A stretch of 64,000 nucleotides of DNA. It comes from Ilumatobacteraceae bacterium. Lineage in GTDB: Bacteria > Actinomycetota > Acidimicrobiia > Acidimicrobiales > Ilumatobacteraceae. Positions 1 through 64,000 of this stretch are shown here, piece by piece; the stretch's first letter is position 1; every line of letters begins with the position of its first letter. The DNA lies in assembly GCA_049458915.1 (NCBI GenBank), contig JBMUCX010000001.1:389-64388 (forward strand), given 5' to 3'. The translations under genes and the position numbers were made by a program. Below the pieces are notes generated by a model. That model worked only from the letters and a program-made list of their open reading frames with translations, searched no databases and was not told the origin of the DNA.

Positions 1-431
1 GTCGTGCTGGACGTAGGTGGCGTCACATCGCCGCACACGTACGACAGTGCAAACTCTGGCGGGTCGAAGTTGTCGTTGTACGTCACCTCTGCAGAGGTTT
101 CCGTCGACAGAGACTCCAACGAAGCCCCATCCGAGGAGACGAAGAACGTCGACTGGTTCCCTGTGATCCCGGTGATCGGATCGACTCCGGTCGCGCCGTT
201 GAGCGTGATCGAGGCAAACTTGCCGGCTGTCACGGTGAAGCCCCACCCACTGGTGTCACCGCAGTTGCCGCCGACGGGAACCTCAGCGAGGACGAACGGC
301 TCGAGATCGAATGTCTCCGTCACGTTCGCCGCCGACACCGAGCCACCCGTCGCCAGCGTTACCACCACGAGCGCAGCTCCGGCTCCGATGAGCCCGAGAC
401 CGAGTGTGGACCGTTTGGATGAAGTGTGCAT
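1..431 (-). CDS. Secreted protein, N-terminal part (3' end lies outside the window); paralog of the LAXTG protein at 522-1250
   Basis: Reverse-strand translation from the ATG at 431 gives MHTSSKRSTLGLGLIGAGAALVVVTLATGGSVSAANV..., a signal peptide. It aligns with the next gene through GWGF..GKF.SITLNGATGV.PI.GITG.QS..F and YVCG.VTPP.SST. The ORF is not in the track because it runs off the window edge. Confidence 0.7.
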   Translation of the reverse strand, partial: MHTSSKRSTLGLGLIGAGAALVVVTLATGGSVSAANVTETFDLEPFVLAEVPVGGNCGDTSGWGFTVTAGKFASITLNGATGVDPITGITGNQSTFFVSSDGASLESLSTETSAEVTYNDNFDPPEFALSYVCGDVTPPTSST

Positions 432-521
432 TGAGGTTCCGCCGATCAGAATTCGTGGAGTGGGCATTTCGGGGAAGGATACATCAGATCACGATGGCGA
501 ACCACGACGCCTCAGGTGCGA

Positions 522-1250
522 TCAGCGCTGGTCGGCTGGCCGAGACACCAGATACAGGACGCTGCCGATCGCCACGAACAGCAGGCTCATCACCACGAGC
601 ATCCGGTCGTAGATACCCGTGGTCGCGAGCTGGGGCTCGGCCGCCACGGTCGTCGGGGTCGGCGATGCCGAGCCCGATCCATCGTCGGTCGGAACCTCGG
701 CGGTACCCGGCGACGTGGTTCCCGTCGCCTCCGGGGTCGTCGACGACACGTCGGGCGTCGTGGACGACGGAACCACGGTGGAGGGCGTCGACGTGCTCGG
801 CGTCGACGTGCTCGGCGTCGAGGTGTTCGGTGTCGTCGTGCTGGAGCTCGGCGGAGTCACACTGCCGCACACGTAAGCGAGGGTGAACGCCGGCGCGTTC
901 TGCCCCGACGCATTGATCTCGGCGACGCTGTCCGTCGACAGCAACCTCAACGACCCCTCGCCCGAGGGCACGAAATACGTCGACTGGAACCCGGTGATCC
1001 CGCTGATCGGGCCGACCCCGGTCGCGCCGTTGAGCGTGATCGACACGAACTTGCCCGTGGAGGCGCTGAACCCCCACCCGGATTCGACGCAGTTCTCCCC
1101 CTCCGGCACATCACCGAAGTCGAAGTCTGCCAGGTCGACCTGCACGACCGCTGCCGACACCGGCGCGCCGTCGAGGAGCGAGACCGAACCGAGTACCACA
1201 CCAGCGATGACGAAACCCAGACCTTTGGCGGAACGGAACCTTCTGTTCAC
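522..1250 (-). CDS. Cell-wall-anchored surface protein with an LAXTG (class E sortase type) sorting signal
   Basis: A GTG start at 1250 is preceded by GAGGAG. A signal peptide (GLGFVIAGVVLGSVSLL) is followed by a Thr/Pro/Ser linker. The C-terminus is PQLATTG, then the hydrophobic stretch MLVVMSLLFVAIGSVLYLV, then the basic tail SRPADQR. Confidence 0.8.
   Translation of the reverse strand: MNRRFRSAKGLGFVIAGVVLGSVSLLDGAPVSAAVVQVDLADFDFGDVPEGENCVESGWGFSASTGKFVSITLNGATGVGPISGITGFQSTYFVPSGEGSLRLLSTDSVAEINASGQNAPAFTLAYVCGSVTPPSSSTTTPNTSTPSTSTPSTSTPSTVVPSSTTPDVSSTTPEATGTTSPGTAEVPTDDGSGSASPTPTTVAAEPQLATTGIYDRMLVVMSLLFVAIGSVLYLVSRPADQR
785..844. repeat. 15-bp tandem repeat (2 perfect and 2 degenerate units) encoding the TPSTS linker of the surface protein
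   Basis: The sequence reads gcgtcgacgtgctcg gcgtcgacgtgctcg gcgtcgaggtgttcg gtgtcgtcgtgctgg. On the coding strand this gives (STPST)n. Confidence 0.8.
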
Positions 1251-1416
1251 CTGCAACTCCTCATGTCGACCCTGATCAGCCCCACCGCCCACCCGGAGAC
1301 CAGGAGCGGCGCACCCATCGCACTCGCGCGACGCGCGGTACGTGCTGGAATCTACATCCTGGCGAGGTCCATGTGTCAACTCATTCACCCGCCATCCGAA
1401 TCGGCCGCGCACGAGG

Positions 1417-2382
1417 TCATCCGGGGAACGATTCGGCCAGCACCCTCATCTGCTCCCACGCGATGTCGAGTGATGGACCAGGGAACACGTTGACGCTGGC
1501 GACACCGACCGCTTCGAGTGCAGCGACGTGCGCCACGGCATCGTCGAGCGTGCCGATCGCCCCGATCTCGCGCCAGTGGTCGGCGGGCATGTCGACGAGT
1601 GCCGCTGACCCGCCGTGATCGACACGCTCGTACCACTCGTCGAAGAACGGCAGCACCGTCAGCGCCCGGCGCCGCTCGCGCACGAGTCCGGCGACGAATG
1701 GCGCGACCTGGGCGTACGCCACGCGGCGATCGTCGGCCACCGACAGCATCGTGAAAGTCACGAGTTCGAAACCGTCACGTCCGACGCTCCCACCGCCAGC
1801 CAGGTCCGATGCCCACGTCACGTACCTCGGCCCGGCACCCTCGACCAAGATCAGCCCGTCGGCGATCCGACCGGCCAACTCCAACGACCGCTCCTGTTGT
1901 ACGCCGGCGAGCACTCTCGGCGCCACCAGCGGCGGCTGCTCCAGGCGGACCCGGTCGAGCGTCACGTAACGGCCGTCGAAGGTGACCAGTTCTCCGGACA
2001 GCAACCGCTTGACGGTAGAGATCGTCTCGTCGAGTGCCGTCAGCGGTGAGGAAGGTCGCACGCCCATCTGAGCCATCCACTCCTGGACACCGTGGCCGAC
2101 ACCGCCGACGAACCGGCCGGGTGCCAGGCTGGCCAGGGTGGCGAACTCCATCGCCGTCACCGCTGCCGCTCGTGCAACCGCTGGGACGATCCCCAGCCCC
2201 ACCCGGAGTCGCTCCGTGACCGCGAGTGCGGTCGCCGCGAGGCTCACGCCGGCGGTGAAGAAGCAGTCCTCGATCACCCAGAGGTCGTCGAGGCCCGAGG
2301 CTTCCACACGCTGGGCGTACTGGGCCACGGCACCGGCCGGGAACGAGCGGTCGAACACCATCCCGAGCCGAACCGATCCCAT
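1417..2382 (-). CDS. Luciferase-like (LLM class) flavin/F420-dependent oxidoreductase
   Basis: The N-terminus MGSVRLGMVFDRSFP...LDDLWVIEDCFF and the overall length and pattern are typical of the LLM family. The start at the internal ATG 2382 is preferred over 2424. Confidence 0.75.
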   Translation of the reverse strand: MGSVRLGMVFDRSFPAGAVAQYAQRVEASGLDDLWVIEDCFFTAGVSLAATALAVTERLRVGLGIVPAVARAAAVTAMEFATLASLAPGRFVGGVGHGVQEWMAQMGVRPSSPLTALDETISTVKRLLSGELVTFDGRYVTLDRVRLEQPPLVAPRVLAGVQQERSLELAGRIADGLILVEGAGPRYVTWASDLAGGGSVGRDGFELVTFTMLSVADDRRVAYAQVAPFVAGLVRERRRALTVLPFFDEWYERVDHGGSAALVDMPADHWREIGAIGTLDDAVAHVAALEAVGVASVNVFPGPSLDIAWEQMRVLAESFPG

Positions 2383-2418
2383 CCCACGGCTCACCGTAAT
2401 CGACCTGCGCCAGGGTCC

Positions 2419-2488
2419 GAACACCGGCGGCGACCGGCACGTCGAACACCGGCACGTCGAACACCGGCACGTCGAACACCGGCGAGCC
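2419..2488. repeat. Intergenic 15-bp tandem repeat (gaacaccggcacgtc, about 4.5 units)
   Basis: Direct reading gives gaacaccggcg gcgaccggcacgtc gaacaccggcacgtc gaacaccggcacgtc gaacaccggcgagcc. The repeat lies between the COG0523 stop and the LLM start. Confidence 0.85.
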
Positions 2489-3361
2489 TCACGGGGCGCG
2501 GACCACGACGAGGCGCGATCCCCCGCCCGTCAGATCCGGTCGATCCCGGAGTTGGCGCCGTCGGCCCACGACCTGGACCTCGACGGGTGCCGACGAGTCG
2601 TCACAACGGATCAGTCCTTTCGCCCGCACCACGTCATCGCCGAGACGGGCGACGAGCGCCTCCAGGTCGGCACGGTGCCGACCGACCACGGAGACCTCCT
2701 CGACACGGTGCCGAGACGTCGACACGGGCATTCCGGCCGACGTCACCGCCGGTCCGGTCCCACCGACCCCGAACAACACGACGGGATCGATCACCGCGGC
2801 ATCGAGCACCGGCGCCTCGGTCATGCCGGTGACCATCCGGCGGACACCGTCGACGTCGAGGGCGATGTCGGTCTTCGTGAGGACGACCACGTCGCCCGAC
2901 GCGATCTGCGACCGGACGGTGTCACCGACGTACCTGCGAGAAGCGGTCTCGAGCACCTGTTCGGCATCCGCCACCACCACGATGCCGTCGAGTCGGAACC
3001 CCGGAGTGTTCGCCCACCTCGCCAATCGCGCCGGCTCCCCGACCCCGCTCAGTTCCATCACGACGTGGTCGGGTCGAGGCGACAAGCTCCGAACCACCTC
3101 CAGCGCACCGACGAGATCATCGGTGACCGAACAACAGACACAGCCGTTCGCGAGCGTCAGCGTCGGCCCGTCGTGATCGACGACGAGCGCAGCGTCCGCG
3201 CCGATCGATCCCAGGTCGTTCACGAGAGCGACCACTCGCCGCCCCTCGCGTCCGGACGCGGTCAGCAACCGGTTCAGCAAGGTCGTCTTCCCGGCGCCGA
3301 GGTACCCACCGAGCAGCGTGAACGGAGTCCGGTCCGCTCCGGGGTCCGCGAATCCGGTCAC
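2489..3361 (-). CDS. COG0523/CobW-family G3E GTPase (putative metallochaperone)
   Basis: A P-loop (GGYLGAGKTTLLNRLL) and the CXCC motif (GCVCCSV) are present. The GTG start overlaps the upstream stop as GTGA at 3358-3361. Confidence 0.85.
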   Translation of the reverse strand: MTGFADPGADRTPFTLLGGYLGAGKTTLLNRLLTASGREGRRVVALVNDLGSIGADAALVVDHDGPTLTLANGCVCCSVTDDLVGALEVVRSLSPRPDHVVMELSGVGEPARLARWANTPGFRLDGIVVVADAEQVLETASRRYVGDTVRSQIASGDVVVLTKTDIALDVDGVRRMVTGMTEAPVLDAAVIDPVVLFGVGGTGPAVTSAGMPVSTSRHRVEEVSVVGRHRADLEALVARLGDDVVRAKGLIRCDDSSAPVEVQVVGRRRQLRDRPDLTGGGSRLVVVRAP

Positions 3362-5052
3362 GTCACTCGGCCGCCGACCACCGTTCCGAGCACCTCGATG
3401 TCCTTGATCGTCATCGGATCGACGGCGCGCGGGTCATCGGCGAGGGCGACGAGATCGGCGAGTTTCCCGGCCTCGACGGAACCGATCTGATGATCGAGAC
3501 GGAGTTGGTGCGCCGCATCGATCGTGACCGCTCGGAGTGCCCGGTCCACCCCGATCCGCTCGTACGGCCCGAGCACTGCGCCCGATGCCGTCACCCGGTT
3601 GACGGCACACCACATCGTGTGGAGCGACCCGAGCGGAGTGACCGACGCATCGGAGTGCACGCTGTAGCGGACCCCCTCTCGGTCAGCGGTCGCACATGCA
3701 TCCATCCGGGCGGCTCGATCAGGACCCACGGTCGTCGAGGCGTGCTGGTCGCCCCAGTAGAAGATGTGATTGGCGAAGATGTTGGCGCTCATGCCCAGAG
3801 CCGCCATCCTCCGGTACTGGGCCGAGGTGGTGAGCTGGCTGTGTTGCGCCGTGTGGCGGTGGTCGGGCCACGAGTGGTCGGCCAGGACGGACTCCACGGT
3901 GTCGAGCAGGAGATCGACCGCCTCGTCACCGTTGACGTGCGTGTGCACGGTGACGTGCGCTCGGTGGAACGCCCGGAACCACTCGTGCAACTGCTCCGGC
4001 GTGATCAGCCAGATCCCGTTGCCCCGCTCGGTCCCGTCCGCGGCGGGCAGGTACCCGGGTGGGTTGAGGCGAGCGGTGAAACCCTGGATCGACCCGTCGA
4101 GCACCAACTTCACCGCTCCGAACCTGACCCGATCGGTCGACCTCGTCGCGAGTTCACGCACCCAGACCGCCGCATCGTCTGCCGACCCGCGGAATCCCCG
4201 GGCAGGGTTGAACAGCGGAACGAGCCGCGCGGGAAAGTCCGGGTCGCCTGCCACCTCGGTCCACATCGCGGCCTGCTCGATCGTGTTGATCGCGGCACCT
4301 CCGAGCTCGGTCACCGTCGTGCACCCGACCACTCGGGCGATGTCCGCGAATCGCCGCAGTGCCGATGGCGCCGCCAACGCCCGGACCAGATCGCGCATCT
4401 CCCGGCGAGCGAGTGACATCGCAGCCGGCTCCTGCAGTTCGCCGATCGGTCGACCATCGGCGTCGCACGGCACACCCTCCATGTCGATCCCGCCGTCGAA
4501 TCCTTCCCGCCGCATGAGCGCGGTGTTCACGGTGAGCAGGTGCAACGAAGCGTGGAACACGCAGATCGGCCTGGTCTCCGACACCGCGTCGAGGTGCCGC
4601 GCGGCGAGGCGCTCACCCGGGAAGTAGATCGGATCGAATCCCCAGACCACGAGGGACTCGGCGGGATCGACGAGGAGGCCGTCGAGACGCCGGAGTTCAT
4701 CGAGGAGTTCGGACAGGCTCCGGCATCCGGACCGCCGGACACCGTCGGGTCCGACCCGAGGGAAGTACCCGACGTACTCCCACTCCCAGATCGCTCCCTC
4801 GAGGGAGTGGGCATGTGCCTCGACGAAACCCGGAAGCAGGACGGCATCGGCGAATCGGTCGTCGATCGACATCGCTCCCCAGTGCGACGCGAGGTCTTCG
4901 GCATCACCGACACCGAGGATGCGTCCAGCTCTGACGGCGACCGCTCCGGCCTCGGGAAGGCCGGGATCGAGCGTGACGACTCGACGCGCGACGTAGATCG
5001 TCCCGAGCTCGCTCATCTCCGCATCCTGGCTGCTCGAACCACCCCACCGCAA
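3358..5052 (-). CDS. Metal-dependent amidohydrolase (Amidohydro_3 / COG1574-like)
   Basis: The motif PGFVEAHAHS, the C-terminal GSVEAGKLADLV and a length of about 550 aa fit the family. The start is uncertain: TTG at 5052 or ATG at 5016. Confidence 0.75.
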   Translation of the reverse strand: MRWGGSSSQDAEMSELGTIYVARRVVTLDPGLPEAGAVAVRAGRILGVGDAEDLASHWGAMSIDDRFADAVLLPGFVEAHAHSLEGAIWEWEYVGYFPRVGPDGVRRSGCRSLSELLDELRRLDGLLVDPAESLVVWGFDPIYFPGERLAARHLDAVSETRPICVFHASLHLLTVNTALMRREGFDGGIDMEGVPCDADGRPIGELQEPAAMSLARREMRDLVRALAAPSALRRFADIARVVGCTTVTELGGAAINTIEQAAMWTEVAGDPDFPARLVPLFNPARGFRGSADDAAVWVRELATRSTDRVRFGAVKLVLDGSIQGFTARLNPPGYLPAADGTERGNGIWLITPEQLHEWFRAFHRAHVTVHTHVNGDEAVDLLLDTVESVLADHSWPDHRHTAQHSQLTTSAQYRRMAALGMSANIFANHIFYWGDQHASTTVGPDRAARMDACATADREGVRYSVHSDASVTPLGSLHTMWCAVNRVTASGAVLGPYERIGVDRALRAVTIDAAHQLRLDHQIGSVEAGKLADLVALADDPRAVDPMTIKDIEVLGTVVGGRVT

Positions 5053-5098
5053 TGGCGCACCCCGGCGGCGACCCGCCGGCCCCCGCTACGTTGGGGCG

Positions 5099-6325
5099 AT
5101 GCGCACCGCCATCGTGAACGGTCACGTCCTCGACACCGGCACGATGGAGTACTCGAGTGCGCGAGCGGTCGTGATCGAGAACGGCACGATCGTCGACGTC
5201 ACCGACGAGTACAGCGGTGGAGCCGACGTCGTCGTCGACGCAACCGGCGGATTCGTCCTCCCCGGGCTGATCGACGCACACGTCCACTTCCGCCTCGTCA
5301 CGCTGGACTTCGCTCGGATGTCGAAGATGACGGAAGTCGAGTTCGGGATACGAATGGCGACGCTGTCCCGCGCCACGGTCGAACGAGGATTCACGACGGT
5401 GCGCGACCTGGGCGGAGAACTGGCCGGACTCCTCCGAGCGATCCGCAACGGGGTGGCCACCGGTCCACGGATCGCCCGTGCCGGCCGCATGATCTCCCAG
5501 ACCGGCGGCCACGGCGATGCCGAGGGCGGACCTCGGGAGGTGCCGTCCTGCGCGTGTGCGATGCGTTCGACCGTGTTCGGCATCGTCGCCGATGGCCCCG
5601 ACGCCGTCCGCGCCGCAGCCCGACACAATCTGCGCGACGGCAGTGACTTCTTGAAGATCCACGTGTCCGGCGGGGTGGCGACCCCGTCCGACCCACTCGA
5701 GTCCCTCCAGTTCACCCCGGAAGAGATCGCGGTCGCCGTCACCGAAGCAAGCCACCGGGGCACCTACGTCGCTGCCCACGCCTACACCCCCGACGCGATC
5801 ACCCAGGCCGTCCTCAACGGTGTCCACTCGATCGAGCACGGCAACCTGATCGACGACGAAGCAGCAGCCCTCATGGCACGACATGGCTCGGTGCTGGTGC
5901 CGACGCTCGTCACCTACGCCGCGATGGGTGACCTCGGTGCTCGACTCGGCATGCCGGCGAGCAACCGGGCCAAGAACCAACGCGTGCTCGACGCCGGCCT
6001 CGATTCACTGGAGTCGGCGAGAGCTGCGGGCGTGACGATGGGATTCGGGACCGACCTGATCGGCGAGGCCCAGACGATGCAGGGGCACGAGTTCCGGATC
6101 CGCCACGAGGTCGAACCAGCGGTCGACGTCCTCCGTTCGATGTGGCTCGTCAACCCCCGGCTGTGTCGGGCCGAGGGTCGCATCGGTGTCATCGCGCCCG
6201 GCGCCGCCGGCGACATCGTGGTCTCACGGATCGATCCACTCGCCGACCTGAACGCGTTCGCCGACACCAGCGCCTCGCTCAGTCACGTCGTCCAGGCCGG
6301 GACGCTCGTCGTCGACCGCACCTGA
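5099..6325 (+). CDS. Amidohydrolase family protein (COG1228-like)
   Basis: PGLIDAHVHF, HAYTPDAI and GTDL motifs are present and the protein is 408 aa. It is divergent from the previous amidohydrolase. Confidence 0.8.
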   Translation: MRTAIVNGHVLDTGTMEYSSARAVVIENGTIVDVTDEYSGGADVVVDATGGFVLPGLIDAHVHFRLVTLDFARMSKMTEVEFGIRMATLSRATVERGFTTVRDLGGELAGLLRAIRNGVATGPRIARAGRMISQTGGHGDAEGGPREVPSCACAMRSTVFGIVADGPDAVRAAARHNLRDGSDFLKIHVSGGVATPSDPLESLQFTPEEIAVAVTEASHRGTYVAAHAYTPDAITQAVLNGVHSIEHGNLIDDEAAALMARHGSVLVPTLVTYAAMGDLGARLGMPASNRAKNQRVLDAGLDSLESARAAGVTMGFGTDLIGEAQTMQGHEFRIRHEVEPAVDVLRSMWLVNPRLCRAEGRIGVIAPGAAGDIVVSRIDPLADLNAFADTSASLSHVVQAGTLVVDRT

Positions 6326-6382
6326 CCGACACGGCCTCCGGAGGTCGGTGCGCGAGTGAACGACGTGTGCTGGACTGTGACG

Positions 6383-7081
6383 ATGACGACGTTCGTACTG
6401 GTGCACGGCGCCTGGGGCGGCGCCCAGACGTGGCGGCGGGTCCGGCCACTGCTGTGGTCGGCCGGACACGAGGTGTTCACGCCGAGCCTCACCGGCATCG
6501 GCGATCGAGCCCACCTCGCATCGCGGCAGGTGTCACTCCGGACGCATGTCGACGACCTCGTCGGCACCTTCCACTACGAAGGGATCGACGACGCCGTGTT
6601 GCTCGGCTTCTCCTACGGCGGGATGGTCGTCACCGGGGCGATCGACCGGATCGAGGACCGGGTCCGCGAACTCGTGTACCTCGACGCATTCGTACCCGCC
6701 GACGGTCAGTCGGTCGCCGACCTCACCGGACGCACCATTCCCGACGGGATCGACGACCCGTGGGCGATCGACGGGATCCCCCGCACCTACGAGGATCCGG
6801 CCGAGGCCGAGTTCCATCTCGGACGACGCACGCTCCAGCCCGTGCGGACCTTCACCGAACCGGTGTCGCTGTCTCGACCGCTCGAGGACCGACCCTTCGG
6901 ACGGACCTACGTGAAAGCCCTCGGTGACCAGCGTGCACCGAGTGGCCCGGACGCCTTCCACGACGCCGCGGATCGCATCCGTCACGACCCCGCATGGCGG
7001 TACGTGGAGTCGACCAGCAATCACATGATCCCGCAGAACCGGCCGCGAGAACTCGTCGACCTGCTGCTGTCGCTCGCCTGA
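6383..7081 (+). CDS. Alpha/beta hydrolase (esterase-like)
   Basis: The N-terminus is MTTFVLVHGAWGGAQTWRRV and the nucleophile elbow region is GFSYGGMV. Confidence 0.75.
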   Translation: MTTFVLVHGAWGGAQTWRRVRPLLWSAGHEVFTPSLTGIGDRAHLASRQVSLRTHVDDLVGTFHYEGIDDAVLLGFSYGGMVVTGAIDRIEDRVRELVYLDAFVPADGQSVADLTGRTIPDGIDDPWAIDGIPRTYEDPAEAEFHLGRRTLQPVRTFTEPVSLSRPLEDRPFGRTYVKALGDQRAPSGPDAFHDAADRIRHDPAWRYVESTSNHMIPQNRPRELVDLLLSLA

Positions 7082-7084
7082 CGA

Positions 7085-7140
7085 CCGGCCGGATCACGGC
7101 TCAGATCATCGTCCGCCGGATCAGGGCTCAGATCATCGTC
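7085..7140. repeat. Direct duplication of about 27 bp spanning the 3' end of the regulator gene
   Basis: ccggatcacggctcagatcatcgtc is followed by ccggatcagggctcagatcatcgtc. The second copy contains the stop codon and the last codons (STMI*) of the 7128-7889 CDS. Confidence 0.8.
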
Positions 7141-7889
7141 GAACAGAACGTGCCACCGCTCGCGAAGCTCGTCTCGGTCGTGACGTCGCCGACCTCACCG
7201 TCGATCAGCTCGCCCAACATGCCACGGACCATGCCGCGATCGACCGCGCAGATCACCGGGTGCTCGAGGGCGACATCACCGAACGGGCAGTGGTCGTTGA
7301 TGATGCGGAGACGGTCGTTCCGGCTCTCGGCGTGGGCAGCGAACCCGTGAGCGGTCAGGGCATCGGCGACCGCCTGGATCGCCGACCGCATCGACCGATG
7401 GCCGGCTTCGAGCGCATCACCGCGGAGCCCGGCGGCCATCGCCCGCCCGTACTCCGAACCGACCTCCTCGGCGAGTCGCTCGGCCTCGGCCGGGGTCAGC
7501 CGCGTGAGCGCCCGACCGAGGAGCGACAACACGAGGTCGTCGGACCGGACCGGGAACTCGGTCACGGCGTCGGCGACGGCTCGATAGCGCTTCGACGGCC
7601 GTCCCGCCCCACCTCCGGGGACCTTGCCCGCCTGTACTTCCAGGTAGCCGCCGGCAGCGAGTTTGTCGAGGTGGTGCCGCGCGACGTTCGGGTGGACACC
7701 CACTTCATCGGCGACCGCCGACGTGGTCATCCCGTCATCGCCACCGTGATCGCGCACGAAGAGATACACCCGCCGGCGGGTCGGGTCACCGAATGCATCG
7801 GTGATCGCGGACACCGTCGCGGTGAACGACGCTGCGACCGATGCCGTCGTCGCTGCTGATGTCGTCGTGCCGCTCGCGGCTCTCCCCAT
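7128..7889 (-). CDS. ArsR/COG2345-type winged-helix transcriptional regulator with a Cys-containing C-terminal domain (SufR-like)
   Basis: The HTH region reads FGDPTRRRVYLFVRDHGGDDGMTTSAVADEVGVHPNVARHHLDKLAAGGYLEV. The C-terminus reads HCPFGDVALEHPVICAVDRGM...FCSTMI. Confidence 0.7.
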   Translation of the reverse strand: MGRAASGTTTSAATTASVAASFTATVSAITDAFGDPTRRRVYLFVRDHGGDDGMTTSAVADEVGVHPNVARHHLDKLAAGGYLEVQAGKVPGGGAGRPSKRYRAVADAVTEFPVRSDDLVLSLLGRALTRLTPAEAERLAEEVGSEYGRAMAAGLRGDALEAGHRSMRSAIQAVADALTAHGFAAHAESRNDRLRIINDHCPFGDVALEHPVICAVDRGMVRGMLGELIDGEVGDVTTETSFASGGTFCSTMI

Positions 7890-7980
7890 GGCCCGATTCT
7901 ATGCACTCCGGGGAAATTCCACTGTCCGCGTAGTGCAAACCCCGGCGGCGCACCGCCACAATGACCCGGTGAGCGATCAG

Positions 7981-9117
7981 ATGAACCCCCGGCTCGTCGA
8001 GGCCCTCCGTCCGGTCCACGACCCCGAGCTGCACCGGTCGATCGTCGACCTCGGCATGCTCCGACGGGCAGAACTCGCGAGTGACGGCACCGCCCGGATC
8101 CTCGTGGCGCTCACGGTCGCCGGCTGCCCACTCCGCGCCGAGATCCAGAACCGGGTCACGGGGGCCGTCACCGTCCTCGACGGCGTGTCGGGCGTCGATC
8201 TCGAGTTCACGGTCATGACCGACGACGAACGCGAGCAGTTGCGCCGCACCCTCCACGGCGACGCCGCCTCGACCGCAGGACACCAGCACGCCCACGGTCA
8301 CGCCGAGGGCCGCAAGATCCCCTTCGCCGAGGCCGGCTCGCGCACCCGACCGCTCCTCATCTCGTCGGGTAAGGGTGGTGTCGGCAAGTCATCCGTCACG
8401 ACCAACCTGGCGGTCGCACTCGCCGCCCAGGGCCATTCGGTCGGCGTCGTCGACGCCGACATCTACGGCTACTCGATCCCGCGCATGCTCGGCACCGACC
8501 GGCCACCGACGATCATCGACCAGATGATCCTGCCGCCCGAACAGTGGGGAGTGCGCTGCATCTCGATGGGGTACTTCGCGCCGCCGGGCGAAGCCGTCAT
8601 CTGGCGTGGTCCGATGCTCCACAAGGCGCTCGAGCAGTTCCTCACCGACGTCTACTGGGACGAACCCGACTACCTCCTCATCGACATGCCTCCCGGCACC
8701 GGCGACATCGCGCTCAGCCTGTCGCAGTACCTGCCCCGCGGCGAGGTGTACGTGGTCACCACCCCGCAACCCGCCGCCCAGAAGGTCGCCCGGATGTCGG
8801 CGGCCATGGCCGCCAAGGTGAACCTGCCGGTCAAGGGCATCATCGAGAACATGTCGTGGTTCACCGGCGACGACGGCAAGCGGTACGAACTGTTCGGCGC
8901 CGGCGGTGGACTCGAACTCGCCGAGGAACTCGACGTGCCGCTGCTCGGCCAACTCCCGCTCGTCACGGCCTTGCGCGAGGGCGGTGACGACGGGCGCCCG
9001 ATCGCCGCGGTCGACCCGTCGAGCGAAGCTGCGCAAGCGTTCCACGACATCGCCCGCCAGATCGACCAGGACCTCCGGCCCCGACAGATCTTCCGGCCCG
9101 AACTCCGCATCATCTGA
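7981..9117 (+). CDS. mrp: Mrp/ApbC/NBP35-family Fe-S cluster carrier ATPase with an N-terminal DUF59 domain
   Basis: DUF59 region: VHDPELHRSIVDLGML. Deviant Walker A: SGKGGVGKSSVT. DMPPGTGD and the length also fit. The in-frame ATG at 7981 is chosen as the start. Confidence 0.9.
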   Translation: MNPRLVEALRPVHDPELHRSIVDLGMLRRAELASDGTARILVALTVAGCPLRAEIQNRVTGAVTVLDGVSGVDLEFTVMTDDEREQLRRTLHGDAASTAGHQHAHGHAEGRKIPFAEAGSRTRPLLISSGKGGVGKSSVTTNLAVALAAQGHSVGVVDADIYGYSIPRMLGTDRPPTIIDQMILPPEQWGVRCISMGYFAPPGEAVIWRGPMLHKALEQFLTDVYWDEPDYLLIDMPPGTGDIALSLSQYLPRGEVYVVTTPQPAAQKVARMSAAMAAKVNLPVKGIIENMSWFTGDDGKRYELFGAGGGLELAEELDVPLLGQLPLVTALREGGDDGRPIAAVDPSSEAAQAFHDIARQIDQDLRPRQIFRPELRII

Positions 9118-9143
9118 CCGGGTCGGCCGCCGTCCGAACCTCG

Positions 9144-9488
9144 ATGCTCGTGGAGATCGTCCCCCGGTACCGGTTCGAGGAGTTCGTCCGACGGTCGCTC
9201 GACGACCTCCCCGACGAACTCGCCGCCGTGCTCGACAACGTCGTCGTCCAGGTTCACGACCGTCATCCCGACGAGCCCGACCTGCTCGGGCTCTACGAAG
9301 GCACGCCGCACACCGAGCGGATCGGCGACGAGTTCCCCGACGTGGTGTCCATCTTCCGCATTCCGCTGTGCGAGATGTGCGCCGACCTCGACGAACTCGT
9401 CGATGAGATCCACGTCACCGTGATCCACGAACTCGCCCACGCCGCCGGGATCGACGACGAACGCCTCCACGACCTCGGCTGGGCCTGA
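9144..9488 (+). CDS. Small metallopeptidase-family protein (COG3824/DUF1025-like)
   Basis: A 114-aa protein with an HELAH zinc motif near the C-terminus. Confidence 0.7.
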   Translation: MLVEIVPRYRFEEFVRRSLDDLPDELAAVLDNVVVQVHDRHPDEPDLLGLYEGTPHTERIGDEFPDVVSIFRIPLCEMCADLDELVDEIHVTVIHELAHAAGIDDERLHDLGWA

Positions 9489-9513
9489 CCGTCCGTCGAC
9501 GTCGGCGACTACG

Positions 9514-10290
9514 GTGGCCTCCGTGAGCGAGCCGCCCCTCCCGCCACCGGTCGGTGCTCCGCCACCACCGAACCCGCTCCCGAACTCGTCCGACCCCGTC
9601 GGGTCCCATCGACGTTTGCGCCGCATCGGTCGACTCGGACGGACCGCCCAGGTGCTCGTCGTCACCACGGCCGCTCTGGCCGCCGTCGCGTCCGTCACGT
9701 CCCGTCTCGTCACCGACGAAGCGCAGGCATTCCTCGACGGTGACCTCGACCGGAACGATTTCATCGAAGCAGCCGCCCCGAACGTCCTCGTCACGTTCGT
9801 CCAGGGCGTCGCCCTGCTCGCCGCCGCTGTGACCGTCATGGTCTGGATGCATCGGCTCGCCGCCAATCTCCGAGCTCTCCACCGCGGCACCACGTGGGGG
9901 CCGGGTTGGGCAGTCGGGTGTTGGCTCCTGCCTCCGCTCGTGTTCATCCTGCCATTCCTCGTCCTGCGCGAGATCTGGCGGGCCTCCGACCCTGACGTGG
10001 GGGTCGGTGAGGGTTGGCGAACCGGGCGCCCTCCCGTGGCGACGACGATCTGGTTCGTCCTGTTCGGCCCGGTCCAGGCGATCTTGCAGTTCACCGTTCA
10101 GTTCGAGCGATTCGGGACCGACATCGGTGGACTCGGTGGTGAGGAAGCGCTCGCCGAACAGATCGCACGAGGCGGCATCGCTCCCGTTGCTTCGGTCCTC
10201 GTCGAGATCGCCGCTGCGGTGGCATTCGTGGTCGTCGTCCGTTCGATCGACGGACGTCACCGCCGACTCATCGGCGAAGGGCCGCTCTGA
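9514..10290 (+). CDS. DUF4328-like membrane protein
   Basis: A Pro-rich N-terminus is followed by several TM helices and the motif WGPGWAVGCWLLPPLVFILPFLVLREIWRASDP. Confidence 0.65.
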   Translation: MASVSEPPLPPPVGAPPPPNPLPNSSDPVGSHRRLRRIGRLGRTAQVLVVTTAALAAVASVTSRLVTDEAQAFLDGDLDRNDFIEAAAPNVLVTFVQGVALLAAAVTVMVWMHRLAANLRALHRGTTWGPGWAVGCWLLPPLVFILPFLVLREIWRASDPDVGVGEGWRTGRPPVATTIWFVLFGPVQAILQFTVQFERFGTDIGGLGGEEALAEQIARGGIAPVASVLVEIAAAVAFVVVVRSIDGRHRRLIGEGPL

Positions 10291-10292
10291 GC

Positions 10293-10760
10293 ATGGCGGC
10301 GCTCTATCTCGTCCGTCACGCCAAAGCCGGCGAGCGCCGACTCTGGGAGGCGAACGACCTGGACCGACCCCTCAGCAAAAAGGGTTGGAAGCAGTCGGAG
10401 GCCCTCGCCAAGCGACTCGCTGCTCTCGAACCGTCGATGCTGCTGTCGAGCCCCTACGTCAGATGTGTGCAGACACTCGAACCACTCGGACGCCGGATCC
10501 GCACACCGATCACGATCGAACCCCGGCTCACCGAGGACGAACCCTTCGAACCGGTGCTCGAGCTCCTCACGGAGATCCCCGCCCGGGCGGTGATGTGCAG
10601 CCACGGCGACATCATCCCGGCGACGATCGAGTCGCTCCGACGATCGGGAGCCGAGATCCGCACGCCGGTCGACTGGCGCAAGTCGTCCGTGTGGGTGCTG
10701 AAGCGCGACAAACGGTCCCGGATCGTCACGGCGACCGTCTGGCCGCCCCCGAACGTCTGA
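10293..10760 (+). CDS. Histidine phosphatase family protein (SixA-like)
   Basis: LYLVRHAKAG carries the RHA catalytic motif. The protein is 155 aa and has SHGD near the C-terminus. Confidence 0.8.
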   Translation: MAALYLVRHAKAGERRLWEANDLDRPLSKKGWKQSEALAKRLAALEPSMLLSSPYVRCVQTLEPLGRRIRTPITIEPRLTEDEPFEPVLELLTEIPARAVMCSHGDIIPATIESLRRSGAEIRTPVDWRKSSVWVLKRDKRSRIVTATVWPPPNV

Positions 10761-10763
10761 CTC

Positions 10764-11543
10764 TCACCCTGCTGACGTGGGTGGCGCCACCGACCCGATG
10801 CCGAGTTCGTCACGGATCTGGATGCGGAGACCCTCGACCAGACCGCGGACGTCGGCGGGCGGCCCGGCGGACAGGCACCCCTCGACGAAGGGCAAGGCGG
10901 TTTCGGCGGCACCGAGGAACCGGTACTCGATGATGCCGAGGAAGCAATACGGATCGGGATAACCCCGGTCCTCCTCGATCGCCGACACCAGCGAACGGAC
11001 CGCATCGTCGAGGACGTCCCGTGCCGTGTCCTGGTCGTCGATCGCCACTGTCGACAGCGCGAGGGTCCAACCGCGGTACGCGAGCGCCTCGACGTTGTCG
11101 GGTTCGGCCTCGAGCACCTGGTCGTACAGAGCGACGGCGGCCAACGGGTTCGACACCTGGACCGACCTGGCCTCGGACAGCAGCACCTGCGTCGCATCTC
11201 GTGGGTCCAGGCCGGTGATCTGCTGCCCCGGGAGTCGCTGGGCCGACGAAGCGCTCAGCGCCCACCAGACGACGGCAATCGAAGCCAGCACGACCGCACC
11301 GACCACGATCCGGCGACGCCAGTCGGTCTCGGGCCGAGGGGCCAACGCTGCTCGGCCCGACTCGATCGCCCGAAGCGCGGCAGCTGCACGCACCGTGTAG
11401 CCGTCGCGCAGCTCGCGGTAGTCGTCGTCGTCGACGTCGCCAGCGGCGTACTCGCGGTCGAGGTCGGCCAACGAGCGGAGGAGGAACCGACGTTCCTCCT
11501 CGAGTGCCGCCAGACGATCAGGATCGGATGTCGCGGCCATCAC
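10764..11543 (-). CDS. TPR-repeat cytochrome c biogenesis accessory protein (CcmI / CcmH C-terminal-like)
   Basis: One TM helix (IVVGAVVLASIAVVWWAL) is followed by TPR-like repeats (ALYDQVLEAEPDNVEALAYRGWTLAL). It is the last gene of the ccm operon. The start at ATG 11543 overlaps the ccmH stop. Confidence 0.6.
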   Translation of the reverse strand: MMAATSDPDRLAALEEERRFLLRSLADLDREYAAGDVDDDDYRELRDGYTVRAAAALRAIESGRAALAPRPETDWRRRIVVGAVVLASIAVVWWALSASSAQRLPGQQITGLDPRDATQVLLSEARSVQVSNPLAAVALYDQVLEAEPDNVEALAYRGWTLALSTVAIDDQDTARDVLDDAVRSLVSAIEEDRGYPDPYCFLGIIEYRFLGAAETALPFVEGCLSAGPPADVRGLVEGLRIQIRDELGIGSVAPPTSAG

Positions 11544-12039
11544 CGGTCCCCGATGGATCGTCACGGAGGGCTCGGGCGACGAGATCGATGTCGTCCTCGG
11601 TGGCCGGTCCGAGCGCCGCACTGTTCACCCGCCACCGACGGAAGGCCAGGGCGAGACCGGCCACACCGACCACGAACGCCGTGGCCGGCAGCGCCCAGGC
11701 CAATGCCTCCACCCCGTTCGCCGTCGGGACGAGCAACTCGCGACCACCCCGCGAGGACACGATCGACGCGATGACCTCGTCGTCGGAGAGCACTCCCTCG
11801 GTCACGCGGTCCTGGATCGCGTCCTTGATGTTCTCCGACGTCGGGTGACGGGACTCGTAGACGCTCTCGCCCTGGCACACCGGGCACGCCACCCGCTTCG
11901 AGATCGCCTCGACCCGCTCGTCGGGTGTCCGAGGGCCACCGTCACGGGACGCACCCACGGCGAGGAATCCGACCACGACGAACAGGAGCAGGATCCAACC
12001 AGGCCATCCCTTCACGCGTCGCGATCGTGGAGAGGTCAT
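11518..12039 (-). CDS. ccmH: Cytochrome c-type biogenesis protein CcmH/NrfF
   Basis: The CPVCQGES (CXXC) motif is followed by a C-terminal TM helix, and the gene lies within the ccm operon. Confidence 0.85.
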   Translation of the reverse strand: MTSPRSRRVKGWPGWILLLFVVVGFLAVGASRDGGPRTPDERVEAISKRVACPVCQGESVYESRHPTSENIKDAIQDRVTEGVLSDDEVIASIVSSRGGRELLVPTANGVEALAWALPATAFVVGVAGLALAFRRWRVNSAALGPATEDDIDLVARALRDDPSGTGDGRDIRS

Positions 12040-12623
12040 CGCAGCCCCCCGCCCGACGCGGCGAACCGCTCCCGGAGCGACTGCAGACTCGCTCCGAGCA
12101 ACTCCGCCGTCACCTGGCCGATCACCCGACCTCGGACGACACCGTTCGGATCGATCACCCAGGTCTCGGGGACCTGGACCACGCCGAACTCGATCTGGAA
12201 GTCGTAGGCGTCGTCGAAGACGACCGGCCAGTCACCGCCGTACCGGTCGAAGAACTCGGCGACCTCGGCGACCGTGCTCGTCTGCACGATCGAGTAGAAC
12301 TCCGCCCCGTCGACGCCCAGGCTGCGCTGCTGGACCACGAAATCGACCAACTCCGGGTGCTCCTGGATGCAGGGGACGCAGTCGTGGGTGAAGAAGTTCA
12401 GCACCACCCAGCTCCCCTTCCGGCGTGACAACTCGAACGGGGTGCCGTCGGCGAGCGATCCGACTGCTGCCGGTGCCGGACGATCCAACAGCGGGGTGTC
12501 GGCGGTCGCGGTGCTGTTCGCGTCGGCCGATGCGAGGAGCCAGAACAGCGCGCCCGCGACGAGCGCGAGGAGTCCGACCACGAGCGGGGCGACTCGTCGC
12601 GATCGAACCGGATCATCCGACAC
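12036..12623 (-). CDS. ccmG: Thiol:disulfide oxidoreductase CcmG/DsbE (TlpA-like thioredoxin)
   Basis: An N-terminal TM helix and the thioredoxin active site HDCVPC are present, and the gene lies within the ccm operon. Confidence 0.85.
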   Translation of the reverse strand: MSDDPVRSRRVAPLVVGLLALVAGALFWLLASADANSTATADTPLLDRPAPAAVGSLADGTPFELSRRKGSWVVLNFFTHDCVPCIQEHPELVDFVVQQRSLGVDGAEFYSIVQTSTVAEVAEFFDRYGGDWPVVFDDAYDFQIEFGVVQVPETWVIDPNGVVRGRVIGQVTAELLGASLQSLRERFAASGGGLR

Positions 12624-14595
12624 TCGACGACTCCCCGACGGGCGCCGACACCGGATCGAGTGGGTTGCGTCGGCGCTTGCCGGGGAACGCCGACAGCACC
12701 GTGCCGAGGGCCATCAGGCCACCACCGATCCAGAGCCAGATGATCAGGGGCTTCTTGAACACCTCGAGCGCCACCTCCGTGGCACCGACCGGCGGCGGGT
12801 TGACCCCGGCGATCGTGAGGTACACGTCGTGCGTCAGACCCGTCATCACACTCGGTGTGAGCACCGGTCGACCCATCTGCAGATACGTCGTGAACGCCGG
12901 CCCGTAGATCTTGTCGCCGTCGACACGGATGTTCGCTCGAACCACGTCGACCCGCTCGTCACGTTCGTCGACCACCTCCACGAACTCCAGCGTGTGCCCG
13001 GCCCAGTCGACGACCTCGCCCTGACGTAACTCGATCCGACTCGAGGTGGTGTAGGCGTTCGAGGCGACGATCGCGACGGCGACCAGGATGACACCGAGGT
13101 GGACGATCATTCCGCCGTTCGCCCGACCGACGAGTCCTCGCCATCCCTGCCGGCGGGTGGCGAGCACGATCTGGCGGAGCGCCGCCCCGCCGGCGAAACC
13201 AGCGAGCGCGAACGCCGACAGCGGCGCCCAGCCCTCGGCGCCCACGAACACGGAGACGGCGAGCGCCCCGGCACCGCACCACGCCGGCCAGAACAGCCGT
13301 TCCCGAAGCAGTTCCTGCGATGCCTTCCGCCAGGGCAGCACGGGAGCAACCGCCATGAGGAACAGCAGGGTGAGACCGATCGGCATCGACAGGCGGTCGA
13401 AGTACGGGGCCCCGACGACGGTTTGTCGGTCCTGCAGGGCCTCGACCACGAGTGGGAACAGCGTGCCGAGGAGCACGATGAACGCGAACACGGTGAAGAT
13501 CACGTTGTTCGCCAGGAAGAAGCCCTCCCGGGAGATCGGACTGTCCATCACCCCGGGAGAGCGGAGGCGGTCACCACGCCAGGCGATCAGCGCCAGCGAC
13601 ACGACCACGACCACCCCGAAGAAGGCGAGGAGGTACCCGTCGACCTCACCGGCGGCGAACGCGTGGACGCTGCTCACGATGCCCGACCGGGTCAGGAAGG
13701 TACCGAGGATCGTGAGGGCGAAGGTCGCCACCAGCAGGCTGAGGTTCCAGACCCGCAGCATTCCCCGACGCTGCTGGACCAGCACCGAGTGGATGTAGGC
13801 CGTCCCGGTCAGCCACGGGAGGAACGAGGCGTTCTCCACCGGGTCCCAGGCCCAGACGCCGGACCAACCGAGCACCTCGTAGCTCCACCACCCGCCGAGG
13901 ATGATCCCGATGGTGAGGAATCCCCACGAGAACAGCGCCCAACGCCGGGTCTCCATCAGCCATCCCTCGCCGACCCGACCGGTGATCAGCGCCGCGATCG
14001 CAAAGGCGAACGGCACGGTGAACCCGACGTAGCCGAGGTACAGGATCGGTGGGTGGAACAGGACCAGGACGTGGTTCTGGAGCAGCGGATTCGGGCCGGG
14101 CCCGTCGAACCCGAACGGCACCGGTGCTCCAGCGGAGAACGGGTTGGCCGGCCCGAAACTCATCAGGCCGAAGAACGCCGACACCGCGAACATCACGACG
14201 AGCGCCCACCCCACCAGGGTGTCCTCGGCGCGACCTCGGAATCGCCAGGCGACCCCGGCGGTGAAGGCCGACAGCACGAGGACCCACAGCAGGATCGACC
14301 CTTCGAGGGCACTCCACATCGCAGCGACGTTGTACAGCGTCGGTGTCGTCGTCGATCCGACCTGCTGCACGTAGGCGAGGGAGAAGTCGCGCACCTGGAG
14401 CGCACGCTGCATCGCGATGACCGCGACGAGCGCTCCGGCCAGGATCAGCCAGGCGTAGTTGAGCGACTGGCGGAGCCCGGCACGGTGACCCGTGACGATC
14501 GCGTACGACGTCGACGCCGCACCGAGCACCGACGCCGCCAGCACGACGAGGAGCCCGCCATGCCCCAGCGCCGCATTGACGCTCAGACCGAGCAT
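12613..14595 (-). CDS. ccmF: Cytochrome c heme lyase subunit CcmF
   Basis: A 660-aa polytopic membrane protein with the WWD motif WAWDPVENASFLPWL. Confidence 0.92.
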   Translation of the reverse strand: MLGLSVNAALGHGGLLVVLAASVLGAASTSYAIVTGHRAGLRQSLNYAWLILAGALVAVIAMQRALQVRDFSLAYVQQVGSTTTPTLYNVAAMWSALEGSILLWVLVLSAFTAGVAWRFRGRAEDTLVGWALVVMFAVSAFFGLMSFGPANPFSAGAPVPFGFDGPGPNPLLQNHVLVLFHPPILYLGYVGFTVPFAFAIAALITGRVGEGWLMETRRWALFSWGFLTIGIILGGWWSYEVLGWSGVWAWDPVENASFLPWLTGTAYIHSVLVQQRRGMLRVWNLSLLVATFALTILGTFLTRSGIVSSVHAFAAGEVDGYLLAFFGVVVVVSLALIAWRGDRLRSPGVMDSPISREGFFLANNVIFTVFAFIVLLGTLFPLVVEALQDRQTVVGAPYFDRLSMPIGLTLLFLMAVAPVLPWRKASQELLRERLFWPAWCGAGALAVSVFVGAEGWAPLSAFALAGFAGGAALRQIVLATRRQGWRGLVGRANGGMIVHLGVILVAVAIVASNAYTTSSRIELRQGEVVDWAGHTLEFVEVVDERDERVDVVRANIRVDGDKIYGPAFTTYLQMGRPVLTPSVMTGLTHDVYLTIAGVNPPPVGATEVALEVFKKPLIIWLWIGGGLMALGTVLSAFPGKRRRNPLDPVSAPVGESSSVG

Positions 14596-15074
14596 TCGCC
14601 AGCGAGTTCGTCGGCCTCGTCGAGCCGCTCGTCGTTGACCGCCACGTATTCGTCGGAGTGCTTGACCTCGACCCGATCACCGAGGAACGTCCCTGCGTCG
14701 TCGAAGCGACCATGGACCACGACCGGGATGCACTCCTTGAAGATCCCGCCCGGCTCGCCGTCGTATCGCACCGGCACCACGGCGTCGTTGAACGAGATGT
14801 CGAACACCGTGTCACCCGCCGCCTCGACGACGGTCCCCCGCTCCACGACACCCTGGATCCGCATCCGCCGATCGCCGGTGCACCCGGCAGCGGACCCGAT
14901 CTCGTCGACATTGCAGTAGTAATCGACCGCCGATCGCAGGAACTGGGTGATGATGACGCCACCGGCGACGAGGACCAGTCCGAGCAGGATCGTCGGCATC
15001 CATCGGCGACGACGACGCGAGGCGGGGCCGGTCGACGGGTCGACCGGGCCGGTACGGGGAGTCAGATCGGTCAT
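14583..15074 (-). CDS. ccmE: Heme chaperone CcmE
   Basis: It has a single N-terminal TM helix. The C-terminal VKHSDEY contains the heme-binding HxxxY motif. Confidence 0.9.
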   Translation of the reverse strand: MTDLTPRTGPVDPSTGPASRRRRRWMPTILLGLVLVAGGVIITQFLRSAVDYYCNVDEIGSAAGCTGDRRMRIQGVVERGTVVEAAGDTVFDISFNDAVVPVRYDGEPGGIFKECIPVVVHGRFDDAGTFLGDRVEVKHSDEYVAVNDERLDEADELAGECSV

Positions 15075-15103
15075 GGGGTGCTCTGTCGGGTCCGGTGCTG
15101 CTG

Positions 15104-15286
15104 TCAGGTCCAGTACTTGTGGTCGTCGTCGACCTGGTCGGACAGACGACGAGCGGCCCGGAGCGATCTCCAGGCGAACAGGGCGACGACGCCGAAGGTC
15201 ACGGCGTACGACCCGAAGATGAAACCGGCGTCCTGCATCGCCACCACCTGCATCAACACCAGCTGCATCGCCACCACAAGGTTCAC
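15104..15286 (-). CDS. ccmD: Heme exporter protein CcmD
   Basis: A small single-TM protein (FIFGSYAVTFGVVALFAW) lying between ccmC and ccmE. The GTG at 15286 overlaps the ccmC stop as GTGA. An alternative ATG lies at 15238. Confidence 0.7.
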   Translation of the reverse strand: MNLVVAMQLVLMQVVAMQDAGFIFGSYAVTFGVVALFAWRSLRAARRLSDQVDDDHKYWT

Positions 15287-16071
15287 CCGACCGTTTCCCG
15301 ACGACGGGCGTCGAGGGCCGCCTCGAGCCCGACGTCGTCGAGGACGTCGCGCATCGCCAGGATCCTGCTGCGATGGAGGAGCAACCACAGGTACACGAGG
15401 CTGAACGCCACCACGCCGACGAACAGGCTGAAGAGCATCAGCCCGTCCATCTGGACATCACCGTCGAGGTTGGCGATCGAGGCATCCTGATGGAGGCTCC
15501 GCCACAGTCGGACGGAGAAATGTACGAGCGGGATCTCCAGCACGATCAGCAGTCCGATCACGGCGCTCCGCTTGGCCCGTTCGTGGTGCGATCCGCCGAG
15601 GTTCCGGACCGCCAGGTAGCCGATGTACGACACGAACAGCAGCGCGGTGGTCGTGAGTCTGGCGTCCCATTGCCAGTAGACCCCCCACGTGATCCGTCCC
15701 CAGAGCATCCCCGTCACGAGCGTCAACGCCATGAAGACGACACCGATCTCGGCACTGGCCCCGGCGAACCGGTCGAACCCGAGCGAGCGCCGCTTCGTGA
15801 ACAGGTAGGAACCCGAACAGATCGCCGTCACCACGAATGCCAGATACGCGAGCCACACCGTCGGCACGTGGACGTACAGGATCCGAACCGCCTCTTCCTG
15901 ATCGCGGTCGGCCGGCGAGAAGCCCAGCCCGAACGCCACCAACCAACCGATCATGACGACCGCTGCGATGCCGATCCAGCGGGTCGCAGTCGTGCCGGTT
16001 CGGACCACCCGACCATCTGCAGGCGCCACGCCATCAGACGGGGTCATGCGTCGGTCCGTTGTCAGGTCCAT
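15283..16071 (-). CDS. ccmC: Heme exporter protein CcmC
   Basis: The Trp-rich WWD motif WGVYWQWDARL is present in a 262-aa polytopic protein. Confidence 0.9.
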   Translation of the reverse strand: MDLTTDRRMTPSDGVAPADGRVVRTGTTATRWIGIAAVVMIGWLVAFGLGFSPADRDQEEAVRILYVHVPTVWLAYLAFVVTAICSGSYLFTKRRSLGFDRFAGASAEIGVVFMALTLVTGMLWGRITWGVYWQWDARLTTTALLFVSYIGYLAVRNLGGSHHERAKRSAVIGLLIVLEIPLVHFSVRLWRSLHQDASIANLDGDVQMDGLMLFSLFVGVVAFSLVYLWLLLHRSRILAMRDVLDDVGLEAALDARRRETVG

Positions 16072-16226
16072 GGACGGGCTCCATCACAACACTCATTCGT
16101 CGTTCGTCAGTCTGGTCCACCGACGGCGATCCGTCGCCTCGGGCGGATGTGACCCTGGTCTCCGACACCGGATCATCGTACGAGCGGACGGATCGAACTT
16201 TCGCCCGGGAGGTGACGTTCCGACAC

Positions 16227-16922
16227 TCATCCCGACTCGACGAGCGGCCCGAACGCCAACGCACCACCGATTGCGAACGCCACGGCGAACACGCCGAGCA
16301 GGCCGACCCACGGCCAACCCTCGGCGACGACGGCGCCGTCGGTTCCGAGCGCCGACTCGACCGCCCGAGTCGCGCCGATGAGCACCGGAGCCACGACCGG
16401 GAAGACGAGCAGCGGCAGCAACGGTTCACGTCCACTCCCACCGACCGTCACACCTCCGTACACCGCGCCCACACAGGCGAGCCCGGCGGTGGCGGTGACC
16501 ACGACGGCCAGCAGGAGCGCCAGGCCGCTCAACGGTACCGAGGCCCCGTAGAGCACGACCGCCGCAACCAGGAGCGCCACCTCGAGCACCAGCAGTTGCG
16601 CCCCCAGAGCGAGCGCCTTCCCCCAGAACACCGCGGCCAGATCGACCCCGGCGACGCGTAGCGCGTCGAGCGCTGCATCCTCGGTCTCCACGGCGAACGC
16701 CCGCTGGACGAGCACCAGGAGACTGAACGAGGTCGCCAACCACACCAGACCCGGAGCGACCCGCTCGAGCACGTTCGAGGCATCCAGCGCGAAGGCGAAC
16801 ATCACCATCGTCACCCCGGCGAACGGGATGATCTGGTGCAGTAGGACACGACTCGATCGCTCGATCCGGAGATCCTTCAGGGCGATCAACCGGACGATCC
16901 GCCAGCGGCTCACGGGGTGCAC
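16227..16922 (-). CDS. ccmB: Heme exporter permease CcmB
   Basis: A 231-aa six-TM-like protein lying between ccmA and ccmC. Confidence 0.85.
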   Translation of the reverse strand: MHPVSRWRIVRLIALKDLRIERSSRVLLHQIIPFAGVTMVMFAFALDASNVLERVAPGLVWLATSFSLLVLVQRAFAVETEDAALDALRVAGVDLAAVFWGKALALGAQLLVLEVALLVAAVVLYGASVPLSGLALLLAVVVTATAGLACVGAVYGGVTVGGSGREPLLPLLVFPVVAPVLIGATRAVESALGTDGAVVAEGWPWVGLLGVFAVAFAIGGALAFGPLVESG

Positions 16923-17638
16923 CCGTCACCCGGATCGGCATCGTGCCCTCCCGCGCCGTCGACCGTTCGACCACCGACGACGTCGACGATCCGACCGGCG
17001 AGGTGGCCGGCTCGCTCCAGTTCATGACTCGCGACGAGCACGGTGGCCCCGGCATCCGCAGCTTGCCGCAGCACACGATCGAGTTCGTCACGGCCGTCGG
17101 CATCGAGTCCGGCATGGGGCTCGTCGAGCAACCACAGTTCGGCGCGCCGGGCGACGAGGCATGCGAGCGCCACCCGCCGTCGCTGGCCGGCCGCCAGCGC
17201 GCGGCCGGCGCCGTCGGCGAGGCGCCCGTCGACGGCGAGTCGGACCATCGCCGCTCGCACTTCGTCACCCGTCGCACCCACGGTGGCCCCCCAGAACGAG
17301 ACGTTCTCCTCGACCGTGAGGTCGCGGTACAGCCCGTTGTGGTGTCCGAGCAGGCCGACCCGCGCCCGCACCAGGTCGGCGTCGGTGCGGAGGTCGAGCC
17401 CGAGCACGCTTCCCGACCCGCGCTCGATCGGGAGCAGCGCCGCGCACAGCCGCAGCACACTCGTCTTTCCGGCACCGTTCGGACCTCGGAGCAGGACGAT
17501 CTCGCCCCGCTCGACCCGCAACGTCGCCCCCGCGAGCACGGGGAACGATCCCGACACGGCGACCACGTCGCAGAGTTCGACGACTGCGGGCGCGACCGAG
17601 CGATCGGCGGCCTCGGTCGGGAACGGTGGGACTGGCAT
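16910..17638 (-). CDS. ccmA: Heme ABC exporter ATP-binding protein CcmA
   Basis: Walker A (GPNGAGKTS), the signature-like LAAGQRRRVALA and Walker B (LWLLDEP) are present. Confidence 0.9.
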   Translation of the reverse strand: MPVPPFPTEAADRSVAPAVVELCDVVAVSGSFPVLAGATLRVERGEIVLLRGPNGAGKTSVLRLCAALLPIERGSGSVLGLDLRTDADLVRARVGLLGHHNGLYRDLTVEENVSFWGATVGATGDEVRAAMVRLAVDGRLADGAGRALAAGQRRRVALACLVARRAELWLLDEPHAGLDADGRDELDRVLRQAADAGATVLVASHELERAGHLAGRIVDVVGGRTVDGAGGHDADPGDGCTP

Positions 17639-17875
17639 CGACAGAACGGATCGAGGAGATGGTGGGCGCCGATCTCCGGACCCACCCCACGCTACGCCCC
17701 GATCGGCGACCCCGACGACTGGCGACGCTCCGATATCGTTCCCGCCGTGCCCGCTCCGTCACGTCGTCACCACGCCGTGACCTCCCGGGTCGCCGGCGAA
17801 GTCGGATTCGACGTCGGACCCCAGTTCCGCTCGCTCCGTCAGCGGTACATCGCGGCGACGCGTCGGTCGAAACGA

Positions 17876-19114
17876 GTGAGCAAGTGGGACCTGTCACCGG
17901 ATCCGCACGACTGGCGCTATGTCGTCGGGATGATCGGCAGGATCCTGATCTCCATCGGGATCCTCATGTTCGGGTTCGTGGCCTATCAACTCTGGGGAAC
18001 CGGCCTCGAGACCGCCCGAGCCCAGAGCTCACTCGGTGACCGCTTCGAGGCCGTGGTCACCCAGAGCGAGCCCGGCGACACGGACGTCACGGTCGTCCCC
18101 GCCACGACCGCGCCCGATTCCGCTGCGTCGGACGATGCAGACGCCGGAGCCGCGTCCGTCGACGAACCCGACGAGGGTGTTCCGTCGGCTGACGACCGCA
18201 GCGCCACGCCGCTCGCGGTCGACCAGGACATTCCCGAGATCGTCCCCGGTCAAGCGTTCGCTCGGCTCGAACTCCCGACGATCGGCAAAGACCTGTTCGT
18301 CGTGCCCGGCGTCGGGGTCGAGGATTTGAAGAAGGGCCCGGGCCACTACCCCGACACACCGCTTCCCGGACAGCTCGGCAACGCCTCGATCGCCGGGCAC
18401 CGCACGACCTTCGGCGAGCCGTTCATCGACGTCGACCAGCTCGCACCCGGTGATCAGATGATCGTCACCATGATCACGGGTGACCGCTTCGTCTACGAGG
18501 TGACCGGCACCCAGATCGTGACGGCCGCCGACTACTGGGTCGTCACGACGACCGATCCGACCGTCGCCGAACTGACCCTCACCTCCTGTCATCCGAAGTA
18601 CAGCGCACGCGAGCGGATCGTCGTGAAGGGCATCCTCGTCCCCGAGCTGTCCGACCCCGTCGGATTCCCCGAGTTCTACGCACAGGACGCGACGGCGCCC
18701 GTCCCGATGCCGGGTGACGACCCCACGCTCGAGGAGCCGGTGCCCGACACCACGATCAGCGACGAGACGCCGACGTCGGTGCCCGACGAGGTCGATGTCG
18801 GCGGATCGAACGGCGCGACGCCCGGTGGCGGGACGCCCGACGACGGAACCACCGACGGCGGAGCGAGCGCCGTCGGCGCAGCTGCCGACGGAGCCGCAGA
18901 CGCGTTCTCACGCGGCTGGTTCGACGACCGGGCGGCCTGGCCGCAGATCGCTCTGTGGGGTTCGGCGCTGACGATCATCTCGATCCTCGCCTACCGTCTG
19001 AGTCGACGGACCCGCCACGACACGATCGGCTTCGCCGCCGGGATCGTGCCGTTCCTGGTGTCGCTCTACTTCTTCTTCCAGAACGTCAACCGGTTGCTGC
19101 CGCCCGGACTCTGA
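17876..19114 (+). CDS. Class E sortase with a long acidic/Pro-rich C-terminal extension and two C-terminal TM helices
   Basis: The N-terminal TM helix is MIGRILISIGILMFGFVAYQLWGT. The catalytic His is in IAGHRTTFG and the catalytic Cys in LTLTSCHP (TLxTC). The start is uncertain (GTG 17876 or ATG 17930). The track ORF upstream of about 17780 is antisense to ccmA. Confidence 0.85.
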   Translation: MSKWDLSPDPHDWRYVVGMIGRILISIGILMFGFVAYQLWGTGLETARAQSSLGDRFEAVVTQSEPGDTDVTVVPATTAPDSAASDDADAGAASVDEPDEGVPSADDRSATPLAVDQDIPEIVPGQAFARLELPTIGKDLFVVPGVGVEDLKKGPGHYPDTPLPGQLGNASIAGHRTTFGEPFIDVDQLAPGDQMIVTMITGDRFVYEVTGTQIVTAADYWVVTTTDPTVAELTLTSCHPKYSARERIVVKGILVPELSDPVGFPEFYAQDATAPVPMPGDDPTLEEPVPDTTISDETPTSVPDEVDVGGSNGATPGGGTPDDGTTDGGASAVGAAADGAADAFSRGWFDDRAAWPQIALWGSALTIISILAYRLSRRTRHDTIGFAAGIVPFLVSLYFFFQNVNRLLPPGL

Positions 19115-19139
19115 CGCCGGAGGGTCGGCACGTCCGGCC

Positions 19140-19700
19140 TCAGCGGAGCGCGTCTCGGATCCGAACGAAGCCGAACGGGAGCCCCGAAGCGAGGATCGCA
19201 TCCATCAGCGCCCCGAGTCGCGGCGTCAGACGGAACTCGACTCCGGCATCGGCGTGCGCCTCGATCAGGTCGTCGATCGGTTCGACCCGTTCGGGATGCA
19301 CGACGACGGACGCCACGAACTGACCGTCGCCCCAGGGGACGAAGGGGGCGCCGTCGAAGCTGTATCGGTACAGGCGGGTCGATCGGATCGACGCGAGCGA
19401 CTCGTTCTCGACGGCGCAGATCCGCGACGCCTCCGTCCCGAACCGGTCGGTGAGCACCGCCTGCTCCGCAGCGTCGCGGGCCCAGACGCTGATGCGCGGC
19501 ACCGCTCTGGGGAACCAGTACAGCGGGGAGTGGGCATCGTCGACCGCTTGCACCACCGGTGGGTGGCCGGGATTGCTCGAGGGGACCGTCGGGGCGAACC
19601 GCCGCAACGTACCGTCCTCGTTGAACACGTGAACGATCGCCGGCGGAGACGACGTGCCAGGTGATCCCTCGAACCCACCCTGCGGCGCCGACATCGACAT
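19140..19700 (-). CDS. Conserved hypothetical protein (DUF6886-like by motif recall)
   Basis: The motif HSPLYWFPRAVPRISVW resembles the LYWFPR.CPR signature I associate with DUF6886. This was not verified. Confidence 0.45.
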   Translation of the reverse strand: MSMSAPQGGFEGSPGTSSPPAIVHVFNEDGTLRRFAPTVPSSNPGHPPVVQAVDDAHSPLYWFPRAVPRISVWARDAAEQAVLTDRFGTEASRICAVENESLASIRSTRLYRYSFDGAPFVPWGDGQFVASVVVHPERVEPIDDLIEAHADAGVEFRLTPRLGALMDAILASGLPFGFVRIRDALR

Positions 19701-19754
19701 GACACGATTGTCGCACGCGATCGACCCGGAGTCGGCGACGAGCGCCCCGAGTCG

Positions 19755-20489
19755 TCAACGACCCCGGAACATCGGCGTTCGCTTGTCGAGGAATGCCGAA
19801 CGACCTTCGGCCGCATCGGCACTCCGCCACACGGAGAGCCGAGTCGCCTCGAGCGCTTCGTCGGGTTCGGACCCACCGGACACGAACTCCAACGACCGCT
19901 TGTGTCCGGCGATCGACAGCGGCGCGAGGAGGGCGATCCGACCGGCCCATTGCAGGGCGTCGTCGAGATCGCCGAGGCGGTGGACGACACCCGCTCCATG
20001 GAGGCGTTCGGCGTCGTAGACCTCGGCGGCGAGCAGCATCCCCCGGGTCACCGGCCACCCGAACTCTCGACCCATCCGCTCGACGGTCCATTGGTCGATC
20101 ATCAACCCGAGTCGAGCGGCCGGGATCGCGAAGGTGCTCCCGGGGGTGGCCACGCGGAGGTCGCACACCGACACCAGTTGAGCTCCGGCTCCCATCGCAG
20201 GCCCGTCGACGGCGACGACGACCGCAGCGTCGAGTTCGGTGAACCCCTCCAACACGGCACGCAGGTCGGCGGCGAACACGCCCTCCTCGACACCTGCGAG
20301 ATCGGCTCCGGCGCAGAACGCCGGCGGAGTACCGGTGAGGACGACGACCCGGGCTCCTCGACAGGCCTCGAGTGCGTCGAGCAGTTGGAGGAGCGTGGCA
20401 TGGTCGAGGGCGTTGCGCCGATCGGGCCGATCGAGGGTCACGACGATCACGTCGGGGCCGACGTCGTCGCGTCGCTCCAGCCGTACCAT
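19755..20489 (-). CDS. Enoyl-CoA hydratase/isomerase (crotonase) family protein
   Basis: VIVVTLDRPDRRNAL and FCAGADL (oxyanion hole) are present. The start is at ATG 20489; the longer track ORF is an upstream run-on. Confidence 0.85.
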   Translation of the reverse strand: MVRLERRDDVGPDVIVVTLDRPDRRNALDHATLLQLLDALEACRGARVVVLTGTPPAFCAGADLAGVEEGVFAADLRAVLEGFTELDAAVVVAVDGPAMGAGAQLVSVCDLRVATPGSTFAIPAARLGLMIDQWTVERMGREFGWPVTRGMLLAAEVYDAERLHGAGVVHRLGDLDDALQWAGRIALLAPLSIAGHKRSLEFVSGGSEPDEALEATRLSVWRSADAAEGRSAFLDKRTPMFRGR

Positions 20490-20501
20490 GGTCGGAACTG
20501 T

Positions 20502-20792
20502 ATGACGACGCCATCCGACCGAACGACTCACGAACCATCCGGTGTCGACCCGGTGACCGCCCGCCGGGCCCGGGTCGCCGCCGTCACGCTGATCGCCAAT
20601 CGTGTCGGCTACCTCGTCCTGGCGCTCGCCGTGTCGCTGTTCTTCATCGCCTTCCTGTTCGGCTTCACCGCTCCGATGGCGACGGCGATCATCGTGTGCC
20701 TCGTCGTGTCGTTCGCCCTGCTCGCTCCCTCGATCGTGCTCGGATACGCCGTCAAGGCCGCCGACCGCGCCGATGCGGAGCAGAGTTGGTGA
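20502..20792 (+). CDS. Small two-TM membrane protein
   Basis: The 96-aa protein has hydrophobic segments VGYLVLALAVSLFFIAFLFGF and ATAIIVCLVVSFALLAPSIVLGY. Confidence 0.5.
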   Translation: MTTPSDRTTHEPSGVDPVTARRARVAAVTLIANRVGYLVLALAVSLFFIAFLFGFTAPMATAIIVCLVVSFALLAPSIVLGYAVKAADRADAEQSW

Positions 20793-20874
20793 GCGCCGTC
20801 GATCATCGGGCGCCCACCGCCGTCCACGGCACCGCTGCGCGCCCCCGGCGAACGACGCTACGGTCCACGGCACG

Positions 20875-21492
20875 ATGAGTAGCGCCCGTCTCACCGCCGA
20901 CGCCCGACGTCAGCAGATCCTCGACGTGGCGATCGTCATCTTCGGCCGCGCCGGATACTTCGGGGCCTCGATGAACGACGTGGCCGAGGCGGCGGGGGTG
21001 ACGAAGCCGGTGCTCTATCAGCACTTCGACTCGAAGGGTCAGCTCTACGGGGCGCTCCTCGACGAGGTCGGAGCGAGAATGCTCGACTCGATCACCCGAG
21101 CCACCGCCGACTGCCGCGACGGCAAGGAGCAGACCGAACTCGGATTTCGCGCCTACTTCCGCTGGGTGGCACAGCGACACGACGAGTTCATGCTGCTGTT
21201 CAGCGGCTCGGCTCGACACGATCCCGAGTTCAGCACTCAGGTTCGACGGATCACGGACGCCGCCGCGGAGGCCATCGCTCCGCTCATCGCCGTCGACATC
21301 GACCCGGATCAGCGGGCGACGATCGCCCACGGACTCGTCGGCCTCGCCGAAGGGGTCAGTCGCCGACTCGTCGCACTCGGTCAGGATTTCGATCCCGACG
21401 AAACGGCAGCCGTCGTGAGCGGACTGGCCTGGGCCGGACTCAGGGCGACACCGCCGCTCGTGACTCAGGCCCGCCGGACCAACCCGCGATAG
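20875..21492 (+). CDS. TetR/AcrR family transcriptional regulator
   Basis: The HTH region reads RRQQILDVAIVIFGRAGYFGASMNDVAEAAGVTKPVLYQHFDSK. Confidence 0.9.
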   Translation: MSSARLTADARRQQILDVAIVIFGRAGYFGASMNDVAEAAGVTKPVLYQHFDSKGQLYGALLDEVGARMLDSITRATADCRDGKEQTELGFRAYFRWVAQRHDEFMLLFSGSARHDPEFSTQVRRITDAAAEAIAPLIAVDIDPDQRATIAHGLVGLAEGVSRRLVALGQDFDPDETAAVVSGLAWAGLRATPPLVTQARRTNPR

Positions 21493-24400
21493 CCGTCGAC
21501 GAATCCGGCGGACCGCAGCGCCGCAGCGACGTCGTCGGGTACCGGCCCGCCATCGACCCGACGCACCTCCACCGACCGCTCACAGCCGGATGCCACCAAG
21601 TCGGCGAGGACCGCGGCCCAACGACCGGACCCGCTCGCTGCCGGGAACGAGACGAGATGGTTGGACGACCGATCGAACCAGACGACGGGTGTGCCGTCCT
21701 CGAGCACCACGATCGCGCTGCCGTTCCGCGTCGGGCGGCCGGAGGTCGACGGCCACGGCAGCGTCGATCCATACGGCTGCGCAGGGTCGGTCGCCGCCAG
21801 GACGAGTGGACGGACGTCGTCGATGTCGGTCACGGGCTCCCGATGCGACCGCAGCCGGTCGACGGCACCCGGCAGGGCGAACTGGGCCCCTCCGAGTCCG
21901 ACGACGAAGTAGCCACGGCGGGCCTGTCCGCGCTCCTCGAGCACCTTCAGCACCGGGTAGACCGCTGCGTACCCGCCGACCACTCCCTCGGCGGCCGCCA
22001 CCTCCCGGGTCACGACGCCGTGCCGCTCCAGCAGTTGGATCGCACGCGCATGAGCGATCTCGGTCGACGTCCGGTCGCCCGGACCGGACATCGACGTCAA
22101 CAGACTCCAGCGACCCGCAGCAGCCGGTGGGCCGAGCCGGGTGAGTCGGACCGGTCGAGGACGACGAGCGGCGGTCCGGCGGGCCGCCGACGACGGCGGG
22201 CGGGCGACTCCTCCCGACCCGAGGAGTGCACGCAGCGGCGCCAACGTGTCGTTCGTGACCTCTCCCGCCCAGACGAGGTCCCAGAGTGCCACGAGCAACT
22301 CCGTGTCGGTCGCTGCAGCGTCCGCCGCACGGAGCTGACCCCAGAAGCTCGCGCCGTGTTCGGTGAGGAACCTACGAACGGCCTGGTGGAGTGGGCCCTC
22401 GAGAGGTTCACCGCTCGGCGGCCAGCCGGGCGCGAGAACGTCGAGTTGATCGGCGAAGCAGAGCCTGATGCGACCGTCCCGTCCTCCGATCGCGCCGGCT
22501 CCGGTCCAGACGACCTCGCCCGCCGCGCACAACTCGTCGAGGTCGGCCGGCCGGTATCCGCGGACCCGAGCGGGGAGGACATCGCGCTCCAGCGTCGACG
22601 CCACGAGCGGTGCACCGGCGAGGACGCCCAGCGCGTCGACGAGGACGTCGACACCACCGCGGTCGGCCGGGATGCCGTGCCACCCGACGACGAATCGCGC
22701 CAACGCCGCTGGCTCGACCGGCTCGACGTCACGGCGCAACGCAGCGAGGGATCGCCGTCGCAACTGTCGCAGGACGTCGGCGTCACACCATTCGCGCTGC
22801 ACCCCGTCCGGACGGAACTCACCGCGCACCACGCGGTCCGACTCGGCGAGCGACCGCACGGCACCTTCGACCCGCTCGACGGTCGTCGCGAACCGCTCCG
22901 CCACTTCACCGAGGAGGAAGGGGCCGTGGGTTCGGGCGTAGCGCCCGACCAGCATCTCCAGCGGTCGGGTGATCGGATCGGTGAACGCCGTCGGCAATCC
23001 GCGCGGCAGCGCACACCCGAGGGCGTCGCGGTACGCGGCGGCGTCCTCGGCGGCGGCGTACCGGACCGCCGAGCCGACCATCACCTCGATCGCCCTCCGC
23101 TCGGCGAGCAGGACGCCGAGTCGATCGGCGCCGTCGGCATCACAGCGGGCGAGCACCTCGTCGAGCGTCAAGTCACCGACCGCACGGAGGACGTCGTGGA
23201 GTTCGTCCGCCGACCGGGCCTGCCGGTGCGCGGCGAGCCGCTGGAGTTCGAGCTCGACGTCGGCCAACACGGCCGGATCGAGGAGCTCGCGGAGCTCCTC
23301 GGCCCCCAGCAGTTCGCGCAGCAGATCCCGGTCGAGTGACAGCGCTGCCGCCCGACGTTCGGCGAGCGGAGCGTCTCCCTCGTACATGTACTGGGCGATC
23401 CAGTTGAACAGCAGGCTCGATGCCATCGGACTCGCCGACGGGGTGTCGACGCTGACGAGGCGGATCCGCCGTGACTGCAGACCGGCCAACACCTCGCGGA
23501 GCGCCGGTACGTCGAACACGTCCTGCACGCACTCGCGGGTCGTCTCGAGCAAGATCGGGAACGTCGGATACTTCGACGCGACGGCGAGCAGGTCGGCGGC
23601 ACGCTGGCGCTGCTGCCACAGCGGCGTCCGCCGATCCGGCCGGCGCCGTGGCAGCAGCAGCGCCCGCCCGGCGCACTCCCGGAACCGGGCGGCGAACAGC
23701 GAGGTCTGTGGGAGGCCCGATACGACCAGTTCGTCGACCTCGGTCGGATCGAGGACGAACACCTCCGGGTCGATCCGATCGGCCGACTCGGGCAGCCGGA
23801 TCACGATCCCGTCGTCGCTCCACATCGTCTCGACGGGGAGGTCGAAGCGGTCGAGCAGGCGACGCTCGATCGCCATCGCCCACGGTGCGTGGACGGGTGT
23901 GCCGAACGGGCTCAGGATGCAGATCCGCCAGTCACCGATCTCGTCGCGGAACCGCTCGACGACGATCGTCCGGTCGTCGGGGACGGCCCCGGTCGCCTCC
24001 ACCTGCTCGGCGACGTACTGGACGACGTTCGACGCAGCGAACGCATCGAGCCCGTACTCGGCGCCGAGGTGGGAGATCGCATCCCCGTCGAATCCTCGGA
24101 CCTCGCGGAGGAACGCTCCGACCGCTCGACCGAGTTCGAGCGGTCGACCGGGCCGATCACCCCTCCAGAACGGCATCTTGCCGGGCTCGCCCGGCGCCGG
24201 TGAGACGGTGACCCGCTGGAACGAGATGTCCTCGATCCGCCACGTCGACGCACCGAGCAGGAACGTCTCGCCGGGGCGACTCTCGTAGACCATCTCCTCG
24301 TCGAGTTCACCGACCCGCGTGCCGTCCGGGAGGAACACGCCATAGAGGCCCCGATCGGGGATCGTCCCACCGCTCGTGACGGCGAGCCGTTTCGCACCGT

Positions 24401-25934
24401 CACGCGCCCGGACGACATCGGTCACGCGGTCCCAGACGATCCGAGGCCGCAACTCGGCGAACTCCTCGCTCGGATACCGACCCGCCAGGAGGTCGAGGAC
24501 GTTGCCGAGCAACTCGTCGGGGAGTTCGTGGAAGCAGGCGCACCGCCGGACCAGGGCGGCGAGTTCGGCCACCGTCACCTCGGTCGACGCGGCGGTGTGA
24601 GCCACGATCTGCTGAGCGAGCACGTCGAGTGGGTTCCGCAGGTACCGGGACGACTCGATCTCCCCCGTGAGCATCCGACGGCCGACGACAGCCGCCTCGA
24701 CGAGGTCACCGCGGTGCTTGGGAAAGATCGTGCCGCGGCTCGTTCGGCCGACCGAGTGACCCGCCCGGCCGATTCGTTGCAGCCCCCGGCTGACGGCACC
24801 GGGGGACTCGATCTGGACGACGAGGTCGACGGCGCCCATGTCGATGCCGAGTTCCAGCGACGACGTGGCGACGATGCCTCGGAGTTCGCCCCGCTTGAGT
24901 TGGTCCTCGATCACGATCCGTTGCTCGCGGGCCAACGATCCGTGGTGGGCGCGGACGAGCTCGACCGGGTCCTCGCCGTCAGCCGGAGGGTGGAGTTCGT
25001 CGTGGAGTTCGTTCAGTTTGGCGGCGAGTCGTTCCGCCGCCCGCCGAGCGTTGCAGAACACGATCGTCGACCGGTGGGCGAGGACGAGTTGGAGCACCTG
25101 CGGATAGATGCTCGGCCAGATGCTGTTCCGCCGCTCCGCCATCGATCCCGCCGTCGGAGCCGCCCCGAACCCGTCCTCGGCAGGAGGCCGGGCCATGTCC
25201 TCCACCGGGACGACGACCTCCACCACGAGATCGTGTGACGCGCCCGGATCGACGATCCGGACCGGACGGGGCGTCTCGGCGTCGGCATAGCCACCGAGGA
25301 AGCGGGCGATCTCCTCGAGGGGGCGCTGCGTCGCCGACAGACCGATCCGCTGCGGAGGCGAGTCGGTGACGGTCTCGAGTCGCTCCAAGGTGAGCGCCAG
25401 GTGAGCACCGCGTTTGGTGGTCGCGAGTGCATGGATCTCGTCGATGATCACGGTCTCGACCCCGCGGAGCGTCTCACCGGCTGCCGACGTCAACATGAGG
25501 TAGAGCGACTCCGGTGTCGTGATCAGCAGGTCCGGCGGTCGACGGACGAGTTTCTGCCGCTCGTTCGACGGTGTGTCCCCCGTCCGCATCGCCACCTCCG
25601 GGGCCACGAACGGCACTCCGATCCGCTCGGCGGCGAGCCCGATCCCGACCAGTGGGGCACGAAGGTTCTTCTCGATGTCGAACGCCAGCGCGCGCAACGG
25701 CGACACGTAGAGGACCCGGGTGCGTCGGGTCCGGTCATCGGGCGGCGGCGTCGTCACGAGACGATCGATCGAGGCCAGGAACGCCGTGAGCGTCTTGCCC
25801 GAGCCGGTCGGCGAGCAGATCAGGGTGTGCTCGCCTCCGGCGATGTACGGCCACCCGGCGACCTGCGGAGGGGTCGGCTCCGGGAACGACGACGCGAACC
25901 ACTCCCGGACCGCTGGCGAGAACGCCTCGAGCAC
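21465..25934 (-). CDS. lhr: Lhr-family ATP-dependent DNA helicase (large helicase-related)
   Basis: The N-terminus LEAFSPAVREWF...PTPPQVAGWPYIAGGEHTLICSPTGSGKTL, the DEIH box and a length of about 1490 aa fit Lhr. The start is uncertain (GTG 25934, alternatives up to 26036). Confidence 0.88.
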   Translation of the reverse strand: MLEAFSPAVREWFASSFPEPTPPQVAGWPYIAGGEHTLICSPTGSGKTLTAFLASIDRLVTTPPPDDRTRRTRVLYVSPLRALAFDIEKNLRAPLVGIGLAAERIGVPFVAPEVAMRTGDTPSNERQKLVRRPPDLLITTPESLYLMLTSAAGETLRGVETVIIDEIHALATTKRGAHLALTLERLETVTDSPPQRIGLSATQRPLEEIARFLGGYADAETPRPVRIVDPGASHDLVVEVVVPVEDMARPPAEDGFGAAPTAGSMAERRNSIWPSIYPQVLQLVLAHRSTIVFCNARRAAERLAAKLNELHDELHPPADGEDPVELVRAHHGSLAREQRIVIEDQLKRGELRGIVATSSLELGIDMGAVDLVVQIESPGAVSRGLQRIGRAGHSVGRTSRGTIFPKHRGDLVEAAVVGRRMLTGEIESSRYLRNPLDVLAQQIVAHTAASTEVTVAELAALVRRCACFHELPDELLGNVLDLLAGRYPSEEFAELRPRIVWDRVTDVVRARDGAKRLAVTSGGTIPDRGLYGVFLPDGTRVGELDEEMVYESRPGETFLLGASTWRIEDISFQRVTVSPAPGEPGKMPFWRGDRPGRPLELGRAVGAFLREVRGFDGDAISHLGAEYGLDAFAASNVVQYVAEQVEATGAVPDDRTIVVERFRDEIGDWRICILSPFGTPVHAPWAMAIERRLLDRFDLPVETMWSDDGIVIRLPESADRIDPEVFVLDPTEVDELVVSGLPQTSLFAARFRECAGRALLLPRRRPDRRTPLWQQRQRAADLLAVASKYPTFPILLETTRECVQDVFDVPALREVLAGLQSRRIRLVSVDTPSASPMASSLLFNWIAQYMYEGDAPLAERRAAALSLDRDLLRELLGAEELRELLDPAVLADVELELQRLAAHRQARSADELHDVLRAVGDLTLDEVLARCDADGADRLGVLLAERRAIEVMVGSAVRYAAAEDAAAYRDALGCALPRGLPTAFTDPITRPLEMLVGRYARTHGPFLLGEVAERFATTVERVEGAVRSLAESDRVVRGEFRPDGVQREWCDADVLRQLRRRSLAALRRDVEPVEPAALARFVVGWHGIPADRGGVDVLVDALGVLAGAPLVASTLERDVLPARVRGYRPADLDELCAAGEVVWTGAGAIGGRDGRIRLCFADQLDVLAPGWPPSGEPLEGPLHQAVRRFLTEHGASFWGQLRAADAAATDTELLVALWDLVWAGEVTNDTLAPLRALLGSGGVARPPSSAARRTAARRPRPVRLTRLGPPAAAGRWSLLTSMSGPGDRTSTEIAHARAIQLLERHGVVTREVAAAEGVVGGYAAVYPVLKVLEERGQARRGYFVVGLGGAQFALPGAVDRLRSHREPVTDIDDVRPLVLAATDPAQPYGSTLPWPSTSGRPTRNGSAIVVLEDGTPVVWFDRSSNHLVSFPAASGSGRWAAVLADLVASGCERSVEVRRVDGGPVPDDVAAALRSAGFVDGYRGLVRRA

Positions 25935-26034
25935 GTGGTGATGGGCGATGTGGCGAGCGTACGCCGGGCGGCCGACACCCGACACGGCACAGGTTGGTCG
26001 GGGCGCGCCGACCGGCCAGACTCGGAGGTCCCCC

Positions 26035-27714
26035 ATGAGTTCGATCACCCTCCGCCCCTGGCAGCGCGCTGCGTTCGAACTCTTCCGGGCCGGTGACGGG
26101 CCGGACTTCCTGGCCGTGGCGACACCCGGCGCCGGCAAGACGACCTTCGCCCTGGCCTGTGCCCGCGCCCAACTGTCGGACTGGGCCGCAGGCGGCAGCG
26201 CCCGCCGCCTGGTCGTCGTCGCGCCGACGAGCCATCTCAAGGTGCAGTGGTCGCTCGCAGCCCACCGGATGGGCCTCCAACTCGACCCGGACTGGTCGCC
26301 GGGTCAGGGTGTCGCTCGCGATCTCCACGGGATCGTCACGACGTACCAGCAACTGTCGACGGGCCCGGCGGCCGACAAGATGCGCGGTATCGCCGCCGGA
26401 GGGATGGTGATCCTCGACGAGGTCCACCACGCCGGCGACGAGCGCGCCTGGGGGGACGGAGTGCTCCGCTCCTTCGAGGTCGCCGAGCGCCGCCTGGCCC
26501 TGTCGGGCACGCCCTTCCGCAGCGACAGCGCCAGGATCCCGTTCGTCCGCTACGACACCACTGCCGAAGGCGACCTCGCTCACGCCGACTACACCTACGG
26601 CTACGCCGACGCCCTTCGCGACGGTGGAGTGGTGCGACCCGTCTACTTCCCGCGGTTCGACGGCCAGATGGAATGGTCGACACCGTCCGGCGACGTGCTC
26701 CGCGCATCGTTCGACGACGCCCTCGCCCGGGATCAGGTCTCGGCTCGGCTCCGCACGGCGCTGAGCCTCGACGGGGACTGGATCGTCACGGTCCTCGGGC
26801 AGGCCCACGACCGACTCCGCCGGATCCGACAGGAGCAGCCCGACGCCGGCGGGCTGGTGATCGCCTCCGATCAGGAGCACGCCCACGGGGTCGCTCGCTT
26901 GCTGCGGTCCCGATTCGATGCACCGGCCGAGGTCGTCGTCAGCGACGATCCGACGGCATCGCGCAAGATCGCCGACTTCGCGGATGCTTCGCGGCCGTGG
27001 CTCGTCGCGGTGCGGATGGTCTCCGAGGGGGTCGACATCCCTCGACTCCGTGTCGGTGTGTACGCCACCACGACGACGACCGAGTTGTTCTTCCGGCAGG
27101 CGGTCGGACGGTTCGTGCGATGGCAAGCCGGACGCGCCTCCCAGAAGGCGTACGTGTACGTCCCCGACGACCCCCGCCTCCGCCACCACGCGTTCCAGAT
27201 CGCCGAAGCACGACGTCACGTGTTGCGTCCCCCGTCGACGGACGAACAGGACGCGCGACCAGGGGACGGCTCCGAACTCGATGTGCAGGTCCACATCGAC
27301 GACCGCATCGAGCAGTTGTCGCTGTTCTCGGTGGTCTCGTCGACGGCGACCGGCGTGAGCTTCCACGCCGTCACCGAGACCGGGGTCGAACTGTTCGACG
27401 ACGAACCCGACCCGGCCGACCCCTCGTTCGTCGACGATCCGGGACTCGTCGTCGACCTGCCCGACGTCCCGACCGAAGCGGGACTCGTGCCGTGGGGCTC
27501 GCTCAGCATCGCCGAGCAGAAGGACGACCTGCGGACCCGCAACGCCGACATCGCCAAACGACTCGTCGACATCACCGGCTGGAACCACGCCCGGGTTCAA
27601 GGCGAGATGAACCGCCTCGCCGGGGTGACGTCGGTGACGAGCGCCACCGTCGATCAGCTCGAGCGTCGGCTCCGGTACGCCGAGTCCTGGCTGCGTCGCC
27701 TCCAGCGGTCCTGA
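26035..27714 (+). CDS. Superfamily 2 DEAD/DEAH-box helicase (ResIII/COG1061-like)
   Basis: GGAGG lies 7 nt upstream of the ATG. Motifs are LRPWQ, Walker A (TPGAGKTT), the DEVH box and SGTPFRSD. The gene is divergent from lhr. Confidence 0.85.
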   Translation: MSSITLRPWQRAAFELFRAGDGPDFLAVATPGAGKTTFALACARAQLSDWAAGGSARRLVVVAPTSHLKVQWSLAAHRMGLQLDPDWSPGQGVARDLHGIVTTYQQLSTGPAADKMRGIAAGGMVILDEVHHAGDERAWGDGVLRSFEVAERRLALSGTPFRSDSARIPFVRYDTTAEGDLAHADYTYGYADALRDGGVVRPVYFPRFDGQMEWSTPSGDVLRASFDDALARDQVSARLRTALSLDGDWIVTVLGQAHDRLRRIRQEQPDAGGLVIASDQEHAHGVARLLRSRFDAPAEVVVSDDPTASRKIADFADASRPWLVAVRMVSEGVDIPRLRVGVYATTTTTELFFRQAVGRFVRWQAGRASQKAYVYVPDDPRLRHHAFQIAEARRHVLRPPSTDEQDARPGDGSELDVQVHIDDRIEQLSLFSVVSSTATGVSFHAVTETGVELFDDEPDPADPSFVDDPGLVVDLPDVPTEAGLVPWGSLSIAEQKDDLRTRNADIAKRLVDITGWNHARVQGEMNRLAGVTSVTSATVDQLERRLRYAESWLRRLQRS

Positions 27715-27737
27715 CCGGCTGCCCTACGCTCGGGGCC

Positions 27738-28283
27738 GTGTACGTGCCCGGCGCCGACGACCGTCCCGAACCACCATCCGCCGCCGACGAGCCGTCGACG
27801 CTCGTCGGATTCCTCGACCACCAGCGGGCGACACTCGCGTGGAAGTGTGCCGGCGTCGATCAGGTCGCGCTCGCGACCACGATCGAACCCTCGTCGATGT
27901 CCCTCGGCGGTCTCCTGAAGCACTTGGCCTACGTCGAGGACCACTGGTTCCATCGGGCGTTCGCCGACCGGCCGCCGTGCGAACCGTGGGCATCGGTCGA
28001 CTGGTCGGGTGACCCGGACTGGGACTGGCGTTCCGCGGCCGACGACACGCCTCAGCAGTTGTTCGACCTGTGGGAGACGGCGGTCGAGCGCTCTCGGGCG
28101 ATCGTCGTCGACGCACTCGGCGAACCCGGGGACGCGCTCGGCCGACCGGCCCGCCAGGACGTGTTCGACGGCGACCCTCCGAGCTTGCGCTGGATCCTCG
28201 TCCACATGATCGAGGAATACGCCCGGCACAACGGCCACGCCGACCTGCTGCGTGAACGGATCGACGGTTCCGTCGGCGAGTGA
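27738..28283 (+). CDS. DinB-family protein (DUF664, mycothiol-transferase-like fold)
   Basis: The C-terminal signature is LRWILVHMIEEYARHNGHADLLRERIDG. The start is GTG 27738. Confidence 0.8.
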   Translation: MYVPGADDRPEPPSAADEPSTLVGFLDHQRATLAWKCAGVDQVALATTIEPSSMSLGGLLKHLAYVEDHWFHRAFADRPPCEPWASVDWSGDPDWDWRSAADDTPQQLFDLWETAVERSRAIVVDALGEPGDALGRPARQDVFDGDPPSLRWILVHMIEEYARHNGHADLLRERIDGSVGE

Positions 28284-28345
28284 CACCGGCGAGTTCGGCG
28301 GTCCGGTGAGGGAGTCGGGCCCGTCGCCGCCAGACTGGAGCGGTC

Positions 28346-29440
28346 ATGGGGCCGTCGACGATCGTTTTCTTCGTGGTCGGAGTGGCCGCCCTCGTGGTCG
28401 GGGCCGAGGCACTCGTCCGGGGAGCGGCACGTCTGGCTGCACGAACCGGCCTGAGTCCGATCGTGATCGGACTCACCGTGGTGGCGTTCGGAACGAGCGC
28501 CCCCGAACTCGCCGTCAGCCTCGGTGCGGCGATTCGCGACGAGGCCGACATCGCGGTCGGCAACGTGGTCGGTTCCAACATCGCGAACGTGCTCCTCGTC
28601 CTCGGCCTGTCGGCAGTCGCAGGTGGCGGGCTGGTCGTCGCCCAGCGGATCGTCCGCATCGACGTACCGATCATGCTCGCCCTGTCCGTCGCCGTGTTCC
28701 TGCTCGGCTTCGACGGCGAACTCGAACGCTGGGAGGGCGCTGCGTTCGTCCTGACCCTGATCGTCTACATCACCTGGACGGTCGTCGCCGCTCGCCGGTC
28801 ACCCGAAGCAGCGATCACCGAGGAGTACGACGACGCGCTGAGCGAAGAAAAGCTCCGACAGAGCAGCGTCGTCACCGATGTCGGGTTCGTCCTGATCGGT
28901 CTCCTCATGCTCGTCGCCGGCTCCTCCTCGCTCGTGGAGGCCGCCACCGATCTCGCCTCGGCGCTCGGAGTCAGCGAGTTGGTGATCGGCCTCACCGTCG
29001 TCGCGGTCGGCACGTCGCTCCCCGAGATCGCCACCTCGGTGCTGGCTGCCGCTCGCGGGCAGCGCGACCTCGCCGTCGGCAACGCGATCGGCTCCAACCT
29101 GTTCAACATCCTCGCCGTGCTCGGCATCACCGCGCTGGTGTCGCCGTCGTCGATCCCGTTCTCGGATGGCGTGCTGTCGCTCGACATCCCCGTGATGATC
29201 GCCGTCGCGATCGCCTGCCTCCCGATCTTCTGGAACGGCTACGCACTGATGCGCTGGGAGGGCTGGATCTTCCTCGCGTACTACGGGGCGTACATCACAT
29301 GGCTCGTACTCGACAGCAACGACCACGGCCTCCGGGAGGAATACGCCGTCGGCGTGCTCGGGTTCGTCGTGCCGCTGACGGTGTTGACGTTCGTGGTCAT
29401 CGCCGGCCGACAGCGACGGGCCGCCCGATCAGTCCTCTGA
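28346..29440 (+). CDS. Calcium/cation antiporter (CaCA family, YrbG-like)
   Basis: Two alpha-repeats are present, GTSAPELAVS and GTSLPEIATS, in a polytopic 364-aa protein. Confidence 0.9.
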   Translation: MGPSTIVFFVVGVAALVVGAEALVRGAARLAARTGLSPIVIGLTVVAFGTSAPELAVSLGAAIRDEADIAVGNVVGSNIANVLLVLGLSAVAGGGLVVAQRIVRIDVPIMLALSVAVFLLGFDGELERWEGAAFVLTLIVYITWTVVAARRSPEAAITEEYDDALSEEKLRQSSVVTDVGFVLIGLLMLVAGSSSLVEAATDLASALGVSELVIGLTVVAVGTSLPEIATSVLAAARGQRDLAVGNAIGSNLFNILAVLGITALVSPSSIPFSDGVLSLDIPVMIAVAIACLPIFWNGYALMRWEGWIFLAYYGAYITWLVLDSNDHGLREEYAVGVLGFVVPLTVLTFVVIAGRQRRAARSVL

Positions 29441-30187
29441 CATCGAACCGAGCAGCGCCGCCCCTGCGATCCCTGCATTGTTGACGAGTTCGGCGGCGAC
29501 CACCTCGCAACCGGGTTCGAGATACGGCAACCACCGGTCGGCCTTCTTGCTCACCCCGCCGCCGACGATGATCAACTCGGGCCAGAACAGCCCGTGGAGG
29601 TGGCCGAGGTAACGATCGACACGTTCCGCCCACTCCCGCCACGACAGATCCTCGCGTTCTCGTGCCCGAGCGGCGGCCCTCGTCTCGGCGTCGAGCCCGT
29701 CGAGTTCGACGTGCCCGAGTTCGGTGTTCGGGACGAGGCGACCGTCGACGAACAGGCCCGACCCGATGCCGGTCCCGAAGGTCACGCACAGCACGACACC
29801 CGCACGGCCTCGTCCCGCTCCCCAAGTCATCTCGGCGATGCCGGCGGCATCAGCGTCGTTGACGACCGGCACGCGGCGGTCGAGGCGGTCGGACAGAAGT
29901 CGGCCCGCATCGCAATCGACCCACGCCGGGTCGATGTTCGCCGCCGTGCGAACCACGCCGCGCTGGACGACGGCGGGCACGCACACCCCGACGGAGCCGG
30001 TCCAGTGGTGAGCGGCGACGAGTTGCCGGACGACGTCCACGACCCGATCCGGGGTGGCCGGCCGGGGCGTGTCGATGCGGAGGCGATCGCCGACGAGTCG
30101 GCCGTCGGCCAGATCGACCGGCGCCGCCTTGATGCCCGTGCCGCCGACGTCGACGCCGAGGGCGATCCGCTGCGCCGTGTCCGTCAT
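29429..30187 (-). CDS. ppgK: Polyphosphate/ATP glucokinase (ROK family)
   Basis: GVDVGGTGIKAAPVDL is present, with ROK-like organisation and a length of 252 aa. Confidence 0.8.
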   Translation of the reverse strand: MTDTAQRIALGVDVGGTGIKAAPVDLADGRLVGDRLRIDTPRPATPDRVVDVVRQLVAAHHWTGSVGVCVPAVVQRGVVRTAANIDPAWVDCDAGRLLSDRLDRRVPVVNDADAAGIAEMTWGAGRGRAGVVLCVTFGTGIGSGLFVDGRLVPNTELGHVELDGLDAETRAAARAREREDLSWREWAERVDRYLGHLHGLFWPELIIVGGGVSKKADRWLPYLEPGCEVVAAELVNNAGIAGAALLGSMSED

Positions 30188-30229
30188 CGTGGCCGAGCGT
30201 ACCCCCGGCGACTCGGGGCGAACCGGCGT

Positions 30230-31456
30230 TCAGGCCCGGGCCCGGGTGCGACGCAGCACCGGGTCGGCGACCCCCAACGCACGATCGGCGCTCCGGAACA
30301 CGAACCCGGCGGCACCCGGGGTCGAACCGTCGACGAGGTTGCCCATCACCTGGAGCGTGATCTGGGCGATCCGATCGGTGCCGACGGCGAACCGCAGTCC
30401 GGTCCGCATCAGACCCGGATGTCCGATCAGGAACGCGAACCGACGTCCGGTTCGCAGGAAGGCGTCGAATCGGGCGCCGATCTCGAGGTCGTAGCGCTCG
30501 GGTACCGTCGCCGGATCGGCGAGGAACAGGTCGGCGGCGAGCATGCCCGACTCGAGGCCGTAGTCGATGCCCTCGCCGTTCATCGGGTTGACGAGACCGG
30601 CGGCGTCCCCGACGGCGACCCAGCCCGGCCCGTGGCGGCGTACGACGGTCATCGGAAGGCGCCACGCCCGGGGACGCTCGAGGTTCGGGCCGATGTCCCA
30701 CGACTCCCGCACGATCGCCCGATAGTGGTCGAGCAGCGTGTTGAGATTGAGGCTCTTGAAGCCCTTCATGGTCGACAGGGCACCGACGCCGATGTTGACC
30801 GTCCCGTCGCCGCACGGGAACATCCAGCCGTATCCGGGGATCCACGTGCCCTGACCGTCTTTCACGGTGAGACACGCTTCGATGTGCCGGTCGGCATGCC
30901 GGGGGCTCTCGACGTATGCCCGGATGGCGAGCCCGAAGGGCTCGTCGGCCACCCGGTCGGCACCGAGCGCCCGGGCGACCGAACCGGGGGCGCCGGTCGC
31001 CGCGACGACGAGATCCGCGTGCAGGGTGCCGTGCGGCGTCCGGACACCGATCACCCGACCGTCGTCGTCGGCGATCACCTCGCCCGCCGTGTCGAACCGG
31101 ACATCGGCGCCGGCCTCGACCGCCGCATCGATCAGGGCGGCATCGAGTCGCCGACGAGGCCACACCGCACCGTGAGCCGGGAATCGTCCGCCGGGACTCC
31201 CCCACGGCAACTCCCGGACCTGCCGCCCGGCGATCATCCGCAGCCCGTCGATGCGGTGGGCGTCGTCGAGTGGGATCTTCAACTCGTCGAGAGCGGCGAC
31301 GGCCCGCGGGGTCAGTCCGTCACCGCAGACCTTGTCGCGGCCGTGCGGGCCCTTTTCGACGACGACGACTCGCGCGCCCTGCCGAGCAGCTCGGATGGCG
31401 GTCGCGGCCCCGGCGGGGCCGCCACCGATCACTGCGATGTCGAAGCGCTCGTCCAT
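30230..31456 (-). CDS. Geranylgeranyl reductase-family FAD-dependent oxidoreductase
   Basis: FDIAVIGGGPAGAATA (dinucleotide fold) and DKVCGDGLTPRAV are present. The start is ATG 31456, with an alternative at 31471. Confidence 0.85.
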   Translation of the reverse strand: MDERFDIAVIGGGPAGAATAIRAARQGARVVVVEKGPHGRDKVCGDGLTPRAVAALDELKIPLDDAHRIDGLRMIAGRQVRELPWGSPGGRFPAHGAVWPRRRLDAALIDAAVEAGADVRFDTAGEVIADDDGRVIGVRTPHGTLHADLVVAATGAPGSVARALGADRVADEPFGLAIRAYVESPRHADRHIEACLTVKDGQGTWIPGYGWMFPCGDGTVNIGVGALSTMKGFKSLNLNTLLDHYRAIVRESWDIGPNLERPRAWRLPMTVVRRHGPGWVAVGDAAGLVNPMNGEGIDYGLESGMLAADLFLADPATVPERYDLEIGARFDAFLRTGRRFAFLIGHPGLMRTGLRFAVGTDRIAQITLQVMGNLVDGSTPGAAGFVFRSADRALGVADPVLRRTRARA

Positions 31457-31467
31457 GTCACCCCGAT

Positions 31468-31776
31468 TCAATCGGAGGTGACGCCCTCGTGCTCAGCGAT
31501 GCGCTCGTGATGGTGGATGACTTCCGCCACGATGAAGCGGAGGAACTTCTCGCTGAACACCGGATCGAGGCCGGCCGACTCGGCCAACGACCGCAGTCTG
31601 GCGACCTGGCGGTCTTCGCGCTCCGGGTCGGCCGCCGGGAGTCCGGCCGCCGCCTTGTAGCGACCGACCTCCTGCGTGACCTTGAACCGTTCCGCGAGCA
31701 GATGGATCAACGCCGCATCGATGTTGTCGATGCTCGCCCGGTACTTGGCGAGAGGTGACTCGGCGGGCTCGGCCAT
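31468..31776 (-). CDS. Chorismate mutase (AroQ class)
   Basis: A 102-aa all-helical protein with YRASIDNIDAALIHLLAERFKVTQEVGRYK. Confidence 0.85.
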   Translation of the reverse strand: MAEPAESPLAKYRASIDNIDAALIHLLAERFKVTQEVGRYKAAAGLPAADPEREDRQVARLRSLAESAGLDPVFSEKFLRFIVAEVIHHHERIAEHEGVTSD

Positions 31777-31875
31777 GGCGCCCAGACCCTACAAGATCGG
31801 ACCCTGCACCATCGGAGGCGACCAGCGGAGCCGACCAGCGCCGGTTCGGGTTGCACCGGTTCGCCGCCGGATCCG

Positions 31876-32631
31876 TCAGTCGGCGGTGCGTCGTGCCACG
31901 TAGTAGCCGTAGCTCACGTGGTCGGCGAACCGCTCGTACAGATCGATCTCGCGCTGCTCGGCATCGACGATCTCCCGGGCTGCAGCAGCGTGTCCATGTC
32001 GCTCGAGAAATGCATCGAACCGCGCCTGGAGCGGGCGGTAGTACTGATCGAGCCAACACCGTTGTGGCAACACGAAGTACCCGATCGGTGAGAAGCCGTT
32101 CGCTTCGAGGACGGCCAGTTTGGCGGCTGCGGTGCCGACCTCGGGGTACTCGGTCGCCCAATGTCGGTCGAGTTCGGCGGGCCGAGTGCCGGTGAGCCAG
32201 GTGAGTTCGGAGACGGCGAGCACACCGTTCGGCTTCAGGAAGCGTCGCCATGCCCGGACCCCGGCCTCGAAGCCGACGATGTAGATCGCGCCCTCCGACC
32301 AGATCGCGTCGAAGGCGCCATCGTCGAACGGCAGATCGTCCATCGGTGCGGCGAGTGTCGTGACCCGGGTTCCGAATCCGCGGTGCCGGGCCTCGCCCGC
32401 GAGGCGGTCGAGGAACTCGGGGACCAGGTCGACGGCGACGACGTGCGCATCGAGTTCGGAGGCGAGCACCATGGTGGAGGCACCCGTCCCGCAGCCGATG
32501 TCGGCGATCCGGAGGTCGCGCGCGTCTCGCAAGCCGGACAGATCGACGGCTCGGCGGGTCTCGTCGTCCCCGCCCGGGCCCTGGCGCGTGCCGTCGAGGT
32601 GGAGATCGACGAGGAGTTCGAAACCGTCCAT
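31876..32631 (-). CDS. Class I SAM-dependent methyltransferase
   Basis: Motif I is IADIGCGTGAST and the protein is 251 aa. Confidence 0.85.
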   Translation of the reverse strand: MDGFELLVDLHLDGTRQGPGGDDETRRAVDLSGLRDARDLRIADIGCGTGASTMVLASELDAHVVAVDLVPEFLDRLAGEARHRGFGTRVTTLAAPMDDLPFDDGAFDAIWSEGAIYIVGFEAGVRAWRRFLKPNGVLAVSELTWLTGTRPAELDRHWATEYPEVGTAAAKLAVLEANGFSPIGYFVLPQRCWLDQYYRPLQARFDAFLERHGHAAAAREIVDAEQREIDLYERFADHVSYGYYVARRTAD

Positions 32632-32667
32632 CTCGACACCATACGGACGGCGCTACCGTCCACCCCC

Positions 32668-33609
32668 GTGACCGATCAGACCTCACTCCCGATCCTCTTC
32701 GTCGACCACCCGTTCCCCGAGGTGTACCGCGATCTGGTCGACGGCCGGGCCTCCGTCGTCGGCAACGGCACCGACGAGGGTCTCGACATCTGCGACGCGA
32801 TCCTCGCCGGCGCTGTACGACCCTGGAACGCCGGGGCCTTCGCCCTCGCACCCAACTGCAAGGTGATCTCCCGCATCGGCGTCGGCTACGACAACGTCAC
32901 CGTCGACGACGCCGCAGCCGCCGGGATCACCGTCTGCAACGCTCCGCTCGCCCCGATGGTGTCGACGGCCGAGCACACGATGGCACTCCTGTTCGCGGTG
33001 ACCAAGGCCCTCCCCCACCACACCGCTCGGGCCAAGCAGGGCCTGAAGGGCGAACCGGTGGGGCGCGCGCTCGAACTCGACGGTCGGACGCTCGGCCTGG
33101 TCGGCATCGGACGCATCGCGAGCCGGGTGGCCGTCGCCGCCCAGGCCCTCGGGATGCGGGTGATCGCGAGCGACCCGGGCGTTCGCGATTCACCCGTCGA
33201 CGGCTGTGCCCTCGTCGACTTCGACACGCTCCTGGCGGAGTCGGACGTCGTGTCGCTCCACGCGCCAGCGCTTCCGACGACGATTCGAATGATGGATGCC
33301 GGGGCGTTCGCCCGGATGCGTCCGGGGAGCTATCTGGTGAACTGTGCCCGGGGTGTGCTCGTCGACCACGACGCCCTCCTCGACGCCATCGACCGGGGCC
33401 ACCTCGGCGGAGCCGGGCTGGACGTGACCGACCCGGAGCCGCTGCCCGAAGGACACCCACTCCTGGACCGGGCGAACGTGGTCGTCACCCCGCACATCGC
33501 CTCGGCGAGCGTCGCCGGACGCCGCCGTCTCTACGAGCACTCGATCGACAACGCCTTGGCCGTGCTCGACGGTCGCCCGGCGACCATCGTCGCACCGAGC
33601 GCGTCGTGA
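32668..33609 (+). CDS. D-isomer-specific 2-hydroxyacid dehydrogenase (PGDH-like)
   Basis: The NAD fold is GLVGIGRIASRVA. The catalytic region has NCARG...D and PHIAS. The start is GTG 32668. Confidence 0.85.
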   Translation: MTDQTSLPILFVDHPFPEVYRDLVDGRASVVGNGTDEGLDICDAILAGAVRPWNAGAFALAPNCKVISRIGVGYDNVTVDDAAAAGITVCNAPLAPMVSTAEHTMALLFAVTKALPHHTARAKQGLKGEPVGRALELDGRTLGLVGIGRIASRVAVAAQALGMRVIASDPGVRDSPVDGCALVDFDTLLAESDVVSLHAPALPTTIRMMDAGAFARMRPGSYLVNCARGVLVDHDALLDAIDRGHLGGAGLDVTDPEPLPEGHPLLDRANVVVTPHIASASVAGRRRLYEHSIDNALAVLDGRPATIVAPSAS

Positions 33610-33622
33610 CAGACTGCTCGAC

Positions 33623-34402
33623 ATGACGTCCTTGCGTGCACAGTGGGCGGCCGGCGGCGAGACGCTCGGCCTGTGGTTGTCGGTCCCGAGCTTCGTGTCG
33701 GCCGAGATCGGCGGTCGGGCGGCGTTCGACTACGTCTGCGTCGACACCCAGCACGGCGTGATCGACTACCAACAATCGGCGGTGATGATCCAGGCGATCG
33801 AACTGTCCGGCGGCCTGCCGATCGTCCGGGTGCCCTGGAACGAGCCCGGCATCATCGGCAAGTCGCTCGACGCCGGTGCGTACGGCGTCATCGTCCCGAT
33901 GGTCAACACCCGCGAGCAGGCCGAGGCGGTGGTCCGATCCGCTCGGTACGCACCGGCGGGTTCCCGGAGTTGGGGGCCGGTGATGGCGTCGATGCGCCAC
34001 GCCGACAACCGGTCCTGGGCCGACGAGCACGTCGCCGTCATCCCGATGATCGAAACGGTCGAGGCGCTGTCGAACCTCGACGAGATCCTGTCGGTTCCCG
34101 GCATCGACGCCATCTACGTCGGCCCGGCCGACCTGTCGGTCAGCCTCGGTCTCGCGCCGGGCAACAACGACGGCGTCGCCGCGTTCGACGACGCACTGGC
34201 GACGATCGTCGCCGGGTGCCGGCGGCACGGCGTCGTTCCGGGGATCCACGCCACGGGGCCGCTCACACCGAAACGCCGTGAGCAGGGCTTCCGGATGATC
34301 ACGGTCACGAGCGACGCCCTGGCGATGAAGGCGGGGTTCACCTCCGAACTGGCCGCCGCCCGGGGCGACGGTGCCGGCTCCGGATCAGGTGCGATGTACT
34401 GA
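33623..34402 (+). CDS. HpcH/HpaI-family aldolase
   Basis: GLWLSVPS, VRVPWNEPGIIGKSLDAGAYGVIVPMV and MIETVEAL are present. Confidence 0.85.
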   Translation: MTSLRAQWAAGGETLGLWLSVPSFVSAEIGGRAAFDYVCVDTQHGVIDYQQSAVMIQAIELSGGLPIVRVPWNEPGIIGKSLDAGAYGVIVPMVNTREQAEAVVRSARYAPAGSRSWGPVMASMRHADNRSWADEHVAVIPMIETVEALSNLDEILSVPGIDAIYVGPADLSVSLGLAPGNNDGVAAFDDALATIVAGCRRHGVVPGIHATGPLTPKRREQGFRMITVTSDALAMKAGFTSELAAARGDGAGSGSGAMY

Positions 34403-34406
34403 CCGG

Positions 34407-35255
34407 TCAACGCCGGCCGATGGCGATCCGGTCGAGGCCGGCGAGGTCCGGCCGGATCTCGACGTCGGTGTAGTCGTGCTCGTCGAGCAGCATCCGGACC
34501 GATCTGCCCTGGTCGGATCCGATCTCGAGGACGAGCCAGCCTCCCGGGGCGAGGCGATGGACCGCCTGTTCGACGATCGTCGTGATCGGACCGATGCCGG
34601 AGTCGTCGCCGAACAGTGCGATCGCCGGCTCCCAGTCCCGGACCGATGCCTCGAGCATCGGGCTGTCCTCGGCCACGTACGGCGGATTGCTGACGACGAC
34701 GTCGAATCGTCGACCGTCCGGGAGCGGATCGAACCACGAGCCGAGCGCAGTGCGCACGTTTCGTGCCGGTCGGCCGATGCCGGCCAGATTCGCGGTCGCG
34801 ACGGCGAGGGCATCGGCGCTCGCATCGGTGATCCAGACCGTGGTGCCGTCCAGCGGTAGCTCACGAGCGAGCGAGAGGCCGATCGCTCCCGATCCGGTTC
34901 CGAGGTCGACGACCGTCCGCTCCGGGCCGACGTCTCGCGCCAGGTCGATCGCGACACCGGCGACGAGTTCGGTCTCGGGTCGAGGGATGAGGACCCGCCG
35001 GTCGACCGCCAGATCGAGGTGACGGAACGACCATCGCCCGAGCACGTACGGGAGCGGTTCGCCCGCTCGACAACGGGCGACCATCTCGTCGAGGTGCTGG
35101 ACCATCCGCACGGTCGCGGGCTCGTCGAGCGAGTCGTCGAGGTCGGGTCCGTCGAGTGATGCAGCGACCTCGAGCAACCACCGGGCCTCGTGGCGTTCAC
35201 CGATCACGGACGTCGTCTCGTCGAGGAGTTGTCGCAGGGTGACCGCGTCGCTCAT
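34407..35255 (-). CDS. prmC: Release factor glutamine methyltransferase
   Basis: DLGTGSGAI and the NPPY motif (VVSNPPYV) are present. The gene is immediately downstream of prfA, overlapping it by 4 nt. Confidence 0.92.
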   Translation of the reverse strand: MSDAVTLRQLLDETTSVIGERHEARWLLEVAASLDGPDLDDSLDEPATVRMVQHLDEMVARCRAGEPLPYVLGRWSFRHLDLAVDRRVLIPRPETELVAGVAIDLARDVGPERTVVDLGTGSGAIGLSLARELPLDGTTVWITDASADALAVATANLAGIGRPARNVRTALGSWFDPLPDGRRFDVVVSNPPYVAEDSPMLEASVRDWEPAIALFGDDSGIGPITTIVEQAVHRLAPGGWLVLEIGSDQGRSVRMLLDEHDYTDVEIRPDLAGLDRIAIGRR

Positions 35256-36337
35256 TGGCCCTCCACGCCGGCGAGCCTGCGAGACCGGTCGTCGACGACG
35301 AGCGGTTCGACGACGAGATCCAGGTCGCCGTGGAGCACATCACCCAAGCGATGAACCGTGTGACCGATGCGGTGATCGGTCACGCGATTCTCCTTGAAGT
35401 TGTACGTCCGGATCTTCTCGCTCCGACCGCCACCGCCGACCTGGGACCGCCGCTCGGCGGAGACCTCCGCATTGCGCTCGCTGCTCGCGAGGTCGTAGAG
35501 GCGGGCTCGGAGGACCTGCATCGCTCGCGCCCGGTTCTGGAGTTGGCTGCGCTCGTCCTGCATGGTGACGACGATCCCGCTCGGCAGGTGCGTGATCCGC
35601 ACGGCGGAGTCGGTGGTGTTGACGTGCTGTCCCCCGGCGCCCGACGAGCGGTACACGTCGACGGTCAGATCACGTTCGTCGATCTTCACCTCGACCTCGT
35701 CGACCTCGGGGAGGACGGCGACAGTGGCCGACGAGGTGTGGATACGCCCCTGGCTCTCGGTGACGGGTACCCGCTGCACACGATGGGGCCCACCCTCGAA
35801 CTTCAACCGTCCCCAGGCGTCGGAGCCCCGAACCACGAACGTCACCTGGTTGACACCACCGAGATCGCTCGGGTCGACGGCGAGGGTCTCGACCTTCCAA
35901 CCCCGTCGTGCGGCGTACGCGAGGTACATGTCGTACAGGTCGCGGGCGAACAGATTGGCCTCCTCACCTCCCTCGGCGCCACGGATCTCGAGGATCACCG
36001 CTCGACCGTCGTGAGGATCGCGTGGCACCAGCAGCACGCGGAGTTCGTCCTCGATGCGCTGCGCCTCGGTGAGCGCTGCGTCGACCTCGGCCTGGACCAC
36101 GTCCCGGTCGACACCGGACGTTCCGTGGAGCATCTCCCGAGCCGTCTCCAGATCACCCAGCGTCGCGTCGAGTCGGCGACTGGCCTCGACGACCGGTTCG
36201 AGCTCCCGGTAGCGCTGGCCCACCGTGCGCAAGAGATCCGGATCACGCGCCGTCTCGGGATCGGCGAGACGATGTTCGATCTCCCGGAACTCGTCGGCGA
36301 TGGCGACGAGGCGGGCGGACAGTCCGGGTTCGAGCAT
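35252..36337 (-). CDS. prfA: Peptide chain release factor 1
   Basis: The GGQ motif (SGAGGQHVN) and the PxT-type recognition region (RVQRVPVTESQGRIHTS) are present in a 361-aa protein. Confidence 0.95.
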   Translation of the reverse strand: MLEPGLSARLVAIADEFREIEHRLADPETARDPDLLRTVGQRYRELEPVVEASRRLDATLGDLETAREMLHGTSGVDRDVVQAEVDAALTEAQRIEDELRVLLVPRDPHDGRAVILEIRGAEGGEEANLFARDLYDMYLAYAARRGWKVETLAVDPSDLGGVNQVTFVVRGSDAWGRLKFEGGPHRVQRVPVTESQGRIHTSSATVAVLPEVDEVEVKIDERDLTVDVYRSSGAGGQHVNTTDSAVRITHLPSGIVVTMQDERSQLQNRARAMQVLRARLYDLASSERNAEVSAERRSQVGGGGRSEKIRTYNFKENRVTDHRIGHTVHRLGDVLHGDLDLVVEPLVVDDRSRRLAGVEGQ

Positions 36338-36372
36338 GACGGATCGAGGCTACCCTCCTCCCCACGTGACGT

Positions 36373-36397
36373 ATCCTGAGTCGGAACGACTCAGGAT
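36373..36397 (-). promoter_or_regulatory. Perfect 11-bp-stem hairpin (3-nt loop) in the prfA 5' leader, immediately upstream of a GGGGAGGAGGG tract
   Basis: The sequence is atcctgagtcg gaa cgactcaggat. It lies 36-60 nt upstream of the prfA ATG. Its function is unknown: it may be a terminator of the upstream ORF or a leader structure. Confidence 0.5.
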
Positions 36398-36468
36398 CTC
36401 CGTGGTCCGGGAGCGCACCTGCAGCCCACCCGGTGTCATGACCCACGCACGGATTCGATCGTCCGCCG

Positions 36469-36516
36469 CTGGTTCCGACCGCACCTGGTTCCGACCGCAC
36501 GTGGTTCCGGCGGTCC
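36469..36516. repeat. Tandem 16-bp repeat (ctggttccgaccgcac, 2 perfect copies and 1 degenerate) in the prfA upstream region
   Basis: Direct reading of the sequence at 36469-36516. Confidence 0.75.
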
Positions 36517-36555
36517 GGTCGTCGACCGGCGCACTCGGCCATCGGCCACGACGGA

Positions 36556-37638
36556 TCAGTCGAGCGACACGAACTCGATCGGCTGATCCAGCAGCGCGGC
36601 GAGGTCCTCGGTCAGTCGCAGTCGGTCCCTCGCCGGCGTGACGACCACGAGACGAGTTCCCCCGACGGCGCCCGGCACCGTGGCCTCCAGCGCGGCCCGG
36701 GCGTCGACGGCGTACGGCACCAGGTCGAGATCGACACCCGACGAGCAAACGACCACCACGAGGCGACCGTCGACGGCGCGACCGGCAGCGACACATGGCA
36801 CGGCGTCCTTCAGGTTCGGTCGTGGCACCGGCGGTTCGGCGGGGGACAGTTCGGATGCACCCACCACGGCCGGGTCCTCCATCACCCGCCACCGGACGAA
36901 CCGCTCCGCAGCGAGACGGTTGAGGGGGTGCGGTGGCGCATCGACGCGACGATGCCGACGGACCGTCTCGACGATCCGCCGAAGCGACTCGACGGTCGGC
37001 ACGTCACCGTGCAACATCTGGAACGCCTCCCGGTCGTGCGCTCCCACCCCGACTTCGAGTCGAGTGGTGCCGAGGTACCGGTCATCGACGACCCGACAAA
37101 CCTCGAGACCGAACACGTCACCGAACAACACCCCGTGCTCCGACTGCGGTTCCGCCCCCGCCTCCGCGATGAGGCCGCGAAACGACTCGTGAGCGGCCGG
37201 AATCGCGGGAGGTGGCTCCAGCGACGCAGGAACGGCCGGGACGAGCAGTCGACCGTCGACGTGCCACACGTCGACCGCCCGTCCGAACGCCGCTGCTCGA
37301 CGGGCCAGGATCCCCGTGTCCTCCTCGGCGAGCACCGACAGACGCTCGGCGCCGGAACGCAGCATCCACGCCAACGCTGCACCGAGCATCGAGCCGGGAC
37401 GCTCGGCGAGCAACACCCATGCCGTGCGGTCGTGCACGAGTGCAGCTCCCGGGGAGAACTCGACGGGTTCGGCAACCTCGGCGCCACCGAGGTGGTCGCG
37501 CACCAGGGCCCGCAGCTTCAACCCGACGAGTCGGCTCCGACGGTCGGCATCGACACTCATCTCCACGACGGTACCGGGCCCGACGCGCCAGAGACCGCCC
37601 GTCGGGCGGTCTCCGAGACGTGCGGTGGCACGAGCCAC
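36556..37638 (-). CDS. Hypothetical protein of about 360 aa inserted between rpmE and prfA
   Basis: The long ORF shows a codon-position GC pattern like its neighbours. I recognised no motif. The start is uncertain (GTG 37638 or ATG 37560); the track start at 37707 would overlap rpmE. Confidence 0.55.
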   Translation of the reverse strand: MARATARLGDRPTGGLWRVGPGTVVEMSVDADRRSRLVGLKLRALVRDHLGGAEVAEPVEFSPGAALVHDRTAWVLLAERPGSMLGAALAWMLRSGAERLSVLAEEDTGILARRAAAFGRAVDVWHVDGRLLVPAVPASLEPPPAIPAAHESFRGLIAEAGAEPQSEHGVLFGDVFGLEVCRVVDDRYLGTTRLEVGVGAHDREAFQMLHGDVPTVESLRRIVETVRRHRRVDAPPHPLNRLAAERFVRWRVMEDPAVVGASELSPAEPPVPRPNLKDAVPCVAAGRAVDGRLVVVVCSSGVDLDLVPYAVDARAALEATVPGAVGGTRLVVVTPARDRLRLTEDLAALLDQPIEFVSLD

Positions 37639-37654
37639 CCGGATCAGGCGATCG

Positions 37655-37867
37655 TCACTTCTTGGTGCGGCTGCCGTAGCGCTTGTTGAAGCGCTCGACA
37701 CGGCCACCGGCGTCGACCAGCTTCTGCTTGCCGGTGTAGAACGGGTGGCACTCGTTGCACAGTTCGAGCAACTGCTCGCCCGGCTTGGTCGAACGGGTCG
37801 TGAACGTGTTGCCGCACGAGCACTTCACGGTCACTTCGTCGTACACGGGGTGGATGTCGGACTTCAT
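37655..37867 (-). CDS. rpmE: 50S ribosomal protein L31 (Zn-ribbon type)
   Basis: The sequence [27 protein letters not shown]...[13 protein letters not shown] has CxC...CxxC. AGGAGA lies upstream of the ATG. Confidence 0.95.
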
Positions 37868-37938
37868 CTGGATTCTCCTGCGACAGCGGACACGGGATTG
37901 TACCGCCGGGGTCGACGAGTTGTGCCAGGCACCACTCG

Positions 37939-39663
37939 TCACATACCGGGCTGTTTGGCGATTTCGGTCAGGAACTCGTCGTTGGTGCGGAACGTCTTGA
38001 GCCGGTCGACGAGCAGTTCGAGACCCGGCGCGGCGTTGCCGTCCGCGGCGAGACCGGACAGCACCCGACGGAGCTTCCAGACCATCTGCAGTTGCTTGCG
38101 GTCGAAGAGGAGTTCTTCGTGCCGGGTGCTCGAGGCATCGACGTCGATCGCCGGGTAGATCCGCCGCTCGGCGAGCCGGCGGTCGAGGCGCAACTCCATG
38201 TTGCCGGTGCCCTTGAACTCCTCGAACACCGCTTCGTCCATCCGACTGTTGGTCTCGACCAGTGCGGTCGCGAGGATGGTCAGCGATCCGCCTTCCTCGA
38301 CGTTGCGAGCCGCTCCGAAGAAGCGCTTCGGCGGGTAGAGCGCCCCGGCGTCGATACCGCCGGACAGGATCCGGCCACTCGCCGGCGCCGCCAAGTTGTA
38401 GGCGCGGCTGAGACGGGTGATGCCGTCGAGGATCACGACCACGTCCTCGCCGTACTCGACCATCCGCTTCGCCTTCTCGATGCACATCTCGGCGATCTGC
38501 GTGTGCTGGTCACTCGGCTTGTCGAACGTCGAGGCGATGACCTCGCCCTTGACGAGTCGCCTCATGTCGGTGACCTCTTCGGGCCGCTCGTCGATGAGGA
38601 GCACGATCAACTTGCACTCGGGATGGTTCTTCTCGATCGACTGAGCGATCGTCTTCATCACGGTCGTCTTGCCGGCCTTCGGCGGCGACACGATGATGCC
38701 GCGCTGACCCTTGCCGATCGGTGAGACGAGGTCGATGATGCGAGCGGTCATGTTCGACGGGTCGGACGGATCCTCCATCCGCAGGCGCGAGTCCGGGAAC
38801 AGGGCGGTGAGGTCCTCGAACCGGCGCCGCTTCCGGCCCTCCTCGGGCGAGCGACCATTGACCGACTTGATCTCCAGCACCGGAGGGTTCTTCTCGTTGC
38901 GGCTCGCGGCGCGCGACGTCGCCACGACGTGGTCGCCCTTGCGGAGCCCGTACTGCTTCGAGAGTTTGACCGGGATGTACGCATCGCTCTTGCTGGCGAG
39001 GTAGTTGTTCACCCGGACGAAGCCGTACCCCTCGTCCCGGATGTCGAGGTATCCCTCGATCTGAACCGGTTCGTTGCTGACGGGCTGGTCCTCGTCGACG
39101 TCGAGCAGATCGCGGTCCTCGCCCTGCGGGCCATCGTCCCGATGCTTCTTCTTCCGGCGACGACGCCGCTTGTTGCGACCCTCGCCATCGCCATCGGGCC
39201 CGCCATCGGACGACCCGCCCTGCCCGTCGCCCGCCTGGGGCCGCGGACCACCACCCTGACCACCACCCTGACCACCACCGGGCCGCTGCTCGCGCTGCGG
39301 CCGCTGGCCGTCACGCTGGCCGGCCGGGCGGCTCGAGCCGGTGGCCTCGGTCGGTGTCGATTCCGGGGGCTGCGACGCACCGGTGGCCTCGGGTGATTCC
39401 GCGTCGACGTCGAGTTCCCACTCCGCCTTCGGTTCCTCGACCGGGGGTGCGGCCGGGGCTGGCGCTGCGGCCGGTGCTGGCGCTGCGGCCGGAGTCGGGG
39501 CTGCGGCCGGAGCCGGCGCTGCGGTCTTGGCGAGGATCTGCTCGATGATCTCGGCCTTCTTCGACCGGGCGTTCGCCTTGACGCCGAGCGCTTCGGCGAT
39601 CTGGATCAACTGCGTCTTGTCCTTGGACTCGAGCATCGATTGTTCGAGAGCTTGGGCGGCCAT
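37939..39663 (-). CDS. rho: Transcription termination factor Rho with an extended low-complexity N-terminal insertion
   Basis: Walker A is SPPKAGKTT, with C-terminal ATPase motifs. The N-terminus has (A/P)-rich and G/Q/R/D-rich tracts ([15 protein letters not shown]..., [15 protein letters not shown]). Confidence 0.95.
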
Positions 39664-39985
39664 CGTGACCTTCTTTCGTGGGACCGGGTCGCGTACCCGG
39701 ACCGACGCCGGGCAGCACGGCGGGTCGATCCGCCGACCGGGAGATGATGAGGTGAGGTACCAGCAGGAGCAGATGCACCTGGCTCACGACCACCGACGGC
39801 CGTGCCGACCCGAGCGCGACCCACGGGAACGGACGAACGGGCACCGCCGAGCGGGAACGTTTCCGGGGGGCGAGATCCGGATCGGACCTCGATCGTCCGA
39901 AGACGTGCCCCGGACAGTCCGTACTGTAGCCAGTCGTCCTGCTCCGATGCAACGCGGCTCCGAACAGGTGTGCGGTCGGGTCCGC

Positions 39986-41380
39986 TCAGGTGGTGACCCG
40001 GGCAACCGATCGGACGAACGACTGGATCGTGGCGAGATCGGCCGGCAGGGTCCGCGTCCGCTCCGGGCGCTCGAGCAGGTCGGCGAGAAAGGCCGGCAAC
40101 TCCGGCCGGATCCCGGTCGCTCGCTCCACGGCATCGGGGAACTTCGCTGGGTGGGCGGTGGCGAGCGTGACGGTGGCTCGGCGATCATCACCCGCGAAAC
40201 GACGGACCGCCGCGGTCCCGGTTGCAGTGTGTGGATCGATCAGCATCCCCGTGTCGGCGTACACGCGCCCGATCTCGGCGAGCGTCGAGTCGTCGTCGCA
40301 CGCCGCCGCACGGAACGTGCCGTCGATGTACGAAGCCCGACGAGTCGGATCGACGTCGAGCCGACCCGACCTCCGGAACGCCGAGAGTTGATCAGCGGTC
40401 GCCGTGCCGTCGCGGTCGTTCATCTCGAACAGCAGTCGTTCGAAGTTCGACGACACCTGGATGTCCATGCTCGGACTGATGGTCGGCACCACGTCTCGGG
40501 TCGACATGTCACCCTGGCCGATGAACCTGGTCAGGATGTCGTTGGCGTTCGAGGCGACGATGAAGTCGCGAATCGGGGCTCCGGTACGCCGGGCGATCCA
40601 CCCCGACAGGACGTTGCCGAAGTTGCCCGTCGGCACGCAGAAGGTCACGTCGTCGGCGAGCGCACGCGAGGCCGTCACGTAGTAGACGACCTGCGCCATC
40701 ACCCGGGCCCAGTTGATGGAGTTGACGGCCGACAAGTGCAGGTCGTCACGGAAGGCGCCATCGGCGAACATCGCCTTGACGAGGTCCTGGCAGTCGTCGA
40801 ACGTGCCCTCCACCGCCACCGTGTGCACGTTGGGGCTGTCGACGGTCGTCATCTGACGACGCTGGACCTCGCTCGTGCGTCCCGCCGGGTAGAGGATCAC
40901 GATGTCGACGTGATCGCAACCCTTGACGCCGTCGATCGCCGCTGAACCCGTATCGCCACTGGTCGCACCGACGATCGTGATCCGATCGCCGCGAGCGGCG
41001 AGCACGTGGTCGAACATCCTCCCGACGAGTTGCAGTGCGATGTCCTTGAAGGCGAGCGTCGGGCCGTGGAACAACTCGAGGACGAAGTGGTCGTCGTCGA
41101 TCTGGACGAGCGGGGCGACCGCCGGATGGCGAAACGTCCCGTAGGCCTCGGTGCAGAGTCGGCCGACTTCATCGGGCGTGAGGATCGCCGCCGGGTCATC
41201 GCCGACGAAGGTCGACACGACGGCCGCCGCCACCTGTTCGTAGGCCGTGACGCCCCCGAGGTCGGGCAGTGTCGGCCACCGCTCGGGAACATAGAGTCCG
41301 CCGTCCCGGGCCAAGCCGGCGAGCAACACGTCGGCGAACCCGAGTTCCGGCGCCCGGCCGCGCGTCGAGACGTACCGCAT
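39986..41380 (-). CDS. thrC: Threonine synthase
   Basis: The sequence has MRYVSTRG... and the PLP lysine region (PTLAFKD), in a 464-aa protein. Confidence 0.92.
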   Translation of the reverse strand: MRYVSTRGRAPELGFADVLLAGLARDGGLYVPERWPTLPDLGGVTAYEQVAAAVVSTFVGDDPAAILTPDEVGRLCTEAYGTFRHPAVAPLVQIDDDHFVLELFHGPTLAFKDIALQLVGRMFDHVLAARGDRITIVGATSGDTGSAAIDGVKGCDHVDIVILYPAGRTSEVQRRQMTTVDSPNVHTVAVEGTFDDCQDLVKAMFADGAFRDDLHLSAVNSINWARVMAQVVYYVTASRALADDVTFCVPTGNFGNVLSGWIARRTGAPIRDFIVASNANDILTRFIGQGDMSTRDVVPTISPSMDIQVSSNFERLLFEMNDRDGTATADQLSAFRRSGRLDVDPTRRASYIDGTFRAAACDDDSTLAEIGRVYADTGMLIDPHTATGTAAVRRFAGDDRRATVTLATAHPAKFPDAVERATGIRPELPAFLADLLERPERTRTLPADLATIQSFVRSVARVTT

Positions 41381-41385
41381 CCGGA

Positions 41386-42681
41386 TCAGGCTCCGATGAC
41401 GCGGATGAAGCTGCCGACGCGTCGGACGGCATCGAGGTCCCGGAGCAGGCGGATGGTCGCCTGGACCGACGCCTCGCGAGCCTCGTGGGTGATGAAGACG
41501 AGGCGGGCGTCGGGGCCGTTACCTTCTTGCTCGGCGGCACGGATGCTCACGCCCTGGGCGGCGAAGGCACCGGTGACGGCGTGGAGCACCCCGGGTTGGT
41601 CGGCGACGTCGAGTGAGATCAGGTACTCGGCGCTGGTCTCATCGATCGCCCGGATCGCGGCTCGGCCGAACCTGCCGAGCGCCCCGTGCGTCCGCTGAGA
41701 CGAGTTGACCGCTGCATCGATCACGTCACCGAGCACCGCCGATGCGGTCGGGCTCCCGCCGGCGCCACGTCCGTAGAACATGAGTTGCCCGACGGCGTCA
41801 CCCTCGACGAACACGGCGTTGAAGCTGTCGCGCACGCTGGCGAGCGGATGGTGGAGCGGGACCATCGCCGGGTGCACGCGCACGGCGATCTCGCCCGTCG
41901 CCGGGTCGCGCTCGGCGATACCGAGCAGCTTCACCACGTAACCGAGCCGCTGGGCGACGGCGATGTCGGCTGCGGTGATGCCGCTGATGCCCTCGTGATA
42001 GACGTCGCCGGCGACGACCTTCGCCCCGAACGCGATCGAGGCGATGATGGCTGCCTTGGCCCCGGCATCGAATCCCTCGACATCGGCGGTCGGGTCACGC
42101 TCGGCGAAGCCGAGTTCCTGCGCCTCGGCGAGTGCCTCGCCGTAGTCGGCGCCCTCGTCGCTCATCTTGGTCAAGATGAAGTTGGTGGTCCCGTTGAGGA
42201 TTCCCATGACCCGGGTGATCGGCTCGCCCCGCAGGCTCTCGCGCAGCGGGCGGATCAGCGGGATCCCACCGGCGACCGCTGCTTCGAACAGCAGGTCGAC
42301 GCCGTGCTCGTCGGCGAGCGCGAACAGTTCGGCGCCGACGTTGGCGAGGAGTTCCTTGTTCCCGGTCACGACCGGCTTGCCCGACGAGAGTGCCGTTGCG
42401 ATCAACTCCCGGGCCGGCTCGATCCCGCCGATCACCTCGACGACGAGGTCGACGTCGGGATCGGTGACGACCGCCATGGCATCACGCGTGAGGACCCCGT
42501 CGGCCATCACGATCCCGCGGTCGCGCGACATGTTGCGGACCGCGATCCGGGTGATCTCGAGGCGGAGGCCGGTCCTGGCCTCGATGGCATCGGCCTGACG
42601 CTCGACGAGGGGGACGAGCGCGCTCCCGACATTGCCGCAGCCGAGCAGGCCGATCCGGATCGTTCGTCGTTCGTTCGCCAC
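41386..42681 (-). CDS. hom: Homoserine dehydrogenase
   Basis: IRIGLLGCGNVGSA (NAD fold) and a C-terminal ACT domain are present. The start is placed at GTG 42681, because the ATG at 42750 would collide with the divergent crotonase start. Confidence 0.9.
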   Translation of the reverse strand: MANERRTIRIGLLGCGNVGSALVPLVERQADAIEARTGLRLEITRIAVRNMSRDRGIVMADGVLTRDAMAVVTDPDVDLVVEVIGGIEPARELIATALSSGKPVVTGNKELLANVGAELFALADEHGVDLLFEAAVAGGIPLIRPLRESLRGEPITRVMGILNGTTNFILTKMSDEGADYGEALAEAQELGFAERDPTADVEGFDAGAKAAIIASIAFGAKVVAGDVYHEGISGITAADIAVAQRLGYVVKLLGIAERDPATGEIAVRVHPAMVPLHHPLASVRDSFNAVFVEGDAVGQLMFYGRGAGGSPTASAVLGDVIDAAVNSSQRTHGALGRFGRAAIRAIDETSAEYLISLDVADQPGVLHAVTGAFAAQGVSIRAAEQEGNGPDARLVFITHEAREASVQATIRLLRDLDAVRRVGSFIRVIGA

Positions 42682-42748
42682 GAGCCGCAGGCTAGTGGCC
42701 GGTCGACCCGGGTCGTCCGGGTCGGGGTCGACGTGGTTGAGTGACGTC

Positions 42749-43531
42749 ATGCGCAAGCCTCGCCTCACGACACTTCGTCTCGTCCACCGTTCCGACGACG
42801 CCGTCGCGACGATCCTGTTGAATCGGCCGGATCGGCTCAATGCCCTGTCGCGGGTCCTGCTCGCCGAGATCGTCGAAGCATGCCGCTGGCTCGACTCGAC
42901 CCACGAGATCAAGGCGGTGGTGGTTCGTGGCGAAGGTCGGGCGTTCTCGGCCGGGTTCGATCTGTCCGATTTCCGACAGTTGGAGGGCGCCTCGAATCCG
43001 CGCGACACGGCTGACCTCGGACGAATCGCCGCCGAGGCGTTGACCGAGGTCCGGCCCATGACGATCGCCGCCGTCCACGGGCACTGCGTCGGCGGCGGGC
43101 TCGTGCTCGCTGCGGCGTGCGATCTGCGGATCGCGTCGGACGATGTCCGATTCTCCATCCCCGAGGTCGACCTCGGGATCCCGCTCGCCTGGGGTGGCAT
43201 CCCTCGACTCGTCCGCGAGCTCGGACCGGCGGTCACCAAGGAGTTGGTGCTGACCTGTCGACCGTTCGGGGCCGACGAGGCGCTCGGCCTCCGGTTCCTG
43301 AACCGAGTCGTACCTCGGGACGAACTCGTCGGTGCCGCCGAGTCGCTGGCGGGCGAGTTGGCGAGCAAGCCGGCCTTCTCGCTGCGGGCGACCAAGATGC
43401 ACGTGAACGCGGTGATGAACGAGATCGCCGGGGTCGGGCGCAACGCGAACGACGCCGATTCCCTCGTCGCCGCTCTCCACGACCCCGAATCCCGGGCGGC
43501 GAGCCGCAACTACCTGCAGTCCCGCTCCTGA
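42749..43531 (+). CDS. Enoyl-CoA hydratase/isomerase family protein
   Basis: ILLNRPDRLNAL and FSAGFDL are present. The stop codon TGA (43529-43531) lies inside the left REP palindrome. Confidence 0.85.
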   Translation: MRKPRLTTLRLVHRSDDAVATILLNRPDRLNALSRVLLAEIVEACRWLDSTHEIKAVVVRGEGRAFSAGFDLSDFRQLEGASNPRDTADLGRIAAEALTEVRPMTIAAVHGHCVGGGLVLAAACDLRIASDDVRFSIPEVDLGIPLAWGGIPRLVRELGPAVTKELVLTCRPFGADEALGLRFLNRVVPRDELVGAAESLAGELASKPAFSLRATKMHVNAVMNEIAGVGRNANDADSLVAALHDPESRAASRNYLQSRS

Positions 43532-43561
43532 CCACGAGGTGTCAGACACCTCGTGGTCAGG
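43527..43561. repeat. REP-like palindrome (15-bp arms, 5-nt loop), left flank of the RAYT
   Basis: The sequence is cctgaccacgaggtg tcaga cacctcgtggtcagg. It contains the stop codons of both convergent flanking genes. Confidence 0.9.
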
Positions 43562-44351
43562 CGATGAGGCGATCGACGGCGTACCGCAGGCCCGGCTCGG
43601 CGACCACCCTTCCTCTGGCTCGCCGCAGCGCCCGCTGAACGGTGTCGCTCCGGCCGGAGGCGAGGTGCTCGAGTAACGCGGGCGCGGTCGTGCCCAGTTC
43701 GTCGGCCACGGCGAGCAATACGGTCCTCGCCAGTCGAGGCGCCGGGACGAGCTCGTCGGCGAACTCCTCGACCGCGAACTCCGCCAAGATCTCGAGGAGT
43801 ACCGGATCGAGTTCCCCGAGCGGCCGGACCATGGCAGCGACGAACGCCGCACGATCGTCGCCGTGGAGTCCGAGCACGACATCGGTTCGCAGCCACGACG
43901 GCGCTGCCCGATGCCCCAGGTACGTCCGGAGACTGGACCAGCGATACGACTCGACCGCCCGTCGGCCCGACAACACCGCCGGGTTGAGATGCACGTAGTG
44001 CGTCGCTGCGACGAGATAGGCGTCGGTGTCGATCTCCTTGGATCGGAAGCGGCCTCTCAGGATCGGGCCGTCGTTCCCGTGCCGGCGGTTGAACCTCCGG
44101 GTGACGACCGCCTGGAGCCACTGCATCATCGTCGACAGGTTGCCGTCGGGGCAGTGCACCACGAGGTGGAAGTGATTCGGCATCAGGCAGTAGGCGTGCA
44201 CCTCGATGTCGTGACGCTCGCACGCCTCACCGAGAGCTGCGCCGAACCCGACCCGATCGGCATCCGACGTGAAGATGTCGCGCCGTCCGGCTCCACGGTT
44301 CATCACGTGGAACCACCCGACCTGTCGATGCTGCCGCAGCGCTCGCCCCAT
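43557..44351 (-). mobile_element. REP-associated tyrosine transposase (RAYT, IS200/IS605 Y1 HUH family) with a C-terminal DnaA_C-like HTH tail
   Basis: The HUH motif is in YCLMPNHFHLVV and the catalytic Tyr region is THYVHLNP. The start is at ATG 44351 (MGRALRQ...FHVMNRG). The gene is flanked by inverted palindromic repeats. Confidence 0.85.
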
Positions 44352-44386
44352 CACCTGATCGTGATGACGGGGTGTGACGCAGTTGG

Positions 44387-45688
44387 TCAGGACCACGAGG
44401 TGTCTGACACCTCGTGGAGGTCGGTGGCGAGGAGGTCGTCGAAGGTCTCGCGGCGGATGACCAGTCGGGCGTCGCCGTCGCGTGCGAACACCACGGGCGG
44501 GCGGGTGATCGAGTTGTAGTTCGAGCCCATCGACCGCGAGTACGCCCCGGTCACTGGTGTCGCCACGAGGTCGCCGACGGCGACGTCGGACGGCAGTCGG
44601 GCCTCGAACAGCAGCACGTCACCACTCTCGCAGTGCTTCCCCACCAGACGACCCGACGCAGTGCGTTCGGCGAACGGTGCACGCGGCAGGAACGCCTCGT
44701 ACCCGGATCCGTAGAGCACCGGCCGAGGGTTGTCACTCATCCCGCCGTCGACCGCCCAATAGGTCCGCACCCCTGGAATCGGCTTGATCGTGCCCAGCGT
44801 GTACACGGTCACCGCTGCGCCGGCGACGATCGAACGGCCCGGCTCGACGCTCACGTCCGCAGTGACTCCGAGCGATGCACACGCATCGCGCACGACGTGG
44901 CCCCACTGCGTGATCGTCGGCGCCTCCTCCGTCTCGACGTAGGCCACACCCAACCCACCGCCGACCACCAACTCGGGGAGTCCGAGCGGCGCAGCGAATC
45001 CGGCCATGACCTCGATCGCCTTGGCGAAACTCGAGGCGGCGAACACGTTCGAACCGATGTGACAGTGCACGCCGACCAGTTCGACACCCGGCGACGTCTC
45101 GGCACGACGCACCGCCCGGAGAGCGTCGCCGTTCGCGAGGTTGAACCCGAACTTGGAGTCGTCCTGCCCGGTGGAGATGAACTCGTGGGTGTGCGCGTGG
45201 ACCCCGGGCGTCACGCGGATCAGCACGCTCGGCGCCGGACCGGTGCCAGCGGCGTGCAGTGCGTCGAGACGATCGAGTTCGTCGAATGAATCGACGACGA
45301 TCCGGCCGACACCCTCGGTGACCGCCCGTCGCAACTCGTCGACGCTCTTGTTGTTGCCGTGCAGGACCAACGACGCCGGTGGCACGCCGGCCGCCAGGGC
45401 GATGTGCAACTCGCCACCGGTCGCCACGTCGAGACGGAGCCCTTCGTCGTGGGCGAGTCGGGCCATCGCACGACACAGGAACGCCTTGGTCGCGTACACG
45501 ACATTGCCGGCACCGAACGCGGCCACGGCTTCCCGGCACCGGTTGCGGAGATGCTCCTCGTCGTAGACGAGCACCGGCGTACCGAACTCGGCAGCGAGAT
45601 CCTGCAGCGAGCAGCCGCCGATCGTGAGCCAACCGTCCTCGCCGACGACTGCCGAGTCGGGCAGCAGCCGAGGCGGGAGAGCCGTCAC
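44387..45688 (-). CDS. lysA: Diaminopimelate decarboxylase
   Basis: The PLP-binding region YATKAF and the motifs CESGD and GAYSRSM are present. The start is placed at GTG 45688, 17 nt after the upstream stop. The last 9 codons are encoded by the REP element. Confidence 0.9.
   Translation of the reverse strand: MTALPPRLLPDSAVVGEDGWLTIGGCSLQDLAAEFGTPVLVYDEEHLRNRCREAVAAFGAGNVVYATKAFLCRAMARLAHDEGLRLDVATGGELHIALAAGVPPASLVLHGNNKSVDELRRAVTEGVGRIVVDSFDELDRLDALHAAGTGPAPSVLIRVTPGVHAHTHEFISTGQDDSKFGFNLANGDALRAVRRAETSPGVELVGVHCHIGSNVFAASSFAKAIEVMAGFAAPLGLPELVVGGGLGVAYVETEEAPTITQWGHVVRDACASLGVTADVSVEPGRSIVAGAAVTVYTLGTIKPIPGVRTYWAVDGGMSDNPRPVLYGSGYEAFLPRAPFAERTASGRLVGKHCESGDVLLFEARLPSDVAVGDLVATPVTGAYSRSMGSNYNSITRPPVVFARDGDARLVIRRETFDDLLATDLHEVSDTSWS
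44391..44417. repeat. REP-like palindrome, right flank of the RAYT (inverted copy of the left one)
   Basis: The sequence is gaccacgaggtg tctga cacctcgtgg. Its reverse complement is identical to 43532-43558 over 27 nt. It lies inside the last codons of lysA. Confidence 0.9.
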
Positions 45689-45704
45689 GCGCAGCAGGCT
45701 ACCG

Positions 45705-46571
45705 TCACGGCTGACCGCCCTTGGTCTTGAATTCCCACCAGAATCCACCATCGGCGAGCGTCGTGCCCTGTTCGTTGATCGCACGGACCTGCCACTCGTA
45801 GTTGGTGGTCGCACCGAGTGGTCCGGCGAGCGTGACGCTCGTTCCGGACTCCGACGACCACACACCCCCGTCGCAGGAGTTGTTCAGCGTGTTGTCGAGG
45901 CACCACTCGTACCGGTCCGCGTCGGCGGAAGGATTCCAGCGCAGGGTCAGACCCGTCCGGTTCTGGCCGCCAGCGCCGGCGGTCGGAGTGACCTTCCCGA
46001 ATGTGCCCGGCAGACCTGGAACGGTGGTCGTGGTCGTCGTGGTCGTCGTCGTCGGGATCGTCGTCGTGGTCGTCGGCGACACCGTGGTTCCCGGTGCTTC
46101 GGCGAAGATGTCGAAGTCGACGCGCCAGTCGTCCACCCACGCCCCGTAGCTGTACGTCGGCACGTCGACGAGCACCTCGACACTACGGTTGCGCTCGCCG
46201 GTCGAGTCGACGATCAGGTGGTACGTGAGCACCGTCAGGTGCCCGCCACTCGACGCCACACGGGCACACTCGGCCGTGATCGTCGATCCGTTGTCGACGA
46301 GCGACGCCGGGTAGGCGACCGAGTTGTAGGTCGGGGATTCACCGCAGGTGGTGTACGGATCGACCGTCCGCTTCGCGAACTCCTCGACGACCCACGAGGC
46401 CACGTTCGAGGCATCGATGTTCGACAACGTCCGGTCGGAGGTGACCCCCGCGGTTCGCAACCCGGCCGTGGCGTAACTCGCGATCGCCATGACGATGGCC
46501 GCCATCACCACGGTCAGGATCAGGGTGAGGACCAGGGTGGACCCCTCGTCGCGCTGTCGCGGTGCCATCAT
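45705..46571 (-). CDS. PilX_N-like pseudopilin with a poly-Thr linker and a C-terminal FN3-like domain
   Basis: The N-terminus is MMAPRQRDEG|STLVLTLILTVVMAAIVMAIASYA. The linker is TTTTTIPTTTTTTTTTT. The C-terminus is LTLRWNPS...YEWCL...YEWQVRAINEQG. The ATG overlaps the upstream stop as ATGA. Confidence 0.65.
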   Translation of the reverse strand: MMAPRQRDEGSTLVLTLILTVVMAAIVMAIASYATAGLRTAGVTSDRTLSNIDASNVASWVVEEFAKRTVDPYTTCGESPTYNSVAYPASLVDNGSTITAECARVASSGGHLTVLTYHLIVDSTGERNRSVEVLVDVPTYSYGAWVDDWRVDFDIFAEAPGTTVSPTTTTTIPTTTTTTTTTTVPGLPGTFGKVTPTAGAGGQNRTGLTLRWNPSADADRYEWCLDNTLNNSCDGGVWSSESGTSVTLAGPLGATTNYEWQVRAINEQGTTLADGGFWWEFKTKGGQP

Positions 46572-48196
46572 CCCCAGAAGATCCCGTCCGTTGCGAAGAA
46601 GGCCCGCTCGTCACTGAGGTCGCGGCCGTACATGTAGAAATCGCGGGCGATGACTCCACCAGCGATGCTCGTGTAACTCGTCACCGTGGCGTACGGGGCG
46701 AACACCGTTCCAGCAAGGCTCACCGAACCCACCGCAGGCGCCCGGATGATGACCTCCGCCGCCGACGGGAAGTTCCAGATCACGTGCACCGTGCTCTGGC
46801 CGAGACCGAGGATCGTGGGCGGCACGAACTCCACCGTCGCGCCTGCCTCACTGGCCACATTGATGATGAGCGGAGCGTCCTGGCTCACCACATTGGCCGG
46901 CAGATCGATCTGTTCCCCGGCGAGATCGGCGAGGTTGCTCGGCTCCATGTTCAGCACGTTCGCCGAGTCATCGGTCAGGTCCAGATAAATGGGTTCGTCG
47001 CTCGCCGTGCCGTCGAAGTCGTTCGGAATGACCGAGTGGAACGAGCAGGTTCGGTCGCAGCTCCTCGGCAACTGGGCCAGCCGCTCGGAACACAAGGTCA
47101 ACTCGTAGAACGACAAGCCGGGCTCGAGCGGCAACGGCCCTTGGGTGTCCTCGACACTGGCCTGGCTGGTCGACTGCACGATGATCCGCGGTCGGTCGGG
47201 CGGGCCGGGGGCATCCGACTCGAAGATCGTGATCTCGCTCGTGGGATTTCCGAGTTCGTCGAGCGTCGGGACGACGTGGTGGTCGTTGCCGATCCGCACG
47301 TCGAAGCCGGGCTTCACCGTCACCGATCCGGACGAACCACCCCAGTTGATCGCAGTCGCCATGAGTCCGAGACCGGCGGGCACAGGTGCATCAGCGTCCT
47401 GAGGTTGGGCCTGCGCAACCTCGACCGCTCCGTCGAACGTCAGCGTTCCGCCGACGTACAGAGCGCTCTTGACGGACGTGCCCGAGAGGAAGACGTCGCC
47501 GATCACGAAACTGGCGATGTTCGCCGCGGCCGCCAGTGGCTGCCCGTCGCACAAACCCGTGGTGGCGTACGGGTTCTCGGGCCGAGGTGCCGCATGGAAG
47601 GTTTCGAGTCGTCCTCGCTGGACGTAGTCGATCCGAACCGTGTCGACTCGCCGATACGCATCCTCGGCGACCACGACCTCGGCCCGGTGCAGCGGCTCGG
47701 CACCCTCGACCGGCAGGTCGAGCGAGTCGGCGATGTTGACCCGCACGACTTCTTCCCACCCGGTGTCGGTCAGATTGCAGACGTATCGGTCGATGCGCGC
47801 CGACGACCTCGAGTCGGGCACCTCCAAGCGGTAGGCGATCCGTTCGTCGTCGGCCACGTCGATCCGCAGGAGGTTCTCGTTGCCGGATTCGGCGCAGCCC
47901 GATCCGCTGTCACCCCCGGCCCCACCGATGGTGGCCCGGTAATCGACCGGATCGAGCGATCCCGAGCCGACGTCGAGCGGGAAATAGTTGACGACCTGCC
48001 GTGTGTCCTGCGCCTCGGCAGTGGACACGACCACACCTTCCTCCGTCCGGAAGATGACGACCACGGCCGCCGCGATCACTCCCGTGACGAGTGTGAACAT
48101 CACGATCGTCACGATGATCTCGACGAGCGTGATACCAGCGTCACGTCGCTGCTCGTCGGGAGCTCCACTCGTGGTCATCGTGGTCATCGTGCTCAC
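46568..48196 (-). CDS. Large prepilin-type N-terminal domain protein (PilW-position) with a choice-of-anchor-A-like passenger domain
   Basis: The N-terminus is ...DEQRRDAG|ITLVEIIVTIVMFTLVTGVIAAAVVVI. The C-terminal region VHVIWNFPSAAEVIIRAP...GTVFAPYATVT...GGVIARDF resembles choice-of-anchor A by recall. The start is GTG 48196 (GTGA overlap) or ATG 48187. Confidence 0.65.
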   Translation of the reverse strand: MSTMTTMTTSGAPDEQRRDAGITLVEIIVTIVMFTLVTGVIAAAVVVIFRTEEGVVVSTAEAQDTRQVVNYFPLDVGSGSLDPVDYRATIGGAGGDSGSGCAESGNENLLRIDVADDERIAYRLEVPDSRSSARIDRYVCNLTDTGWEEVVRVNIADSLDLPVEGAEPLHRAEVVVAEDAYRRVDTVRIDYVQRGRLETFHAAPRPENPYATTGLCDGQPLAAAANIASFVIGDVFLSGTSVKSALYVGGTLTFDGAVEVAQAQPQDADAPVPAGLGLMATAINWGGSSGSVTVKPGFDVRIGNDHHVVPTLDELGNPTSEITIFESDAPGPPDRPRIIVQSTSQASVEDTQGPLPLEPGLSFYELTLCSERLAQLPRSCDRTCSFHSVIPNDFDGTASDEPIYLDLTDDSANVLNMEPSNLADLAGEQIDLPANVVSQDAPLIINVASEAGATVEFVPPTILGLGQSTVHVIWNFPSAAEVIIRAPAVGSVSLAGTVFAPYATVTSYTSIAGGVIARDFYMYGRDLSDERAFFATDGIFWG

Positions 48197-48807
48197 CCCT
48201 CGCCGTCCGGTCCGTTGATGCCGGGCGTGAGTTCGACATCGACCTCGCCCGGTTCGAATGCGCCCGGAGGAGCCGGCGGGATCGGCCCGCACGGGAGCAC
48301 CTCACACGGCGGTGGTGCGAGCGGACGCTTGACGACCTTCGCCGCGCGTGACGAATCACCCAGCGTCGCGCGCAGCTCCACTTCCTGAAGGCGATGCGCC
48401 GTGGTGCACCCGCTCACGAAGGCACTTCCGTTCCAGAAGCGAACGGCCACGACCTCGATCTTGCCTCGGCCGCCTTCGGCGAGTTCGGCCTGGATGACGT
48501 CTCGATAACTCGTCGCCACGTCCGTACCGGAATCGCAGGCGACGAACGGGACGAGTTCGGGGTACGTGTCACCGACGAGCACGCTCGCCTCCGAGAGCAG
48601 CGACTGGATGTCGGCGACCTCGTCGCTCGTACGTGCTCCCACGGTTGCCGCCGACATCGAGGCGAGCACCGCCACGCCTGCCGTCCCGAGCAACACGATC
48701 GCGACCAGCAACTCGAGGAACGACGCGCCGAGGTCGCGCGGCCGCACGGACCCGGAGTCGACGCTCCCGGGGTTCGGACTGGTGGTGGTCGGGACGGTGG
48801 AGGTCAT
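48193..48807 (-). CDS. Prepilin-type N-terminal cleavage/methylation domain protein (minor pilin/pseudopilin-like)
   Basis: The sequence is ...VRPRDLG|ASFLELLVAIVLLGTAGVAVLA, with Glu at +5. Paired Cys residues lie in the globular part and the tail is Pro-rich. A shorter leader is possible from the internal GTG (VDSGSV...). Confidence 0.7.
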   Translation of the reverse strand: MTSTVPTTTSPNPGSVDSGSVRPRDLGASFLELLVAIVLLGTAGVAVLASMSAATVGARTSDEVADIQSLLSEASVLVGDTYPELVPFVACDSGTDVATSYRDVIQAELAEGGRGKIEVVAVRFWNGSAFVSGCTTAHRLQEVELRATLGDSSRAAKVVKRPLAPPPCEVLPCGPIPPAPPGAFEPGEVDVELTPGINGPDGEG

Positions 48808-48968
48808 ACCGGTACGGTCATGCGGGAGATGGTCAGCCAGTGGCAGCGCGGGCCAGGAGGTTCCGCACTTGACGGATACTAGCCACCGGTGACCGACGAA
48901 TCAGTCAAGATCTCGTTCCGGCCACCACCGAGCCGGTCGGAGCAGCCACCCACGGTCGGAGAACGCGG

Positions 48969-50705
48969 TCACATGACGGCCGGGGCATCGATGCCGAGCA
49001 GGCCGAGTGCGTGCTCGAGCGTTCGCGCCGTGACATCACACAGCGCCAGGCGGCTCGAACGAACCGGCTCGTCGGCCTTCATCACCGGACAGTGCTCGTA
49101 GAAACCCGTGAAGTCCTGTGCCAGTTCGAACAGATACGTGCACAGGCGATGCGGGGCGTAGCCATCCGTCGTATCCGCCACGACCGTCGGATACGCGAGG
49201 AGCCGGATCGCCAGCGACCGCTCCTGCGCCGTGTCGAGCGCGATTCCGCTCCCTCGGACGCTCGCCCGGTCGACGCCGGCCCGACGGAAGATGGAGCAGA
49301 TGCGTGCGTGCGCGTACTGCAGGTAGGGCGCCGTGTTGCCGTCGAAGGCGAGCATCCGATCCCAATCGAACACGTAGTCCTTGATCCGATCGGTCGACAG
49401 ATCCGCGTACTTCACCGCACCGATGCCGATCATCCGAGCGATCTCGGCCCGCTCCGCCGTCGACAGGTCGGGGTTCTTCTCGGCGACCGCATTGGCTGCG
49501 CGGTCGACGGCCTCGTCGAGCAACTCGATGAGCTTGACCGAGTCGCCCGATCGGCTCCGCAACATCTTGCGGTCCTCGCCGAGCACGCTCCCGAACGCAA
49601 TGTGCACGGCCTCCGCCGGGGACCGCAACCAGCCGGCCATACGAGCCACTTCGAACACCATCTCGAGATGCTGGGACTGCGGAGCGCCGACGACGTAGAG
49701 CAGCAGATCGGCGCCGAGTCGTTCGACGCGATCGATGACACACGTGAGGTCGCTGGTGGCGTAGTTGAAGCCTCCGGTGCGGGCCTGGACGATCAGCGGC
49801 AGCGGTTCGTTGTCACGGTTGGTGAACCCCGGCGGGAACACGACGGTCGCGCCATCGCTCTCCTCGAGCAAGCCGCCGGCCCGGAGACGCTCGATCGTCT
49901 CGGGCATCTTCGGCTGGTACACGGACTCTCCCGCCAGGTCGTCGTCGGTGAGTTGCACCCCGAGGCGGGAATAGATGGTGTTGAAGTATTCGGCGGACAT
50001 CCGGCACAGCCGCTGCCACAGGGCGATGGTGCCGGGGTCGTACGCCTGGAGCAGGACGACCCGCTCACGCGCCCGGGCCTGGAACTCCTCGGAGTCGGCG
50101 AACTTCGCATTGGCCGCCTTGTAAAAGGCGTCGAGATCGCCCTGCTGCATCCCTTCGGCGGCGACGTCCTCGCCGATGTCCAGGAGGTGCTCGATCAGCA
50201 TGCCGAACGGACGACCCCAGTCACCGATGTGGTTCTCGCGGATCACGGTGTGGCCCTGGAACTGCAGCAGGCGGACGATCGCATCACCGATCACCGTCGA
50301 TCGGAGGTGACCGACGTGCATCTCCTTGGCGACATTGGGTGCCGAGTAGTCGACGACGGCGGTCCGCATCGTCGACGCCACCGGCACGCCGAGTCGCTCG
50401 TCGACCGCGACCTCGGCGAGTCGGCTCGCCAGGAACGAATCGTCGAAGGTCAGGTTCACGAAGCCGGGTCCGGCGATCTCGACGGCGCTGCAGACACCCT
50501 CGAGCACTCCGGAGTCGACGACCCGCTGTGCGATCTCGCGCGGGTTGGACCCGAGTTGCTTCGCGAGCGGAAGCGCACCGTTGATCTGGGCGTCGGCACG
50601 GTCGCTGGGCCGGACCACGGCATCGGCCGGTGATCCGGCGATGTCGGCGAACACCGGGGCGAGCAGGTCGGAGACGATGGTGATCGGGTCGGCCACGGCC
50701 GCCAT
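48969..50705 (-). CDS. argS: Arginine--tRNA ligase
   Basis: The HIGH-type motif (NVAKEMHVGHLRS) and the anticodon-binding C-terminal domain ending in ...APAVM are present. The start is at ATG 50705; the track ORF extension upstream runs through the tRNA gene. Confidence 0.93.
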   Translation of the reverse strand: MAAVADPITIVSDLLAPVFADIAGSPADAVVRPSDRADAQINGALPLAKQLGSNPREIAQRVVDSGVLEGVCSAVEIAGPGFVNLTFDDSFLASRLAEVAVDERLGVPVASTMRTAVVDYSAPNVAKEMHVGHLRSTVIGDAIVRLLQFQGHTVIRENHIGDWGRPFGMLIEHLLDIGEDVAAEGMQQGDLDAFYKAANAKFADSEEFQARARERVVLLQAYDPGTIALWQRLCRMSAEYFNTIYSRLGVQLTDDDLAGESVYQPKMPETIERLRAGGLLEESDGATVVFPPGFTNRDNEPLPLIVQARTGGFNYATSDLTCVIDRVERLGADLLLYVVGAPQSQHLEMVFEVARMAGWLRSPAEAVHIAFGSVLGEDRKMLRSRSGDSVKLIELLDEAVDRAANAVAEKNPDLSTAERAEIARMIGIGAVKYADLSTDRIKDYVFDWDRMLAFDGNTAPYLQYAHARICSIFRRAGVDRASVRGSGIALDTAQERSLAIRLLAYPTVVADTTDGYAPHRLCTYLFELAQDFTGFYEHCPVMKADEPVRSSRLALCDVTARTLEHALGLLGIDAPAVM

Positions 50706-50800
50706 TGTGCCCGCCCCCGTGACGAGTTGTGTCAGGCACGCTCCGTCGCGCTCGCGATCACGGTGCGCCGGGGGACCCGTCCCGGTAGATTCGCCGTGCC

Positions 50801-50872
50801 CGCCCTCGTAGCTCAGGGGATAGAGCATCGGCCTCCGGAGCCGTGTGCGCAGGTTCGAATCCTGCCGAGGGC
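50801..50872 (+). tRNA. tRNA-Arg (anticodon CCG)
   Basis: Manual cloverleaf: acceptor stem GCCCTCG/CGAGGGC, D stem GCTC/GAGC, anticodon loop CTCCGGA, T arm GCAGG-TTCGAAT-CCTGC. CCA is not encoded. Confidence 0.88.
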
Positions 50873-50912
50873 ACTCACTGGCGACCTCCCCGGAGAGCCA
50901 CTCCAGCCGCAA

Positions 50913-51539
50913 TCATCCCGGGTCGTCTCGGGCGGTGGGCGAATCGTCGAGGCACGGCGGCAGATCGACGAGTCGCCAACCGTCTCCGTCGTACTCGAAC
51001 CGCCACGACACCGACTCGTCCGGGGTCGGCCGATCAGCCACTCGGATCCGAACCCGTGCCCGGACCGTCGCCCGGTCTCCGTCGAACACGACGCTCATCG
51101 ACCCGAGTTCGAACCGGGCTTCCTCCCTGAACCGGAAGAGCGCCCCGTCGACTCGCTCCCGGACTCGATCGTGCACTTCGTCTCGGAGGCGGTCGCGGTC
51201 GCGATCGCCACAGGCATGGAGCACCGCTCCGAGCGACAACCGGATCTCGGTCCGCTCCCGCTCCCGGTCCGGCAAGCTCACCGCTGCCGAACCACTCGAC
51301 GACGTGCTCGACGAACCACTCGACGACGTGCTCGACGAGGAACCGACGACGTCGGTCGACACGATCGAACCCGAACCTCCGGACGAACCGTCGGCACAGC
51401 CCGGAGCGAGGAGCACTGCGGCGACGAGCACCGATGACCCGAACAGCCATCGGCGCGGAGCCCGTCCCGGGGAGTCCGGTGCACGACCGAGAGGAGATCG
51501 GACCGAGCAGGGCGGGTCGCTGCCACGCGTCGTCGACAT
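50913..51539 (-). CDS. Putative lipoprotein with a Ser/Thr-rich repeat
   Basis: The signal and lipobox-like segment is SSVLVAAVLLAPGC. A 24-bp tandem duplication at about 51290-51340 encodes SSSTSSSG twice. The start is uncertain. Confidence 0.5.
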   Translation of the reverse strand: MSTTRGSDPPCSVRSPLGRAPDSPGRAPRRWLFGSSVLVAAVLLAPGCADGSSGGSGSIVSTDVVGSSSSTSSSGSSSTSSSGSAAVSLPDRERERTEIRLSLGAVLHACGDRDRDRLRDEVHDRVRERVDGALFRFREEARFELGSMSVVFDGDRATVRARVRIRVADRPTPDESVSWRFEYDGDGWRLVDLPPCLDDSPTARDDPG

Positions 51540-51603
51540 GTACGAAGCATGAACCGAGGAGACGACTCCCGGCAGGGGCGATCGGCGGTGATCGAGGTCG
51601 AAT

Positions 51604-52143
51604 TCAGCGGTTCATCAACTGCTCGAACGACACGAGCCAGTGCACCCCGAGTTCGTCGATCACCCGGGGCTCGGTCTTGCACACCATCACCGATGCTCCG
51701 ACGTAACGCGCCCCGGCCGATTCGACGAGCTCTCGAACCGCACGAGCTGAACTGCCGGTCGTGATCCAGTCGTCGACGACGAGCACCACGTCGTCCGGTC
51801 CGAGGTCCCACGACCGGCTCTGAAAAAGCTCGCTCGTCCCTCGCCACGTCGGAGCCGATTCCACCCGGCGATCAGCACCCGGGTGATTCCGCTCGTCCTT
51901 GCGGACGAGCACCAACCCGGCACCGAGTTCGACGGCGACGAGGGCGCCGAGGATGGGCCCGCGGGCCTCCGGCGCACAGACCGCCGTCACCCCCGTCCGG
52001 CGAAAGGGCTCTGCCAACGCCGGTCCGAGGATCGACAACAACTCCGCATCGCGCAACACACCCGCCACGTCCGGATGCTCGTTCACCAGCGGAAAGCCTT
52101 CGACGAGCCGGGTGACGGCACGGGAACGGTCGGAACGACGCAC
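51604..52143 (-). CDS. Phosphoribosyltransferase (adenine PRT-like)
   Basis: The PRPP-binding motif is VVLVVDDWITTGSS. The protein is 179 aa from the GTG at 52143; the longer track ORF overlaps the rhodanese gene. Confidence 0.75.
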   Translation of the reverse strand: MRRSDRSRAVTRLVEGFPLVNEHPDVAGVLRDAELLSILGPALAEPFRRTGVTAVCAPEARGPILGALVAVELGAGLVLVRKDERNHPGADRRVESAPTWRGTSELFQSRSWDLGPDDVVLVVDDWITTGSSARAVRELVESAGARYVGASVMVCKTEPRVIDELGVHWLVSFEQLMNR

Positions 52144-52188
52144 GATCCGAGTCTGACCCGACCGGGCGCACTGCGCGACACTGGAACG

Positions 52189-52635
52189 ATGGCCGACGCA
52201 CACCCCGACGACCCACGCCCGCGCATCACGCTCGATCAGATGGTCGCCGACGCGAAGGCGCGCATCGAAGAACTCACCGTCGAGCAGCTGCAGGCCGAGA
52301 TCGAGGCAGGCGACGTCACCGTGATCGACATCCGAGACGTCCGCGAGCGTTGGGAGAAGGGCGCCATCCCGGGCGCCAAGTCGATGCCCCGCGGGATGCT
52401 CGAGTTCTGGTTCGCGCCGGAGTCGCCCTACTTCCGTGGCGGCCTCGAGTTCGACCGCCGGTACGTGCTGCACTGCGCCGGAGGCCAGCGCTCGGCGCTC
52501 GCCGCGGCCGTGCTCCAGGACCTCGGCTACACCGACGTGGCCCACCTCGAAGCCGGATTCAACGGGTGGAAGGCAGCAGGCGCCGCCGTCGAACAGGTCG
52601 AACCCGACCCGAAGTACTACCCACCCAGGGACTGA
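52189..52635 (+). CDS. Rhodanese-domain sulfurtransferase
   Basis: The active-site loop is HCAGGQRS, in a 148-aa protein. Confidence 0.85.
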   Translation: MADAHPDDPRPRITLDQMVADAKARIEELTVEQLQAEIEAGDVTVIDIRDVRERWEKGAIPGAKSMPRGMLEFWFAPESPYFRGGLEFDRRYVLHCAGGQRSALAAAVLQDLGYTDVAHLEAGFNGWKAAGAAVEQVEPDPKYYPPRD

Positions 52636-53360
52636 TCGTCCGCGTCACCGACCTCGAGGAGCGCATCGAGCAACGAACTCGCTCCGAGCCGGAACGTGCT
52701 CCGCTCCAGATACGACGATCCCATCACCGATTCGGCGAGCGTCAGGTACTCCTCGGCATCGGCCGAGGTCCGGAGACCACCCGACACCTTCAGCCCCACC
52801 GGCCGCCCAGCTCGCTGGATCTCTCCCAGCATCACACGAACCGCTTCGGGTGTGGCCGACACGGCCGACTTCCCCGTCGACGTCTTCAGGAAGTCGGCTC
52901 CGTGGTCGATCGCGAAGGCGGCCGCCTGCCCGATCAGGGTCTCGTCGACCAACTCGCCGGTCTCGAGGATCACCTTCATGAGCGCCACGCCCTCCGTGGC
53001 GGCCCGGACCGCAGCGAGCACCGTTCCGGAACGCGCCCGTTCGCCCGCTGCGAACGACCGGTACGGCAGCACCACGTCGATCTCGTCGGCACCGTCCGAC
53101 AGCGCCCGTTCGACGAGGAGGGACGTGGCGTGTGCACGTTCGTCTCCCGTCGGGAAGTTCACGACCGTGGCGACCGACGGGCTGTGGCCCGCCAGCGTCG
53201 CCGTCGCTCTGGCGACGAAGTCCGGCCACACACAGACCGCCGCCGTCCCGGCCACCAGCGCCCGGGTGCACAGCGTGTCCACCTCGTCCGACGTGCAGCC
53301 GTCCGAGAGGTTCGTCAGGTCGACGAGCGAAACGGCGAGCCAAGCGCGGCGCATGTCCAT
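52617..53360 (-). CDS. deoC: Deoxyribose-phosphate aldolase
   Basis: VCVWP, VVNFPTG, KVILETGEL and the Schiff-base Lys in FLKTSTGK are present. The start is ATG 53360. Confidence 0.88.
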   Translation of the reverse strand: MDMRRAWLAVSLVDLTNLSDGCTSDEVDTLCTRALVAGTAAVCVWPDFVARATATLAGHSPSVATVVNFPTGDERAHATSLLVERALSDGADEIDVVLPYRSFAAGERARSGTVLAAVRAATEGVALMKVILETGELVDETLIGQAAAFAIDHGADFLKTSTGKSAVSATPEAVRVMLGEIQRAGRPVGLKVSGGLRTSADAEEYLTLAESVMGSSYLERSTFRLGASSLLDALLEVGDADDQSLGG

Positions 53361-53503
53361 CCGCACATGTTGCCACTTCTGAGAGTGCTGCTCACAACAG
53401 TTGACATCGGAACGGGCTTCGGCACCCCCCGACTCCCCCGACTCCACCCGACGGCACGCGACAGCACGCTCGGCGAGCGGAGCGACACTTGACCCGGCGA
53501 AGC

Positions 53504-53517
53504 CGAAAGCGCTTACA
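53504..53517. promoter_or_regulatory. Candidate LacI/GalR-family operator half-palindrome upstream of the LacI-type regulator
   Basis: The reverse complement reads TGTAAGCGCTTTCG, against the idealised TGTAAGCGCTTACA (12 of 14 positions). It lies 35 nt upstream of the regulator ATG, in the deoC/lacI divergent region. Confidence 0.4.
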
Positions 53518-53551
53518 TGAAGCTTCCCTCCGACACGAGCGAGCACGAGCA

Positions 53552-54613
53552 ATGCCCACCACCGGCCCGATCTCTCCAGCTTCGAACGCTCTCGACGTAC
53601 GCAGGATCCGGGCCACGATCGAAGACGTCGCTCTGGCAGCCGGAGTATCGGTCGCCACGGTCAGTCGAGCGCTCCGTGGGCTCCCGAACGTCGCCGACTC
53701 CACCCGGGTGAAGGTGCAGCGGATCGCCAGCGACCTGCACTACCGCGCCGACCCGGCCGCTTCACGACTCGCCGCCGGACGCTCGCGATCGGTCGCCGTC
53801 GCCGTCCCGATTCTCAACGGCTGGTACTTCTCACACGTCGTCGCCGGGATCGCGGCGGTCTGTGCCGAGGCCGGCTACGACACGATCGTCATCGGTCTCG
53901 GGGCCGCGCGCTCGTGCATCGAACTGCTCGATGGCTCCGACGCCCTCCACCGCCGAGCAGACGGTGTGATCGTCGTCGACGTCGCGCTGTCACCCGACGA
54001 CGTCCGATCGCTCGATGAACGCGGCCTGGCATTGGTGGCGATCGGACCGGTGCTCGACGGCGTGCCCTCGATCGGCATCGACGACGTGGCCGTCGGGGAA
54101 CTCGCCGCTGGACATCTGCTCGAACTGGGCCACCGTCGGATCGGACTCGTACGCGGCGAGGTCGAGAACCCGTTCGGGTTCGTCGTCCCGCAACTGCGCC
54201 AACGCGGGTTCGAAACGGCTCACGCGCCGCTCGGACTCGAGCCGGACCCGACGCTGTACGTCGATGGGAGTTTCACCGTCCACGGCGGTTACGAGGCCGC
54301 GGAACGACTCCTCGACCGGGACGACCCTCCCACGGCGATCTTCGCACTGTCCGACGAGATGGCATTCGGCGTGCTGCACGCCGCGGCCGACCGCGGTATC
54401 CGTGTCCCGGACGACCTCTCGGTGATCGGGGTCGACGATCACGACGTCGCCGCCGTCCTCGGACTGTCGACCATCCACCAGGACGTCGACCGGCACGGAG
54501 CCGGCGCCGCGCGCCTCATGGTGGCCGCGCTCGCCGGAGATCACCCGGCGCCGACACGGCACAACGACCCGATCCACCTCGTCCGACGCACGAGCACCGC
54601 TCCACCTCGGTGA
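53552..54613 (+). CDS. LacI family transcriptional regulator
   Basis: The HTH region is ATIEDVALAAGVSVATVSRALRG, followed by a periplasmic-binding-protein-like effector domain. Confidence 0.92.
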   Translation: MPTTGPISPASNALDVRRIRATIEDVALAAGVSVATVSRALRGLPNVADSTRVKVQRIASDLHYRADPAASRLAAGRSRSVAVAVPILNGWYFSHVVAGIAAVCAEAGYDTIVIGLGAARSCIELLDGSDALHRRADGVIVVDVALSPDDVRSLDERGLALVAIGPVLDGVPSIGIDDVAVGELAAGHLLELGHRRIGLVRGEVENPFGFVVPQLRQRGFETAHAPLGLEPDPTLYVDGSFTVHGGYEAAERLLDRDDPPTAIFALSDEMAFGVLHAAADRGIRVPDDLSVIGVDDHDVAAVLGLSTIHQDVDRHGAGAARLMVAALAGDHPAPTRHNDPIHLVRRTSTAPPR

Positions 54614-54663
54614 CGCCGTCGGAGACGGCCCGCCGCCGCCCTCGGATCGCTACCGTGGTCCGC

Positions 54664-55581
54664 ATGTCGACCTCCGCCCAGCCTTCGCTCGTCAACGCGT
54701 CACCCCGCCCGCTCGGTTCACTCGGCACCGTGGGCGCACTCGCGTACGGACAGTGGCGCTACACCACCGACGACCTCGGCCGAGCCAGGTCGCTCATCGA
54801 GACGGCGCTCGACGCCGGGATGAACCTGATCGACACCGCCGACGTGTACGGACTCGATTGGGGTGGCTCCGGATTCGGCGACGTCGAGGCCCTGCTCGGG
54901 CGGGTGCTCGCCGACACACCGGCCCTGCGCGACCGGATGGTCCTCGCGACGAAGGGCGGCATCGTTCCACCAGTGCCCTACGACTCGTCTCCGCGTCGCC
55001 TCGTCGAGGCGTGCGATGACTCGCTGCGCCGACTCGGTGTCGACACGATCGACCTCTACCAGATTCACCGGCCCGACATGTACACCCACCCGGCCGACGT
55101 CGCCGCCACCCTCGACGGGCTCCGGACGGCCGGCAAGATCCGCGAGGTGGGTGTGTCCAACCACACGACCGCCCAGGTCGCAGCACTCCAGGCGCACCTG
55201 CCGTTCGCGATCGTGAGCACCCAACCCGAATACTCCGTCGCCTGCCTCGCTCCGATGCGCGACGGGACCTTCGATCAGAGCATGGAGCGCGGCATCGTCC
55301 CACTCGCCTGGAGCCCGCTCGCCGGCGGACGGGTCGTCACCGGCGACGGCATGCCGCCCGAGTTGCTCGACCTCCTGGACCGGATCGCCGAGCGGGAGTC
55401 GACCGACCGGGCGACGATTGCACTGGCGTTCGTACTGGCCCACCCGGCAGCACCGGTCGCGATCATCGGCACTCAACAGCCGGATCGGATCCGAGCCTCG
55501 CTCCGAGCCTTCGACGTACACCTCGACCGCGCCGACGTGTACGCGATCGTGCAGGCGTCCGAGGGCGTCCCGCTCCCCTGA
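54664..55581 (+). CDS. Aldo/keto reductase
   Basis: GMNLIDTADVYG, IDLYQIHRPD and EVGVSN are present. The start is ATG 54664, with an alternative at 54610. Confidence 0.88.
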   Translation: MSTSAQPSLVNASPRPLGSLGTVGALAYGQWRYTTDDLGRARSLIETALDAGMNLIDTADVYGLDWGGSGFGDVEALLGRVLADTPALRDRMVLATKGGIVPPVPYDSSPRRLVEACDDSLRRLGVDTIDLYQIHRPDMYTHPADVAATLDGLRTAGKIREVGVSNHTTAQVAALQAHLPFAIVSTQPEYSVACLAPMRDGTFDQSMERGIVPLAWSPLAGGRVVTGDGMPPELLDLLDRIAERESTDRATIALAFVLAHPAAPVAIIGTQQPDRIRASLRAFDVHLDRADVYAIVQASEGVPLP

Positions 55582-55595
55582 CGGCCCGACGGGCG

Positions 55596-56762
<1,167 letters not shown>

Positions 56763-56913
56763 GGCATCTCCTTCTCCGGACCCGACGAGCCGATCGCCGG
56801 GCAGAACCGGGTTCCCGGCGTGACGTGTAAGCGCTTGCATCCCACACTAGTTGAACGGCTCTCGGTCGACCAGGCGATCGGGAGGACCCCCACCGCCGGT
56901 AACGTCGTCCGAC

Positions 56914-57507
56914 GTGAATCAGGTGAAGAACCGTCTGCAATCCCTCGGTCTGCTCGATCGTGCGTTCGCCAGCACGACCGACGACGAGATCACCCGAGTG
57001 ATCGAAGCCCTCGGCGACGACCATCGCGACGCACTCACCGATCTGCTCGACGGTGAACCCGACGCTGCGGCGATCCGGGCGGCGATCGTCTCGGGACGGA
57101 TCGACGGCACGATGGAGAGCATCGCGCTCGTTCTCACCGACGCATGTCTGGCCGAGTGCATCGAGGAACTCGGGCCGGCAGCGGAACAGCCGTCGAGCGA
57201 CCAACTGCGCGACGTCCTCCCCGGCTTGGTCGAGCAGCACGGACTGTCGATCACCCGGTTGATGCTCGCATCGACGGTGGCCGGTGAAGCGCCGGCGTCG
57301 GCGATCATCCGCGACCTGCTGAAGAACGACGACCTCGTCAAGTTGCCACCCGCCGAGGAGCGTGCCGGAAGTCCACTGCTCCAGACGTCGAACGAGGACG
57401 ATCCCGAACGTCAGGCGCTCAAGGCGCGCCGTAAGGAGCAGCGCCTGCAGAAGCAGGCTGCGGAGCGCGCTCGCCGCGAGCAGGCCGCTCGGGCCAAGCG
57501 TCGCTGA
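56914..57507 (+). CDS. Hypothetical protein with a basic coiled-coil C-terminal tail
   Basis: The ORF has coding-like composition and the C-terminus is ERQALKARRKEQRLQKQAAERARREQAARAKRR. The start is uncertain (GTG 56914). Confidence 0.45.
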   Translation: MNQVKNRLQSLGLLDRAFASTTDDEITRVIEALGDDHRDALTDLLDGEPDAAAIRAAIVSGRIDGTMESIALVLTDACLAECIEELGPAAEQPSSDQLRDVLPGLVEQHGLSITRLMLASTVAGEAPASAIIRDLLKNDDLVKLPPAEERAGSPLLQTSNEDDPERQALKARRKEQRLQKQAAERARREQAARAKRR

Positions 57508-57517
57508 CGACGCCCGC

Positions 57518-58021
57518 TCACCGGGTGTCGCCGGTCGTCGAGATCCGGCGCTCGTGGTCGAGCAGCCATGCCTTGGCAGCGAGACCACCTGCGAAGCCGG
57601 TCAACCGACCATCGGACCCGACCACGCGATGACAGGGAACGACGATCGGGATCGGGTTCCGCCCGTTCGCCGCACCCACCGCACGCGACTTGTTGCGATC
57701 ACCGAGCCGACTCGCCTGCTCGCCGTAGCTGATCGTCTCCCCGTACGGAACGGTGCGGAGCACCGCCCACACCTCGCGTTGGAAGGCGGTTCCGGTCGGG
57801 TCGAGTGGGAGATCGAATTCGGTCCGGAACCCGGCGAAGTACTCGTCCAACTGGAGCAGCGCCGAGCCCAACACCGGATGGTCGACCGGAACCGGTGACT
57901 CGGCATCCGGCGAGTCGTCGGCGAACCTGATCTCCACGACGGCGACAGCGGACGCCACCACGTCGAGCCGGCCGATCGGAGTGCTGATCGATGCAACGGT
58001 TCGATCGGAATGCGCGCTCAT
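57518..58021 (-). CDS. ogt: Methylated-DNA--protein-cysteine methyltransferase
   Basis: The active site is PCHRVV. The start at ATG 58021 overlaps the upstream stop by 4 nt. Confidence 0.92.
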   Translation of the reverse strand: MSAHSDRTVASISTPIGRLDVVASAVAVVEIRFADDSPDAESPVPVDHPVLGSALLQLDEYFAGFRTEFDLPLDPTGTAFQREVWAVLRTVPYGETISYGEQASRLGDRNKSRAVGAANGRNPIPIVVPCHRVVGSDGRLTGFAGGLAAKAWLLDHERRISTTGDTR

Positions 58022-59478
58022 CGGGGGCTCCACACGGTGTTCCAGATGTGTCGTGTCGCATAGGAACGCCACGGTCGCCACCGATCCGGGTCGAGACCGC
58101 CAGGAGCGATCCGCTCGACTCCACGGCGGAGGACCAGGTCACCCACCGGGAAGACATCGGGGTCGCCCAACCCACGCATGGCGACGAGGTCGACCGTCCA
58201 CGGCCCGACACCGACGACCGAACCGAGCGACCGGAGGACCTCCCGCCGGTCGGCCCACCGGTCGAGGTCCACCCGTCCGTCGACGACCGCCTGCGCCACC
58301 CGACACACGGTGGCAGCCCGCTGGCGCGGGAGCGGCAGGGTCACGGGATCGACCGCCGCGAGGCGCTCCGGGGTCGGGAACACCCGATCGAGTCGCGGAT
58401 GGTCGAACGACAGCGGCTCCCCGAGCGCTGCCACGATGCGACCGGTGACCGTCGCCGCGCCCACCACCGAGACCTGCTGCCCGATCACCGTGCGGATCGC
58501 CGCCTCGAACGGATCGACACTCCCCGGCGAACGCAACCCCGGGCAACGACCGACCGACGAAGTGAGCACCGGGTCACTGGACAGCGCCGCATCGATGGCC
58601 ACGGGGTCGGCATCGAGGTCGAGCCACCTCCGCACCCGCTCGACCGCCGGTGCGAGGTCGCGCCAATCGGCGAGGCGGAACTCGGCGCGAACCGCTTCGT
58701 CGTCGATGATCGTCACACCCACGACGCCGTGTCCGTGTGGAAGCGCCAATGTGCGTTCGAGATGACCGGTGGCGGACTCCTCGACGTGCTCGAGACCCGG
58801 TACGGCGTGGGCGCCGATGAACCGAACGAGCTCTCGTCCCGCGAACGGCGTGCGAACGGGCAACCGTACGGCCACCACGCCGGGGTCGGCCTTCGGTCGT
58901 CGGGTCGACGCGGCGAGCCGGAGGGAGCCCGGCGTCGTCGCGTACACCGAACGGATCGTGTCGTTGAACTGGCGGGTGCTGCCGAACCCGGCAGCGACGG
59001 CGACCTCTGCCATCGCCAGGTCGGTCGTCTCCAACAGCACCCGTGCCGTCTCGGCCCGGCGAACCCTGGCGAGCGACGTCGGGCCGGCTCCGAGTTCGGC
59101 GACCAGGAGTCGGCGCAGTTGCCGCTCCCCGTAACCGAGTCGCCGGGCGAGGCCGGGGACGCCGTCGCGGTCGACGGCACCGTCGGCGATCAGACGAACG
59201 GCTCGGGCGACCACATCGGCCCGCAGGTCCCACTCCGGCGAACCGGGCGTCGCATCGGGTCGGCATCGCTTGCACGCCCGGAATCCTCGGGCGTGGGCGG
59301 CGGCGGTCGTCGGATGGAACTCGACGTTCGACCGCTTCGGTGTGACGGCCGGGCAACTCGGCCGACAGTAGATCCCGGTGGTACGCACCGCCAGGACGAA
59401 CCAGCCGTCGAACCGCCGGTCTCGACTCCGCACGGCTCGGTAACACCGATCGATGTCGAGCAGCGGGCCATCCGTCAT
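58018..59478 (-). CDS. alkA: Ada N-terminal (Zn, AraC HTH) fused to AlkA-type 3-methyladenine DNA glycosylase
   Basis: The Cys4 Ada Zn region is YCRPSCP...CKRCRP. The AraC-type HTH is AEVAVAAGFGSTRQFNDTIR. An HhH-GPD glycosylase C-terminus follows. The start is ATG 59478. Confidence 0.88.
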   Translation of the reverse strand: MTDGPLLDIDRCYRAVRSRDRRFDGWFVLAVRTTGIYCRPSCPAVTPKRSNVEFHPTTAAAHARGFRACKRCRPDATPGSPEWDLRADVVARAVRLIADGAVDRDGVPGLARRLGYGERQLRRLLVAELGAGPTSLARVRRAETARVLLETTDLAMAEVAVAAGFGSTRQFNDTIRSVYATTPGSLRLAASTRRPKADPGVVAVRLPVRTPFAGRELVRFIGAHAVPGLEHVEESATGHLERTLALPHGHGVVGVTIIDDEAVRAEFRLADWRDLAPAVERVRRWLDLDADPVAIDAALSSDPVLTSSVGRCPGLRSPGSVDPFEAAIRTVIGQQVSVVGAATVTGRIVAALGEPLSFDHPRLDRVFPTPERLAAVDPVTLPLPRQRAATVCRVAQAVVDGRVDLDRWADRREVLRSLGSVVGVGPWTVDLVAMRGLGDPDVFPVGDLVLRRGVERIAPGGLDPDRWRPWRSYATRHIWNTVWSPR

Positions 59479-59574
59479 CCGACCATCATGCCGCCTGGCT
59501 CGGCTCGCTCCGAGCGGAAATCGGACATCGAGCCGAACCGACGCGAGACGGCCCGGTCTGGTAGCGATACCGGC

Positions 59575-60459
59575 GTGCACACCGCCTCCTGCACCGCGCG
59601 AGCGGCACTCGCCGGCAATCCGTCCGACGGCTACGGCGGGGCGGTCGTCGCCGTGCCCGTCCCCGATTTCACCGCCACCGTCACCACGTCCCCTGCCGCG
59701 AACTGCACGATCCGTGCGACCGATCCGGACCTCCGAGCGCTGCTGCACGCCACCGTCGAGGCCTTCGAGGACGTCGCCGGACCGGCGCCACCCGTCGAGT
59801 TGACCGCCGCCACCAGCATCCCCCGATCGGTCGGTCTCGCCGGTTCGAGCGCGTTGGTGATCGCCGCACTACGGGCACTGGCCGAACCGGCCGGCCGTCG
59901 CTGGAACCCGATCGAACTCGCCGAACTCGCACTGTCGGTCGAGGTCGACCGACTCCGGATCACCGCCGGTCTCCAGGACCGGCTCGTCCAAGCGATCGGT
60001 CGACCGGTCCTGATGCGCTTCGATCCGGTGTCGTTCCATCCGGTCGACGGGGCGGAGGGCATCCCGCTGTTCGTGGCGTGGGACACGACTTCGGCCGAGT
60101 CGAGCGGCACGGTCCACGGCTCGCTCCGGGAACGCTTCGACGCCGGCGAGCGACTCGTCCACCGCGCCATGCGCGACCTCGCCGAGTGTGCCGAGCGAGC
60201 CGCACGAGCACTCGACTGCGGCGACCGCGACGGGCTCGCTGCAGCGATGGACCGGTCGTTCGATCTGCGGGTCTCCATCGTCGACGTCGGGGCGCCGCAG
60301 GAGCGTCTCGTCGAGGTCGGGAGGCGCCACGGTGCCGCCGTCAACTCCGCCGGCTCGGGCGGATCGGTCGTCGGGTTGGCGGCGGACCCGGTCGACATCG
60401 ACGATCTCCAGCGGGCGTACACCGAACTCGGTGCCGGGTTCGTCGCACTCGGCCGGTGA
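59575..60459 (+). CDS. GHMP-family kinase (glucuronokinase-like N-terminus)
   Basis: AALAGNPSDGYGG and GHMP motif II (PRSVGLAGSSALVIAAL) are present. The start is GTG 59575. Confidence 0.75.
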   Translation: MHTASCTARAALAGNPSDGYGGAVVAVPVPDFTATVTTSPAANCTIRATDPDLRALLHATVEAFEDVAGPAPPVELTAATSIPRSVGLAGSSALVIAALRALAEPAGRRWNPIELAELALSVEVDRLRITAGLQDRLVQAIGRPVLMRFDPVSFHPVDGAEGIPLFVAWDTTSAESSGTVHGSLRERFDAGERLVHRAMRDLAECAERAARALDCGDRDGLAAAMDRSFDLRVSIVDVGAPQERLVEVGRRHGAAVNSAGSGGSVVGLAADPVDIDDLQRAYTELGAGFVALGR

Positions 60460-60462
60460 AGG

Positions 60463-61896
60463 TCAGCCTCGGCGTCGCTCCAACAGGTCGCTCACGAGAC
60501 GTCCGTCGGCCTGGCCTCGACTCGACTTCATGATGTGACCGACGAGTGCGCCCATCGCCTTGCCTTCCCCGGCGCAGTACTTCGCCCACGCCTCGGGTTG
60601 GGCAGCGATCGCAGCATCGACCAGCGACTCCAACTCGCCCGTGTCCATCGCCTCGAACCCCTTCTCGGCGGCGATCGCAGCAGCATCGCCGCCACCTCGC
60701 TCGAGCAGTTCTGCGAGCACCGCCTTGGCCTGGGTCGCAGTCAGTTCACCCGCCACCTCGAGGCGGGTCAGTCCGGCGAGGTCCCCGGCCGGGAGCGGCG
60801 GGACCGGACCGGCCTCGGCGAACGCCTCCTTCAGATGGACCACGGCGCGGCCGAGATCGCCACCCGCCGCCGCGACGGCGAAGGCGTAGTCGTCCTGTCC
60901 GCGATCGACGATCACGGACACGGCGTCGCCATCGGCAGCCAGGCCGGTCGCCGCAGCGAGGCGCACGCGGCGGGCCGCCGGCAACATCGGCAAGCCCGCA
61001 CGGACCTCCTCGATCCACGCCGGGTCGGGAACGAGCGGGACGAGGTCGGGCTCGAGGAAGTACCGATAGTCGTCGGCGTCCTCCTTGTCGCGCAGCGTAT
61101 GGGTCTTCGAGTCACCCTCGTCCCAATGGCGCGTCTGCTGGCGCACCCGATCACCCGATTCGATCACAAGAATCTGTCGCTTGGCCTCGTAATCGATCGC
61201 TCGCCCGACCGACCGGACGGAGTTGACGTTCTTGATCTCGCACCGGGTCCCGAGTCCGTCCCCGGGACGACGGACCGACACATTGGCGTCGACCCGCATC
61301 GAGCCCTCCTCCATCTTCGCATCGGACGCTCCGATCGCGAGGAGGATCGCCCTCAGTTCGGTCACGTACTGACGCGCCTGCTCGGGCGAGCGGATGTCGG
61401 GCCGGCTGACGATCTCGACGAGCGGCACCCCCGCCCGGTTCAGATCGATCAGCGAATGATCGGCACCGTGGACCCGACCGGACTCCCCGGCGTGCACCGT
61501 CTTCCCCGCGTCTTCTTCGACGTGGGCGCGTTCGATTCCGATCCGGGTGCCGTCGGGGAGATCCAGCCAACCGTCGACGTTCAGGGGATCCTCGTACTGG
61601 CTGATCTGGTACGCCTTCGGCATGTCCGGGTAGAAGTAGTTCTTCCGTGCGAAGGTGCACGGCTGGACGCTGCAGTTGAGCGCCAGACCGATGCGCATCG
61701 CCAACTCGACGGCCTGCCGGTTCAGGACCGGGAGTGCTCCGGGGAGGCCGAGGGTGACCGGATCGATGTTGGTGTTCGGCTCGTCGCCGAACCGGTTCGG
61801 GGACGCCGAGAACAGCTTGGTCCGGGTGGCGAGTTCGACGTGCACCTCGAGTCCGACGACCATCTCGTACCCGGCATGGGTCCAGATCTCGCTCAC
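60463..61896 (-). CDS. gatB: Asp/Glu-tRNA amidotransferase subunit B
   Basis: YEMVVGLEVHVEL and the overall length fit gatB. The gene is downstream of gatA, overlapping it by 4 nt. Confidence 0.95.
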   Translation of the reverse strand: MSEIWTHAGYEMVVGLEVHVELATRTKLFSASPNRFGDEPNTNIDPVTLGLPGALPVLNRQAVELAMRIGLALNCSVQPCTFARKNYFYPDMPKAYQISQYEDPLNVDGWLDLPDGTRIGIERAHVEEDAGKTVHAGESGRVHGADHSLIDLNRAGVPLVEIVSRPDIRSPEQARQYVTELRAILLAIGASDAKMEEGSMRVDANVSVRRPGDGLGTRCEIKNVNSVRSVGRAIDYEAKRQILVIESGDRVRQQTRHWDEGDSKTHTLRDKEDADDYRYFLEPDLVPLVPDPAWIEEVRAGLPMLPAARRVRLAAATGLAADGDAVSVIVDRGQDDYAFAVAAAGGDLGRAVVHLKEAFAEAGPVPPLPAGDLAGLTRLEVAGELTATQAKAVLAELLERGGGDAAAIAAEKGFEAMDTGELESLVDAAIAAQPEAWAKYCAGEGKAMGALVGHIMKSSRGQADGRLVSDLLERRRG

Positions 61897-63350
61897 GACG
61901 CACCTCCGATCGGGGCGCGTCGTTCGAGTTCCGCTGCCACTCGGAGCATCACTCCCTCGCCGAGCGACGGGGCGATCACCTGGACCCCGACCGGCAACCC
62001 GTCGGCACCCGTCCCGAACGGCACGCTCATCGCCGGATCACCGGTGAGGTTCGCGGGGATCGTGTAGGTGTCGCAGAGATACATCGCGAGCGGGTCGGCG
62101 GTCTTGTCGCCGAACGGGAACGCGACGCTCGGTGACGACGGCGTGAGCAACACATCGCAGCGCTCGTACGCAGCGGCGAAATCGTCGGCCATCAGTCGAC
62201 GGATCCTGAGCGCCTTGCCGTAGTAGGCGTCGTAGTAGCCGGCGGACAGCGCATAGGTACCGAGCAGGATCCGCCGCTTCACCTCGTCACCGAATCCCGC
62301 CGTGCGGGTGTTGCGCATCATCTCCTCGACATCGGCACCGTCGACCCTGAGGCCGTACCTGACACCGTCGTAGCGCGCCAGGTTCGACGACGCTTCGGCC
62401 GGCGCGATCAGGTAGTACGCCGTCAGGCCGTACGTGAACGCCGGCACCTCGACGTCGACGATCGTCGCACCGGCGGCGGCGAGCGCTCCGAACGCCTCGT
62501 CGAGACGAGCCACCACATCCGGGTCGGCACCACTCGGCAGGTCGGTGATACGTCCGACACGAAGCCCGTCGACGCCGAGATCCAACACCGCCGTGAAGTC
62601 GGGGACCGGCTCGGGGATCGACGTCGAGTCCATCGGGTCGTGTCCGGCGACGACCTGCAGGGCGATCGCCGCATCGGCGACGTCGTGAGTGAACGGGCCG
62701 ATCTGGTCGAGGCTGCTCGCGAAGGCGACCAGCCCGTACCGGCTCACCCGGCCATACGTCGGTTTGAGACCCACCAAACCGCACAGCGCCGCCGGCTGGC
62801 GGATCGAACCCCCGGTGTCGGACCCGAACGACAGCGCGGCGATGCCCGCAGCGACCGCCGCCGCCGAGCCACCCGACGAGCCACCCGGGACCCGAGCAGG
62901 GTCGAGCGGGTTCCGAGTCGGTCCGAAGGCCGAGTTCTCGGTCGACGAGCCCATCGCGAACTCGTCGAGGTTGGTCTTTCCGACCACCACGGCACCGGCC
63001 GCTTCCACCAGCGCGACCGCAGTACCGTCGTATGGCGGAACCCAGCCGTCGAGGATCCGCGACGAACACGTGGTCGGCACCCCCCGGGTGCACATGTTGT
63101 CCTTGAGCGCCACGGGGACCCCGGCCAACGGGCCCGGATCGCGACCTGCGGCGATCGCCGCATCGACGATGGCCGCCCGTTCTCGGGCCCGCTCGACCGT
63201 CACCAGGTTGAAGGCGTGGATCTCGGCCTCACGGCTCTCGATCCGGAGCAGATGCTCGTCGAGCACCTCGACCGCGGTGCGCGCCCCGGAACGAACATCT
63301 GCTGCAATCCGTGCGGCCGTGTGGAACTGCGGCGACGAGTACCGGGCCAT
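61893..63350 (-). CDS. gatA: Asp/Glu-tRNA amidotransferase subunit A
   Basis: The amidase signature GGSSGGSAAAVAAG is present in a 485-aa protein. Confidence 0.95.
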   Translation of the reverse strand: MARYSSPQFHTAARIAADVRSGARTAVEVLDEHLLRIESREAEIHAFNLVTVERARERAAIVDAAIAAGRDPGPLAGVPVALKDNMCTRGVPTTCSSRILDGWVPPYDGTAVALVEAAGAVVVGKTNLDEFAMGSSTENSAFGPTRNPLDPARVPGGSSGGSAAAVAAGIAALSFGSDTGGSIRQPAALCGLVGLKPTYGRVSRYGLVAFASSLDQIGPFTHDVADAAIALQVVAGHDPMDSTSIPEPVPDFTAVLDLGVDGLRVGRITDLPSGADPDVVARLDEAFGALAAAGATIVDVEVPAFTYGLTAYYLIAPAEASSNLARYDGVRYGLRVDGADVEEMMRNTRTAGFGDEVKRRILLGTYALSAGYYDAYYGKALRIRRLMADDFAAAYERCDVLLTPSSPSVAFPFGDKTADPLAMYLCDTYTIPANLTGDPAMSVPFGTGADGLPVGVQVIAPSLGEGVMLRVAAELERRAPIGGAS

Positions 63351-63652
63351 CAGGCGTCACCACCGAGGACGGGAGGAACCCAGAATCGTCCGTCCTCGCT
63401 CCGTGGAGCGGCGGCCATGACCTCGTCACGGTCGAGGCAGGGCCGGACCTCGTCGTCGCGCAACACGTTGCGCAGCGGATACGGCTGGGTCATCGGCGTG
63501 ACCGACGACAGGTCGAGCGCATCGACGTCGGCGAAGTGGTCGAGCATGTCACCGAGTTGATGAGCGGCCCGATCGACCTCGTCGACGGTGAGGTCGAGAC
63601 GAGCCAGGCGGGCGACCTTGGCGACGTCGGCAGGGGTGATGCGATCGGACAC
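63350..63652 (-). CDS. gatC: Asp/Glu-tRNA amidotransferase subunit C
   Basis: The sequence is VSDRITPADVAKVARLARLDLT..., giving 100 aa from the GTG at 63652. Its stop overlaps the gatA start. Confidence 0.9.
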   Translation of the reverse strand: MSDRITPADVAKVARLARLDLTVDEVDRAAHQLGDMLDHFADVDALDLSSVTPMTQPYPLRNVLRDDEVRPCLDRDEVMAAAPRSEDGRFWVPPVLGGDA

Positions 63653-63662
63653 CCGGGGCAGG

Positions 63663-64000
63663 CTAATCCGCCCGGTTCGGGTCACCCACGGGATCGTCGG
63701 CGGACTCGACCATCTCCGGTTCCGGCCCATCCGGCTCCAGCACATCCGGTGCCGGCCCGTCCGACTCCAGCACATCCGGTGCCGGCCAGCGGCTCGACCT
63801 GGTCCGAGCGAACCAGACGGACCCTGCCACCACGGCAGCGAGCGCCACCCACTGGTTCCACCGGAGTCCAGCGACGTCGGACACCTCGGTCGGGTCGATA
63901 CGGAGCCCCTCGATCCAGAAGCGGCCGAGTCCGTACCCGACGAGGTACAGCGCGAAGAGCCGGCCGGGACCGAGGCGGAACCGACGGTCGACGACGAGCA
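63663..64000 (-). CDS. lgt: Prolipoprotein diacylglyceryl transferase, C-terminal part (5' end lies outside the window)
   Basis: The reverse-strand frame is open to the window edge and reads ...LFALYLVGYGLGRFWIEGLRIDP...GLRWNQWVAL... An acidic, Pro-rich repeated tail follows. Confidence 0.8.
   Translation of the reverse strand, partial: LVVDRRFRLGPGRLFALYLVGYGLGRFWIEGLRIDPTEVSDVAGLRWNQWVALAAVVAGSVWFARTRSSRWPAPDVLESDGPAPDVLEPDGPEPEMVESADDPVGDPNRAD

Follow-up and report, generated by a model that had tools for sequence, protein, structure and literature searches.

The co-transcribed pilin-like genes of the GspI–GspJ–GspK and PilV–PilW–PilX sets encode, among their products, a capping subunit that departs from the usual prepilin signature; the capping subunits GspK, PilX and TadG all lack the glutamate at +5 (Glu5). 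In Myxococcus xanthus, four paralogous three-gene clusters, some of them unlinked from the machinery, encode the KilLMN tips, which prime pilus assembly and confer specificity on the pilus (PMC12075869). In the monoderm Streptococcus sanguinis, the PilA/B/C tip heterotrimer includes modular pilins (PMC12075869; PMC8179133), and here a module is grafted at the pilin C-terminus, vWA in PilB and a lectin in PilC (PMC8179133, PMC9934059). Thermus thermophilus ComZ carries a large beta-solenoid and, it has been argued, occupies the pilus tip alongside PilA2, a small partner pilin (PMC6561018); its solenoid belongs to the ice-binding-protein fold class (10.1101/2023.03.06.531300; PMC6561018). Bacterial choice-of-anchor A proteins, finally, are surface-exposed, and the transmembrane anchors that attach them fall into three conserved types (10.1101/2023.03.06.531300).

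Here we compare with these systems a trio of genes, A, B and C, found in a 64,000-nucleotide stretch of DNA from an uncultured Ilumatobacteraceae bacterium (the window). Our preferred reading, to which we assign a probability of about 0.6, is that each encodes one subunit of a three-part minor-pilin complex that forms the tip of a type IV filament and initiates it. All three genes lie on the minus strand between argS and lysA: gene A (48193–48807) encodes a small prepilin-like protein of 204 aa at position 1 of the trio, gene B (46568–48196) a large, modular prepilin-like protein of 542 aa, counted from its GTG, at position 2, and gene C (45705–46571) a protein of 288 aa at position 3. A and B meet in a GTGA at 48196–48193, and B and C in an ATGA at 46571–46568; the ORFs, N-termini and overlaps quoted in the preliminary description of this DNA are all present. 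Alternative starts for B lie at ATG codons at 48187 and 48178, 9 or 18 nt downstream of the GTG, and gene callers in three assemblies chose a downstream ATG, giving 539 or 536 aa. In related loci the A–B overlap is 4 nt (A and B are adjacent in contig L025) and the B–C overlap is 1–7 nt in most relatives, so the tight coupling is conserved whichever B start is used, and its retention in most related loci fits a complex of fixed stoichiometry.

The gene order across the region is argS, the trio, lysA (then a Y1 transposase and ECH), hom, thrC, rho, rpmE, prfA and prmC. Upstream, 161 nt separate A from argS (48969–50705, minus strand; Pfam Arg_tRNA_synt_N, tRNA-synt_1d and DALR_1); downstream, 16 nt separate the C stop from the GTG of lysA, which encodes diaminopimelate decarboxylase (44387–45688, minus strand; Orn_Arg_deC_N and Orn_DAP_Arg_deC); and a terminator scan detected no terminator-like site in either gap. 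In Mycobacterium, argS-lysA-hom-thrC is contiguous (Rv1292–Rv1295). The observed order fits insertion of the trio into a conserved housekeeping block, as had been proposed. The insertion is no one-off event, however: the trio is a recurring cassette, conserved as a unit in at least six further contigs from Acidimicrobiia (L004–L007, L025 and L026), from Ilumatobacteraceae and beyond, and mostly at other sites. The argS–lysA position is shared by only one of these relatives, the diverged L005 (B 43% identical, ArgS 73%), and the other five contigs carry the trio elsewhere. One cassette occupies the argS–lysA site in a lineage-specific manner; this placement probably implies read-through or constitutive transcription alongside the housekeeping genes, and probably no functional tie of the trio to lysine or threonine synthesis.

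Each of the three proteins begins with a charged leader that ends in Gly and passes directly into a hydrophobic helix. In A the leader ends at Gly27, with RPRDLG followed by ASFLELLVAIVLLG, and in B RRDAG is followed by ITLVEIIVTIVMF; both have Glu at +5. C reads RDEG, ending at Gly10, and then STLVLTLILTVVMAAIV, with Leu at +5, by which C would be an atypical member of the type IV pilin-like group. Across the 12 aligned A-family sequences Gly-1 and Glu+5 are invariant; among the 16 B homologues Gly-1 is nearly invariant and the pair is kept wherever the N-terminus is present; and the C family has an invariant Gly-1 and no Glu5. A loss of G-x4-E among orthologues had been named earlier as the outcome that would overturn the prepilin assignment, and in the A and B families it did not occur. 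A six-frame regular expression for G-x4-E followed by hydrophobic residues matched three times in 64 kb, at the N-termini of A and B and once inside a Na/Ca exchanger; this rarity, together with the invariance of the motif in homologues, indicates that the signature is not due to chance.

Profile searches gave a divided answer. The window proteins A (13.9 bits) and B (18.0 bits) score below the N_methyl (PF07963) cut-off of 21.2, which is exceeded by most paralogous proteins from positions 1 and 2 of related trios (five of six, at 22.6–31.7 bits, the other at 17.7); four of these six also pass TIGR02532, and a precomputed PF07963 match exists for 5 of the 16 B homologues. TadE profiles matched nothing in the trio, none of A, B and C reaches the cut-off for GspI/J/K, PilV/W/X, ComGD–G or TadE/F/G, and for C the Pfam/TIGR scan returned no significant family match at all. 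Each of the three families (A, B module and C) has homologues in the paralogous trios: hhalign pairs A with the position-1 paralogues, the majority of which exceed the N_methyl threshold, at 99.6% probability (E 1.8e-23), and C with the position-3 paralogues at 97.3% (E 2.8e-11), and the B pilin module aligns with the position-2 pilins, some of which are the bare module of 206–221 aa. Homologue conservation and profile-passing paralogous trios thus agree with the original view that all three ORFs are prepilin-like; judged by their homologues, A, B and C appear to be real prepilin-type proteins. A sortase-dependent pilin was considered and rejected, as A, B and C contain neither an LPXTG/LAXTG sorting signal nor a C-terminal hydrophobic segment.

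B is a modular pilin in which a pilin module precedes a choice-of-anchor A (ice-binding-like) beta-helix. The pilin module (~205 aa; 47573–48187, minus strand) comprises a class III signal peptide, the alpha1 helix and a beta-rich globular domain in which Cys98 and Cys137 (539-aa numbering) are conserved. When its profile was searched against the PDB, all 15 matches were type IV pilins (best E 3e-4), aligned at the N-terminal helix and many of them at mature residue 1. The module has 1750 relatives in a representative library and is N-terminal in nearly all of the 150 listed; among 99 distant relatives, 90 match N_methyl (E<=1e-3), 76 match TIGR02532 and 14 the HpsC pseudopilin family, while a choice-of-anchor A domain is combined with a prepilin-type segment in eight. 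The AF2 models of A and B are both pilin-like in topology, a long N-terminal helix followed by beta-sheet; for the B module (pLDDT 72) the helix spans residues 21–60 and seven strands lie between 83 and 199, and Foldseek against the PDB with this model of moderate confidence returned no significant pilin match.

The second part of B (residues 220–521; 46634–47539, minus strand) matches PF20597 at E 1.2e-25 (91.3 bits; cut-off 23.8) and TIGR04215 at 66.1 bits (cut-off 29). AF2 models it as a beta-solenoid with a long side helix, for which the best Foldseek match in the PDB is the fungal ice-binding protein 7bwx_A (E 5.9e-3, probability 1.00); B thus combines the two features that define choice-of-anchor A/pAdhesive_15, a score above the HMM cut-off and a beta-solenoid of the ice-binding fold. 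Homologues of B are few, 16 among the 5.8 billion proteins searched, and JGI names five of them choice-of-anchor A or prepilin-type N-terminal cleavage/methylation domain proteins. The difference from described choice-of-anchor A proteins is that the anchor of B is an N-terminal prepilin-type segment, a combination that recurs in these JGI-annotated homologues. The preliminary description had located an adhesin-like tail in C; as the sole site this does not stand, the adhesin-like part being mainly in B (choice-of-anchor A, E 1e-25).

Might the trio, then, be ordinary membrane-anchored surface proteins, in which an uncleaved signal anchor holds adhesin domains and no filament is made? The sub-threshold N_methyl scores of the window proteins would suit such an arrangement, as would the lack of machinery in the seven contexts examined (within 10 kb in relatives) and the fact that choice-of-anchor A domains are typical of cell-anchored surface proteins (10.1101/2023.03.06.531300). 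However, an invariant Gly-x4-Glu within a membrane helix is unexpected for a plain anchor, the proteins are homologous to others that pass prepilin models, and the three-gene cassette is conserved, with middle members that in some cases consist of the pilin module alone and have no adhesin to display; A, of 204 aa, likewise lacks an adhesin domain. We consider this explanation highly improbable.

The solenoid of B also invites comparison with ComZ, which is likewise pilin-like and has a large beta-solenoid in the ice-binding-protein fold class. Could the trio form a short, wall-spanning pseudopilus of the Com/T2SS type, with the B solenoid serving as a receptor for DNA or another substrate, as proposed for ComZ? 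ComZ is placed at the tip and binds DNA (PMC6561018), choice-of-anchor A domains count it among their structural neighbours (10.1101/2023.03.06.531300), position-1 paralogues give weak, sub-cut-off matches to ComGE and GspI (E 3.5e-4 to 0.05), and the HpsC family noted above is a polysaccharide-secretion pseudopilin. B nevertheless has no sequence similarity to ComZ, which falls outside its top 50 Foldseek matches, and the ComZ solenoid is built into the pilin framework, whereas that of B is appended after a linker that follows a complete pilin module. Additionally, the modules of the paralogues (cadherin-like, Big_9, Ig-like and VWA) are typical adhesin modules, and no com or T2SS genes lie nearby. 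We regard a pseudopilus of this kind as quite unlikely.

Six orthologues of C conserve its N-terminal 155 residues, including an invariant Gly10; in C this part is followed by a Thr/Pro-rich linker, read from the sequence (46003–46090, minus strand), and an fn3-like C-terminal domain (45762–45965, minus strand; PF00041, E 0.002, sub-cut-off). This last part differs among orthologues, in which other Ig-like repeat regions replace the fn3-like domain. C had been called PilX_N-like without Glu5: the absence of Glu5 holds, and one paralogue gave a PilX_N match, at a sub-threshold E of 0.027.

If these are tip subunits, where is the rest of the filament? When about 47 further ORFs of the 64-kb window were scanned with Pfam, its small ORFs being covered by the regular expression only, none matched a PilB/PilT/CpaF ATPase, a PilC/TadB platform, an A24 peptidase, PilM/N/O or another pilin, which bears out the earlier statement that pilus machinery is lacking here. 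Six related loci were likewise free, up to 10 kb from the trio, of genes for a prepilin peptidase, an ATPase, a platform protein or a major pilin. Gram-positives are documented to have pilin genes apart from their biogenesis genes (PMC3244431), and Myxococcus to have unlinked, paralogous three-gene tip clusters (PMC12075869), so the missing machinery is not anomalous, and a module of minor pilins alone, which the preliminary description had considered unexplained, has precedents. Nor need an undescribed surface filament be invoked, as had been suggested, since a different order of Acidimicrobiia is reported to carry type IVa (pilABCEMOTY1) and Tad genes (PMC12008989).

Which type of filament would the trio cap? 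Tad is the commonest type IV filament in Actinobacteria, and many actinobacterial systems are without identifiable minor pilins (PMC6668835); the trio could be the tip of a Tad (type IVc) pilus, an actinobacterial equivalent of TadE/TadF/TadG or KilL/M/N that a TadV-type peptidase would process and CpaF/TadA would assemble. The TadEFG/KilLMN tips are matched by a cassette of three genes in which the final, large subunit has no Glu5 and bears a C-terminal module, and also by the paralogous, unlinked copies (PMC12075869). Yet neither A, B and C nor nine paralogues gave a match to TadE (PF07811) or TadE/G-like (PF13400) at E<=1, and the N-termini match N_methyl/TIGR02532 (G, then [FLM]TL[IV]E[LV]), which is the T4a/T2SS/Com type; the named families nearest the B module are GspH, HpsC and Verrucomicrobia cassette pseudopilins. 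A Tad assignment is possible, then, and on balance we think it unlikely.

We return to the preferred reading, a tip complex of a type IV filament. The trio is arranged like a minor-pilin tip set, as originally noted, with a small Glu5 protein, a large Glu5 protein and then one without Glu5, and the pattern of two with and one without is conserved in relatives together with the gene layout and coupling. Most likely, by analogy, the complex would be a heterotrimer of the GspI/J/K or KilLMN type that primes and decorates the filament. A class III signal peptide would insert each of A, B and C into the membrane, a prepilin peptidase encoded elsewhere would cleave after the conserved Gly, and the N-terminal helices would bundle, with C, lacking Glu5, capping the complex like GspK, PilX or TadG/KilN. 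The complex may then serve as the primer on which an ATPase and platform, encoded at other sites, polymerise a major pilin, and would end at the filament tip, where the choice-of-anchor A beta-helix of B and the fn3-like domain of C could act as adhesin or ligand-binding modules.

How far do the likenesses go? With the GspI–GspJ–GspK and PilV–PilW–PilX sets the trio shares predicted co-transcription, a Glu5-less putative cap and, we propose, fibre initiation from the tip; weak, sub-threshold matches to GspI, GspH, GspJ, PilV and PilX_N occur only in trio paralogues or distant relatives, and A, B and C themselves have no match to GspI (TIGR01707), GspJ (TIGR01711), PilV (TIGR02523) or PilX_N (PF14341). 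In contrast to those sets, the trio lacks a fourth gene of the GspH/FimU kind as well as any neighbouring major pilin or machinery, and its middle subunit bears a 300-residue adhesin module. Like the Kil tips, it belongs to multiple paralogous cassettes per genome, some away from machinery genes (PMC12075869), with a variable module on the largest subunit; but Kil is a Tad system of a diderm predator, whereas the trio has N_methyl-type (T4a/T2SS/Com-like) N-termini without a TadE/TadG match, a monoderm actinobacterial host and choice-of-anchor A and fn3 modules. The S. sanguinis PilA–PilB–PilC complex, three minor pilins that form an adhesive tip, offers a parallel in its monoderm host and C-terminally grafted modules; its genes sit inside a pil locus with machinery, unlike those of the trio, the grafted modules differ, and outside the class III signal peptide no sequence similarity can be detected. 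In relatives, one or two paralogous trios with other C-terminal modules (cadherin/Big_9, or none) often adjoin the cassette, which suggests interchangeable tips.

A more radical proposal is that the trios are self-contained display devices, interchangeable three-subunit pseudopilin stubs that are processed by a prepilin peptidase, use little or no major pilin and project adhesin modules through the actinobacterial wall in place of a conventional long pilus, with one cassette always expressed from the essential argS-lysA-hom-thrC unit and the Pro-rich LTPGINGP tail of A docked on the B beta-helix. We judge this very unlikely; if true, it would be a new mode of displaying choice-of-anchor adhesins in monoderms.

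The AF2 model of A (mean pLDDT 69) consists of a 56-residue N-terminal helix (residues 23–78), a second helix and a three-stranded sheet, and as a moderate-confidence model it gave no significant pilin match with Foldseek against the PDB; D-G-x-x-F-x-E, Cys91 and Cys134 are invariant in the 12 homologues. The C-terminal extension of A, a Pro-rich linker ending in VELTPGINGP (48196–48321, minus strand), is present in all 12 family members, two of them with a variant terminal motif (LTPNLP and LNPGING), and absent from all five paralogous position-1 proteins; it is specific to position-1 pilins paired with a choice-of-anchor A pilin. AF2 models this extension with low pLDDT and a single short strand at residues 190–192.

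Genes A, B and C, the three prepilin-like genes between argS and lysA, lie on the minus strand at 48193–48807 (gene A, an ORF of 204 aa), 46568–48196 (gene B, 542 aa counted from a GTG) and 45705–46571 (gene C, 288 aa). These ORF positions and the N-termini quoted for them in the preliminary description match the window sequence exactly, as do the two overlaps, GTGA at 48196–48193 and ATGA at 46571–46568. Copies that are identical or nearly so occur in three public assemblies, where gene callers chose for B a downstream ATG, 9 or 18 nt from the GTG; the tight coupling is independent of the start chosen, because short overlaps recur in related loci, A and B overlapping by 4 nt (in L025, a related Acidimicrobiia contig, they are adjacent instead) and B and C by 1–7 nt in most relatives. 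The stop of C is followed after 16 nt by the start of lysA. A regular expression for G-x4-E plus a hydrophobic stretch, run over six frames of the 64 kb, returned three matches, two of which are the N-termini of A and B.

Taken alone, the window proteins are borderline: on the N_methyl profile A scores 13.9 bits and B 18.0 bits at a cut-off of 21.2, and C gives no match. Judged from aligned homologues, the family evidence for prepilin identity is much stronger than these individual scores. Among 5.8 billion clustered proteins, no more than 16 belong to the B family (a metagenome scan added short contigs only); all those whose N-terminus is intact have the Gly, Glu at +5 is invariant and two Cys are conserved. 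PF07963 is carried by 5 of the 16, and JGI names three of them 'choice-of-anchor A / prepilin-type N-terminal cleavage/methylation' proteins. The 12 sequences of the A family all have the motif D-G-x-x-F-x-E and two invariant Cys; conservation in the C family extends over the N-terminal 155 residues, with an invariant Gly and a Leu at +5. Additionally, relatives carry paralogous trios, i.e. further three-gene prepilin-like sets beside A-B-C. Of six paralogues from positions 1 and 2 that were tested, five lie above the Pfam N_methyl cut-off (22.6–31.7 bits; the sixth is at 17.7), and four pass that of TIGR02532. In profile–profile comparison, A matches the paralogues at position 1 (99.6%, E 1.8e-23) and C those at position 3 (97.3%, E 2.8e-11); residues 1–205 of B can be aligned with the paralogues at position 2, and some of these are nothing but this module (206–221 aa). 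The earlier reading of the trio as prepilins and minor pilins is thus supported by family profiles, the conserved Gly and Glu, and the paralogous trios. Sortase-dependent pilins were also considered and are rejected, as no sorting signal is present in A, B or C.

What kind of protein, then, is B? All 15 PDB matches to a profile of the position-2 module are type IV pilins, with a best E of 3e-4, and the alignments lie at the N-terminal helix, in many cases at mature residue 1; PDB sequence and profile searches with the A family and the position-3 family returned nothing relevant. An exhaustive search of 1.84 billion representative proteins found 1750 relatives of the module, with total lengths of about 100 to 1468 aa, and in nearly all of the 150 listed the match falls at the N-terminus of the target. 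Among 99 distant relatives sharing the module, 90 match N_methyl, 76 match TIGR02532 and 14 match the HpsC pseudopilin model; towards their C-termini they have pAdhesive_15, Big_9, cadherin-like, Ig-like, PKD or VWA domains. On the strength of these prepilin matches and varied C-terminal domains, B is predicted to be a modular pilin of a large unnamed pilin-module family.

For A, AF2 predicts (pLDDT 69) an N-terminal helix of 56 residues, another helix, a three-stranded sheet and then a disordered Pro-rich tail, and the model of B (pLDDT 72.5) has a helix at residues 21–60, a seven-strand domain at 83–199, a linker and, at 226–525, a beta-solenoid with a long side helix. Foldseek searches of the two models against the PDB gave no significant pilin match, so the evidence for a pilin fold is topological only. 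The solenoid of B, in the same kind of search, matches the fungal ice-binding protein 7bwx_A with probability 1.00, in agreement with its domain-model matches (PF20597, E 1.2e-25, and TIGR04215). Choice-of-anchor A domains have the ice-binding-protein fold and occur in adhesive proteins (10.1101/2023.03.06.531300), and the Thermus pilus-tip pilin ComZ is among their structural neighbours (10.1101/2023.03.06.531300; PMC6561018). At its C-terminal end, C has a linker rich in Thr and then a region weakly matching fn3 (E 0.002), in place of which its orthologues have other Ig-like repeats. The Pro-rich C-terminal tail of A, ending LTPGINGP (48196–48321, minus strand; alignment A6), recurs as ...V(E/S)LTPGING(P) throughout the A family (12 of 12, two of these having a variant motif) and is absent from all five paralogous position-1 proteins; it is specific to trios whose middle pilin bears a choice-of-anchor A domain. 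The tail may be a docking strand for that domain, and its sequence could be partly constrained by the overlap with the start of B.

A-B-C is kept as a unit in six related Acidimicrobiia contigs (L004, L005, L006, L007, L025 and L026), whose proteins are 36–45% (A), 41–43% (B) and 40–47% (N-terminal part of C) identical to those of the window. Among the six, only L005 shares the argS–lysA position (ArgS 73% and LysA 77% identical). At the other loci, the trio is adjoined by one or two paralogous trios of the same layout; the middle gene of the neighbouring trio is a bare pilin module in L025 and L026 and bears cadherin/Big_9 repeats in L004 and L006. The window itself contains just one trio and lacks a LarA-like gene. 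Such a gene, matching 'nickel pincer cofactor-dependent isomerase, group 22' (NF052515, E 4.5e-126), separates or adjoins the paralogous trios at five related loci (L004, 13344–14572; L006, 16140–17366; L007, 13489–14250; L025, 12863–14089; L026, 7260–8381). In two Microflora Danica MAGs (MFD...), the orthologues of B and A are broken by frameshifts, with matches split across reading frames (L006, 10001–11570; L007, 9458–11535); these are probably assembly errors and not pseudogenes.

The order of the trio, a small E5 pilin, a larger E5 pilin and then a protein without E5, is like that of GspI-J-K and PilV-W-X, and also of TadE-F-G and KilL-M-N. All four sets form tip complexes that prime fibre assembly and display variable modules. 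The nearest published parallel to the trio cassettes is provided by the Tip clusters of Myxococcus, which has four paralogous three-gene clusters, three of them outside the kil clusters, encoding interchangeable tips that each require prepilin peptidase (PMC12075869). In the monoderm S. sanguinis, PilA/B/C form a heterotrimeric tip with modular pilins (PMC8179133, PMC9934059). Because the layout matches known tip sets and has these two precedents, we read A-B-C as a putative tip and initiation complex of a type IV filament, in which the choice-of-anchor A solenoid of B would be the adhesin and the fn3-like domain of C would be a second exposed module. We class the trio as an uncharacterised, lineage-restricted representative of minor-pilin tip cassettes with modular pilins, a class already known.

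Which machine would assemble such a tip? A Pfam scan of about 47 other ORFs of the window, which are ordinary housekeeping and metabolic genes, found no pilus ATPase, platform protein, A24 peptidase, PilM/N/O or further pilin, bearing out the earlier remark that no pilus machinery lies near the trio, and the same scan found assembly genes within 10 kb of the trio in none of the seven contexts (the window and the flanks of the six related loci). This is not anomalous, since pilin genes unlinked from their machinery are documented in Gram-positives (PMC3244431) and type IVa and Tad genes are reported from another Acidimicrobiia order (PMC12008989); the earlier framing of the trio as unexplained, and possibly an undescribed filament, is consequently not needed. 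A Tad tip would also offer a three-gene set of this layout; we favour a T4a/Com-like machine, because the N-termini are of N_methyl type and matches to TadE and TadG are absent. Our literature search found nothing specific on pili of Ilumatobacter or Ilumatobacteraceae, and the supplements of the type IV filament superfamily survey (PMC6668835) do not list Ilumatobacter or Acidimicrobium.

In NCBI, protein C is a "hypothetical protein" of an Ilumatobacteraceae MAG; identical copies occur in GCA_049416225.1, GCA_049456695.1 and one Logan assembly, and at species level the closest relatives are MAGs of Ilumatobacteraceae and Acidimicrobiaceae. Along the region the genes are arranged as argS, A, B, C, lysA, a Y1 transposase gene, an enoyl-CoA hydratase gene (opposite strand), hom, thrC, rho, rpmE, a gene of 334 aa that has no Pfam match, prfA and prmC. 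The region is an argS-lysA-hom-thrC ... rho-rpmE-prfA block with insertions, an order that we take to be the actinobacterial one (M. tuberculosis Rv1292–Rv1300). The IS200/RAYT-like Y1_Tnp gene (43557–44396, minus strand) overlaps the lysA stop by 10 nt, and the hydratase gene (42632–43531) lies on the strand opposite to it; in L005 the lysA–hom gap holds a PemK toxin gene in their place, and the housekeeping block therefore takes insertions at several junctions. Recent horizontal transfer of the trio is rejected: its composition is like that of its neighbours (GC 0.64–0.68, GC3 0.80–0.85), and the position is the same in L005, whose B shares only 43% identity. The trio may plausibly be co-transcribed with lysA, because the gaps flanking the trio have no terminator-like site; no match to a sigma-70-type promoter was found in them either. 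A regulatory RNA, promoter or terminator in the argS–A gap is likewise rejected: the gap folds no better than shuffled sequence (z −1.45) and is not conserved in L005, and the sole Rfam match is a tRNA-Arg (anticodon CCG; 50802–50874, plus strand) beyond argS, directly upstream of it and divergently transcribed.

Most minor pilins of type IV filaments in actinobacteria have yet to be identified; many actinobacterial systems were left 'generic' in the superfamily-wide survey, partly since no minor pilins were recognisable (PMC6668835). The trio offers candidates for these so far unrecognised subunits. With its paralogues, it defines three uncharacterised protein families, whose globular parts have no Pfam model and which look like the missing tip subunits of Acidimicrobiia, a class that soil, freshwater and marine samples contain in abundance. 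Multiple cassettes with swapped adhesin modules suggest that monoderm environmental bacteria have adaptable pilus tips, a feature recently demonstrated in Myxococcus. Current concepts are unchanged and extended to a new lineage, and the sequence profile gained is usable for finding such cassettes and members of the large unnamed pilin-module family.

Elsewhere in the window, System I cytochrome c maturation genes (CcmF, a CcmC-like Cytochrom_C_asm protein and CcmB) occupy 12616–16925 (minus strand), with a thiol oxidoreductase gene of the AhpC/TSA-Redoxin family just downstream (12039–12713). A sortase-domain ORF of 760 aa, stop to stop, lies at 16832–19111 (plus strand), about 27 kb from the trio, with the domain at residues 479–601. 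A very large Lhr-type helicase gene (21468–26303, minus strand; about 1600 aa) has all four Lhr winged-helix domains, and a second DEAD/ResIII helicase gene adjoins it on the other strand.

Follow-up and report, generated by a model that had tools for sequence, protein, structure and literature searches.

How does a cell display a domain of the choice-of-anchor A (CAA) type when the signals that usually accompany it are missing? Known CAA proteins carry a Sec signal together with an LPXTG, PEP-CTERM or type IX signal, and those of diatoms have no anchor. The domains are known from surface and adhesive proteins (10.1101/2023.03.06.531300). The question is raised by a 64,000-nucleotide stretch of DNA (the window) from an Ilumatobacteraceae bacterium, an uncultured freshwater/soil-type actinobacterium (Acidimicrobiia), in which the original prediction had read an ORF of about 540 aa as a prepilin-type N-terminus fused to a CAA domain.

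Domain architecture of the gene 2 protein

The predicted ORF, here gene 2, lies at 46568..48196 on the minus strand. It encodes 542 aa from a GTG start, or 539 aa from an ATG 9 nt downstream, and both sequence strings that the prediction had quoted occur verbatim in its translation. A sigma-70 promoter scan found no promoter. In an NCBIfam scan, the gene 2 protein matched TIGR04215 (choice_anch_A) with 66.1 bits (E=4e-18; curated cut-off 29 bits) over residues 226-522 and profile positions 2-243 of 255. A Pfam scan returned PF20597 (pAdhesive_15) with 91.3 bits (E=1.2e-25; cut-off 23.8) over residues 220-521 and profile positions 1-247 of 254. The HMM check that had been proposed thus gave scores well over both cut-offs, and by profile comparison the CAA match is far beyond chance. 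The module (residues 220-521; 46634..47539, minus strand) is the sole PF20597 match in the genome.

The usual company of this domain, a Sec signal and a C-terminal sorting signal, is absent. The translation contains no LPXTG, PEP-CTERM or type IX signal and no hydrophobic tail and ends in ...ATDGIFWG, while the N-terminus is a prepilin signal. The missing Sec and sorting signals are a feature of the context, not of the CAA domain itself. A same-genus genome (G014) encodes one CAA protein with a Sec signal and an LPXTG-type end and three with pilin N-termini, in line with the predicted display through a different anchor.

The N-terminus reads ...EQRRDAG↓ITLVEIIVTIVMFTLVTGVIAAAVVVIF, with Gly at -1, a hydrophobic residue at +1 and Glu at +5, a short basic leader and about 20 hydrophobic residues thereafter. 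The leader peptide (residues 1-21) and the class III cleavage motif G21↓I-T-L-V-E26 (48119..48196, minus strand) were read from the sequence and from orthologue conservation. All 12 orthologues keep G21, T23, L24 and E26 without exception, and E26 is invariant in all 38 family representatives. We also considered a Tad/Flp-type assignment, which was ruled out because the motif G↓xTLxE with Glu+5 is of the PilD type. Pfam N_methyl (PF07963) scored 18.0 bits on the gene 2 protein, under its cut-off of 21.2, and matched 25 of the 38 representatives at E<=0.01 (best 6e-8). Profile searches against PDB sequences gave weak matches (E ~0.01), limited to the N-terminal (alpha1N) helix of solved pilins.

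The predicted structure points to a pilin-type body. The AF2 model of the gene 2 protein (pLDDT 85.8, pTM 0.72) consists of a 55-residue helix at residues 24-78 with strands across residues 86-202 (pLDDT of both mostly >90), a linker at residues 203-228 at lower confidence, and a beta-rich module at residues 229-528 with a flanking helix at residues 359-374. The pilin module (residues 22-205; 47582..48133, minus strand) therein comprises the alpha-1 helix and the beta-sheet head, with pLDDT of 78-96 in this part (model m941d53b48ae7). Cys101 and Cys140 of the head are invariant in the family. According to this model, the beta-rich module is set apart from the pilin helix and head that precede it. 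It is not just a PilW/GspK-type body, the outcome that the prediction had named as evidence against the fusion.

One alternative is that the pilin-like N-terminus, cleaved or not, serves only as a signal-anchor, so that the CAA module would sit at the cell surface and never enter a filament. The sub-threshold N_methyl score suits such a membrane-tethered protein, and so does the bulk of the 320-aa module, which could not pack inside a filament body. However, Gly-1 and Glu+5 are invariant across the 38 representatives, and Glu+5 is needed only when a filament is assembled. The family has also conserved a complete pilin head, about 125 residues long and with invariant cysteines. Taken together with the gene neighborhood described below, we regard a mere membrane tether as unlikely.

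The fold of the CAA module bears on another set of functions. Pfam describes PF20597 as belonging to an ice-binding-like fold class, and a Foldseek search with a first, poorer model matched the ice-binding protein 6eio (E=2e-3, prob 1.0, TM on target 0.52). The better, high-confidence model of the whole protein gave no significant match in the PDB, including solved pilins and ice-binding proteins, and nothing significant among viral structures. Therefore, the ice-binding-like fold rests on the HMMs and on the single 6eio match of the poorer model. This fold class could suggest a true ice-binding domain or, by the precedent of ComZ in Thermus (cited in PMC8179133), a solenoid on a pilin that receives DNA for natural transformation. 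ComZ of Thermus thermophilus, too, carries a large beta-solenoid-type domain on a minor pilin with a proposed place at the tip, as would the gene 2 protein. In ComZ, however, the solenoid interrupts the pilin sheet and is a DNA-binding domain, whereas the acidic module here stands at the C-terminus and is predicted to be of the ice-binding-like class, and Foldseek returned no match between the two proteins. The net charge of the CAA module is about -27 and the median pI in the family is 4.4, which is unfavorable for DNA binding; a DNA-receptor function was rejected because of this strong acidity. An ice-binding function was rejected because matches to the Ice_binding family are lacking: only 1 of the 38 members touched it (E=0.009). 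Moreover, many CAA-bearing organisms never meet ice (10.1101/2023.03.06.531300). Both functions are thus very improbable.

A coupled gene trio and the pilus machinery

Gene 2 is the middle member of a translationally coupled trio on the minus strand. Upstream, gene 1 (48193..48807) encodes a small minor pilin of 204 aa, whose stop overlaps the gene 2 start by 4 nt (GTGA, 48193..48196). Its leader ends in RDLG↓ASFLE, which retains Glu+5. N_methyl matches gene 1 at E=0.043 and its L008 orthologue at E=0.0021, and a C-terminal tail, ...VVKRP...LTPGINGP, is conserved in an alignment of five orthologues. Downstream, the gene 2 stop overlaps the start of gene 3 by 4 nt (ATGA, 46568..46571). Gene 3 (45705..46571) encodes a pilin-like protein of 288 aa with the leader RDEG↓STLVL, in which Leu replaces Glu+5. 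A poly-Thr hinge joins its conserved N-terminal body of about 150 aa to an fn3-like C-terminal domain, for which the Pfam fn3 match (E=0.002) is under cut-off. Beyond the weak N_methyl and fn3 matches, genes 1 and 3 hit no Pfam or NCBIfam family, and none matched GspI, GspK or PilX; a paralogous third gene gave a weak PilX_N match (E=0.027).

The order of a small Glu+5 pilin, a large Glu+5 CAA pilin and a Leu+5 protein was found in 10 Acidimicrobiia loci, 4 of which likewise lie between argS and lysA, and Leu stands at +5 of the third gene in all loci examined. That gene 2 is co-translated with two more pilin-like proteins, of which one is without Glu+5 in the manner of tip complexes, argues further against a membrane tether.

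The genome encodes a pilus machine that could use these proteins. A contig separate from that of the trio (C130) carries PilB (C130:1248-2399), PilC, a PilD with a Cys-rich N-terminal domain (Peptidase_A24 at C130:3845-4183), a PilT-like ATPase and a major pilin with the leader RDEG↓FTLIE. The leaders of this major pilin and of the three trio proteins all end in R-D-x-G. A further contig (C16) carries a Tad-like gene set. We know of no study of type IV pili in Acidimicrobiia. The trio is unlinked to pilus genes: they are on another contig in this genome, and the two are ~70 kb to 3.4 Mb apart in the same-genus genome. That no pilus assembly gene stands beside the trio is a further point in favor of the membrane tether.

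The gene order of the trio resembles that of GspI-GspJ-GspK of type II secretion and PilV-PilW-PilX of type IVa pili, in which tightly coupled genes encode a small, a larger and a Glu+5-less subunit; the last subunit of the trio likewise lacks Glu+5. Unlike in these systems, the trio subunits have no sequence homology detectable with Pfam/NCBIfam, the cassette lacks a fourth (GspH/FimU-like) gene, and the extra module is placed at the C-terminus of the middle subunit instead of being inserted in the cap subunit. The I-J-K-like order and the Glu+5-less third subunit are also typical of secretion pseudopili. The trio might prime a short pseudopilus that acts across the cell wall like the piston of type II secretion, with the CAA module docking exported cargo instead of external surfaces. 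Pilus-dependent secretion has been proposed for a Gram-positive bacterium (PMC11580942). However, the PilT-like ATPase and the canonical major pilin of this genome are components of the kind found with retractile pili, and the cassette contains no candidate cargo gene. In the same-genus genome, partner subunits of sister cassettes carry CBM_2 (E=2e-18 and 1e-5, both over cut-off), which fits the binding of external polymers. We consider the secretion piston improbable.

Family distribution and relationship to modular pilins

The proposed survey of domain architectures recovered a whole family with the same fusion. The pilin and CAA architecture of gene 2 comprises ~35 full-length clusters at 50% identity, and the CAA profile matched 37 of the 38 family representatives. 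Further pilin and CAA layouts exist beside it, and among 301 Acidimicrobiia genomes, 65 encode the same pilin body fused to C-terminal extensions of other kinds.

The original prediction was not aware of any description of the fusion. Our literature search found no paper pairing the CAA domain with pilins; the sole co-mention concerns neighbors of TasA-like genes (PMC11580942). In the 32 kb of supplementary text of Raynaud et al. 2021 that was available, IPR026588 was not found. However, the automatic JGI names already give both domains ('choice-of-anchor A domain-containing protein / prepilin-type N-terminal cleavage/methylation domain'), and the class of modular pilins is published. The novelty is therefore lower than originally estimated.

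By the definition of Raynaud et al. 2021 (PMC8179133), a modular pilin joins a pilin module at the N-terminus to a further domain whose use is not confined to pilus biology, and the gene 2 protein is built in this way. In Streptococcus sanguinis, the modular pilins PilB, with a vWA module, and PilC, with a lectin module, are described as tip-exposed adhesins (PMC8179133). The gene 2 protein shares with them a class III signal and pilin module, a short linker and a non-pilus domain (PMC8179133; Shahin et al. 2023, PMC9934059). Both systems belong to monoderm hosts, and the S. sanguinis one also has three minor pilins, two of them modular, which are proposed to be at the tip and to act in adhesion. 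In contrast to PilB and PilC, gene 2 carries a CAA module instead of a vWA or lectin module, has no sequence similarity to them past the N-terminal helix, and belongs to a satellite cassette apart from the pilus locus. On the side of the module, the gene 2 protein falls into the same HMM family of extracellular, adhesive-type proteins as Bacillus anthracis BA_0871, the founder of PF20597, and the diatom Trailins, yet its anchor is a pilin module at the N-terminus, and a C-terminal signal is absent.

A proposed role at the pilus tip

Altogether, we favor as the likely reading that the product of gene 2 is a minor type IV pilin, modular in the way of S. sanguinis PilB/PilC, which would act as an adhesin within a GspI-J-K-like tip complex. 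The original prediction had also named the protein a candidate tip adhesin. We infer this role from the gene trio and by analogy; the protein is probably part of a sticky pilus tip.

We then propose a mechanistic model. The hydrophobic N-terminal helix would insert the pre-protein in the membrane, where a prepilin peptidase of the PilD type, whose gene lies elsewhere in the genome, would cut after Gly21 and probably methylate Ile22. The pilin module, helix and beta-sheet head, would then be taken up by the PilB/PilC machine. Together with the small Glu+5 pilin and the Glu+5-less pilin, which would correspond in gene order and missing Glu+5 to GspI-GspJ-GspK or PilV-PilW-PilX, the gene 2 protein may form a complex that starts the pilus and therefore would end up at its tip. 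The predicted C-terminal CAA beta-helix, on its short linker, would thereby project from the far end of a filament that can retract and serve as an adhesin. The likeliest target would be a particulate or polysaccharide-type surface. The CBM2 modules on the partner subunits hint at polysaccharides, and they come from the sister cassettes, not from that of gene 2.

It is tempting to speculate further that Acidimicrobiia hold interchangeable three-gene 'tip cassettes' by which a single type IV pilus machine is directed to one environmental surface or another. Satellite trios with exchangeable modules (CAA, CBM2, fn3/Ig-like and further ones), often in the housekeeping argS-lysA-hom locus, would be the units of such a system. 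We put this idea forward only tentatively. If it is true, the pilin N-terminus would add a fourth means of anchoring the CAA domain to those listed so far.

For pilus biology, gene 2 genuinely enlarges the described class of modular pilins, though only modestly. The catalogue of modular pilins is already large and gene 2 is one more architecture, so the conceptual gain is small. Ilumatobacteraceae-type Acidimicrobiia are common in lakes, seas and soils and are hardly cultivated, and we know of no mode of particle attachment for them. A pilus-tip complex bearing a CAA module, together with its CBM2-bearing sister cassettes, would be a concrete and testable candidate for attachment to particles or polysaccharides in Acidimicrobiia. 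It would also widen the idea of a 'choice of anchor', in that the same adhesive domain may be displayed by sortase, PEP-CTERM, type IX secretion or, here, a pilin.

A pilin module joined to a choice-of-anchor A module

Gene 2, a minus-strand ORF at 46568-48196 in a window of ~68% G+C, has two possible starts: read from the GTG its product has 542 aa, and read from the ATG 9 nt downstream it has 539 aa. The original prediction was that it joins a prepilin N-terminus to a domain of the choice-of-anchor A (CAA) family, and both peptide strings quoted for it are found in the translation. Profile searches bear out the CAA identity. TIGR04215 (choice-of-anchor A) matches residues 226-522 in the NCBIfam scan (66.1 bits, cut-off 29 bits; E=4e-18), and PF20597 (pAdhesive_15, the 'ice-binding-like adhesive domain' of Pfam) matches residues 220-521 in the Pfam scan (E=1.2e-25, 91.3 bits; cut-off 23.8 bits), gene 2 being its sole match in the source genome. 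A C-terminal sorting signal is absent from the translation.

With its Gly-1 and Glu+5, the N-terminus (...EQRRDAG|ITLVEIIVTIVMFTLVTGVIAAAVVVIF) is by sequence a class III signal of the classic kind. Residues G21, T23, L24 and E26 are invariant across 12 orthologues of 42-99% identity, and E26 across 38 representatives with identity as low as 23%; Cys101, Cys140 and Cys216 are likewise invariant (38/38 sequences). N_methyl scores 18.0 bits on gene 2, under the Pfam cut-off of 21.2, and is found at E<=0.01 in 25 of the 38 representatives (best 6e-8).

AlphaFold on the 12-sequence alignment modelled the N-terminal half poorly (pLDDT 60), while the 38-sequence alignment gave a pLDDT of 85.8 and a pTM of 0.72. 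The latter model shows an unbroken helix (residues 24-78), an antiparallel beta head (86-202, pLDDT mostly above 90), a linker of lower confidence (203-228) and a beta-rich module (229-528) with a flanking helix (359-374). The predicted layout, in line with the fusion as first proposed, combines a pilin module with a distinct module at the C-terminus and differs from that of a simple PilW/GspK-type body. The first, poorer model matched ice-binding protein 6eio in Foldseek (prob 1.0, E=2e-3, TM on target 0.52), and the better model had no significant match in PDB and BFVD; the ice-binding-like fold label thus comes mainly from HMMs. In PDB-sequence profile searches, all matches were to pilins (Geopilin, PilA, MshA and S. 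sanguinis PilE1; E 0.007-0.1) and were confined to their N-terminal helix. The CAA module is strongly acidic, with a net charge of about -27 and a family median pI of 4.4, a property that speaks against a DNA receptor of the ComZ kind. We judge a role in binding DNA or ice to be very improbable.

A coupled trio between argS and lysA

Gene 2 is enclosed by two further pilin-like genes on the minus strand, joined to it by stop/start codon overlaps (GTGA for genes 1/2, ATGA for genes 2/3). Gene 1, upstream (48193-48807), encodes a 204-aa pilin with Glu+5 kept (RDLG|ASFLELLVAIVLLG), and gene 3, downstream (45705-46571), a 288-aa pilin-like protein with Leu at +5 (RDEG|STLVLTLILTVVMA). After its leader, gene 3 continues with a conserved body of ~150 aa, a poly-threonine hinge (TTTTTIPTTTTTTTTTTVP; 45950-46110, minus), which is likely an O-glycosylated spacer, and an fn3-like end (E=0.001-0.002, under cut-off). 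In its orthologues the Thr/Ser/Pro linker is longer and the end domain is of another type (Big_9-like, CBM2-like). The C-terminal ~40 residues of gene 1 form a proline-rich tail conserved in five orthologues (...VVKRP...APP..GGSGQA.VSLTPGINGP); this tail, unusual for a pilin, might be a strand or arm contacting a partner subunit.

The trio is flanked by argS (48969-50912, minus) and by lysA (about 44387-45688, minus), then hom and thrC, the order usual in actinobacteria. The probable lysA start lies 16 nt past the gene 3 stop; given this spacing, the trio and the housekeeping genes may be transcribed together. A search around the trio gave no sigma-70-type promoter and no convincing terminator, and the trio may be transcribed by read-through from argS. 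The 161-nt argS-trio spacer (48808-48968, minus) contains TTGACT ... TAGTAT with a 21-nt gap, not a sigma-70 consensus but perhaps an actinobacterial -10 element. Just downstream of lysA lies an ORF of 279 aa (43557-44396). The peptide HEVSDTSW(S/R) recurs around it in several frames (about 43530-44420, including the lysA end at 44387-44417), suggesting that palindromic repeat copies flank a transposase-like gene.

In gene order and in its Glu+5-less last subunit, the trio resembles GspI-J-K and PilV-W-X, systems in which such a subunit caps the filament. A pseudopilus of secretion type is another reading of the trio, to which we give little credence.

Pilus machinery and related cassettes

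The window contains no pilus assembly machinery. In the source assembly, a MAG of 3.08 Mb in 241 contigs (95% complete), one contig (C130) encodes PilB, PilC, a PilD-type peptidase whose N-terminal domain is Cys-rich, a PilT-like ATPase and a major pilin (RDEG|FTLIELLIVIVILG), and another (C16) a Tad-like set. The R-D-x-G leader end of the major pilin recurs in each of the three trio proteins, which fits one common peptidase. That gene 2 is instead a membrane-tethered surface protein, never incorporated into a filament, seems unlikely to us. In G014, a complete genome of the same genus, the machinery lies at 4.539-4.545 Mb and the cassettes at 4.615 Mb and 1.137-1.144 Mb; given this distance, they are satellites as in the source genome.

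Ten loci of Acidimicrobiia carry this trio with its gene order and the Leu+5 of the third protein kept (the window, L008, L009/L010, L011, L012, L013, L014, L018, and two of the three G014 cassettes). In four of them (window, L008, L013 and G014) it lies beside argS or between argS and lysA. L012 and L014, both from GTDB MAGs, have their large pilin gene broken across two or three frames, probably by assembly frameshifts rather than as real pseudogenes.

Outside the window, contig C42 of the source genome (about 4500-7812) carries a paralogue of the trio in which the large pilin is a different one. Its small pilin has the motif G|LSLLE; its large pilin (G|FTLLE) is 478 aa long and includes an Ig/cadherin-like region; and its third protein, of 477 aa, lacks Glu+5 (G|TVLPI) and has an end (...HGIIWAPHSKITLGNVT) similar to beta-helix cap motifs. 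The argS-lysA-hom locus of G014 (L027, G014:C1:1131000-1150000) holds two cassettes with CBM_2-bearing genes (8057-9175 and 10619-11881). These cellulose/chitin-binding modules, positioned behind poly-Thr linkers, belong in one cassette to the third subunit (E=1e-5, 26 bits) and in the other to the small pilin (E=2e-18, 67 bits; Pfam cut-off 24 bits).

Spread of the fusion and its likely function

The closest named relatives of the gene 2 protein come from MAGs of Ilumatobacteraceae / Acidimicrobiaceae. A HMMER scan of 1.84 billion representatives returned 2001 matches, and ~35 full-length 50%-identity clusters cover nearly all of the profile. By regex, ~30 of these have the G-x-T-L-x-E motif, and most others start at or just past it. 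Other layouts that pair a pilin with CAA are proteins of ~710 aa with an extra domain, proteins of ~480 aa whose N-terminus is of the small-pilin type, giants (1000-1580 aa) bearing Ig-like repeats plus additional domains that resemble PA14 by eye, and one protein in which CAA occurs twice. In a set of 301 Acidimicrobiia genomes, only the source genome, G014 (three copies) and one other (G114) have the complete pilin body of the gene 2 family, and 65 have the same body with different C-terminal extensions. PF20597 is present in only 10 of 401 genomes of the phylum. Outside the genus, its proteins with a resolvable frame start with a Sec-type signal, and one (L035) ends LPXTG-type. G014 has one LPXTG-type CAA protein (L031) beside its three pilin-anchored ones, which directly supports the proposal that a pilin serves as an alternative CAA anchor.

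The further remark that no such fusion is known to have been described holds only in part: our literature search turned up no description of a CAA pilin, but JGI automatic names already give both domains, the clusters number several dozen, and the architecture belongs to a published class. These 'modular pilins', probably exposed at the tip, bear a functional domain grafted onto a pilin module; 264 architectures are on record, and adhesion is proven for S. sanguinis PilB (PMC8179133). Surface proteins and adhesive proteins, those of diatom adhesive trails among them, contain CAA domains, for which no ligand is defined (10.1101/2023.03.06.531300).

The CBM_2 modules on the partners in the G014 sister cassettes suggest that tips of this kind target insoluble polysaccharides. 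Given the GspI-J-K-like trio, these CBM_2 partners and the acidic module, we propose that the gene 2 protein is probably the middle subunit of a complex at the pilus tip and serves there in adhesion, as the tip adhesin first suggested, and its target would most likely be polysaccharide or particle surfaces.
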